NCBI GenBank assembly: GCA_029858565.1
Contig: JAOUEV010000032.1
Coordinates: forward strand, 1-40,383
DNA: 40,383 nt
From: Nitrospirota bacterium
Lineage (GTDB): Bacteria; Nitrospirota; UBA9217
Direction: 5' to 3'
The position numbers and the translations under genes are program-made. Under the pieces are notes generated by a model. That model ran no database searches and was not told the DNA's origin. It was given only the letters and a program-made list of their open reading frames with translations. How positions within the stretch are numbered: the first letter of the stretch is position 1; every line of letters starts with the position of its first letter. Shown piece by piece: positions 1 through 40,383 of the stretch.

Positions 1-62
1 ATATTACAATACGTGTATCGTAATATGTTTGACGTGCGGCAGTAAAGAATCGTGACCTGCTG

Positions 63-842
63 TTATTCCGCAATCCGAGATCCGCAATCCGCAATGACGT
101 TGTTTTTCAAGCTTCCGATCCCCTCGATCCTCACCTCGATCTCGTCTCCCGCTTGCATCGGTCCGATGCCCGACGGTGTACCGGTGATGATCAGGTCCCC
201 GGGATGGAGCGTCATGATCCGGGATATGAAGCTCACGAGATGCGGAACGTTGAACAGGAACTGCGAAGTGCGTGAAGACTGCCTGCGCACGCCGTTCAAA
301 TAGGATTCGACCAGGAGGTCGGACGGATCCAGATCGGTTTCGATCCACGGTCCGATCGGGCAGAAGGTGTCAAAAGACTTTGCCCGCGTCCACTGGCCAT
401 CTTTTCTTTGCAGGTCCCGGGCGGTCACATCATTTGCGCAGGTGTATCCCCGTATATGTTCTGCTGCCGCATCGGGGGAACAATCGCGTGCGGTCCTTCC
501 GATCACCACGCCGAGCTCGGCCTCATAGTCCACCTGCCGGCTCATCGCCGGGTACCGGATCTGCTCCCCCGGCCCGATCACGGTTGTCGGCGGCTTCAGG
601 AAGATGATCGGCTCTTCGGGAACCGCCATGCCCAGCTCCCGGGCGTGGTCGCGGTAGTTCAGACCCACAGCGACCACCTTGGTCGGAACGCAGGGCGGGA
701 GCAACCGCAGGGCAGAAAGAACATGCCTTGTCTTTTTCCTGGCAGATGGTACGAGCCCATCGCCTTCCAGTTCAATGACCTCGCTGCCTTCGATCACGCC
801 GCAGGCGGGTCGTCCCTGTGCCTGGAAACGGACAAGACGCAT
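63..842 (-). CDS. Fumarylacetoacetate hydrolase family protein
   Basis: Motifs KVVAVGLNYRDH, VDYEAELGVVIG, GYTCANDVTARD, KSFDTFCPIGPW, GDLIITGTPSG. Confidence 0.95.
   Translation of the reverse strand: MRLVRFQAQGRPACGVIEGSEVIELEGDGLVPSARKKTRHVLSALRLLPPCVPTKVVAVGLNYRDHARELGMAVPEEPIIFLKPPTTVIGPGEQIRYPAMSRQVDYEAELGVVIGRTARDCSPDAAAEHIRGYTCANDVTARDLQRKDGQWTRAKSFDTFCPIGPWIETDLDPSDLLVESYLNGVRRQSSRTSQFLFNVPHLVSFISRIMTLHPGDLIITGTPSGIGPMQAGDEIEVRIEGIGSLKNNVIADCGSRIAE
66..95. repeat. Heptamer tandem repeat (ATCCGCA)n
   Basis: TTCCGCA ATCCGAG ATCCGCA ATCCGCA, inside the last codons of the FAH gene. Confidence 0.8.
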
Positions 843-852
843 CAGGAGCCTC

Positions 853-1587
853 TTACTTACCGTCGATCCACTCGATCAATTTCTCCGCCGGCATGGTGCC
901 GCTCATCATGGTCCCGTCCTCCCGGACCAGCGACGGCGTACCGGTGATCCCAAGCTCCTTGCCATGGGCAATGCTTCGCTCGAGAGCCTCGTTCGAGCAT
1001 TTGGGTTCAGGCACGGACTTGCCGGAGAATGCCTCGTCAAGCAGTGCGCCGGACTTCTCGCACAGTACCGCCTGCGCCTTGGGATAGGCCTCCTTATGCA
1101 TCGGAAGCGGGAACATGATCACCTGGAACGCGATATCCTTGCGTTTCGCGATCACCTGCTTCATCTCCTCATGCAGTTTCCGGCAATAGGGGCAGTCGGG
1201 ATCGGAGAAGACCACGACCTTCTTCTTGGCATTCTTCGCGCCAAGAACGACGGCATCCTTCAGCGAGATCTTCGAGAAATCGACTTTTTTCGGTATCAGC
1301 GCCTCCAGCGGCGTCAGCTGGGCAAGGTATTTCCTGCTGAAATCCAGCATGATCCCGCCGCGGCGGCCGTTGGCCTCGACCTCGATCAGCCAGAAGGACT
1401 TGACCGGGGCCGCTTTCACGTCCAGCACCGTGCCGTTGGGCGCGATCTTCTTGAATATCTCTTCGGCCTCTTTCTTGTCGAGCTTGTGGCAATCAAGGCA
1501 ATTCCCGGTTTTGTCCGGAGGAAAAGCGAATGCCGACGAAACGGCGATCAACAGGAACGACCACACCAGAACAAGAACTTTTTTCAC
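853..1587 (-). CDS. dsbC: DsbC-family thiol:disulfide isomerase (exported)
   Basis: Signal peptide, FSDPDCPYC active site, GITGTP cis-Pro loop; GTG at 1587 preceded by GAAGGAG; extra N-terminal CLDCH. Confidence 0.85.
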   Translation of the reverse strand: MKKVLVLVWSFLLIAVSSAFAFPPDKTGNCLDCHKLDKKEAEEIFKKIAPNGTVLDVKAAPVKSFWLIEVEANGRRGGIMLDFSRKYLAQLTPLEALIPKKVDFSKISLKDAVVLGAKNAKKKVVVFSDPDCPYCRKLHEEMKQVIAKRKDIAFQVIMFPLPMHKEAYPKAQAVLCEKSGALLDEAFSGKSVPEPKCSNEALERSIAHGKELGITGTPSLVREDGTMMSGTMPAEKLIEWIDGK

Positions 1588-1624
1588 AATAGACTCCTTC
1601 TTCCGCGACACGCGGCGTTTCACG

Positions 1625-2428
1625 TTATTTCAATCCCAGCACATCCTGCATGTCATATAAGCCGGGCTTCTTGCCGACAACCCACTTCGCGGCGCGCACC
1701 GCACCGCGGGCGAACATATCGCGCGTGTGAGCTCGGTGGGTAAGCTCGATCCGCTCTCCCATGCCGATAAAGAAGACCGTGTGCTCTCCGACGATGTCTC
1801 CGCCGCGGACCGTTTGCATGCCGATCTCTTCGTTCGTCCGCGCGCCGGTCATGCCCTCGCGGTGGTATTTTGCTGTCTTCTGATAGTCCCGTCCAAGCGC
1901 CTTGGCAACCACCTCGCCCATGCGCACGGCCGTGCCCGAAGGCGCGTCCTTTTTCAGACGATGATGCCACTCGACGATCTCGGCGTCAAAATCCGGCCCC
2001 AGGATCTTCGCCAGGTCAGCAAGGACCTTGAAACAGACATTGACGCCGACGCTCATGTTCGGCGAAAGCACGCAGGGGATCTTCTCCACGTATTTAGCCA
2101 CAACGGCCAGATCCTCCTTGGTGAATCCCGTGGAGCCGATGACCGCGGGCTTTCCGAGCTCCGCGCAGACCTTCAGATTTTCCAGGCTCGTCTCCGGAAA
2201 CGTGAAGTCGATCAGCACATCTCCGGCCGTAAGCGCCGCTTTGAGATCGCCGGAGATCTTCACGCCCGTTGCCGCAACCCCCGCCGGACCGCCGGCGTCC
2301 TGGCCCGTCATGACGTGGCCGCTCTTTTCAACGGCGCCGGAGAGACCAAATCCCTCGGACGTGGAAAGCACATTGATGATCCGGGAGCCCATTCTGCCGG
2401 CAGCGCCGGTAACAACTGTTTTGATCAT
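1625..2428 (-). CDS. dapB: 4-hydroxy-tetrahydrodipicolinate reductase
   Basis: GAAGRMG, IDFT, EWHHRLKKDAPSGTA, RGGDIVGEH; ATG at 2428. Confidence 0.97.
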   Translation of the reverse strand: MIKTVVTGAAGRMGSRIINVLSTSEGFGLSGAVEKSGHVMTGQDAGGPAGVAATGVKISGDLKAALTAGDVLIDFTFPETSLENLKVCAELGKPAVIGSTGFTKEDLAVVAKYVEKIPCVLSPNMSVGVNVCFKVLADLAKILGPDFDAEIVEWHHRLKKDAPSGTAVRMGEVVAKALGRDYQKTAKYHREGMTGARTNEEIGMQTVRGGDIVGEHTVFFIGMGERIELTHRAHTRDMFARGAVRAAKWVVGKKPGLYDMQDVLGLK

Positions 2429-2518
2429 AAAGGAACCTCGATTCCACCAGGGAGGCACAAGGAAATGTTTTTTCCGGTCTTTCTCCGTGTCCTCAGTGTC
2501 TCCGTGGTAAATAAATTG

Positions 2519-3391
2519 TTAGATTAATCCGTAGTCCTTCATCGCATTCTTCAGTTTATCCTTGTTCGCGTCGACCATGGAGCAGAGCGGCAGGCGGAAC
2601 TCCTCGTTGATCTTTCCCATCAGCGCGAGCGCGGTCTTCACCGGGATCGGGTTCGTTTCGATGAACATGAGACTGTGGAGCGGCTCCATCTTGTAGTGGA
2701 ACTTGAGCGCCTCTTCCATCTTTCCTGCGAAGAACGCGTCGAACATGGCGGCCGCGTCACCCGGTACGATATTCGCCGTGACCGAGATGGCGCCCACGCC
2801 GCCGATGGCCAGCATCGGGAGCGTGGTGAAATCGTCGCCCGAAATCACGTCGAAATCGCGGCCGCAAAGCCGTATGAGCTCGCTGATCTGCTTCAGATCG
2901 CCCGTGGCTTCCTTGATGCCCACGATGTTCCTGATCGTCCTGAGCCGGGCCACCGTCGACGGCAGCATGTTCACGCTGGTCCTGCCCGGCACATTGTACA
3001 GGATGACCGGGATGTCCACCGAGTCTGTCACTTTCTTGAAATGCTGGTACAGCCCTTCCTGGGTAGGCTTGTTGTAATAGGGCGTGATCAGCAGCACGCC
3101 GTCAGCGCCCGCCTTCTTGGCGTAGTTCGTAAGATCGATGGTCTCGGAGGTCGAGTTCGAACCCGCGCCGGCAACTACCGGGACCCGTTTGTTCACGGTC
3201 TTGACCGTGAACTCCACCACGCGATGATGCTCCTCATGGGAGAGCGTGGCGGACTCGCCCGTGGTTCCGCAGGGAACGATCACGTCCGTACCGCTTTTGA
3301 TGTGGAACTCGATCAGATCCCCGAGGGCCTTCTCATCAACATTACCATTCTTGAACGGCGTTACGATTGCTACCATGGAACCTTTGAACAT
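2519..3391 (-). CDS. dapA: 4-hydroxy-tetrahydrodipicolinate synthase
   Basis: GTTGES, PYYNKP, YNVPGRT, GIKEATG, ETNPIPVK; SD AGGAGG. Confidence 0.98.
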   Translation of the reverse strand: MFKGSMVAIVTPFKNGNVDEKALGDLIEFHIKSGTDVIVPCGTTGESATLSHEEHHRVVEFTVKTVNKRVPVVAGAGSNSTSETIDLTNYAKKAGADGVLLITPYYNKPTQEGLYQHFKKVTDSVDIPVILYNVPGRTSVNMLPSTVARLRTIRNIVGIKEATGDLKQISELIRLCGRDFDVISGDDFTTLPMLAIGGVGAISVTANIVPGDAAAMFDAFFAGKMEEALKFHYKMEPLHSLMFIETNPIPVKTALALMGKINEEFRLPLCSMVDANKDKLKNAMKDYGLI

Positions 3392-3429
3392 TGCTTCCTC
3401 CTTGACATCTTCGTCGACCTGGAACGATA

Positions 3430-4251
3430 TTAAAGATGCAGCATGCCTTCACATGCGATAACGACCTTGCCTTCGAGGTGCAGGTCCGAGAAATCCTCCC
3501 CGCTCCTGCTGAACGACACAACAAGCACATCCCCGCCTCTGGTCTTCACGGTAGCAGGCGACTTGACCTTTCCCAGCGCCGCGGCTATGAGCGCCGCGGC
3601 TACCGAGCCGGTGCCGCAGGCCAGCGTCTCGCCCTCCACGCCCCGCTCATAGGTCCTGATACGGAGGCGGCGGGGCCCGTCGATCTGGATAAAGTTCACA
3701 TTCGTCCCTGCGGGTTTGAACACGTCGTGCCACCGGCTTGCGCTGCCCACAGCCTGCACATCCTCGGAATCCAGGTTCTCGGAAAAGTACACGAGGTGCG
3801 GCACTCCGGTATTGATGAAGTAGCCCATACGCGTGGAGCCGGCAAGCGGCACCGGCACGTTCATGCGGAGCCCGCTCGCGCCGGTGAGCTGGACCCGGAC
3901 CGAATCCTTCTTCACCTCGGCGTGGATGATGCCGGCCAGGGTCTCGAAGGCCATCCTGCGCGGCGCGATCTTCTTAAGGTGGGCGAACAGCGCAGCGCAA
4001 CGGGAACCGTTCCCGCACATCTCTGCCTCGGTCCCGTCGGCATTAAAGAAACGCCACTTGAAGTTCGCGGTCTTCCGGTCGGCCGGTGGAACGATCACGA
4101 TCAGGCCGTCGGCGCCAACGGAGCGGTTCCGGTGGCACACCTTCTTGGCCAGACCGGACAGACCGATGCCCTTCAGGATGTTCCGGCGGTTGTCGATCAC
4201 GATGAAGTCGTTGCCGTTGCCGTGGATCTTATAAAAAGGGATCTTCTTCAT
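3430..4251 (-). CDS. dapF: Diaminopimelate epimerase
   Basis: HGNGNDF, EMCGNG, TGVPH, RTYERGVEGETLACGTG. Confidence 0.97.
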   Translation of the reverse strand: MKKIPFYKIHGNGNDFIVIDNRRNILKGIGLSGLAKKVCHRNRSVGADGLIVIVPPADRKTANFKWRFFNADGTEAEMCGNGSRCAALFAHLKKIAPRRMAFETLAGIIHAEVKKDSVRVQLTGASGLRMNVPVPLAGSTRMGYFINTGVPHLVYFSENLDSEDVQAVGSASRWHDVFKPAGTNVNFIQIDGPRRLRIRTYERGVEGETLACGTGSVAAALIAAALGKVKSPATVKTRGGDVLVVSFSRSGEDFSDLHLEGKVVIACEGMLHL

Positions 4252-4257
4252 AATTGA

Positions 4258-5517
4258 CTAATCGAGCCACCTCGGAAGCTTCTCGCCCTTGACCAGATCG
4301 TTGTACGTTTCCCGCTCATGGATGACGAAATACTCGCCTCCCCGCACAAGGATCTCGGGGACCCGTGGACGGGAATTATAGTTCGATGACATGGAATATC
4401 CATAGGCGCCCGCGCCCATGACCGCGAGCAGCTCGCCCTGCTTGACCATGGGCATCTCCCGGTCCTTGGCGAGAAAATCCCCGGACTCGCAGATCGGCCC
4501 CACCACATCAGCCACCGCGGTCTCCGCGGCCGGCTGCTGCACCACGGGCCTGATGTCGTGATAGGCCTCATAGAGGCTGGGCCGGATAAGATCGTTCATG
4601 CCCGCATCGACGATCAGGAACTTCTTCTGCTCCGCTTCCTTGTGATAGAGGACGCTGGTCACCAGGATGCCGGCGTTCCCCACGATTGCCCGCCCCGGCT
4701 CCATCACGATCGTGCAGCCGCAGTCAGCAAGGATCGGACGGACCGACGCTGCCAGTTCCTGGGGAAGCGGCGGCGTCTCGTCCTTGTAGGTAATGCCCAG
4801 GCCGCCGCCGATATTGATGTATTGGATGTTGATCTTCGCGGCGCGAAGTTCCTTCACGAACGCCGTTGTCTTCACGAGCGCGTCGACAAAGGGCTGGACC
4901 TCGGTGATCTGCGATCCGATATGCTGGTGGATCCCCACGACGTCCACGTGCGGCAGGCCCTTCGCCATCTGGTAGTATTCCAGCGCCTGCTCGATGGCGA
5001 TGCCGAACTTGTTCTGCTTGAGCCCTGTCGAGATGTACGGATGCGTCTTCGCATCGATGTTGGGATTGATACGCAGCGCCACCCTCGCGCGGGTCCGCAT
5101 ATCGCCGGCGGCGCGGTCTATGGCCTGGAGTTCCTCGCCGGACTCGACATTGAACATCAGGATGTCCATCTTCAATGCATATTCGATCTCGTCGCGGCGC
5201 TTGCCCACGCCGGCGTAGACGATCTTCTTTGGATCGATCCCCGCGCGGAGCGCCCGGAACAGCTCACCTCCCGAGACGATGTCCGCGCCCGATCCCTCTT
5301 TCCCGAGCAGATGCAGAAGCGCGCTGGAAGGATTCGACTTCACGGCAAAACAAATGAGGTGAGGAACTCCGCCGAACGCCCGGTCAAAGGCCCGGAAATG
5401 GCTCGCCAGCGTCGTAGCGCTATAGACATAAAAAGGCGTCCCCACGCGCTGGGCGATGGTCCGCACCGGCACATCCTCGCAGCAGAGCTCTCCGTTCTTG
5501 TACTGAAAATCATGCAT
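4258..5517 (-). CDS. lysA: Diaminopimelate decarboxylase
   Basis: FAVKSN (PLP lysine), HIGSQI, EPGR, GPICESGD, YNSRPR. Confidence 0.98.
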   Translation of the reverse strand: MHDFQYKNGELCCEDVPVRTIAQRVGTPFYVYSATTLASHFRAFDRAFGGVPHLICFAVKSNPSSALLHLLGKEGSGADIVSGGELFRALRAGIDPKKIVYAGVGKRRDEIEYALKMDILMFNVESGEELQAIDRAAGDMRTRARVALRINPNIDAKTHPYISTGLKQNKFGIAIEQALEYYQMAKGLPHVDVVGIHQHIGSQITEVQPFVDALVKTTAFVKELRAAKINIQYINIGGGLGITYKDETPPLPQELAASVRPILADCGCTIVMEPGRAIVGNAGILVTSVLYHKEAEQKKFLIVDAGMNDLIRPSLYEAYHDIRPVVQQPAAETAVADVVGPICESGDFLAKDREMPMVKQGELLAVMGAGAYGYSMSSNYNSRPRVPEILVRGGEYFVIHERETYNDLVKGEKLPRWLD

Positions 5518-5522
5518 GTCCG

Positions 5523-6587
5523 TTACCTGATCTTTTCCGTATAGGTCTTGAACTCACGGCTCGGAACACTTTCGTTCCCGCTCCTATCAACCGCCGTTAT
5601 CCTGTAATAATAGGTCATCGCCGGCTGCACGGTGTCGTCGGAATAGGTCGTCCGGTTCACCGGCTTATCGGTCAGGGGGATCGCTTCGGCGCCGCTCTTC
5701 ACCGTGCGGTATACGTTGTACCCCGCCAGGTCCCGCTCTTTGTTCTCGTTCCAGGTCAGAAAGACCCGGCCGATCCCCGGCACCACGGTCAGCCCCATCG
5801 GCTGTTCCGGAGGAGTCATATCACGCGGGGCAGCGGATGCTTCTTCGGAGTCCTGACTCTCCCTCCAGGGATGCACCGGGCTGTCCACGGCACGGACCCG
5901 GTAATAATAGGTCCTGCCGTTCTCCACGGCCGTATCCCGGTAACTGTTGGTCGATACCGGCTCCCGGTTCAGCGGAACGTCACCCGGATGGCCGGCCTCG
6001 GTTCCCCGATAGATGTTATAGCCGACGAATCCGTGATAGGGAGCGCCGTTCGTTCTGGTGTTCACCACGTCCCAGGCGATCTCGATGGCGCCGTCGCCGG
6101 CCCGCACCGCCGGATTCCCGGGGATCGCCAGGGCCGGCAGCGGTACCGCGCGAACATCGTTGGAATACTCACTCGTTCCGCCGTTCGCCGTGAAAGCTCT
6201 CACGCGGTAGGCGTACACACGGTTATATTGTATCTCCCGGTCCGTCCAGAGGACGGTACCGTCCCGGATCACGGCCGGCGCCGGTTCCCGGGTCTCGATC
6301 TCGGCGACCTGTTTGTATCGCGGGCGCCTGTTCTCACGATCGATCTCGGCGCGAAAGACACGAAAAAGTGCTAGTTCTCCGGGAAGAAGCGGCTTGCCTT
6401 CGATGTTCCGGCCAGGCACGCTCCAGGACAGGTAGGCTTCCGTGTCACGCGTTGTTACCGCCAGGTCCCTGACAGCTTCCGGCCTCGGACTGTCCGGGAC
6501 CAGAGGATCGGTCTTGCGACCGCAGGAGCAGATCACCGCGAGCAGGACCGCACAGGAACCGACCGCGAATAACCTTCGAATCGTCAT
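5523..6587 (-). CDS. Fibronectin type III domain lipoprotein
   Basis: Lipoprotein-like signal ending ICSC-GRK; three Fn3 repeats (W...GYNIYR...YYYRVRAVD). Confidence 0.85.
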   Translation of the reverse strand: MTIRRLFAVGSCAVLLAVICSCGRKTDPLVPDSPRPEAVRDLAVTTRDTEAYLSWSVPGRNIEGKPLLPGELALFRVFRAEIDRENRRPRYKQVAEIETREPAPAVIRDGTVLWTDREIQYNRVYAYRVRAFTANGGTSEYSNDVRAVPLPALAIPGNPAVRAGDGAIEIAWDVVNTRTNGAPYHGFVGYNIYRGTEAGHPGDVPLNREPVSTNSYRDTAVENGRTYYYRVRAVDSPVHPWRESQDSEEASAAPRDMTPPEQPMGLTVVPGIGRVFLTWNENKERDLAGYNVYRTVKSGAEAIPLTDKPVNRTTYSDDTVQPAMTYYYRITAVDRSGNESVPSREFKTYTEKIR

Positions 6588-6662
6588 TTCCCCAGCACCG
6601 TTGCCGCTCCCTCACCTGAACGCCGCTGCGCAGACCCGATGTGCTTCCACGCCGGAGCCATC

Positions 6663-8093
6663 CTATTTCTTGAGCGCTTTCTTGAGCACCGCCAGGCGCT
6701 TCTTCAGATTTGCCGGTGCTGTTCCGCCGGCCGAGGTCCTTCTGTTGACCGAAGCCTCAACAGAGATCGCCTGGTAAACGTCCTTGCCGATCAGCTTGGA
6801 CAGCTCCCGATACTCGGACAGGGAGAGTTCCTTCAGTCCGCACCCCTTCTCGAGTGCGCGCAATACCGCCGTGCCCACGACCTCATGCGCCTGACGGAAG
6901 GGCAACCCCTTCCTGACCAGGTAGTCGGCCAGGTCCGTTGCCGTAATGAATCCGTCCTCGGCCGCGTGCCGCATGGTATCGCGGTGGACCGTGATCCCTC
7001 CGAGCATGGCGCTCATGACCGAAAGGGTCGAGGTCACCGTATCGGCACTGTCGAACAGCGGCTCCTTGTCCTCCTGCATGTCGCGATTGTAGGCGAGCGG
7101 CAGCCCCTTCAGCAGCGTCAGCAACGCCGTCAGGTTGCCGAATACCCGGCCGGTCTTTCCCCGGGAAAGTTCAGCGACATCCGGGTTCTTCTTCTGCGGC
7201 ATGATGGACGATCCGGTCGTGAACGCATCGGAGATCGTTATGAATCCGAATTCCGATGACGACCACAGCACCATCTCCTCGGCCAGACGAGAGACGTGGA
7301 CCATGATCTGGGCGCAGGCGGAAAGGAACTCGACGGCGAAGTCCCGGTCCGACACGGCGTCCATGCTGTTCTCGGCGATGCCGTCGAAGCGGAGCAGCTC
7401 GGCGACCAGCTTCCGGTCGATGGGCAACACCGTGCCTGCAAGCGCGCCCGCACCGAGCGGCAGGATGTTCACCCGTTTGAAACAGTCGGTCAACCGCTCC
7501 CGGTCCCGCTCGAACATCTCATAGTACGCGAGCAGATGGTGGCCGAACAATACCGGCTGCGCCCGTTGAAGGTGGGTGTAACCGGGCATGACCGTATCCT
7601 GGTTCCGCTCTGCCAGATCGACGATCGTCCGCTGGAGCTCGCGCAGCAGGCGCCTGATCTCGACGATCTCGTCGCGGAGGTACATCCGGATATCAAGCGC
7701 GACCTGGTCGTTCCGGCTTCGCGCAGTGTGCAGCTTGCCGCCCACCGGTCCGATCTTCCTGATCAAGCGGCTCTCGATATTCATGTGGATGTCTTCCAGC
7801 TCGAGCTGGAACTGCATCTTGCCGGTCGCGATCTCCTTCAGGATTTCCCGCAGCCCGGAAATAATTCGCCGGGACTCCCGCTCGGAAATGATGCGCTGTT
7901 TTGCCAGCATCATCGCGTGCGCCATGCTGCCGGCGATGTCGTAGGGGTAGAGCCGCCAGTCGTAAGGTATCGAAGCGGTGAACTCCTCGACCAGCGAACT
8001 GGTCGCTTCGGTGAACCTTCCGCCCCAGGGCTTGGAGGACTTGGCCGTTTGTTTTGTGCTGTGCCGCTTTTTTGCTGTTGTTTTTCGAGCCAT
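6663..8093 (-). CDS. argH: Argininosuccinate lyase
   Basis: [38 protein letters not shown]; start may be 8093 or 8111. Confidence 0.97.
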
Positions 8094-8150
8094 GATCGAT
8101 TCTCTGGACAAGTACGGGAGGCCAGGGGGACCTTGCCTGGACTTAATCTG

Positions 8151-9368
8151 TCATCTTCCCGCGTTTCCGTCCTTTGCCTTCGCTCCCACCCGCAGGCGGA
8201 GTGCATTCAGCCGGATGAATCCCTCGGCGTCCTTCTGGTTGTACACCCGGTCAGCTTCAAAGGTCGCAAGGTCCGGACGATACAGAGAGAGCGGCGATCT
8301 CCTGCCGACGACGTCGCAGTTCCCCTTGTACAATTTTACCCGCGCAGTGCCGCTCACGTTCTTTTGGGAATCATCGATCATCGTCTGCAGCATCGTGCGC
8401 TCCGGCGCGAACCAGTACCCGTAATAGACCAGTTCGGCATAGCGCGGGACCAGACTGTCGCGGAGATGCATGACTTCGCGGTCCATGGTAATGGACTCCA
8501 CGGCCCGATGCGCGGCATGGAGCAGCGTGCCGCCCGGGGTCTCATACACACCCCGTGATTTCATGCCTACATACCGGTTCTCGACGAGGTCCACCCTGCC
8601 GATACCGTGTATGCCGGCGATCCGGTTCGCCTCGGCCAGGAGCGCGACGGGGCCGTACTGCTTTCCGTTGATCGCCACGGGATCGCCCGACCGATACTCC
8701 ACCTCAACGTACTCCGCGCGGTCCGGGGCCTGCTCCACAGGCACGGCGAGCGTGTACATGTCGCTGGTCGATTCCGCCCAGGGGTCCTCGAGCACACCCC
8801 CCTCATAGCTGATGTGCAGCAGGTTCCGGTCCGTGGAAAAAGGCTTGGACTTGGTCGCGGTCACCGGGATCCTGTGCTTTGCCGCATAGTCGATCAGCTC
8901 CTCACGGCCCTTCATGGTCCACTCGCGCCAGGGCGCGACGATCTTCACTTCCGGCTTGAGCGCGAAGTAGGTGAGCTCGAACCGGACCTGATCGTTCCCT
9001 TTGCCGGTCGCGCCATGGCATACCGCGTCGGCGCCTTCCTGTTGAGCGATCTCGATCTGCCGCTTGGCGATGAGCGGCCGGGCAATCGAGGTTCCGAGGA
9101 GGTACTTGCCCTCGTAAAGCGCATTCGCCCGAAGCATGGGGAACACGAAATCCCGGACGAACTCCTCGCGGAGATCGTCAATATAGATCTTGGAGGCGCC
9201 GGTCCTTATCGCTTTCTCCCGCAGCGGTTCGAGCTCCTCGCCCTGGCCGATATCCGCAGTGAACGCCACAACCTCGCATCCATGGGTCTCCTTGAGCCAG
9301 GTGATGATCACCGAAGTGTCCAGGCCCCCGGAGTAAGCGACAACGACTTTCTTAATGTCCTTTTTCAA
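8151..9368 (-). CDS. argG: Argininosuccinate synthase
   Basis: [34 protein letters not shown]; probable TTG start at 9368. Confidence 0.97.
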
Positions 9369-9488
9369 AGCTTCAAACCTCAAACCAGTCTCGCGCAAAG
9401 ACACAAAACCCGCGAAGAACTGCACGACAGCATTTTATTCGACAGCTGTCTTTCTCAGCGTCTTAGCGGCTTTGCAAGAGAATGCCGT

Positions 9489-10106
9489 TTATTTTGATTC
9501 CACGATCTTGACCTTCATCTCGATCCGCTCGTTCGGATTGTCATTGGCATCCCTCGGCTGAGACACGATCTTGTCCACCGCCTCGATGCCGCTGACCACC
9601 TCGCCGAACACCGTATATTGACCGTCCAGGAAGCTGGAATCCTTCACGCAGATGAAGAACTGTGAGCCGGCGCTGTCGGGGTTGGACGAACGCGCCATGG
9701 AAAGGGTGCCGCGCTTGTGCGGCTTATTGCTGAACTCGGCCTTGATGGAATAGCCTGGGCCGCCGGTACCGTAAGCCCGCCGCCGCGCAGGGTCCTTGGA
9801 CGTCGGGTCCCCGCCCTGGATCATGAACCCGGGGATCACCCGGTGGAAGACCGTATTGTCATAAGTCCCGTTCTTTGCCAGATCGATGAAGTTCTTCACG
9901 TGACCCGGCGCCACATCAGGAAAGAACTTGAGCGTGATGTTCCCGAATTTCGTTTCAATGACCGCTGTTGTGGATTCCATTTTTTTTATCTCCTCTTTCT
10001 TCACCGTAATGGTTTTCATCGAAGGCATCCCGAACTGGGCGAACGCGCCAGTGGCTGCGAACGATCCGAGCATAACCATCATCACCGCGATCCGACTGAA
10101 TCTCAT
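9489..10106 (-). CDS. Cyclophilin-type peptidyl-prolyl isomerase, exported
   Basis: Signal peptide; FHRVIPGFMIQGGDP, LSMARS, SAGSQFFI, LDGQYTVFG. Confidence 0.95.
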   Translation of the reverse strand: MRFSRIAVMMVMLGSFAATGAFAQFGMPSMKTITVKKEEIKKMESTTAVIETKFGNITLKFFPDVAPGHVKNFIDLAKNGTYDNTVFHRVIPGFMIQGGDPTSKDPARRRAYGTGGPGYSIKAEFSNKPHKRGTLSMARSSNPDSAGSQFFICVKDSSFLDGQYTVFGEVVSGIEAVDKIVSQPRDANDNPNERIEMKVKIVESK

Positions 10107-10161
10107 GCACCAACCCTCCTCGTATGATCATTTCCGTCGCTTCAGAGTGAAAAGATAGTAT

Positions 10162-10190
10162 CTTTTACCAGAAACACGCTGGGAAGTCAA
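10162..10190 (-). promoter_or_regulatory. Probable sigma70 promoter of the ppi-arg-lys operon
   Basis: Minus strand TTGACT-17 nt-TAAAAG with TGn extension. Confidence 0.4.
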
Positions 10191-10233
10191 ATAAAAGCAT
10201 GGACTTAGCAGCCTGGACCTGCGCAGGAATCCA

Positions 10234-10263
10234 TTGACGCTGCACAGGTGCCATTGCTATACT
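10234..10263 (+). promoter_or_regulatory. Sigma70 promoter of the PilZ gene
   Basis: TTGACG-18 nt-TATACT with extended TGn. Confidence 0.6.
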
Positions 10264-10295
10264 TCACCCAGAGAATGACAGCGAGGTGGCTCGAA

Positions 10296-10700
10296 ATGGC
10301 GGATACACCGGCAGAACGCAGAGAGTTCATCAGGGTCCCGTTCAAGACCAACATCACGGTTCGCACTCCTGACCGGACGATCTGGCACAGCAATACCGCA
10401 GATATCAGTTTGACAGGATTGCGCGTCTATATCAGCGAGCCGCCGCCGCCCCTTGACACTCCCTGTGAGATCGAGATCGTTCTCTCGGAGACCGGCGAAC
10501 CGGTCATCATTGAAGCACGCGGGATCATCGTCCGATCGGATCCGGGCACGCTCGCTGTGCATGTAAGCGAGATCGACCTCGACAGTTATACCCACCTGAC
10601 CCAGCTGATCCTGAACAACGCCGGAGATATCGCACGGGCGGAGCAGGAAATATCCTCCCACCGGGGCATTCGGAAACCGCCCGCAGGTCCGGACACATAA
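10296..10700 (+). CDS. Stand-alone PilZ domain protein (c-di-GMP receptor)
   Basis: RREFIR (RxxxR) and DISLTG (DxSxxG); SD GAGGT before ATG 10296. Confidence 0.88.
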   Translation: MADTPAERREFIRVPFKTNITVRTPDRTIWHSNTADISLTGLRVYISEPPPPLDTPCEIEIVLSETGEPVIIEARGIIVRSDPGTLAVHVSEIDLDSYTHLTQLILNNAGDIARAEQEISSHRGIRKPPAGPDT

Positions 10701-10856
10701 GATCCGGCGCAGCAGGTCCGTACGATCTCATCGAGAGCGGCTCGTGAGAGAGCGCGGTCCTTTCAGGATCGCATCGTCAGATCCCTCCCGCGAGATCCCG
10801 CACTGGGAATCCTGTTGCTGTCGACTTCTTCGCTTGGAATAAGGGGGGGGGAGAGG

Positions 10857-11534
10857 CTAGGCTTTTGCGAGCACACCCTGATGCATACGCAGGCGCGTCT
10901 TGGCCCGTGCTGCCAGATCGGTATTATGGGTCACCATCATGAACGTGGTCCCCTGCTGCTCGTTCATGCGCAGGAAAAAGTCCATCATTTCCGCTTCGGT
11001 TTCCTCGTCCAGGTCTCCGGTCGGTTCATCAGCCAGGATCAGCTCCGGTCCGTTCATGAAGGCACGAGCGATCGCTACCCGGCGCTGCTGGCCGCCGGAA
11101 AGTTGCGCTGGATAGGCATTGATCTTGTCCCCCAGACCCACAGCCCGCAGCAACTCCTCGGCGCGCGCATCCATACCGTTGGAGGGTTGAACCGACCGGA
11201 AGGCAACAGGGAGAAGCAGGTTCTCCTTCGCCGTCAAAATGGGAAGCAGGCTGGCGGACTGGAACATGAATCCTATCTTTTCGCAACGGTACTCGGAAAG
11301 CTGGTCGCTGGTCCACGTATAGATGTTCTCGCCGTTGAACAGTATGTTCCCCTGCGTCGGGTTCACCATGCCCCCGATGAGGGAAAGCAGGGTCGTTTTG
11401 CCTGATCCCGAATGCCCCACAATGGACACGAACTCGCCCTTCGCGATGTCTGCGGAAGCGCCCCTGACCGCGGCAAGGGACTCGCTTCCCACCGCGTACT
11501 CCTTCGAAACATTGGTCAATACGATCTGGCCCAT
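10857..11534 (-). CDS. ABC transporter ATP-binding protein (LolD/MacB type)
   Basis: GHSGSGKT, LSGGQQRRVAIARA, ILADEPTGDLD, VTH. Confidence 0.95.
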   Translation of the reverse strand: MGQIVLTNVSKEYAVGSESLAAVRGASADIAKGEFVSIVGHSGSGKTTLLSLIGGMVNPTQGNILFNGENIYTWTSDQLSEYRCEKIGFMFQSASLLPILTAKENLLLPVAFRSVQPSNGMDARAEELLRAVGLGDKINAYPAQLSGGQQRRVAIARAFMNGPELILADEPTGDLDEETEAEMMDFFLRMNEQQGTTFMMVTHNTDLAARAKTRLRMHQGVLAKA

Positions 11535-11538
11535 ATCG

Positions 11539-12726
11539 TCACTCCGCCTTGATCACCGTGAGAGGTTCCAGTTTTTTCAGCCGCTGGATCGGCCCCAGCG
11601 CACCAAGGACGCAGATGAGCATCCCTCCGACAAAGCTGGCCAATGCAATGAGCGACCGTTCGGTCATCGACAGGTCTGTGGACAGCTGTTTCACGATCGT
11701 GAACCCCTTAGCGAGCACAACTGACAAGAACGATCCGAACAGGATCCCGAGGACGCTCCCCAAAACGCCGATGACGACCACCTCCGCCAGATAGAGGTTC
11801 ATGATGTGGGATTCCTTCGCCCCGATGGACCGCATGATGCCTACTTCCTTGGCCCGTTCGTTCGCGATCGCCGTAAAGATCGCCCAGACGAGGAAGAAAG
11901 ACATGATCGCTGCGAGGATGATCGTCATGGTGAAGATCCGGCTCATGTCCTTGAGCGTCGCAATGATGTTCTTGCCGATGTCCTTTCGCGCCATGGCATC
12001 GGCGTCAATGATCGTGTTCTCAACCTCCGCGGCAACCGTAGCCGGGTTGACGCCGGGATTCACCTTGACAAAGACAAGCGATATCTGGCCTGGCTTCACC
12101 GTGACCTTGCCGCTCTTGATGATGTCATTGAGGTTGTCTGTGGTGATAAAGACCGCGTTGTCCAGGCCCGTGCCGGTCTTGTCCATGGTCCCTACGATCT
12201 TGAACATGCTGCCGAAGAGCTTGCTGTCCACATCCACGAGGCCCAGGCGGATATTGAACGATGATTCGGACCCGGCCACGGCTTCGCCCTTCTTGAGCTT
12301 CCGTTTCAATTTCTCGATCAGCCAGGGACCGACGATGAAATCCGTATCCTGATTGTACGCCACGACCATCGCTTCAGGCACGGAACAGCACAGGGTTGCC
12401 AGCGTCACGAGATAGACCTGCTCAGTGACCGCGGCAACGCCGTTGATCGCGGCAACGCGGTCCATGATGCTCCTGTCCATATAAAAGGACTTGGTCTTGT
12501 TCTCGAGCAGGATTTCCTCCGTGGCGCCCCGGGCTCCGGTGGGCACAACGATCAGATCGGCGCCCAGCCTCTCCGAAGCCTTCCTGATGCTGCCGTTCAC
12601 GCGCTGCACGAAGGAAAGCGAGAAGACAAGCGCTGAGACCAGTAGCCCGATGGCAAAAACAAGGATAGCCGTCCGCGTCGGTTTACGCTTGATATTCTTG
12701 ACCGAAAAAGAAAGGAGTCGTGTCAT
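11539..12726 (-). CDS. ABC permease, MacB/LolE (FtsX) family, with Cys-Cys motif in the extracytoplasmic domain
   Basis: One N-terminal TM, large soluble domain containing LATLCCSV, ERAKEVGIMRSIGA, three C-terminal TMs. Confidence 0.9.
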   Translation of the reverse strand: MTRLLSFSVKNIKRKPTRTAILVFAIGLLVSALVFSLSFVQRVNGSIRKASERLGADLIVVPTGARGATEEILLENKTKSFYMDRSIMDRVAAINGVAAVTEQVYLVTLATLCCSVPEAMVVAYNQDTDFIVGPWLIEKLKRKLKKGEAVAGSESSFNIRLGLVDVDSKLFGSMFKIVGTMDKTGTGLDNAVFITTDNLNDIIKSGKVTVKPGQISLVFVKVNPGVNPATVAAEVENTIIDADAMARKDIGKNIIATLKDMSRIFTMTIILAAIMSFFLVWAIFTAIANERAKEVGIMRSIGAKESHIMNLYLAEVVVIGVLGSVLGILFGSFLSVVLAKGFTIVKQLSTDLSMTERSLIALASFVGGMLICVLGALGPIQRLKKLEPLTVIKAE

Positions 12727-12779
12727 AAAGTTCGCCTGTCAGATCAGTAGTGTATCCCGCTTTCGCAAGGCTTGGTTCT

Positions 12780-12808
12780 ATAATACCCGAAGAGCCCTCA
12801 GCACGCAA
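12780..12808 (-). promoter_or_regulatory. Probable sigma70 promoter for the ABC pair
   Basis: Minus strand TTGCGT-17 nt-TATTAT, ~55 nt upstream of the ATG at 12726. Confidence 0.45.
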
Positions 12809-12838
12809 GTAGCAAGCGTCCGTTGGCAGTGCATGGGC

Positions 12839-12874
12839 AAAAAAAACCTCTCCCCGCACAGCGCGGGGAGAGGT
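12839..12874 (-). terminator. Intrinsic terminator after the propeller gene
   Basis: Minus strand ACCTCTCCCCGC-loop-GCGGGGAGAGGT followed by a T run. Confidence 0.85.
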
Positions 12875-12902
12875 CGTTCCTTCGAAAAACAACGAACGAC
12901 GA

Positions 12903-14042
12903 CTACTTGTAATTCGCGTCGATGCCGCAAAGCACGGCATTCTTGTCGCCAAGACCCATGCCCTTGTGGCAGCCGAGACAAACCGAGATCTGTTTATCAA
13001 GGACCTTTTTATTGGCGGCATCATAGACCATGACCGTACCATCGGTGATGTCCACGGGCTTGCCGTCCTTTACGATCGCCTTTCCATCCGTATCGCAACC
13101 CTCGGTCACCGAGCGGATCGTCAGGAGCGCGTACTTGCTATCCGGAGTCGGCATGGCATCATGAAGCTGCGAGCCCTCAGGCATCATCTTTTCGTCCACG
13201 AGCGTCAGCTTCTTGGCATCGAGGACCCAAAGACGGTCGGCCACGGACTGCGTGATGTACTTGCCATCTGGCGTGAAGTACATCCGGAAGGTAATGCTGT
13301 TCTTCGGGTCGCCCTTCAGGGTGTTCTTGGCAAGGACCTTGAACTTGCCCTTCTCGAGCGATGCCATGTCCACAAGAACGAAATCGATCTCGCCGGTCGC
13401 ATTGCCGTCCTTCACCACGTTCATGGTCAGGAGGAAGGACTTCATGTCCGGCGAATTGATGCCGTGCACGAACTTATAGGAACCCTTTGCATAGCCGATG
13501 TCGCTCACGAACACACGATGCTTGTGCGCCAGGTCCTTCTTGTCGAACACGTCCACATAACCCTCGACACCCATGAACACCGGCATGAAGTATTCCTTGC
13601 TCTGGCCGGAGGCGCAGTACTTCGGGCCCTTGCCCACTGCACGCGCATCTGGATCGACCGCCAGGTCCTTGATCACCTTGCCGGTCTTGAGGTCGGTCTT
13701 GCCGACATGAATCTTACCGTTGGCGTCCAGCACGTAGGTGGACCAGAACATGACGTTCGAATCGTTCGTGTCGATCCGGGCGTCGTGGGTTGCATACTGC
13801 TTGTCGCCGATCACCACGCGGTCCAGGTTCTTGATCTTCACGGGTTCCGCTGCATTGCTGGGATCCACGGTCACATCAGCGGCGGCGAAATGTCCGCCCA
13901 TGCCAGCGACATATATCATTGCCGAATAGGTCGGGCCTGCGGCCACCGCCACCGGCGCCGAAACGGGCGCCACGGTGGTAAGGCCCAGATAGGCCACCAC
14001 GATCACTGCTACGATTCCTGCCAACACCGCATACTTTTTCAT
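12903..14042 (-). CDS. Exported or membrane-anchored probable beta-propeller protein with a single C-terminal CxxCH; function unknown
   Basis: Hydrophobic N-terminus; blade-like turns (SPDMK, TPDGKY, TPDSKYA); CLGCH near the C-terminus; SD AGGGGAG before ATG 14042; strong codon bias. Confidence 0.7.
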   Translation of the reverse strand: MKKYAVLAGIVAVIVVAYLGLTTVAPVSAPVAVAAGPTYSAMIYVAGMGGHFAAADVTVDPSNAAEPVKIKNLDRVVIGDKQYATHDARIDTNDSNVMFWSTYVLDANGKIHVGKTDLKTGKVIKDLAVDPDARAVGKGPKYCASGQSKEYFMPVFMGVEGYVDVFDKKDLAHKHRVFVSDIGYAKGSYKFVHGINSPDMKSFLLTMNVVKDGNATGEIDFVLVDMASLEKGKFKVLAKNTLKGDPKNSITFRMYFTPDGKYITQSVADRLWVLDAKKLTLVDEKMMPEGSQLHDAMPTPDSKYALLTIRSVTEGCDTDGKAIVKDGKPVDITDGTVMVYDAANKKVLDKQISVCLGCHKGMGLGDKNAVLCGIDANYK

Positions 14043-14232
14043 ATCAACGTCTCCCCTTTCCTTGTCTATGGTTTTTCTTGAGCGAGCCGGTCGATCAGGC
14101 TCACCGTCCAAACAACGATAATGCATGTTCAATCCGTTGGTTGCTAGTAACTGCCCCTCTCACCTCCTTTGGGAACGTCGGGTTCATCTTTCAGTGTAAC
14201 CAGTTAAGCATTATGACCGCACAAGGACCGGA

Positions 14233-14730
14233 TCAATTTCCCCCGTGCATCGGGATTTCTTTCGGCTTCTCGAATCGGACAGGCACCTGCAACTGACCGG
14301 ACCGCTCAAAGGTCAGGGTGAGCAGCATGTCCGAACCGTCCTGCACGGTCTTCGGCATATTGAACACCATGATATGGAGGCTTCTCGGCTTCAGCTCCAG
14401 GGTATCGCGGGACGGCACCTTCATCCGGTCTACCTTTACCATCTTGCCGTCCTTGATGTCGTGCAGTTCGACCGTCGCAGCGGGAATGTTCACAGACGCC
14501 GCCAGCAACGTGTCCCGGCCCCCGGCATTCTTGATCTTCATGAAGAGGGAGCCGACTCCAAAGAACATTGGCGACAGATTCGCGTACTGTCCTTCAACGG
14601 TGATCTGCGGAGGCTGCGACGTACACCCCGACCCCGCAAGAGTTACCAGGCTGAAAATAAGTATACCCACCGCCAGGAACAGGCTCCCGTTCCTGAATGC
14701 TGATAGATGCAACGAATAATTTTTAGACAT
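14233..14730 (-). CDS. Copper chaperone PCu(A)C
   Basis: VELH-x6-M...LKPRSLHIM copper motif, LTLTFERSG, N-terminal membrane or lipoprotein anchor. Confidence 0.88.
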   Translation of the reverse strand: MSKNYSLHLSAFRNGSLFLAVGILIFSLVTLAGSGCTSQPPQITVEGQYANLSPMFFGVGSLFMKIKNAGGRDTLLAASVNIPAATVELHDIKDGKMVKVDRMKVPSRDTLELKPRSLHIMVFNMPKTVQDGSDMLLTLTFERSGQLQVPVRFEKPKEIPMHGGN

Positions 14731-14993
14731 AATAATATAATGAAAGGCGCAACAATTTTCTTGAAAAAACAAACATCGTTATTGTCTTCAGGGTGCGGCA
14801 TTTTAGAACAGCCTCAACTACTAAGTCAACGTAAAATTCTAATTTTGCTTCTGCTATAGCGCTAGAATCGCTTACATTCGCTTATCCTGGCAAGCGTTAC
14901 TTCCGGTGATAAACCGCTTCTCAGAACAGGCTTTCTCTGCTACAATAGCTGTACAATATTTCGATATTTCTTAACTGAAAGGAGATCGACCAT

Positions 14994-15419
14994 ATGGTTC
15001 AGAAGGCAAGTACTGCACTGACCGACATGATGCAGCAGGCGATCGCCCGGGAGATCCAGGTGAGCGTTCAGTATATGTGGCAGCATATCATGGCCAAGGG
15101 GCTGGAGTCGGCCGAGATCGCCGACGTGTTCGAGGAAGTCGCCGTGGCCGAGATGAAGCACGCGGAGAAGATCGCCGAACGGCTCTTCTATTTCGATGTG
15201 GTTCCCACGACCAAGCCGTCGCCGATCAAGGTAGGCGGCTCGCTCAAGGAAATGCTGGAAGCCGATGCTCTTGCGGAAGAAGAGGCTATCGAACTCTACA
15301 AAGCGATCGTCAAGCAGGCTGATTCGGAGGGGGACAGCACGACGCGGCTGCTGTTCGAGCAGATCCTGTCAGACGAAGAAGAGCACCACGACCAGTTTAC
15401 CACGCTCTTGGGCAGATAA
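14994..15419 (+). CDS. Ferritin-like (bacterioferritin-related) di-iron protein
   Basis: E...QY, EMKHAE, EEEAI.LY, DEEEHH ferroxidase motifs; SD AAGGAG. Confidence 0.9.
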   Translation: MVQKASTALTDMMQQAIAREIQVSVQYMWQHIMAKGLESAEIADVFEEVAVAEMKHAEKIAERLFYFDVVPTTKPSPIKVGGSLKEMLEADALAEEEAIELYKAIVKQADSEGDSTTRLLFEQILSDEEEHHDQFTTLLGR

Positions 15420-15447
15420 AGCAAAGCGCAGGTTATTGTAAACAACT

Positions 15448-15485
15448 GAAAAGGCCGAAGCGTCATATCGCTTCGGCCTTTTTCA
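15448..15485. terminator. Bidirectional intrinsic terminator
   Basis: AAAAGGCCGAAGCG-loop-CGCTTCGGCCTTTT between convergent genes. Confidence 0.88.
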
Positions 15486-15494
15486 TCACGGCAT

Positions 15495-16238
15495 TTACAG
15501 CTTGCCAGGACTGTAGATCCTCTCAAGGAGCTTCCGGTCGTCAAGGACCTTGTCATGGAGCCAGGGCATATACTCCAGGGTCACCACCCCGCCCCAGTTC
15601 AGTTCCTGCAGACGATCAAGGATGTCCATGCAGAATCCGTCGCGATCGATGGGCTGATGTTTGCGGGCAATGCCCTTCAGCTCCCGGTCGCGGATTACCG
15701 CTGACAGGTGTAGGTTCACGATGTGGGTGTGGTAGGTCTCAATGACCCAGGTGATCTCGGACTTCGGCAGCCGCGACGTATCAAGCACCATCGGCAACTG
15801 ATGGCTCATGATCAGGTCCGGAGGCAGCACCCGCTTTTTGTCCCAGAAGGTCTCCACGGCAATGGTCACCTTGGTACGGTCCTGCAGGTGTTGGATATTG
15901 TCCAGCACCGGCTGGTGTTCTTCCTTCTTCCTTCCGGCTGCCGCGATCTCGGGGTGGAGCACGACAATGCCCGCGTTGACCGCTTCCGCAAACTGAACCG
16001 TCCTCCCCGCCCAGTCAAGAAAAGCATCGTCAGCAAGATTGCCGTCAGCAGCGTGGACAGAGAATACGGGAACCCGGTAGGAACGCACCTGCTTTTCGAC
16101 CTCGGCTAGACGATCGCGGCCGTGCTGGAACTCATCAACGTCCGAAGGGAACGCCAGTTCGATCGGGACGCCCTCGAGCTTCTTCAGCCGGGCGTTGCTG
16201 TTGGAAAACTCGATCTGTCGTCGGACACAAAATCGCAT
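15495..16238 (-). CDS. Xylose isomerase-like TIM barrel (sugar phosphate isomerase/epimerase family)
   Basis: FSVHA, VVLHP, IAVET, LDTS, NLHLS, H-QP, VTLEY metal-ligand pattern. Confidence 0.75.
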   Translation of the reverse strand: MRFCVRRQIEFSNSNARLKKLEGVPIELAFPSDVDEFQHGRDRLAEVEKQVRSYRVPVFSVHAADGNLADDAFLDWAGRTVQFAEAVNAGIVVLHPEIAAAGRKKEEHQPVLDNIQHLQDRTKVTIAVETFWDKKRVLPPDLIMSHQLPMVLDTSRLPKSEITWVIETYHTHIVNLHLSAVIRDRELKGIARKHQPIDRDGFCMDILDRLQELNWGGVVTLEYMPWLHDKVLDDRKLLERIYSPGKL

Positions 16239-16449
16239 AATCTTCTTGCGGGTTCCGCTTACGAGCCTCCCTTGCTGACTTTGGAGGAGGCGTCTTTTTC
16301 ATCCTTTTGGACAGCCGGGCACAATTATAGCATTGTACTGAATAAAAGGGGGAATTTCTGCAGTGTATTTTTTCGAGGAGGGAAAGCAGCGGCGTTATCG
16401 CCGAGTCCGGCGCAACAGGGAATTCACAGCACTTGCTGAGTATAAAGAA

Positions 16450-16526
16450 TGGCGGGGCGGACGGGGCTCGAACCCGCGACCTCCGGCGTGACAGGCCGGC
16501 GTTCTAACCAGCTGAACTACCACCCC
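16450..16526 (-). tRNA. tRNA-Asp (GTC)
   Basis: GGGGTGGTAGTTCAGCTGGTTAGAACGCCGGCCTGTCACGCCGG...GTTCGAG...CCCCGCCA; 77 nt, CCA encoded. Confidence 0.97.
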
Positions 16527-16594
16527 AACGAGAAGTGCGTAACGCGGAATGAGAAACGTGCATAGAAAACTTCGCACTCCGCACTGAACTGCTA

Positions 16595-16670
16595 TGGTAG
16601 GCGGAACAGGGATCGAACCTGTGACCCCAGCCTTGTAAGGGCTGTGCTCTCCCAGCTGAGCTATCCGCCC
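16595..16670 (-). tRNA. tRNA-Val (TAC)
   Basis: GGGCGGATAGCTCAG...CAGCC-CTTACAA-GGCTG...GTTCGATC...CCTACCA; 76 nt. Confidence 0.97.
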
Positions 16671-16813
16671 GTTGCCGCCCTAAACGGAAGTATAAATATC
16701 TATGATTCAACGGGAAAAGTCAAGAAAAAATTGCGCGTCAAGACACGTTGCCCGTTATTGGCGCGAGAAACCGGATCCCCTGCTGCTCGCCAGCCATTTC
16801 CTGCTATGCTCCG

Positions 16814-16857
16814 AAAAAAAACAACAAGTCCGCCCTGCTCATGGCCGGAACGGACCC
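16814..16857 (-). terminator. Probable terminator after rpsU
   Basis: GGGTCCGTTC/GGGCGGACTT stem (several GU pairs) followed by GTTGTTTTTTTT. Confidence 0.5.
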
Positions 16858-16902
16858 GTTTGATCTCTCCGCAAGCTGGAACCGGAGGTCCCGCTGTTCC
16901 GC

Positions 16903-17130
16903 TCAGGACGATTGCGGCTTCGGGCGCGGAGCCGAACCGAACGAGCGCGAACGCCGGAGCAGTTTCCGCTTGCGTTTCTCTGCCTCCAGCTGCTTCCGCT
17001 TCTTTTTCACCGAGGGCTTCTCGTAATGACGCCGCGCTTTCAGCTCGCCAAACAAGCCGTCGAGCTGCAGCTTCTTCTTCAGCGTCCTGAGCGCCTTCTC
17101 GATGTCCCGGGAAAGTACCCTTACCTCCAC
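16903..17130 (-). CDS. rpsU: 30S ribosomal protein bS21
   Basis: IEKALRTLKKK...RRHYEKPSVKKKRK; GTG start overlaps the upstream gene by 10 nt. Confidence 0.93.
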   Translation of the reverse strand: MEVRVLSRDIEKALRTLKKKLQLDGLFGELKARRHYEKPSVKKKRKQLEAEKRKRKLLRRSRSFGSAPRPKPQSS

Positions 17131-17480
17131 GATCGCTTCTTTCCGCCGCCGCCACCGCCGCCGTATCCGCCCCGGTCCCTGTCTCCGCCACCGTATCCAC
17201 CACCACCGTATCCGCCCGATCGGGGCCGGTCGGTCTTCGGACGGGCCTCGTTCACCGTGATCGTCCGATCGAACAATGTCGTTCCGTTCATCGTGCTGAT
17301 GGCCTTTTCCGCATCTTCATTGTTCGCCATTTCTACGAATCCAAATCCCTTGGACCTGCCGTTGGTCTGGTCGATGATCAATGTTGCCGACTGGACCTCG
17401 CCGATCTTGGCGAAGGCCTCGCGCAGGTCATCTTCGGTAGTGCTGTACGACAGATTTCCGACATAAAGCTTTTTTGCCAT
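17121..17480 (-). CDS. RRM RNA-binding protein with Gly-rich tail
   Basis: RNP2 LYVGNL, RNP1 KGFGFVEM, VNEARP, GGYGGG repeats. Confidence 0.95.
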   Translation of the reverse strand: MAKKLYVGNLSYSTTEDDLREAFAKIGEVQSATLIIDQTNGRSKGFGFVEMANNEDAEKAISTMNGTTLFDRTITVNEARPKTDRPRSGGYGGGGYGGGDRDRGGYGGGGGGGKKRSWR

Positions 17481-17581
17481 GGTGCCTCCCTGTACTGCCT
17501 GTAGTGGGCGTCAGCCAGATCCTCCGACGCTTGCTGCACCGGCCCCTGCGGGCCGGAAGATGGTCCTCATATCACCCTAAG

Positions 17582-18793
17582 CTACCTGCGCCATGCCTCG
17601 CGACGCCCCTGCATGCCTGTTCCCGCTCCGCGATAGGAGGATTGCCGGCGACGTCCGCTCTGCGGCTCGAGGCCGGGCAGAACGTGACGGGGCAGGCTCT
17701 TCCCGATGTACCGTTCGATCCGCTGGAGCGAATCGATCTCCCGGCCGGAAACGAAGGAAATGGCGATCCCCGACGCGCCGGCCCGACCGGTACGTCCGAT
17801 CCGGTGCACGTAGTCCTCGGCATTCTTCGGCAGATCATAATTGATGACATGGGTGATCCCGGAGACATCGAGTCCCCGTGCCGCGACATCGGTTGCGACC
17901 AGGAGGCGAACGTTGCCCCTCCGCATCTTCGTGATCGCACGGTTCCGCGCGCCCTGCGTCATGTCGCCGTGCAGCGCTTCGGCTGCATGTCCCTGCTCCG
18001 CCAGTTCGCGCGCGAGCTGGTCGGCATGGCGTTTTGTGCTCGAAAAGATGATGGCCTTGGTCATGGCCGTATCCGCGATGAGCCGGTGCAGCATCTTGCT
18101 TTTATGCTGCATGTCGTCGGCGGTGTGAAGCCGCTGTTCGATGGTCTCGAGGGTCCGCTGCTTGCCGGCAATGGCGATCCGCTCCGGCTCCTTGAGAAGC
18201 CGCTTTGCCAGTGTTTCCATTGCCCGGTCCCACGTCGCAGTGAACAGCAGGGTCTGACGATCAGCAGGCGTAGCCGCCGTGATGGTCTGGACCGCCTCGC
18301 TGAATCCCATATCAAGCATACGGTCCGCTTCGTCCAGGACCAGCAGTTCGAGGCGCGAGAAATCCACACGTCCGCGTTCCAGGTGGTCGATCAGCCGGCC
18401 CGGTGTTGCGACCACAAGATCAACAGGCTGGGACAGAAGGCGCTGCTGCTCGTAATACGGAACACCGCCGAGGATCGCTCCGCTCCTGATGCGCATGAAC
18501 CGTCCGTAGGTACGTACGGCATCGCTCACCTGGTTTGCGAGTTCCCGCGTCGGTGTGAGCACTAGCACGCGGGGTCCCTTGCCCCGTCGTGAGGGGGGAA
18601 TACCGATACGCTGAAGCGCCGGAAGCACAAATGCTGCGGTCTTGCCGGTGCCGGTCTGGGCCGTGGCGATAAGATCGCGGCCCGCCAGCGCACGGGGGAT
18701 GGCCTGCGACTGGATCTCCGTGGGTTGCGTGTATCCGCACATTTCGATGGCCTTGAGAATAGGTGCTGAGAGTTCAAGCGAGGTAAAAGACAT
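17582..18793 (-). CDS. DEAD-box RNA helicase (RhlE-like)
   Basis: Q motif, TGTGKT, PTRELA, DEAD, TAT, TDVAARGLD, HRIGRTGRAG; SD TAAGGAG before ATG 18793. Confidence 0.96.
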   Translation of the reverse strand: MSFTSLELSAPILKAIEMCGYTQPTEIQSQAIPRALAGRDLIATAQTGTGKTAAFVLPALQRIGIPPSRRGKGPRVLVLTPTRELANQVSDAVRTYGRFMRIRSGAILGGVPYYEQQRLLSQPVDLVVATPGRLIDHLERGRVDFSRLELLVLDEADRMLDMGFSEAVQTITAATPADRQTLLFTATWDRAMETLAKRLLKEPERIAIAGKQRTLETIEQRLHTADDMQHKSKMLHRLIADTAMTKAIIFSSTKRHADQLARELAEQGHAAEALHGDMTQGARNRAITKMRRGNVRLLVATDVAARGLDVSGITHVINYDLPKNAEDYVHRIGRTGRAGASGIAISFVSGREIDSLQRIERYIGKSLPRHVLPGLEPQSGRRRQSSYRGAGTGMQGRREAWRR

Positions 18794-19050
18794 GGTTCTC
18801 CTTAGAAAGCGCCGCAGAGGGGGGATGGGTCCGCGCGCGGTGCGGGTAAAGGCGCATGCCGCAGGAACGCACCGCGTCCCTGAAACGATTACGGCAACAG
18901 CACCACGATGACAAACTTGGTACACATCGTTCGCCAACTGAGCATGCTGTCGCTTCTTTTACCGGAGAAAAGGGGAGAGCAGGAGAAGTCAGTGATCGAT
19001 GATGAGAGCCGGCCGCATCCAAGGCACAGCCTCATACTGATAGGTACGGC

Positions 19051-19078
19051 ATTATACAGCTTTTTTTTAAAGATGCAA
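19051..19078 (-). promoter_or_regulatory. Sigma70 promoter of the DEAD-box gene
   Basis: Minus strand TTGCAT-16 nt-TATAAT. Confidence 0.6.
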
Positions 19079-19120
19079 TGCTTTTATTCCTGGGCCTTGC
19101 AGCGTGATCGCCTGTCGTTT

Positions 19121-19702
19121 TCACTTCTTGTCTGACAGAAGGATCTGTCGCAGCCGTTCACGCGCCTCGGCCTCGCCCGTGGCGAGCACCGTCCCGTCGT
19201 CATCGGTCACCAGATATCGTATGGTGCCGGAGTATCGGCTGATCACCTCGGGCAGCGAAAGTCCGGACAGGACCTCCTCCATGACCTTGCGAGGGAAAAG
19301 GGAGGGCTGCCCCTGCTTGCCATCAAAGAGCAGAACGAGGATATTGTCCCGGCAGAACGGATGCTCCTCCAGCAAATCCTCGATCGTTGTCGGGCAGACC
19401 AGCGGATGGTCCGCGGGAAACACAATGACCGCGGTCGAGGCCGGATCGATATCCCGGAGCCCGGCGCGCAACGACCCGTCGGCAGCGATCACCCGCACGG
19501 ACAGTCCGGCAAGCGCCTCGACGACCCTGTCCCGCACGGTCTCGTCGACAGTCACAATGACCTCGGAGACCTTCGCTTCAAGGAGTGACTCGACGCACCG
19601 TCGGACCGCAGGGCGGTCAGGAACCGGAAAAAATAGTCCGGACGAACCAGCTGCTTCGAAAGAAGCATGAGCGGTCACAACAGCCGAGATCTTGAACTGC
19701 AT
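19121..19702 (-). CDS. MobA/MocA-like nucleotidyltransferase-fold protein, degenerate
   Basis: SLRAGL, FPADHPLV, GQPSLFPR resemble the MocA/YgfJ pattern; N-terminal LAAG..RMG..K absent; SD AAGGAG. Confidence 0.65.
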   Translation of the reverse strand: MQFKISAVVTAHASFEAAGSSGLFFPVPDRPAVRRCVESLLEAKVSEVIVTVDETVRDRVVEALAGLSVRVIAADGSLRAGLRDIDPASTAVIVFPADHPLVCPTTIEDLLEEHPFCRDNILVLLFDGKQGQPSLFPRKVMEEVLSGLSLPEVISRYSGTIRYLVTDDDGTVLATGEAEARERLRQILLSDKK

Positions 19703-19807
19703 GCGGTCTCCTTCACCGTTCAGCTGCCCTCTGCCGCACACTGCACTTGAATCTCCAGGAAAATGTGGCGGGATATCGCTCTCGCAGGCATGAGCAAAAG
19801 CGAGGAA

Positions 19808-20722
19808 TTACCCCTTCAGCATTTCCTCGATCGTGATCCTCACCGAATCGCACAAAGAAGGATGATCATATCCTCCTTCCAGCACGAAGATGACCGGGAC
19901 ATCAGCGCAGGCCAGGATGCTCCGGATAATGGCATGAATGCCTTCATGGGTCACACGGATGTTCGCATGGGGATCATTGGCGTGAATATCATACCCCGCC
20001 GAGACCAGGATGAGGTCCGGCCCGAACCGCTCCACCACGCCGGGGAGGATATCCTGATACACGGCAAGATATTCCTTGTTTCCCGAGCCTGCGAGGATCG
20101 GGACATTGTAAGTATATCCTTCTCCGGGGCCGCGGCCCCGCTCCATGTCCTTGCCGGTGTCCGGATAGTAGGGATACTGGTGGGTGCTGAAATAGAAAAC
20201 CGAGTCGTCCTCCTCGAATATGTGCTGCGTACCGTTCCCGTGGTGGGCGTCGAAATCGATGATAAAGACCTTGCCGTACCCCGTGGCACGCGCGTGCGCA
20301 GCGCCGACCGCCACGTTATTGAAGATGCAGAATCCCATCGCCTTATCAGCCTCGGCGTGATGGCCCGGCGGCCTGACCGCGCAAAACAGACACCGCATGC
20401 CCTGCCGGCTCTGGTCCACTGCCTCGATCACAGCTCCGGCGGCATGGAGCGCCGCGTCAAAGGTCCCTGCGGAAAGATAGGTGTCGGGATCCGCCTCACC
20501 AGGTGCGAGATGCCGCATCCGTTCGATATGATCTCGCGTATGGACCCGAAGAAGTTCGTTATCCCCAGCCATTCTCGGCTTGATGGGTGTCAACCGGGCC
20601 CAGAGCCCGGCCGCCTTGAGTGTCGCAATGATGTTCACCAGACGGTCAGGGGAGTCCGGGTGCCACGACGGCGGCTCGTGAAGCAGGAAGACATCGTCGT
20701 ACAGAAATCCGACCGTGCTCAT
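19808..20722 (-). CDS. Histone deacetylase family (Zn-dependent) amidohydrolase
   Basis: RPPGHHA, GFCIFNN, DFDAHHGNGTQ, SAGYD, LEGGY. Confidence 0.95.
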   Translation of the reverse strand: MSTVGFLYDDVFLLHEPPSWHPDSPDRLVNIIATLKAAGLWARLTPIKPRMAGDNELLRVHTRDHIERMRHLAPGEADPDTYLSAGTFDAALHAAGAVIEAVDQSRQGMRCLFCAVRPPGHHAEADKAMGFCIFNNVAVGAAHARATGYGKVFIIDFDAHHGNGTQHIFEEDDSVFYFSTHQYPYYPDTGKDMERGRGPGEGYTYNVPILAGSGNKEYLAVYQDILPGVVERFGPDLILVSAGYDIHANDPHANIRVTHEGIHAIIRSILACADVPVIFVLEGGYDHPSLCDSVRITIEEMLKG

Positions 20723-20970
20723 ATCCTCATTATACCGGAGTCCGCCTTTTCCTGCAGGGCCTCTTCCATTCTCCCTGTTCCCGATTCCCCTCTGCAATGG
20801 CCCTGAGGACTTCGGGGCCGAAGGCGATCGGTTCCGGATCAGGCTTCCGGTCATGTCGCAGGGGGTCCACAGAATTCTTTTGTTCTCGCAGAGCTGATGG
20901 CCGTAACTGCTTGGGAACATCTTCTGCCTTGCGGCACGGCCCGCTGTTCCGCTATAATGGCCCCATCGCC

Positions 20971-21720
20971 ATGCGACCTTCTCCGCTTCTCGATCAGATC
21001 AGCATCGTCCTCGTCCGCACCAAAACACCGGGCAATATCGGCGCGGTCGCACGATGCATGATGAACATGGGCCTGTCACGGCTCGTGCTGGTGCGGCCGC
21101 CTGCTGACCGCGACGGCGACGCCGTGCGCCTGGCCGCGGGCGCCGCGGACATCATTGCGAAGGCCGAGCGCCATGCCACCCTGCGCGAAGCGGTGGCAGG
21201 GTACGAACTCGTTATCGGCACGACCCGCCACCGGGGAAAACTGCGCAAGAACATCCACACGCCCCGCCTTTTGGCCGATCAAGTTGTCCCACTTCTCGCG
21301 GAGAACCGTGTTGCCGTTGTATTTGGACGGGAGGTCAACGGCCTGAGCCGGGCCGATCTTGCGCTCTGCCGCGAACTCATCGCGATCCCTTCATCAGATG
21401 CTTTTCCCTCGCTGAACCTTTCCCATGCCGTGGCGATCGTGGCCTACGAACTGTTCATTGCTTCACGGGCTTTCGGCGACGCTTCCCGCGAGCGACCTGT
21501 CCGCCGGCTGGCGACAGCCCGGGACCAGGAGCACTTCTATGAACATCTTCAATCAACGCTGCAGGATATCGGATTTCTCGACCAGAAGCAGCCGGAGCGG
21601 ATGATGGCGACCTTGCGCAGCCTCTTCAGCCGCGCTCAGCCTGATAACCGGGATATCAACATCCTGCGCGGCATCCTGACCAGCATCGGCAGGACCATCA
21701 TTTCAAAGAAAACGCCGTAA
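20971..21720 (+). CDS. trmJ: SPOUT RNA methyltransferase, TrmJ/LasT family
   Basis: PGNIGAVARCMMNMG, VFGREVNGL, SLNLSHAV, ILRGIL; TATAAT at 20953-20958 implies a very short leader. Confidence 0.9.
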   Translation: MRPSPLLDQISIVLVRTKTPGNIGAVARCMMNMGLSRLVLVRPPADRDGDAVRLAAGAADIIAKAERHATLREAVAGYELVIGTTRHRGKLRKNIHTPRLLADQVVPLLAENRVAVVFGREVNGLSRADLALCRELIAIPSSDAFPSLNLSHAVAIVAYELFIASRAFGDASRERPVRRLATARDQEHFYEHLQSTLQDIGFLDQKQPERMMATLRSLFSRAQPDNRDINILRGILTSIGRTIISKKTP

Positions 21721-21927
21721 AACTACAACTTTAGATTTCATATACCCATACAATGGGTTTGACTTTGTTTTTTTCGCCGCAGTATATTTCAGTATCCTGT
21801 TCGCAAAGCAGGATTGTACACTGAAATTCTCTTCTGAGATCTGAATAGGATTGTTTGCCCTTTACAGGCATCAAGACCAGATCCGGGCGCCGGTATTCAG
21901 CAGAGAGATCATTACCAGGCGGTGGCC

Positions 21928-22284
21928 ATGTCAAAAACAGAATCGCTCAAAGTAACCAAGCTGAACTGCTGGGAGCACAAAAAGTGCGGCAGACAGCCGG
22001 GCGGCCACAAGGAAAAAGAGCTCGGCGTCTGTCCGGTCACGGTCCACGGCGATCTTGACGGCGCCCATGAGGGCAAGAACGGCGGCAGGGCCTGCTGGGC
22101 CATCGCGGGTTCGCTCTGCGGCGGCAAGATCCAGGGGACCTATGCGCAGAAACTTACGAACTGCTGGCGCTGCGATTTCATGAACGCCGTAAAAAAGGAA
22201 GAGGAGTCGGCGGAGTTTGGTTTTTCAGCCACGAAGCTCGGAATGGAAAGCGCGCTGGACAAGGTTCGGAAGACAAAGAAGTGA
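21928..22284 (+). CDS. Two-CW domain Cys-rich protein
   Basis: NCWEHKKC...CP...GRACWAIAGSLC...CWRCDF; 7 Cys. Confidence 0.85.
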   Translation: MSKTESLKVTKLNCWEHKKCGRQPGGHKEKELGVCPVTVHGDLDGAHEGKNGGRACWAIAGSLCGGKIQGTYAQKLTNCWRCDFMNAVKKEEESAEFGFSATKLGMESALDKVRKTKK

Positions 22285-22332
22285 TCCACGGCCTGCGCAG
22301 GCCGGTCTTGCGAGATACACCATCCCTTTTGC

Positions 22333-22539
22333 ATGAGCGGAAGGATCCGGGGCTCTTACGCGCAGAAGCTCTCGAACTGCTGGCGTTGCGATTTCATGAA
22401 CATGGTAAAGAAAGAGGAGGAGCCCACGGCCCACGGATTCTCGGCAACGAAGCTGGGCATGGAGCGGGCCATTGAAAAGCAGCGGATGGTTCCGGTGACG
22501 CCGTCAGCGCAGGCGGCGCGGATCAATTCGGACCACTGA
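22333..22539 (+). CDS. Partial paralog of the two-CW gene (C-terminal half); separate small gene, pseudogene or read-through extension
   Basis: GSYAQKLSNCWRCDFMNMVKKEEE...GFSATKLGME closely matches the upstream gene; same frame; no SD. Confidence 0.6.
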   Translation: MSGRIRGSYAQKLSNCWRCDFMNMVKKEEEPTAHGFSATKLGMERAIEKQRMVPVTPSAQAARINSDH

Positions 22540-22563
22540 GATATATCATCAGCTCACGCAACT

Positions 22564-22595
22564 AAAAACCCCCGGAGAGAATCTCCGGGGGTTTT
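22564..22595. terminator. Bidirectional intrinsic terminator
   Basis: AAAACCCCCGGAGA-GAA-TCTCCGGGGGTTTT between convergent units. Confidence 0.9.
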
Positions 22596-22664
22596 GTCGT
22601 TTTGGGAGAGCTGATAATGTTCTCGATTCCTGGAAGCAGCAACTACGGTTCTTATACAGCGTAG

Positions 22665-25238
22665 CTACATGAGCTTGGAGCGTATTCCCTCAAAATCTTT
22701 CCCCTTCGGCATGATGAACAGCCCCTTGCCGCTGCTTCGCGCTTCCCACAGCTCGCCAAGCCTGCGCTTTTCGGCGTTATCCGGCAGGTCCCAATCACGG
22801 CTGTTCTTATACTCCACGACGAGAATACGGCCATCATCCAGTTTGCAGACGAAGTCCGGATAGAAGCGGTCGGTCGCGGTCTGCAGGGAAAAAGAAGTCG
22901 GCTTGCGCTCCACATTGCGCACCCAATATTTCAATCCCGGAAGCTGCGTTGAAAGAAACAGGGCGCACTCAAACTCCTCGCCCGAGGCTTTCAGGTTCCC
23001 GATCTCCGGGAAGAAGTGCTTCGGCAGTTCCACGAAACCCTGGTAGGAATCATCGAATGCATACCGGCCATGTTGAAAAACCATCTCGCAGCTGCCGTCT
23101 GCGATGAATTGCTCGGGCACAAGCAGCATCTGCTGGTGTATACCGGCCATTGCTTGTTGTTTTGCTTCTGTGATCTTGTTTTCGAGCACCGCGCGCAGGC
23201 GGAACTTGGCGTAGCTCAATTCCTCTAACGAAAACCCCCGAGTGGTGATCAGCCAGGACACCGCCTTGTCGAGAAATGCGGCTTTCTCGTCCGGTAGAAT
23301 GCTTTCGTCAGGAATATTCCGCTCAAGCCAGGAAACAAGCTGCACCTGATCCCATCCTATTGCAATATCAAGCAAAGCCAGCTGCGCTTCGATATTGTCG
23401 ATATATTCGAACTTGATACTCTCCTCGCGAATAAAGAACCGGCCGCCTTGCGCCGCGAGTTGCGGTTTCTTAAACTCCGTCTCGGTCACTTCGCAAGGAA
23501 AATCCAGCAAACGCCATTCGCCCTGCAGAAGGTGGGTTTCCTCAAAAGGTTCCCACAGATCACCTTGACGCAGCGCAAGAAGCGGCACGCGGAACAATTC
23601 GCCCTGTTCGGACGGCGTTTTCTGGCGGGGAGCCGCGGGCGTCTTCAACCTGACCAGCGCAAGACGGATTGACTCTTTTCCTTCCGGCGTCTGAAATACG
23701 CCTTCCAGTGCTTCAGCTTGTTTTGCGGAAAAGCTGCCTTTGATCGTGATGGTTCCCATTTCAGGGGCTATTTCGATCTTATTGGTCAGTCCAGCAGGAA
23801 TTGCCTCGGGCGCGGGCAGCTCCGGCGCGCTGAAGGTAAGACCTGCCGACAGCGTGAAGAGATCTTCCGTTCCCGGTTCATCCACTGCATGGATGAGGTC
23901 ATTTGTTTCCTGCCGTTCGAACCCGTTCCGCACAAGGCCATCGCGAAGACTTGCCACGGTCGCCTGGAAATTGGTCGAGGTGATGAATGCGTATGCTTCG
24001 TTCAATTCCGTGCGCGTCTTACGGCTGGCTTTTGGCATGCGGAGAATGCGGCCGAGAATCTGTTCAGCCGCTGTCGCGGACTCGGTGTTTCGGAATGAGC
24101 AAAGCACGTACGCAAAAGGGCAGTCCCAGCCTTCGCGCAGTTTGTCGATCGTGATAATGAACCGTTTGCTCGATTTGTCGGACAACACATCCTCGCCCGC
24201 AAGGTCGTCCACGGCCCCGGTTGCGATCGCAATCTCGCCTTCAGGAACGCTGAAGTCGTCGATCAGAGCCTGTTTAACCTTCTCCGGAGTCAGGGTTTCA
24301 TGTTCAGCGCTGTGACGCTCGGCCTGGAGCAGCATAATAGGCCGCAAATATTCCCCGGTTGCCGCCTTTTCCGCGTCAGCCGCCGCCTGAAGTTTGTTAA
24401 GACAGGCGATTGCGTCCCGCAAGGCGTCCTGCCAGTTCTCCCGCCGTACTAGCTCCAGCGGCATCTTGATCATCTCAGCGGCCTGAAGCGACGACGCGCC
24501 GACGCTGTAGAGCACATTGCTCGGTTGGCGAATGCGGTCTGGTGTTGCCGTCAGTTCGAGGATCGCGCTCGGCTCGAACCGGGCAAGCGTCTCGAAAGCA
24601 AGCAGTGTACCTTGGTTGTGCGCCTCGTCAACGATTACGAAGGGCCGCCGCATCCGGATAGCGTCCACGAACGACTGATTCCCCACAATGCGCGGGTCCG
24701 TGATCCCCTCAAAATGCGATTGCATGTCGCTGTTCTGCTTGTAGACGTTCAGCCGCGCCATGTCCTCCTGCTTGAATGCCTGCATGGTTGCAACAATAAT
24801 TGCGTTCGTTGCATTCAGCACATGTGGCTTGACCCGCAGGGCCTCATCCAGGTCCATGACCGTTACTTCACCCAGCGCGGAGAAGACGACTTGGTGCAGA
24901 AGGTTGGTCGGTGTACGGAGCGCCCGCAGGGTCTGTTCGCGGATGGGCTCGGAAGGAACCAACCAAAGCGTCACGCTGTAACGGGTGAACAGCAGGCTCT
25001 TGTTCGCACGCTCAATCGCCAAGCCGCCGATCAGCGTCTTGCCGCCGCCGGTGGGGATGCGCAGGCAGACATAGGGGACTTGCGACAGCGTCGACAGAGC
25101 GCGATAGGTCAGCCTGACACCCCGCCATTCCTCCGTGGTATCTTCGTAGGCTTTGCGTGGGTCGTTGCTCAGTTTGCAGCGCTTGAAAAACGCTTCAAGT
25201 CTGTCCAGCGCCTCGGATTGGTATGCTTTGAGAATCAT
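22665..25238 (-). CDS. res: Type III restriction enzyme Res subunit (SF2 helicase plus PD-(D/E)xK nuclease)
   Basis: PTGGGKT, DEAH, TATP, LREGWDCP, QILGRILR, FYPDF...VEYK; ATGA overlap with mod. Confidence 0.92.
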   Translation of the reverse strand: MILKAYQSEALDRLEAFFKRCKLSNDPRKAYEDTTEEWRGVRLTYRALSTLSQVPYVCLRIPTGGGKTLIGGLAIERANKSLLFTRYSVTLWLVPSEPIREQTLRALRTPTNLLHQVVFSALGEVTVMDLDEALRVKPHVLNATNAIIVATMQAFKQEDMARLNVYKQNSDMQSHFEGITDPRIVGNQSFVDAIRMRRPFVIVDEAHNQGTLLAFETLARFEPSAILELTATPDRIRQPSNVLYSVGASSLQAAEMIKMPLELVRRENWQDALRDAIACLNKLQAAADAEKAATGEYLRPIMLLQAERHSAEHETLTPEKVKQALIDDFSVPEGEIAIATGAVDDLAGEDVLSDKSSKRFIITIDKLREGWDCPFAYVLCSFRNTESATAAEQILGRILRMPKASRKTRTELNEAYAFITSTNFQATVASLRDGLVRNGFERQETNDLIHAVDEPGTEDLFTLSAGLTFSAPELPAPEAIPAGLTNKIEIAPEMGTITIKGSFSAKQAEALEGVFQTPEGKESIRLALVRLKTPAAPRQKTPSEQGELFRVPLLALRQGDLWEPFEETHLLQGEWRLLDFPCEVTETEFKKPQLAAQGGRFFIREESIKFEYIDNIEAQLALLDIAIGWDQVQLVSWLERNIPDESILPDEKAAFLDKAVSWLITTRGFSLEELSYAKFRLRAVLENKITEAKQQAMAGIHQQMLLVPEQFIADGSCEMVFQHGRYAFDDSYQGFVELPKHFFPEIGNLKASGEEFECALFLSTQLPGLKYWVRNVERKPTSFSLQTATDRFYPDFVCKLDDGRILVVEYKNSRDWDLPDNAEKRRLGELWEARSSGKGLFIMPKGKDFEGIRSKLM

Positions 25239-26854
25239 AGTGCGTCGACCCGTAGTTTGTAGGGTAGCTGCTTAAAGACAATCTTCTCCCGCCGTAGCCG
25301 CTCCTGCCCAATCCGGCAGGCAGTGCCGTAGATCACCTTCGGCCCATCGTGCTTCGGCAGGTGAGCAAGAATCGCCGTGGTCAGCACATTCCCGCCGTCC
25401 GGCGCCTTGTCCTTCAGAATACCGTTATAGAGGAGATAGACGCCGAGGCCGTTGTACACGCCGATCAAGGGATTGTTCGACTTGGCCTGCTTCGGAAGCG
25501 GCTCGCCGGTTTCGGTGAAGAAGACATGACGGGCAAGGTCGGCAAAGCGAACAGTGTTCCGGATATTCCCGCGCTCGTCGAACAACGGCTCGCCAAGAGT
25601 GGCGAACCTGAATCCGCCGCCAAGCCCAGCAACCTTTTCACCTTTGGCATTCTTGTACCCTTCAGCAACACGCGTCATACGCATTGCCGTAATCTTTCTG
25701 CATATAGATGAATCGAGCTCGACGAGAATTGACCGCCGGCTACCGCCATCATCTTGGTTCATCTTGAATACAGCGTGTCCCGTAGAACCCGATCCTGCAA
25801 AAGAATCGAGGATGAGAGAATCTTTATCAGTTGATATAGATAATATTCGCTGTAAGAGTCTTGTTGGTTTTGGTGTAATAAAGACAGCAGCCGAGTCTTC
25901 AAAATCACAAACTGACAGCAATTCCTTCTTAGCTTCCTGCGTATTACCAACTTCAGTATGAAACCAGATCGTTTCTGGGACGACTCCTTCTTTGACCTCA
26001 CTGAGAAATCTTTTTAGTCGAGGCATATTATTACCCGTTTCGCCCCACCAAATACGATTATCTTTATCCAGTGACTTGAAGTTGTCCTCTGACACGCCCC
26101 AATAACGCCCCTTTGGCGGAGCCGCTATCACACGGCCAGATGGGCATGTAACAGAATAAGTTCCAAGACTGTAATAGTTCCTTGCTGACAAGTCACTCGA
26201 AGTCCACTGCCCTCTTGGATCACCATCAGGATTCTTGTATCTCGAATCCTGCTCGGCCGTTCTCATGATCAATTTGGGCTTCCAGATTGCCGCATTCTTT
26301 GCATAGAGCACGACATAATCATGGCTTTCTGAAAGATGTCTTGCCGAATTCTTGGGTGAAAATATCTTTTGCCATATAATCGTCGCCACGAAGTTATTCT
26401 TTCCGAATATCTCATCCATGACAGCCCGCAGATTCTGGACTTCGTTATCGTCAATGCTGATAAAAATCGCACCATCGTCGCGGAGAAAATGCCAGAGCAG
26501 GGCAAGGCGTGGATACATCATGCAAAGCCACTTATCATGCCGAGTTAAGTCTTCACCTTCACCCCCGACAGTCTTGCTGAGCCACTCCCGCATCTCCGGG
26601 CTGTTCACATTATCGTTGTAAATCCAGTTTTCATTGCCCGTATTGTACGGCGGATCGATATAGATGCACTTCACCTGCCCCGAGTAGTACGGAAGCAGGG
26701 CTTTGAGCGCGAGAAGGTTGTCCCCTTCGACTAGCAGATTGCCGCTGCCGGGATCGCCAACGGACAGCGATGGCTCCTCCTTCAGCAGATGAAACGGCAC
26801 CTGCTTGTGATGGTTTTCAACCGCTTTTCTTCCTATCCAGTTCAGAGTGGGCAT
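25235..26854 (-). CDS. mod: Type III Mod subunit, beta-class amino DNA methyltransferase
   Basis: EGDNL, IYIDPPYNTG, central TRD, TPKP, ILDSFAGSGSTG. Confidence 0.93.
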   Translation of the reverse strand: MPTLNWIGRKAVENHHKQVPFHLLKEEPSLSVGDPGSGNLLVEGDNLLALKALLPYYSGQVKCIYIDPPYNTGNENWIYNDNVNSPEMREWLSKTVGGEGEDLTRHDKWLCMMYPRLALLWHFLRDDGAIFISIDDNEVQNLRAVMDEIFGKNNFVATIIWQKIFSPKNSARHLSESHDYVVLYAKNAAIWKPKLIMRTAEQDSRYKNPDGDPRGQWTSSDLSARNYYSLGTYSVTCPSGRVIAAPPKGRYWGVSEDNFKSLDKDNRIWWGETGNNMPRLKRFLSEVKEGVVPETIWFHTEVGNTQEAKKELLSVCDFEDSAAVFITPKPTRLLQRILSISTDKDSLILDSFAGSGSTGHAVFKMNQDDGGSRRSILVELDSSICRKITAMRMTRVAEGYKNAKGEKVAGLGGGFRFATLGEPLFDERGNIRNTVRFADLARHVFFTETGEPLPKQAKSNNPLIGVYNGLGVYLLYNGILKDKAPDGGNVLTTAILAHLPKHDGPKVIYGTACRIGQERLRREKIVFKQLPYKLRVDAL

Positions 26855-26869
26855 AAAATAGGTTGGCCT

Positions 26870-27100
26870 TTAACTCGTTCTCACAAGATCCTGTTCTGTT
26901 ATTTCCATCAGTTCATCATTAACCAATTTGAGAAATACGGCCCTGATAAGCTCAGTTCGAGAGGCTTTCATCTTGCAATGATATGCGAGGTCGTCCTTTC
27001 CTTTGCTACGCAGCAGTGCGCGTTCATTCCACTTATCTTTTACTTCTTCAATCAGGAAGGATAGGCATTTCGCCACCTTTTCACTGTCCATGGGTTTCAT
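26870..27100 (-). CDS. Hypothetical 76 aa protein
   Basis: Strong SD AGGAGG; tightly packed between co-oriented genes. Confidence 0.6.
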   Translation of the reverse strand: MKPMDSEKVAKCLSFLIEEVKDKWNERALLRSKGKDDLAYHCKMKASRTELIRAVFLKLVNDELMEITEQDLVRTS

Positions 27101-27109
27101 GGCTGCCTC

Positions 27110-27571
27110 CTACTTCTCCCGCCTATAGCCCGCTTTGTCCAGCACATCACCAAGCTGCTGCCATTCCTTTTTCACATAATCTTCCGCACCAGCTGCTTTT
27201 GTCCATAAAGCATGAAACAAATTATTAACCCTGTCGGTTTCAGAAAAATCCGGATCCATAAGTCCTGAATCGATTGTTTCCACAGTCTTGTCTCCGGCTA
27301 ATTTCCCTATCGCTTCGTGGATTATCGATGCCGAAATCATTTCAACGTTGTCGCCTTGAACAGTGAAAAAAAATTCCTCATAATCAGCAGTAATCAGAAC
27401 GAGTCGATTAATCGAGCCATCCTTCGATTTCTTGTAACAGATTTCACGTATCGTCTTCCCGGCCATGCGCCTCAGGGCATCGCCACCAGTCAAAGGCGCC
27501 TGGCTGTTAACAGCATCCTGCAGCTTCCGGTCCATGTCCTCGTTCATGATCAACTCCGAAAAGCCCGGCAA
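27110..27571 (-). CDS. Hypothetical protein (start uncertain, possibly ATG at 27547)
   Basis: Fills the gap in a co-oriented operon; no recognised motif. Confidence 0.6.
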   Translation of the reverse strand: MPGFSELIMNEDMDRKLQDAVNSQAPLTGGDALRRMAGKTIREICYKKSKDGSINRLVLITADYEEFFFTVQGDNVEMISASIIHEAIGKLAGDKTVETIDSGLMDPDFSETDRVNNLFHALWTKAAGAEDYVKKEWQQLGDVLDKAGYRREK

Positions 27572-27574
27572 GGA

Positions 27575-28327
27575 TTACCCGGCGGCGCAGATCCCTATCC
27601 GATGCTCGTCGCCCACTGAAGTCGCCGGCATCTCATCCCACGTTCTTCCTTCGAGCGTTCTTCCTGCGGTTTTCTTCCTCACCCCGCCCCACTGCTTGAA
27701 GAAAAACGGCACCCTTGCCTTTTTACATTGATCGCGAATATCCGTCACCCATGCCGGGTTCATAGACCGCGCGCCAGGGCCGGATTCGCCGCCGACAATG
27801 ACCCAATCAATGCCGTCGAGATTCATATCCGGAATCGGCCCAAGCAGCGGCTCGATTGAAAGAAATTTCACGAATGCACCGGATTCTCGGAGAGAGTCTA
27901 TGCGATGTGCATAATCGCCGTTCTCAACAGTTACGCCCATCCAGATGTTCGAGGCCCATGGCAACTCCCGATGCAGTTCGAGCAATCTATCCGCCCGCTT
28001 TGTAAGAACCTGGAAGGTATGCCAGTGCGCGCGATTCATAACGTCAAAGACTTTCTGTATAAAAGACAAGGGAACGTCCTTCAAGAACAAGTCGCTCATA
28101 GAATTCACAAAGATCGTCTGCGGCTTTTTCCACTTGAGAGGCAGTTCCAAGGCGCGCTCATGCATGGCAAGTTTGAACCCATTGGCGTAATTCGGCTGGC
28201 CCATGGCCTGCAGCCGCTTCGCCATCCGTTCGGCGTAACAGTGCACGCATCCCGGGCTGATCTTGACGCAGCCGGTAACCGGATTCCAAGTGGACCCTGT
28301 CCATTCGATGGCGGATTTCTGACCCAT
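27575..28327 (-). CDS. DUF5131 (phage Gp37/Gp68) family protein, radical-SAM-like Cx6Cx2C
   Basis: [61 protein letters not shown]. Confidence 0.93.
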
Positions 28328-29151
28328 TATGACTTTCCTCTATCTCGATATTTGCCGAATATATGCTTCACAATATCTTCTCCGGTTCGATTCGGTGAAG
28401 CAAAGAAAAGATAATAGACTGTTGCACCTTTCGTGTTTCTCATAGGTATCGGCTCGGGGACGTAGGCGAATCCTGCGGTCTTCTTCAAACGCTGCCTGAA
28501 TGCCTCCGCAACGGCTTCGTTGCCGGTCTTTTCCGGCCAACCAAAAAGGTTCCCCGTGGTATTATACGCCGCTTTGAACCAGGATTCATCCCCCCAGAAC
28601 GCGGTCATGCGCGCCGCCTGTTCAGGTGCGACCTTGTCCGGATTGTCCCAAAGAACGTTCATATTCATATCCATAACGGGAAAGTTCAAAAATATCTCGA
28701 CGCTTTTCATCTGGCCCGCCCTATGCATAACCTCCCAATTAAGGTGCAAGCCATATGGGTCGAGGAGACACAACGCTCTTTTGTAGTCTTCATAACGAGC
28801 GCGGGGAAATACCTTATCAAGAAGGAGACTGTTGCAATCTCCTTCATATATAAATACATTCCGGTGACTCGCGGTCAAACCCCGCAATGAATCAATTTTG
28901 TCACTATCCCAGTCGATGAGATGATATTCCTTGAAGGGCGGGTCGATAAGAAGAGCGTTCAGCGGACTACCCTGAATGAACTCGCCGGTGCTTTTCGATA
29001 AATGTATGCCTGCGCCGGCAAATGCGTCAATATAGATGTAATTGAGAGAGGGGCTCTTCTGCGCAGCTAGTATACGCGAGTAAGCAGCGGCATACTCCCT
29101 GACAATGTCGAGCTTTACCTCGGACCAATAGCCTATCTCGTCATATTGCAT
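28327..29151 (-). CDS. tcmP: Three-Cys-motif partner protein (methyltransferase-like fold)
   Basis: [39 protein letters not shown]; TAATG overlap with DUF5131 gene. Confidence 0.88.
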
Positions 29152-29203
29152 CAGGTATACCTTTGGCTATCTCGTAATCTCCTGTTTGTCGTCTGCAGCC
29201 TTT

Positions 29204-30541
29204 CTAATCCGCCGCTCTCCGCAAATACGCCGGCTTGTCCAGGTCCGACTTCGTGCCCCCGAAGAGATCGAAGGTCGTGTCCTGCACTTCCTGCCGCCGC
29301 TTCACCGCGGGTTTCTCGATCACCGCGCGCTGCTCCTTCTGGATGAACTCCCTGAGGCTCGACGGCTGCTTCACCCGGCTTTTGATGCCTTCCTCGTCGA
29401 ATCCCGTGGCGATCACGGTCACCATCAGTTCCTCGCTCATGTTCTTGTTGATCACCATGCCGAAGATGATATTCGCGTCAGGGTCCACTTCCGCCTTGAT
29501 CACGCCGGTCGCTTCCTCAAGCTCCAGGATACCCAGGTCGCTTCCGCCGGTTATATTGATCAGCACCGCGCGGGCTCCCTTGATGGATCCGTCCTCGATC
29601 AGCGGGCTTGAGATCGCTTTGTGCGCCGCATCCACTGCCCTGCCGGGGCCCTTGGCCATGCCCATGCCCATCACGGCGCGTCCGCGGTTGGCCATCACGG
29701 TCTTGACGTCGGCGAAGTCCACGTTCACGTGGCCCGAGACCAGGACGACATCGGAGATCCCCTTGACCGCCTGCATCAGCACGTCGTCGGACATCTTGAA
29801 GGCCTCCTGGGCCAGGGTGTTCTTTTCCGACAGGTTGATAAGCCGGTCGTTGGGGATGACGATGAGCGCGTCCACGTTCTTCTTCAGCTCGGCGATCCCT
29901 TCTTCGGCGTGGCGCATGCGCCGCACTCCCTCAAATCCGAAGGGTTTCGTTACCACGCCGACGGCCAGGGCGCCGACCTCGCGCGCCAGTTTCGCGATCA
30001 CCGGCGCGGCGCCGGTCCCGGTGCCGCCGCCCATGCCCGCGGTGATAAACACCATTTCGGCCCCTTCCAGCACGCCGCGGATCTTGTCACCGTCCTCGAG
30101 AGCGGCGTTCCTGCCCGTCTCGGGATTCGCCCCCGCGCCCCGTCCCCGGGTGAGCTTGGACCCGATCTGGAGCTTGTTCGTTGCATTGACCCGGTCAAGC
30201 GCCTGCCGGTCGGTGTTCGCCGAGATGAACTCAACACCCTCGATGTTGGCCTGCACCATGGTGTTCACTGCGTTGCCGCCGCCGCCGCCGACTCCGATCA
30301 CCTTGATCCGGGCCGGCAGCTTTTCCTCGTCAGCGAACTGGAGCGCCACGGCGTCGTCGCTGACGCTGTCCGTGCTTCCAGTCGGCAGGGGCAAGGGGTC
30401 CTCGAACCGGAGCGGTGCGACACCTGCCCCGCCCGCGCTCGCATGCTCCGCGGCATGCAGGTTCATGATGTCCTCGAAGGGGAACTCCAGGGTCTCATCC
30501 TTGTGCCGGTCTCCCGGCGGAACGTGGGCCTCAGTCGTCAT
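29204..30541 (-). CDS. ftsZ: Cell division protein FtsZ with long N-terminal extension
   Basis: IKVIGVGGGGGNAV, GMGGGTGTG, NVDFADV, C-terminal LDKPAYLRR. Confidence 0.98.
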   Translation of the reverse strand: MTTEAHVPPGDRHKDETLEFPFEDIMNLHAAEHASAGGAGVAPLRFEDPLPLPTGSTDSVSDDAVALQFADEEKLPARIKVIGVGGGGGNAVNTMVQANIEGVEFISANTDRQALDRVNATNKLQIGSKLTRGRGAGANPETGRNAALEDGDKIRGVLEGAEMVFITAGMGGGTGTGAAPVIAKLAREVGALAVGVVTKPFGFEGVRRMRHAEEGIAELKKNVDALIVIPNDRLINLSEKNTLAQEAFKMSDDVLMQAVKGISDVVLVSGHVNVDFADVKTVMANRGRAVMGMGMAKGPGRAVDAAHKAISSPLIEDGSIKGARAVLINITGGSDLGILELEEATGVIKAEVDPDANIIFGMVINKNMSEELMVTVIATGFDEEGIKSRVKQPSSLREFIQKEQRAVIEKPAVKRRQEVQDTTFDLFGGTKSDLDKPAYLRRAAD

Positions 30542-30596
30542 TGCGCACCGTCCTTTCCTTGCTTATCGTCTTCACCGCGCATTGCTCCCGCGCAGA

Positions 30597-31817
30597 TCAC
30601 AGATACTCGCCAAGCCATTTCCAGAGCCGGTTCATTATCCCGCCGTGCAGGAACCGCCCCTGCACCGGCTGGTGGTTCTCGGCGCCGTAGAGCACCAGCC
30701 CGACGCCGGTCGCGTAGATCGGACTGTTCACCACATCCATGAGCCCGCCGATGTTCTTGGGTCCGCCCCGCCGGATCGGCATGCCCAGATACTTCTCCGC
30801 GGCATCCTGCATCCCTTCCATGAGCGCCGTACCGCCCGTCAGCACGATGCCCGACGCGATCATGTCCTCGGAACCGGTGCTCTTGAGCCTCTGCAGCACC
30901 AGTTCGAACAGTTCGGCCACCCGGGGCTCGATGATCTCGCACAGGATCTGCCGCGACAGGAGCCGCGGCGGCCTGCCGCCCACGCTTGCGACCTCGATCG
31001 AGTCCTCGTGCTTGACCATGGCCGCGAGCGCGCACCCGTGCCTGATCTTGATCTTCTCGGCCTCGGACGAGGGCGTGCGCAGACCGATCATGATGTCGTT
31101 CGTCACATGGTTCCCGCCGACCGGCAGCACGCCGGTGTAGAAAAGGCTGCCTTCGCGGAACAGCGCCATGTCCGTGGTCCCGCCGCCGATGTCCACCACG
31201 GCAACGCCGATCTCCTGCTCCTCGCTCGTCAGGACCGCCCGTGACGACGCCAGCGGCTGCAGCACCACGTCGCTCACATCGAGCCCCGCGCGCGAGCAGC
31301 TCTTGACGATATTCTGGATCGCCGTGACCGCGCCGGTGATGATATGGACCTTGACGTCCAGCCGCGTCCCGGACATGCCCAGCGGCTCCTTGATCCCGTC
31401 CTGGTCGTCGATGATGAACTCCTGGGGCAGCACATGAAGGATCTGCTGGGTCCCGGGGATGTCGATGGAACGCGCCGTGTCGATCGCGCGGGCGATGTCC
31501 GCCTGCCCCACTTCACGGTTCTTGATGGATGCGACGCCCTGGGACTTGAGCCCCTTGATGTGGTCCCCCGAGATCCCGACGTAGACCGAGTTGATCTCGA
31601 CCCCGGCCATGAGTTCAGCTTCTTTTACTGCCTTCTTGATGGATTCCACCGTGCTGTCGATGTTCACCACCACGCCCTTCTTCAGGCCGTGCGACGGACT
31701 GATGCCGATGCCGATGATGTCCACGCGGCCGTCGTCCTTTACCTCGCCGACGATGGCGCAGACCTTCGTCGTCCCCAGATCGAGACCGACAATGATGTTC
31801 TCCGGTTTTTTCGCCAT
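30597..31817 (-). CDS. ftsA: Cell division protein FtsA
   Basis: GLDLGTTK, DIGGGTTD, VLTGG, amphipathic C-terminal WKWLGEYL. Confidence 0.97.
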   Translation of the reverse strand: MAKKPENIIVGLDLGTTKVCAIVGEVKDDGRVDIIGIGISPSHGLKKGVVVNIDSTVESIKKAVKEAELMAGVEINSVYVGISGDHIKGLKSQGVASIKNREVGQADIARAIDTARSIDIPGTQQILHVLPQEFIIDDQDGIKEPLGMSGTRLDVKVHIITGAVTAIQNIVKSCSRAGLDVSDVVLQPLASSRAVLTSEEQEIGVAVVDIGGGTTDMALFREGSLFYTGVLPVGGNHVTNDIMIGLRTPSSEAEKIKIRHGCALAAMVKHEDSIEVASVGGRPPRLLSRQILCEIIEPRVAELFELVLQRLKSTGSEDMIASGIVLTGGTALMEGMQDAAEKYLGMPIRRGGPKNIGGLMDVVNSPIYATGVGLVLYGAENHQPVQGRFLHGGIMNRLWKWLGEYL

Positions 31818-31870
31818 GCCACCCCCTCGGAGGAAACCGGGGTCCGGCAGCAAGAAGCTGGGAGCCACCC

Positions 31871-32764
31871 TTAGCCCCTCTGCTTCTTCCCCTTGCCCCG
31901 TACCCCGTGCCCCGTATTCCGGTCTTTTACCACCATGACCGCGGCCTGCCGCTCCGGCCGAAGTTCCACGGCCGTATACTCGATCCCCTGACGGTTCATG
32001 TCCGACACGATCTCGCCCAGCCTTCTGAGCTTTTCCTCGTAGTTCCCGCAGCCGATCCGGAACTCGCGGTTCGCGTAGATGATCGCCACGGTTTCCGCGC
32101 TGTCCGCTTTCACGGTCACTGCTCCCGGTTCCCAGCCGCCGCGCGCAGCGAGCGCGTCGAGCAGGGTGAACGCATCGTTCAGAACGCCGCCGGTCACCGG
32201 CTCGCCGGGAACTGCGCGCCAGTCGCGGATCGAAACTACCGGCATCGCTGCCAGGACCGGGTCGCCCTGCGCGACCGCGGTGATCACCGTGCCGCCGCTG
32301 TCCACCAGATACCGCCCGTTCACTGCCAATAGCACCGCGCGGGGAGACCGCTCGGTGAATTCCATGCTGATGCGGTTAGGCAGCTTCCGCTCGATGCGAA
32401 CGTCCTCCACCCAGGGATTGGCCCGGGCCCGTTTGACTGCTGCTGCCGGATCAACGCGAAATATGTTCTGGCCCGTAAAGAGATCGGCCATGGCGCGGAC
32501 CTCTTCCTCCCGCACCCGGTGAACGCCTTTCACGTCCACCCCGGCGACGAGGAACATCTCGGCGTGGGTAAGCCAGGCGTATCCCTCCCAGGCGCCATAG
32601 CAAAGCGCGACGGTCAGGATCAGGGCGATGATCGTGCCAAGAGCGCCGGCTGCAGGGGAATTTCTTTTCCCCCTCCCCATCCCGGCATCTACCCTGCGGA
32701 CCGTCGTGCGGACCGGCGTCCTGCGGTATTTGCCCGGCACCCTGACGTTCTTATAGTCGCGCAC
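31871..32764 (-). CDS. ftsQ: Cell division protein FtsQ/DivIB
   Basis: Basic N-terminus, single TM, POTRA (NPWV..V.IERKLPNRI...ER.P); position between ddl and ftsA. Confidence 0.9.
   Translation of the reverse strand: MRDYKNVRVPGKYRRTPVRTTVRRVDAGMGRGKRNSPAAGALGTIIALILTVALCYGAWEGYAWLTHAEMFLVAGVDVKGVHRVREEEVRAMADLFTGQNIFRVDPAAAVKRARANPWVEDVRIERKLPNRISMEFTERSPRAVLLAVNGRYLVDSGGTVITAVAQGDPVLAAMPVVSIRDWRAVPGEPVTGGVLNDAFTLLDALAARGGWEPGAVTVKADSAETVAIIYANREFRIGCGNYEEKLRRLGEIVSDMNRQGIEYTAVELRPERQAAVMVVKDRNTGHGVRGKGKKQRG
31889..31916. repeat. Heptamer tandem repeat (CCCCGTR)n
   Basis: CCCCTTG CCCCGTA CCCCGTG CCCCGTA at the ftsQ 3' end. Confidence 0.75.
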
Positions 32765-32788
32765 CTGTTCCTCGTCTCTTGTCGCCCG

Positions 32789-33724
32789 TCACTTCTCGCT
32801 CTTTATCACTGCCAGCCGCACGATCTCCTCCACCAGTTCGGGAAACCCGATACCCGACCCCTGGGCTATCTCGGGAAGAAGGCTCGTGGCGGTCATGCCC
32901 GGCAGGGTATTCACTTCGAGGATGAAGGGTTCGCCGTTGCCGTCGATGATGAAGTCGACCCTGCTGTAGCCGCGGCATCCGAGCACCTGGTGGGCGTGCA
33001 AGCCTGCATCGAGCGCTCGTTTATACACCGATTCCGGGACCCGGGCCGGAAAATAGTGCTGAGACCCGCCCGCCTCATATTTTGCCTGGTAGCTGTAGAA
33101 CCCGTCCCGCTGCGGCACGATCTCGATCGCGCCGAGGGCGCGGTTGCCCAGGATCCCGACCTGTACCTCCATGCCGCTGATATACGCCTCCACGAGGATC
33201 TCAGCATCGTACCGGAATGCGAGTTCAGCGGCCTCGTCGAACCTTTCCGCGGTCCGGACCACGCTGACACCCACACTGGACCCTTCCGCGCTCGGTTTGA
33301 CCACGAGGGGATATCCGATCTCGCTCTGTGCCGAGACAAGCCCGGGCCGGTCGCCCCGGTTCACGACCCGAAAGGGACCGACGCGCAGACCGGCCGCGCG
33401 GAACAGCGTCTTGGACACTATCTTGTTCATGCCCATGGCAGATGCCAGGATCCCCGATCCCGTATAGGGAATTCCCAGGACCTCGAGCAGACCCTGGATC
33501 GCGCCATCCTCACCGAATTTGCCGTGAAGACCGTTGAACGCAATGCCGATGCCTGAGGCCTTTATCTGTTCGACCACATCCGGCCCCACATCTATGCCCA
33601 CGGCATCATAGCCTTTGCCGGTCAGCGCTTTCAGGATGGCCTTGCCTGAGCTGAGCGACACCTCACGCTCCGAGGACATCCCGCCCATCAGCACGCCGAT
33701 CTTCTTCTTACTCACCAATGCCAT
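32789..33724 (-). CDS. ddl: D-alanine--D-alanine ligase
   Basis: GGMSSEREVSL, LHGKFGEDG, GSSVGV, EVNTLPGMT. Confidence 0.97.
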   Translation of the reverse strand: MALVSKKKIGVLMGGMSSEREVSLSSGKAILKALTGKGYDAVGIDVGPDVVEQIKASGIGIAFNGLHGKFGEDGAIQGLLEVLGIPYTGSGILASAMGMNKIVSKTLFRAAGLRVGPFRVVNRGDRPGLVSAQSEIGYPLVVKPSAEGSSVGVSVVRTAERFDEAAELAFRYDAEILVEAYISGMEVQVGILGNRALGAIEIVPQRDGFYSYQAKYEAGGSQHYFPARVPESVYKRALDAGLHAHQVLGCRGYSRVDFIIDGNGEPFILEVNTLPGMTATSLLPEIAQGSGIGFPELVEEIVRLAVIKSEK

Positions 33725-33780
33725 TTTTCTTTTTCCCTCTAGCCCTTTAGCCCTTGTTTGCTTCCTAATCCCTTGTTCAG

Positions 33781-34689
33781 CTAATCCTCTCCAATGATCT
33801 TGATCTCCGGTTCCAGCCGCACCTGATGCATCTCAAGCACCCGCTCCTTCACAACCTCCATGAGCTTGAGCACGTCGGCAGCGGTCGCGCCGCCCAGATT
33901 CACAATGAAGTTCCCGTGCTTTTCCGAGATCTGCGCACGTCCCACGGCAAACCCCTTGAGCCCCGCCTGCTCGATCAGCTTTCCGGCCGCTTCATCCAGC
34001 GGGTTCTTGAACACCGAACCCGCGTTCGGAAGGCCCCAGGGCTGGCGTTCCTTTCTGCCGGCCATCAGCTCGCTGATCCGCTCCTTGATCCGTTCCCGCT
34101 CGCCTTTCCTGAGGATGAGCTTTGCCTCCACGATCACTTGTCCCGGCGGCACGTTCGCCGTGCGGTAGCCGAATCCCATCTCATCGTGGTGACGGAGCAC
34201 CAGGTCACCCGACGGTGTCAGGAGCGTCACCGCGTCGGTAACATCGCCTATCTCTCCCCGGGAGGTGCCGGCGTTCATGCATAAGGCGCCGCCCACGGTG
34301 CCGGGGATGCCGGCCGCGAATTCGAGGCCGGTGAGCTCGTGCTCCACGCTGAAGTTCATGAGCCTGGCCAGCGAAGCGCCGGCCTCGGCGGAAAGCACGG
34401 CGTAGGATCCGCCCACGGACCGGTATTCCCGGGTGATCGAGATCGCGGCCATGTTCCTGAGACTTACGACCACGCCGCGAAAGCCGCCGTCCCGGACCAG
34501 CAGGTTCGTGCCCCCGCCCAGCACCAGGAAGCGCAGGTTCCGCTCGCGGATCTCTGCCATCAGGGCGAGCAGGTCGCCGCGGTCCGCGGGAACGACAAAG
34601 GCATCCGCCGGTCCTCCGATCTGGTAGGACGTATGACGGCTCATGGGCTCCTGCAGCCGCACTTCCCCCCGTAGGTTCGTGAAGTTCAT
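33781..34689 (-). CDS. murB: UDP-N-acetylmuramate dehydrogenase
   Basis: [37 protein letters not shown]; ATGA overlap with murC. Confidence 0.96.
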
Positions 34690-36056
34690 TGTTTCAGTTT
34701 CTCCAGTACCGCTTCTCCGAGTTTCCACACATCGCCCGCTCCGAGGGTCAGCAGCAGATCACCCTGCCTGAGCGTCTCCGCGAGGTGCGCGATCAGTTTT
34801 TCCCGGTCGCCGATGTACGCGGCGTCCTTGTGGCCATATCCCTTCACACCCGCCTCCACCGCCTGCCCCGACACCCCGGGGATCGGCTGTTCGCCGGCCG
34901 CATAGATATCCGTGATGATCACCCGGTCCGCCTGATTGAAAGCGCTGAAGAACTCCTCAAGCAGATGTTTGGTCCTCGTATAGCGGTGCGGCTGGAACAC
35001 GCACACGACACGACGTCCCAGGGCGGCCTTGGCAGCGGCAAGTGTCGCCCGCACCTCGGTGGGATGGTGGCCGTAATCGTCGACCACCAGCACGCCCCGC
35101 GCCTCTCCCTTGATCTGGAAGCGGCGCTGGACGCCGCTGAACTCCCTGAGCGCCCTGCGGATCACCTCAAGTTCGATGTTCAGCTCCCGCGCCACGGCAA
35201 TGGCCGCAACGCTGTTGCTCACGTTGTGCATGCCCGGGACCGACAGCTCGAACCATCCCAGGTCGTCCTTGTGGTTCATGACCCGGAACTTCGCGCCCAG
35301 AGGCAGCAGGGTCGCGTCCTTCACCTGGTAATCGGCCTGGGCGCTCATGCCGTAGGTAAGATACCGCTTCTCGATCTTCGGAATGAGCGATTGGATGTGC
35401 TTCTGGTCCAGGCAGAGGATCGAGACGCCGTAAAAAGGCACTTTGTTGATGAAGGCGATGAAAGCGTCCTTGATCTCGTTGATGTCCTTGTAGTAGTCCA
35501 GGTGCTCCTCGTCGATGTTCGTCACCACGGCAATGGCGGGCGTGAGCTTGAGGAAGCTGCCGTCGCTCTCATCGGCCTCGGCCACGAGGAAGTCGCCCTG
35601 ACCCAGCTTGGCGTTGGATCCCAGGCTGTTCAGCTTCCCGCCGATCACCACGGTCGGGTCGATGCCGCCGGCCGCGAGCACCGTGGCCACCATGGATGTC
35701 GTGGTGGTCTTGCCGTGGGCTCCGGCGATGGCCACGCCGTACTTGAGCCGCATGAGCTCCGCCAGCATCTCGGCACGGGGGATCACCGGGACCTGCTTCT
35801 CCCGCGCTGCAACGACCTCCACATTGTCCTTTTTCACGGCCGAGGAGATCACGACCACGTGGGGCTCGGTGATGTTCTCGGCGCGGTGTCCGATCATGAT
35901 CTCTCCGCCCAGGCTCTTCAGCCGCTCGGTGGTGTCCGACTCCCGGAGGTCCGAGCCCGATACCCGGTAACCCAGGTTCAGGAGCACCTCGGCGATGCCG
36001 CTCATGCCGATGCCGCCGATGCCGACAAAATGGATATGCTGGATCTTCTTAAACAT
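34686..36056 (-). CDS. murC: UDP-N-acetylmuramate--L-alanine ligase
   Basis: [45 protein letters not shown]. Confidence 0.98.
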
Positions 36057-37113
36057 GCTCTTTGCAGGCCCTCGCGATCTCTTCCGCGGCAGTGGACGCC
36101 AGGGGCTCCGCGCCCCGCCGTGCCTGTGCCGCGCAGGTCTTGATCGTCTGCGCCAGCCCCGCCGGCGTCAGGTCCTTCTGAACGATCACGGTCGCGCCGC
36201 CCCGATCGGCAAGCGCCCGCGCATTGTGCTCCTGATGGTTGTCCGCGGCAAAGGGGAAGGGGATCAGCACCGCCTGTTTCCCGCATACCGCAAGCTCCGC
36301 CACGGTCGTTGCGCCTGACCGGCAGACCACCAGGTCCGCCGCGGCGTAGGCCCCGGCCATGTCATTGATGTAGGGAAGCACGACACCTGCCAGTCCCGCC
36401 TCCCGGTATCCCTGTCCCACCTCGGCAGCATCCTTTTCACCGGTCTGGTGGAGGACCTGGAGACGCGGCACGGTCGCCAGCTCCTTTGCCGCGTCCTTCA
36501 TCGCCATGTTGATCGCGTGGGCGCCGCCGCTGCCGCCCATGACCAGGACCGTGTACTTTTCCGCCGCCAGTCCAAAGACCTTTTTTGCCGACTCCCCATT
36601 GCCCTGCTCAATGCCTTTTCGCACGAGCGGTCCGGTCAGGACCTTTTTCCCGGCAGCAAAGAACCCCTGGCTGTCCCTGCCCGGGAAGCAGAGGAATATT
36701 TTTTTCGCGAACCTCCCGGCCACGCGGTTCGCGAGTCCCGCGTAGGAATTCGGTTCCACAATGATCAACGGCAAGCGATGCAGCCATGCCGCCAGGGCCA
36801 CCGGGCCTGACGCGTATCCGCCGACTCCCACGACCGCTCCGGGCCGCTCCTGCCGGAGCAGGCTGACCGCCTGCAGAACGCTGCGGGGAAGGGCCATAAG
36901 CGTCTTGAACCGCGCGGTCAGCCCCATGCCCTTGAGCTTGCCCACGGTGATGAACCGCACCGGAAGCTTCTCCGCTGGAAGGACCCGCGCCTCGATGCCC
37001 TGCGCGGTCCCCGCGAAAACGACCTCATCGCCCTGCCTGAGCAGCTCGCGGGCAATGGCTATCCCCGGGTAGAGATGCCCGCCGGTTCCGCCGGCCGCGA
37101 TCACGACCTTCAC
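36049..37113 (-). CDS. murG: Lipid II GlcNAc transferase
   Basis: [36 protein letters not shown]. Confidence 0.97.
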
Positions 37114-37136
37114 GCGGTCGCAAACCTTTCATTATC

Positions 37137-37168
37137 ATTCCGCACTCCGCACTCTGCGCTCCGCACTT
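37137..37168. repeat. Heptamer tandem repeat (ACTCCGC)n
   Basis: ATTCCGC ACTCCGC ACTCTGC GCTCCGC between ftsW and murG. Confidence 0.8.
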
Positions 37169-37174
37169 GATTCC

Positions 37175-38284
37175 TCATGCCGTGCTCTTTGATATGTTCA
37201 ACAGCACGCCCACCGACGCAAGCGTGACCAGGAGCGCTGAACCGCCATAGCTCACCAGCGGAAGGGCGATGCCCTTGGTCGGCAGCAGGCCGGTCACGAC
37301 CGCCATGTTGATCAGGGCCTGGATGCATATCAGGAGCGTTATCCCCAGCGCCAACATGCGGCTGAAGGGATCTGCCGCAAGGCGAGCGATGCGGAGACCG
37401 CGCCACAACACGATGCAGAACAACACGAGCACGCCAAGGGCGCCGACAAGCCCGAGCTCCTCGCCGATCACCGCGTAGATGAAATCGGAATGCCGCTCGG
37501 GCAGGAACAGAAGCTTCTGCCGTCCCTCGCCAAGACCGCGGCCGAACACGCCGCCGCTGCCAAAGGCCAGAAAGGACTGGATGATCTGGTGGCCGGCGCC
37601 CTGGGGGTCCGCCCAGGGATCCAGAAAGCTCATGATCCTCTTGAGCCGGTAGGTCTTGAACATGACCGCGGCGGCAGCGAACGGCACGAGCAGCGCGAGC
37701 ACGCCGCCGAGATGCATCAGGTTCGCGCCGCCCGCAAAGAGCATGATGAACATGATCACGGACATGGTCATGACCGTGCCGAAATCGGGTTGCAGGAGCA
37801 CCATGAGCAGGAAGGTCCCGGTGACCACGTACGCCGGGACCAGTCCGTTCATGAGATCACGTATGCGCGTTCCCTTGGACGCGATGTACGAGCTCAGATA
37901 GACCACCAGCGTGAACTTGAGAAGTTCCGCGGGCTGGAACCGCGCGCCGCCGGCGCTGATCCACCGCCGCGCGCCGTTGACCGTCCGGCCGATACCCGGC
38001 AGGAACGTGGCGATAAGCAGCAGCAGGGTCAGGATCAGGAGACCGCCGACCACCCGTTTGTCCGCGAGCTTCTCGTGGTCGACCTGCATCAGGATCGCCA
38101 TCGCCGCAAGACCGATCGCCGCCCAGACGATCTGACGCTTCATGAAATGCGAAGCGTCGTGATAGGTCGTGAGCGCCACCACGCTGCTCGAGCTGTAGAC
38201 CATGACCACGCCGCAGACAAGCAGCAGCATCACCGCCGTGAACAGCATTCTGTCGTAATGTCCCCGTGATTCCATTATTGCCAT
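37175..38284 (-). CDS. ftsW: Peptidoglycan polymerase FtsW (SEDS)
   Basis: NGARRWI, FQPAE, QPDFGT, LPERHSDFI, LPLVSYGGS. Confidence 0.96.
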   Translation of the reverse strand: MAIMESRGHYDRMLFTAVMLLLVCGVVMVYSSSSVVALTTYHDASHFMKRQIVWAAIGLAAMAILMQVDHEKLADKRVVGGLLILTLLLLIATFLPGIGRTVNGARRWISAGGARFQPAELLKFTLVVYLSSYIASKGTRIRDLMNGLVPAYVVTGTFLLMVLLQPDFGTVMTMSVIMFIMLFAGGANLMHLGGVLALLVPFAAAAVMFKTYRLKRIMSFLDPWADPQGAGHQIIQSFLAFGSGGVFGRGLGEGRQKLLFLPERHSDFIYAVIGEELGLVGALGVLVLFCIVLWRGLRIARLAADPFSRMLALGITLLICIQALINMAVVTGLLPTKGIALPLVSYGGSALLVTLASVGVLLNISKSTA

Positions 38285-38366
38285 ATCTTCAAACCCCGCA
38301 CCGGACGGTCATGAACCATTCGTACTAATCGGTCAGCGGTCGACATTTTTACTAATGCCGTCTTCC

Positions 38367-39734
38367 TTATTGTTTACGGCTCATCGCCGTCGTTTCCGTC
38401 AGCTTCCCGACTGCTTCCTTGAATTGCCGGCCCCGGTCCTCGAAATCCCTGAACATGTCAAAGCTCGCACAGGCAGGAGACAGAAGAACGACATCGCCGG
38501 CACTCGCCCGGTCATGGGCAAGCTGCACCGCGTCCTGCAGCGTCTTGGCAAAGACCGTCTCCGTCGAGCTGCCCAGCGCTTTTGCCATCTTGTCCGCCGC
38601 TTTCCCGATCAGGACCAGGAGCTTCACCTTCTCGCGGAACAGGCCGGCGAGAGGCGTGAAGTCGCTTCCCTTATCATAACCTCCCGCGATCACGATGACC
38701 GGCCGGTCGAATCCCTCGACCGACTTCACCACAGCGCCGACATTCGTTCCCTTGGAGTCGTTGATGTATGATACGCCGTTCATTTCCCGCACGAACTCCA
38801 GACGGTGCTCCAGGCCCGGGAATTCCCTGAGCACGGCCGCGATGTGCTCGGGCGGACAGCCGGCGGCCATGGCCATTGCCGAAGCCGCCATGGCATTCTC
38901 CAGGTTGTGCACGCCCTTGATGCGTATCTCGTCAACACCGCAGATCCGCTGGTCCATGACCACCAGCTGGTCGGCATCCACATAAGCGCCGCCCGCGGGT
39001 TTCTCGAGCCGGGAAAAACCGACCACCCGGGAGCGCGTCCTGACCGCCATGGCCCGCACCAGCGGATCATCGTAATTCAGCACCAGCACATCGTCCTGAT
39101 GCTGGTTCATGAATATCCGTGCCTTGGCTTCGCTGTACTCCTCGATCGTGGCGTAGCGGTCCAGGTGATCCTGCGTCACGTTCAGGATCGCGGCAACCGC
39201 GGGCCGGAAGGTCTCGATGTCCTCCAGCTGAAAGCTCGACAGTTCCACGACGATCCAATCCTTGTGCTTGAGCGCCGGGACGTCCTCGGTCAGCGCATTC
39301 CCGATGTTGCCGGCAACGAGCGTCCGCTTTCCTGCCTTCAGGAGCATGAGCCCGACCAGCGTGGTGACCGTTGATTTTCCATTGGTGCCCGTGATGCCGG
39401 CGAAGGCCGCATCGGACAGGAGCCACCCCAGTTCAAGTTCGCCGATGACCTTCACGCCATGCCGCTGGGCCTTCAGCACCGGCGCGATCTTCGGAACGCC
39501 GGGCGAAAGGACCACCAGGTCCGTTTCGATGAAGATCCGCTCCGGATGTCCGCCGGCCTCCACGACGATCTCCGCGGTGCCGAGACGACGCACCTGCTCC
39601 GCAAGCTGGTCCAGCGGTTTATTGTCCGTGATGGTCACGATCGCGCCGAGAGCATGAAGTGCCCGCGCCGCGGCAATACCGCTCCGGGCCATGCCCACGA
39701 CCGTCACCCGTTTTCCCGTAAAATCAGGCTGCAC
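38367..39734 (-). CDS. murD: UDP-MurNAc-L-Ala--D-glutamate ligase
   Basis: SPGVP, GTNGKSTVT, ELSSFQLE, DHLDRY, HRLE, NDSKGTN, LSPACASFD; GTG 39734 follows GGAGG (alternative ATG 39752). Confidence 0.97.
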   Translation of the reverse strand: MQPDFTGKRVTVVGMARSGIAAARALHALGAIVTITDNKPLDQLAEQVRRLGTAEIVVEAGGHPERIFIETDLVVLSPGVPKIAPVLKAQRHGVKVIGELELGWLLSDAAFAGITGTNGKSTVTTLVGLMLLKAGKRTLVAGNIGNALTEDVPALKHKDWIVVELSSFQLEDIETFRPAVAAILNVTQDHLDRYATIEEYSEAKARIFMNQHQDDVLVLNYDDPLVRAMAVRTRSRVVGFSRLEKPAGGAYVDADQLVVMDQRICGVDEIRIKGVHNLENAMAASAMAMAAGCPPEHIAAVLREFPGLEHRLEFVREMNGVSYINDSKGTNVGAVVKSVEGFDRPVIVIAGGYDKGSDFTPLAGLFREKVKLLVLIGKAADKMAKALGSSTETVFAKTLQDAVQLAHDRASAGDVVLLSPACASFDMFRDFEDRGRQFKEAVGKLTETTAMSRKQ

Positions 39735-39773
39735 ACAACCTCCAGGAGCCATTCAAACGATAATTCCTATTGA

Positions 39774-39867
39774 AACCACGGGTCCCGCCTGCCGGCGGGA
39801 CACACAGATGACAGCGATACCGCGCCTTTGTCTTCTATCCGTGTGTCCGCGAAGCGGACCTGTGGTT
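39774..39867. repeat. Composite inverted repeat with a hairpin inside each arm
   Basis: AACCACGGGTC-[CCGCCTGCCGGCGG]-GACACACAGAT ... ATCCGTGTGTC-[CGCGAAGCG]-GACCTGTGGTT. Confidence 0.8.
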
Positions 39868-39902
39868 AGCAGGATCTTGACAGCTGCTCGGTCGAGACTC
39901 AC

Positions 39903-40383
39903 TCACCTCAACTTCAGCGAGCTGAGCGAGATCAGCGCCAGCAGGATGCCGATGATCCAGAACCGGTTGATGACCTTTGACTCCGGCCATCCCAGCTGCT
40001 CGAAATGGTGGTGCAGCGGCGCCATCCTGAATATCCGCTTGCCCGTGAGCTTGTATGACGCGACCTGCAGCATGACCGAGACAACCTCGGCCACAAAGAT
40101 GCCTCCGGTCACGACCAGGATCAGTTCGTGCTTGGTCACCACTGCCATGGCGCCCAGCGCGCCGCCGAGGGACAGGGCCCCCACGTCGCCCATGAACACA
40201 TCGGCCGGGTGTGAGTTATACCACAGGAACCCGAGGCATGCCCCGCCCAGGGCGCCGCAGAAGACCGCCAGTTCGCCGCTGCCGGGAATATAGTGGATCT
40301 TGAGATAGTCCGAAATGATCCGGTTGCCGCTCACATACACGATGACCGCGTTTGCAGTGGCGGCGATCCCCACGAGCCCGGCG
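39903..40383 (-). CDS. mraY: Phospho-MurNAc-pentapeptide transferase, 5' end outside window
   Basis: [30 protein letters not shown]. Confidence 0.96.

Follow-up and report, generated by a model that had tools for sequence, protein, structure and literature searches.

A four-gene, copper-chaperone-linked locus of Nitrospirota that probably builds a periplasmic propeller redox enzyme with predicted haem and copper

Within a stretch of 40,383 nucleotides from a Nitrospirota bacterium (the whole stretch is referred to as the window), four linked genes probably build a periplasmic redox enzyme with predicted haem and copper. A sequence-only reading had proposed four co-oriented genes here, all of which were recovered on the minus strand; it had also noted the lack of an oxidase or nosZ gene, and neither was found when 38 open reading frames (ORFs) of the window were compared with Pfam. 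The 379-residue exported protein of the locus is called X379 below. The features are:

14233-14730, minus strand: PCuAC gene (Pfam PF04314)
12903-14042, minus strand: gene for X379, the 379-residue exported protein (ATG start, conservation, model)
11539-12726, minus strand: MacB/FtsX-type permease gene (Pfam FtsX and MacB_PCD)
10857-11534, minus strand: ABC ATPase gene of the LolD/MacB/FtsE type (Pfam ABC_tran, 2e-35)
12845-12875, minus strand: intrinsic-terminator-like hairpin between the X379 stop codon and the ABC genes
14800-14829, minus strand: sigma-70-like promoter match, TTGACT-18-TAAAAT, upstream of the PCuAC gene

The X379 ORF is open to 14132 from a TTG codon, but its homologues begin at MKK, so the ATG at 14042 was taken as the start. 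X379 had no match in Pfam, NCBIfam or PDB sequences and, as the sequence-only reading had it, fits no named family, with no full-length match to any characterised family. Its 912 homologues are all unnamed (64-78% identity among the best 120 of them); the family is undescribed yet widespread, and X379 is single-copy in the window's genome. The N-terminus forms a hydrophobic helix, and inspection of the sequence revealed no twin-arginine, suggesting an exported, N-terminally anchored protein with a Sec-type signal. X379 lacks a Tat motif, which leaves the periplasm as the place of cofactor insertion. The predicted propeller fold was borne out by a model of high confidence (pLDDT 92.1, pTM 0.86), with which fold searches agree, and we read the modelled beta-propeller as six-bladed. 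The fold matches are generic, and six-bladed YWTD propellers (Z 25.8) rank above any enzyme among them.

The CxxCH motif noted earlier is present at residues 355-359 and unchanged in all 142 full-length members, pointing to covalent haem attachment via Cys355, Cys358 and His359. By contrast, the earlier label "His-rich" was an overstatement, as X379 has 8 His among 379 residues, of which H51, H86, H193, H294 and H359 are conserved in at least 99% of the 142 members. Conserved positions in the same set are H51, H86, D87, C143, M157, K168, H193, D199, R253, H294, D295, R310, D334 and C372; H86, C143, M157, H193, R253 and C372, like CxxCH, each reach at least 99%. In one divergent member, P0155, these six residues are all lost together, while CxxCH, H51, H294, D295, R310 and D334 are kept. 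Joint loss with retention of the haem motif, an argument from this one sequence, marks a His2-Cys2-Met candidate copper site, and we infer that H86, C143, M157, H193 and C372 are candidate copper ligands at the propeller hub. As read from the secondary-structure string of the model alone, the six innermost strands would carry C372, H86, C143, H193, R253 and H294. The C143-C372 pair could also be a mere disulfide.

The PCuAC gene product matched PF04314 with 1.8e-19 (70.1 bits, cut-off 29.4). Its ORF is open to 14772, and 14730, the end coordinate given earlier, is an internal ATG. The protein carries a Cu(I)-type motif, H104-x6-M111-x21-H133-x-M135, and is probably a lipoprotein (LAGSGC). Divergent from the PCuAC gene, both here and in close relatives, lies a ferritin-like gene that is kept only within the window's family. 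In the window's genome (100% complete) no other PCuAC gene, no COX2 match and no CuA motif were found. The sequence-only reading had tied the propeller to copper chaperones, and we surveyed 35 further X379 loci from two phyla (X379 identities of 42 to 73%) for this linkage. Indeed, PCuAC lies within 3.5 kb and on the same strand as X379 in 13 of the 35; NosL adjoins X379 at L046, L051 and L053 and in genome G202, adding two loci; and at L099, SCO1 and PCuAC genes lie directly 3' of an ABC-less, dihaem X379 variant. X379 is thus accompanied by one or more genes for PCuAC, NosL or SCO1 in 15 of 35 loci; in the examined flanks of the other 20, three of which (L003, L004, L098) are cut by contig ends, no copper-chaperone gene was found. 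Two genomes, G202 and G157 (both 100% complete), hold one PCuAC gene each, inside the X379 operon. In both, COX2 and the NosZ CuA motif are absent, as is a full COX1 (none in one, a single 150-aa frame in the other), which speaks for the module and against an oxidase as the client of PCuAC there. Most X379 genomes do have haem-copper oxidases as possible PCuAC clients, with a COX1 match in all 63 genomes of the window's family.

The permease, modelled with four transmembrane helices and a periplasmic domain, is a type VII ABC protein of the MacB/LolCE/FtsX superfamily, and its best fold matches were LolE, MacB and HrtB. Its Cys-Cys pair, also pointed out before, proved real: C113-C114 is invariant in 16 of 16 X379-linked permeases, as is permease C372, and the pair sits in a loop of the periplasmic domain modelled with pLDDT <50. 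The ATPase scored 215 bits against NCBIfam LolD, below the cut-off of 307.75, and NCBIfam equivalog cut-offs were all widely missed by the ABC pair (e.g. lolCE, 28.6 vs 362 bits). The proposed association of X379 with this ABC pair recurs among homologues, as a cognate permease gene follows X379 on the same strand in 29 of the 35 loci and an ATPase gene, adjacent to that of the permease, in 28; recurrence in 29 of them puts this gene order far beyond chance. Three close, ABC-less X379 genes (L047, L048, L105) are each a second copy, the same genome also holding an ABC-linked one. The earlier reading had placed both a terminator and a separate promoter between the propeller and ABC genes. The terminator stands (a 14-bp stem with 9 G-C pairs and a 3-nt loop, then T8, 27 nt past the X379 stop codon), whereas the scan listed no promoter-like site in that gap. 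The 14800-14829 promoter match agrees at 10 of 12 consensus positions and is a consensus match only; promoter-like sites in the region did not exceed those in shuffles (4 vs 2.4 +/- 1.6; 3 vs 3.7 +/- 2.0). Conserved synteny outweighs the terminator caveat.

The explanation that we favour, and to which we give about an even chance, is that X379 is an oxidoreductase with haem c and copper, served by an assembly kit of its own. Beyond the genes, fold, conservation and linkage observed here, it predicts haem attachment, copper binding by the candidate ligands, catalysis and a role for the ABC pair. Much the same had been proposed from the sequence; the linkage to chaperones and ABC pair holds, whereas copper, enzyme status and a maturation role of the ABC pair are what we infer. 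X379 would be a periplasmic, membrane-tethered propeller oxidoreductase, with one c-type haem as electron entry or exit and, at the hub, a copper centre whose ligands His86, Cys143, Met157, His193 and Cys372 are of the kinds found in a CuA or type-1 site. It would cross the membrane unfolded via Sec, gain haem in the periplasm and then receive Cu(I), donated in the window by the lipoprotein PCuAC encoded upstream and in other lineages by NosL, or by SCO1 plus PCuAC. In a homodimeric MacB-type machine, cytoplasmic ATP hydrolysis may move the periplasmic domain, whose mobile Cys-Cys loop would pass copper to the propeller or keep target thiols ready, by a logic analogous to that of NosDFY-NosL acting on NosZ. 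Partial termination after the X379 gene might yield more propeller than ABC transcript and hence a high enzyme-to-machine ratio. As a guess, the substrate could be a small inorganic sulfur or nitrogen compound.

Rather unlikely, in our estimate, is that X379 and the Cys-Cys MacB-type ABC pair are a copper-trafficking device instead of an enzyme, together collecting periplasmic copper, reducing it via haem or passing it to PCuAC or NosL, which then supply other cuproenzymes, e.g. cbb3-type oxidases. X379 would be a redox-active holder or adaptor in MacA's place. The ubiquity of COX1 in the window's family would fit such a supply route, as would the fact that no membrane-fusion or TolC-type partner was found in the X379 flanks scanned. 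Moreover, the window's genome encodes a propeller-free paralogous module of Cys-Cys permease, NosL and ATPase, so this ABC type is not exclusive to the propeller and may have a general copper role, and at L046 and L050-L053 a second FtsX/ABC pair, with NosL or FtrD-like genes, adjoins X379. However, trafficking would leave X379 with no known client in the genomes devoid of a full oxidase, of COX2 and of a NosZ motif; the high identity among the best 120 homologues and the invariant polar hub residues resemble an active site more than an adaptor; and the ABC-less second copies and the SCO1/PCuAC-linked variant indicate that X379 can occur with no ABC pair beside it. We consider it quite unlikely that haem is the sole cofactor of X379, as a propeller enzyme or cytochrome in which hub residues bind haem and substrate, C143-C372 is a structural disulfide, the ABC pair acts as a mechanical activator (cf. 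FtsEX) or as an extruder of haem or substrate (cf. HrtBA), and the chaperone genes are neighbours for another reason. The invariant CxxCH is the sole directly readable cofactor motif, haem propionates could be bound by the conserved Arg and Lys residues R89, K168, R253 and R310, the permease fold matches include the haem exporter HrtB, and the 20 loci with chaperone-free flanks speak in the same direction. Against this, the operons of different lineages repeatedly include copper chaperones, from three distinct families in all, the two oxidase-less genomes keep their sole PCuAC in it, and P0155 loses His, Cys and Met jointly yet retains the haem motif.

Two further readings appear very improbable. 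If the locus were an iron-handling module akin to FetABCDEF of P19/Ftr1 iron uptake, it would have a precedent in C. jejuni, where FetA (DUF2318 plus YHS) and FetBCD (an FtsX-type ABC system) are all required under iron limitation, according to an excerpt of PMC10783030. FtrD-like (PF10080) genes lie 3' of the ATPase gene at L043 and L049 and nearby at L045 and L046, the ferritin-like gene adjoins the window's PCuAC, and ChaN, a TonB receptor and MtrB/PioB each occur in single loci. However, neither FTR1 nor P19 was found in any flank scanned (150 + 42 ORFs), FtrD-like genes are confined to 4 of the 35 loci, and the ferritin gene is restricted to the window's own family. We likewise give very little credence to X379 as a truncated or minimal lactonase-type (clade III) nitrous-oxide reductase with haem c in place of CuA. 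Clusters of this lactonase-type NosZ are reportedly the subject of He et al. 2025, Nature 646:152. They share several traits with X379 loci: in the sections of PMC13685413 that describe them, they are reported to lack nosDFYL and to have a MacB-type ABC component, and an excerpt of PMC13477213 reports clade III nosZ from the same phyla, Nitrospirota and Desulfobacterota. In addition, no genome is shared between those with X379 and those with a CuA motif (0/22 and 0/52), and hhalign aligned one blade with H294 on the NosZ GxHH motif, but with a probability of just 67% over 60 columns. By filter criteria taken from a preprint (10.64898/2026.07.10.737647), X379 was rejected as a NosZ of any clade: with 379 aa it falls below 400, it has no CX2FCX3HXEM, and where the filter calls for DXHH/GXHH, PHG, GPLH and EPH it shows single His. 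The analogy to NosZ drawn earlier therefore holds for organisation and not for sequence, X379 failing each NosZ sequence test applied. Moreover, the phylum's real clade-III-like genes encode a different protein (581-601 aa; Pfam YNCE, Lactonase, nos_propeller and Cupredoxin_1), and their loci (L086-L089) hold cytochrome b, cytochrome c and Vgb_lyase-type propellers, with neither X379 nor its permease.

The favoured haem c-copper oxidoreductase can be set beside several known systems. Thiocyanate dehydrogenase likewise has a copper site at a propeller hub, where the candidate site of X379 would lie, and to our knowledge it has neither haem nor Cys ligands. This tricopper enzyme (PDB 5f75, 8q9x, 8z75) is, among solved enzymes, the closest in fold (Z 20.4-21.5, rmsd 3.4-3.8, 278-287 residues aligned, 15-17% identity), a weak match tied with non-enzyme propellers and with a marginal profile E-value of 0.04-0.3; its PDB entries are named Tat-signal proteins, unlike X379, which lacks a twin-arginine.

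CuA assembly by Sco/SenC and PCuAC involves the same chaperone families as are encoded with X379. Every CuA centre known to us sits in a cupredoxin fold, whereas the scaffold of the X379 site would be the propeller hub. The candidate ligands, two Cys, two His and one Met, resemble those of CuA, described in an excerpt of PMC6530538 as two bridging Cys with His and Met; the same excerpt implicates PCuAC and SenC in CuA maturation. The ABC pair is like LolCDE, MacB, FtsEX and HrtBA in permease fold and domain order, with a LolD-like ATPase, and unlike them in the periplasmic Cys-Cys and in having no MacA/TolC, EnvC or second permease gene near X379. FetABCDEF also combines an FtsX-type ABC system with a DUF2318/FtrD-like membrane protein rich in Cys, which together assist a periplasmic metalloprotein; it has two permease genes where X379 loci have one, these loci lack the Ftr1 permease, P19 and the thioredoxin pair, and the propeller haem protein X379 stands in place of the P19 of the FetMP cluster. 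X379 differs from NosZ in its Sec-type signal, in having a CxxCH haem motif instead of the cupredoxin/CuA domain, four conserved hub His plus two Cys instead of seven His, and six blades, by our reading of the model, instead of seven; its ABC pair is of the MacB/type VII kind and not NosFY with NosD, and profile similarity is confined to the blade level. With NosZ and its CuZ assembly system NosDFY-NosL, X379 nevertheless shares a periplasmic propeller with a (candidate) hub metal site, encoded alongside an ABC machine and a Cu(I) chaperone that is a lipoprotein, and in some X379 loci it is NosL itself that replaces PCuAC.

As the sequence-only reading had stated, the window carries four co-oriented genes, arranged head to tail on its minus strand and encoding a PCuAC-type copper chaperone, a 379-aa exported β-propeller protein (X379), a MacB/FtsX-type permease and an ATPase. 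The genes and the signals around them are:

14233–14772, minus strand: PCuAC ORF, likely start ATG at 14730; Pfam PF04314, 70.1 bits against a cut-off of 29.4
12903–14042, minus strand: X379, 379 aa; N-terminal hydrophobic helix, no twin-arginine
11539–12726, minus strand: permease; Pfam FtsX, 69.9 bits, and MacB_PCD, 39.7 bits
10857–11534, minus strand: ABC ATPase; top scores to LolD, MacB and FtsE models, all under the cut-offs
12875–12845, minus strand: terminator-like hairpin 3' of the X379 stop codon; 14-bp stem with 9 G-C pairs, then T8
14829–14800, minus strand: promoter-like match upstream of PCuAC

A terminator and a separate promoter had been proposed between X379 and the ABC genes; the hairpin was found, and no promoter-like site was listed in that interval. 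A Pfam scan of 38 ORFs of the window revealed neither an oxidase nor a nosZ gene, again as first read. The Cu(I) ligand motif of PCuAC is H(M)x10Mx21HxM; the module's protein carries H104-x6-M111-x21-H133-x-M135, in which the first spacing is shorter, and reading of its sequence revealed a lipobox-like LAGSGC.

Divergent from the PCuAC gene, a ferritin-like/bacterioferritin-type gene (14994–15419, plus strand) adjoins a xylose-isomerase-like TIM-barrel gene with a weak CbiR-like match (15495–16238, minus strand); retention of both beside the module is confined to the window's own family (L002, L035, L038, L041). Directly downstream of the ATPase gene, on the opposite strand, lies a PilZ-domain gene (10248–10700, plus strand), found in the same place in the same-genus locus L035, and GGDEF/EAL genes come after the ATPase gene in loci L003 and L004. 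Elsewhere in the window, a small RRM-type RNA-binding protein with a glycine/arginine-rich tail (17121–17480, minus strand) is encoded next to a DEAD-box helicase (17582–18937), and a Type III restriction-modification pair (ResIII helicase-type subunit and N6/N4 DNA methylase; 22665–26854 and 27575–28327, both minus strand) adjoins a DUF5131 gene in a region of lower G+C (0.50–0.56). The high-G+C right part holds several long ORFs of 345–669 aa without a Pfam match, among them 29235–31244, 32519–33556 and 34689–36143 (plus strand), some of which may be wrong-strand shadows.

X379 matched nothing in Pfam or NCBIfam and no PDB chain by phmmer (best E = 0.22), which bears out the initial failure to assign it to a named family. 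Among 8000 candidates scored, 912 homologues were found at E ≤ 0.001; the best 120 of these are 64–78% identical, lack any Pfam domain and are called 'hypothetical protein' wherever named. Kept at this level of identity in hundreds of metagenomic lineages, the family has no name, domain model or structure. Clustering at 50% leaves a small family of 128 representatives, of which 55 score E ≤ 1e-30. Of 401 sampled genomes in the phylum of the window, 70 had a match at E ≤ 0.001 and 52 a strong one (E ≤ 1e-50; table counted by hand). In the phylum to which a Desulfobulbaceae MAG belongs, the second one searched, a match at E ≤ 1e-20 was present in 5 of 301 genomes. The window's own genome has a single copy of the gene. 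The ESM Atlas returned only unnamed clusters and generic YncE/cytochrome-d1/lactonase-like propellers, and a literature search found no paper on the family. In six members (P0121, P0123, P0166, P0197, P0203, P0229) the propeller is fused to an N-terminal caspase (Peptidase_C14), fn3 or Big_2 domain, all extracytoplasmic modules, and lipoprotein-type N-termini were read from the alignment in several distant members. Several fused forms of 720–830 aa have N-terminal halves that are without explanation.

An AlphaFold model of X379, built with 33 sequences (pLDDT 92.1, pTM 0.86), contains 23 full strands and one short strand, which on our reading would form six four-stranded blades with a C-terminal strand as closure. 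Fold searches brought up propellers of all types, led by six-bladed YWTD domains (1npe: Z 25.8, rmsd 2.5, 256 residues aligned). Thiocyanate dehydrogenase was the best enzyme (Z 20.4–21.5, 278–287 residues aligned, 15–17% identity), tied with unrelated propellers; hydrazine synthase β, YncE and NosZ came next (Z 19–20). Matches of the family profile to PDB sequences were marginal and at blade level (E 0.006–0.3), that to thiocyanate dehydrogenase (E 0.04–0.3) covering one blade.

The CxxCH motif of X379 (C355-x-x-C358-H359) is invariant in 142 of 142 full-length members and, together with the export helix and the absence of RR, conforms to the sequence signature of c-type cytochromes, so that haem attachment is predicted. 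Conserved to at least 99% in these 142 members are H51, H86, D87, R89, C143, S145, M157, K168, Y189, H193, D199, F252, R253, H294, D295, R310, D334, S353, C355, C358, H359 and C372. The first strands of the six blades appear to carry C372, H86, C143, H193, R253 and H294, one each, which would make these residues a ring at the hub as placed by position in the secondary-structure string rather than by atomic coordinates. In P0155, a divergent member with 32% identity, CxxCH, H51, H294, D295, R310 and D334 are retained and H86, C143, M157, H193, R253 and C372 are all replaced together. This single case appears to divide the conserved residues into a haem-side group and a His2-Cys2-Met(+Arg) group. 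According to excerpts of one paper, a CuA centre comprises two bridging Cys plus His and Met (PMC6530538); the second group offers the same ligand types and is thus a candidate copper site.

Conservation of gene neighbourhood was assessed in 35 further X379 loci, four from genome contigs and 31 cut out of genomes. A cognate permease gene lies next to X379, downstream and on the same strand, in 29 of the 35, and the ATPase gene follows on that strand in 28, one locus stopping at a contig edge. The six loci without a cognate permease comprise distant homologues (L054, L099, L100; 38–43% identity) and second X379 copies (L047, L048, L105), each accompanied in its genome by a copy linked to the ABC pair. 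PCuAC is encoded within 3.5 kb on the same strand in 13 of the 35 loci, NosL adjoins X379 in three (L046, L051, L053), and the order in genome G202 is NosL-PCuAC-X379; in L099, a 408-aa dihaem variant without the ABC pair is followed directly by SCO1/SenC and PCuAC. Altogether, at least one copper-chaperone gene was present in 15 of the 35. Other recurrent neighbours are FtrD-like/DUF2318 genes (four loci), DUF4418 genes (two loci; no DUF4418 paper was among the literature matches listed), a second FtsX/ABC pair (five loci), a TPR protein upstream of PCuAC (three loci) and multihaem ORFs within 6 kb (10 of 35). The linkage of X379 homologues to the permease and to copper chaperones, on which the original proposal had been made to depend, was therefore found in 29 and 15 of the 35 loci, respectively.

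The permease has an FtsX C-terminal domain and a periplasmic domain between TM1 and TM2, placing it in the type VII (MacB/LolCE/FtsX) superfamily; its model (pLDDT 76) likewise shows four helices and a periplasmic domain, as in type VII ABC transporters. Foldseek matched it to LolE (7.6e-16) and MacB (5.8e-15), and also to a pneumococcal MacB-like protein and the haem exporter HrtB. A LolCDE system was rejected on scores (lolCE, 28.6 bits against 362.45; LolD, 215.4 against 307.75) and on the presence of one permease gene instead of LolC plus LolE. A MacAB-TolC pump was likewise rejected, as no HlyD-type gene occurs in the window's module or the flanks scanned and an OEP gene in L044 only.

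Cys113-Cys114 and Cys372 of the permease are invariant in 16 of 16 X379-linked permeases and absent from four of four 'second' permeases of X379 loci; the Cys-Cys pair sits in the lowest-confidence loop of the periplasmic domain (residues 109–117). The window's genome also contains a paralogous module (G000:C18:28702–32111; L102 6703–10112) in the order permease-NosL-ATPase-CAP protein, without a propeller gene, and its permease, 31% identical to that of the X379 module, has Cys-Cys at the aligned place. Because this paralogue stands beside NosL, the association of Cys-Cys permeases with Cu(I) chaperones is a more general one. It supports a copper role and weakens the view that the ABC pair exists for X379 alone.

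COX1-family matches occurred in 254 of the 401 genomes, including all 63 of the window's family; PCuAC could therefore serve an oxidase in most hosts. Five genomes with X379 were inspected more closely (G157, G202, G031, G220, G142). None has a full-length COX1, G202 lacking any match and the others having only frames of 143–150 aa, and none has COX2 or the NosZ CuA motif. G202 and G157, both 100% complete, each encode exactly one PCuAC, inside the X379 operon. In the window's genome, also 100% complete, the sole PCuAC is that of the module; two full oxidase-type COX1 genes lie elsewhere, and no COX2 match, CuA motif or SCO1 above cut-off was found. Weak COX1-family matches in small frames of 135–150 aa (G000:C97:2905–3069, G157:C11:39000–39380, G031:C3:50801–50968, G220:C3:6023–6295, G142:C32:4147–4596) may represent small copper-related membrane proteins; in G142, about 200 bp separate the frame from the NosL gene.

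Comparison with NosZ drew on published motifs, CX2FCX3HXEM for CuA and DXHH/GXHH, PHG, GPLH and EPH with seven His for CuZ, and, for clade III, on a length of 400–900 aa and Pfam Lactonase/YNCE/nos_propeller plus cupredoxin domains (preprint 10.64898/2026.07.10.737647). The CuA motif is absent from X379 and from all open frames of at least 120 aa in the window's genome and the loci examined. In place of the CuZ motifs, X379 has single His residues, four in all (GGH51F, TH86D, VH193G, LH294D), and in a profile-profile comparison one blade aligned with NosZ (probability 67%). X379 as NosZ or clade III L-NosZ is thus ruled out by length (379 aa), motifs and the absence of a Pfam match. Clade-III-like NosZ candidates with a variant CuA motif are found in other families of the phylum:

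L086, 8420–10225: clade-III-like NosZ candidate
L087, 7159–8913: clade-III-like NosZ candidate
L088, 5687–7432: clade-III-like NosZ candidate
L089, 6947–8335: clade-III-like NosZ candidate

The clade-III-like genes of the phylum match Pfam YNCE, Lactonase, nos_propeller and Cupredoxin_1 and encode 581–601 aa where complete; the four loci are flanked by genes for cytochrome b, mono-haem cytochromes c, Vgb_lyase-type propellers, thioredoxin and DsbD, with neither X379 nor its permease nearby. The CuA motif occurs in 22 of the 401 genomes, and none of these is one of the 52 that match X379 strongly (lists compared by eye); X379 as a NosZ accessory was rejected on this ground. With about three shared genomes expected by chance and relatives not being independent, the zero overlap itself is only suggestive.

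Taken together, the best reading, about as likely as not, is that X379 works as a haem c-copper oxidoreductase of propeller fold, served by its own chaperone and a MacB-type assembly machine. The initial idea of a copper enzyme with its own maturation kit is thus partly supported. A copper-trafficking device would also fit the chaperone neighbours and the NosL-associated paralogue lacking a propeller gene; we consider it unlikely. A haem-only enzyme, for which the invariant CxxCH speaks, is distinctly improbable given chaperone genes in 15 loci and the joint loss of the candidate copper ligands in P0155, which keeps CxxCH.

Two further alternatives are judged highly improbable. An iron module might be suspected from FtrD-like neighbours; a FetMP-FetABCDEF-like system, which would combine an Ftr1 permease and P19 with DUF2318, two FtsX permeases, an ATPase and thioredoxins, was not supported, since no FTR1/P19 occurs in the flanks scanned and FtrD-like genes in 4 of 35 loci only. 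In the window's genome, which has five FtrD-like matches in total, one FtrD-like (DUF2318) gene lies directly beside an FtsX permease/ATPase pair lacking Cys-Cys (G000:C135:23449–25758). A minimal N2O reductase is scarcely to be expected from a protein without the CuA and CuZ motifs.

Building on the haem c-copper oxidoreductase, we tentatively advance a wider proposal, rather doubtful as a whole: X379 would found a new class of periplasmic haem-copper enzymes, with a CuA-like His2-Cys2-Met centre on the hub of a six-bladed propeller, not a cupredoxin, wired to a c-haem; a MacB-type mechanotransducer would assemble it, its periplasmic Cys-Cys loop relaying Cu(I) from PCuAC or NosL, and the enzyme would catalyze a sulfur or nitrogen redox step in anaerobic Nitrospirota and Desulfobacterota. 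Copper binding as proposed would imply a redox activity, as yet unassigned, among anaerobic, sulfur- and nitrogen-cycling bacteria of sediments and groundwater. The proposal also gives the Cys-Cys subfamily of MacB-type permeases a testable role.

Genes for copper chaperones and for a dedicated ATP-driven machine accompany the X379 family, an organization parallel to that of NosZ with NosDFY-NosL; if copper is bound as proposed, the module would be a second, independent ABC mechanotransducer building a periplasmic metal site, after NosDFY. X379 has residues of the kinds expected of a CuA-type centre, two Cys, two His and one Met, each conserved to at least 99% and all five changed together in P0155; its fold is not that of a cupredoxin. 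Were copper bound as proposed, a Cys/His/Met copper centre would stand on a new kind of scaffold. In C. jejuni FetABCDEF, as described in excerpts of PMC10783030, an FtsX-type ABC system with a DUF2318 partner serves a periplasmic metalloprotein; this is the other known such case, from which X379 loci differ in lacking Ftr1 and P19. Clade III 'lactonase-type' nosZ is reported to occur in Nitrospirota and Desulfobacterota (excerpts of PMC13477213, citing He et al. 2025) and is described as lacking nosDFYL and having a MacB-type ABC component nearby (excerpts of PMC13685413, citing He et al. 2025). The X379 module may help to explain both these MacB-type genes, as far as the excerpts describe them, and the FtsX-type FetBCD of iron-uptake clusters.
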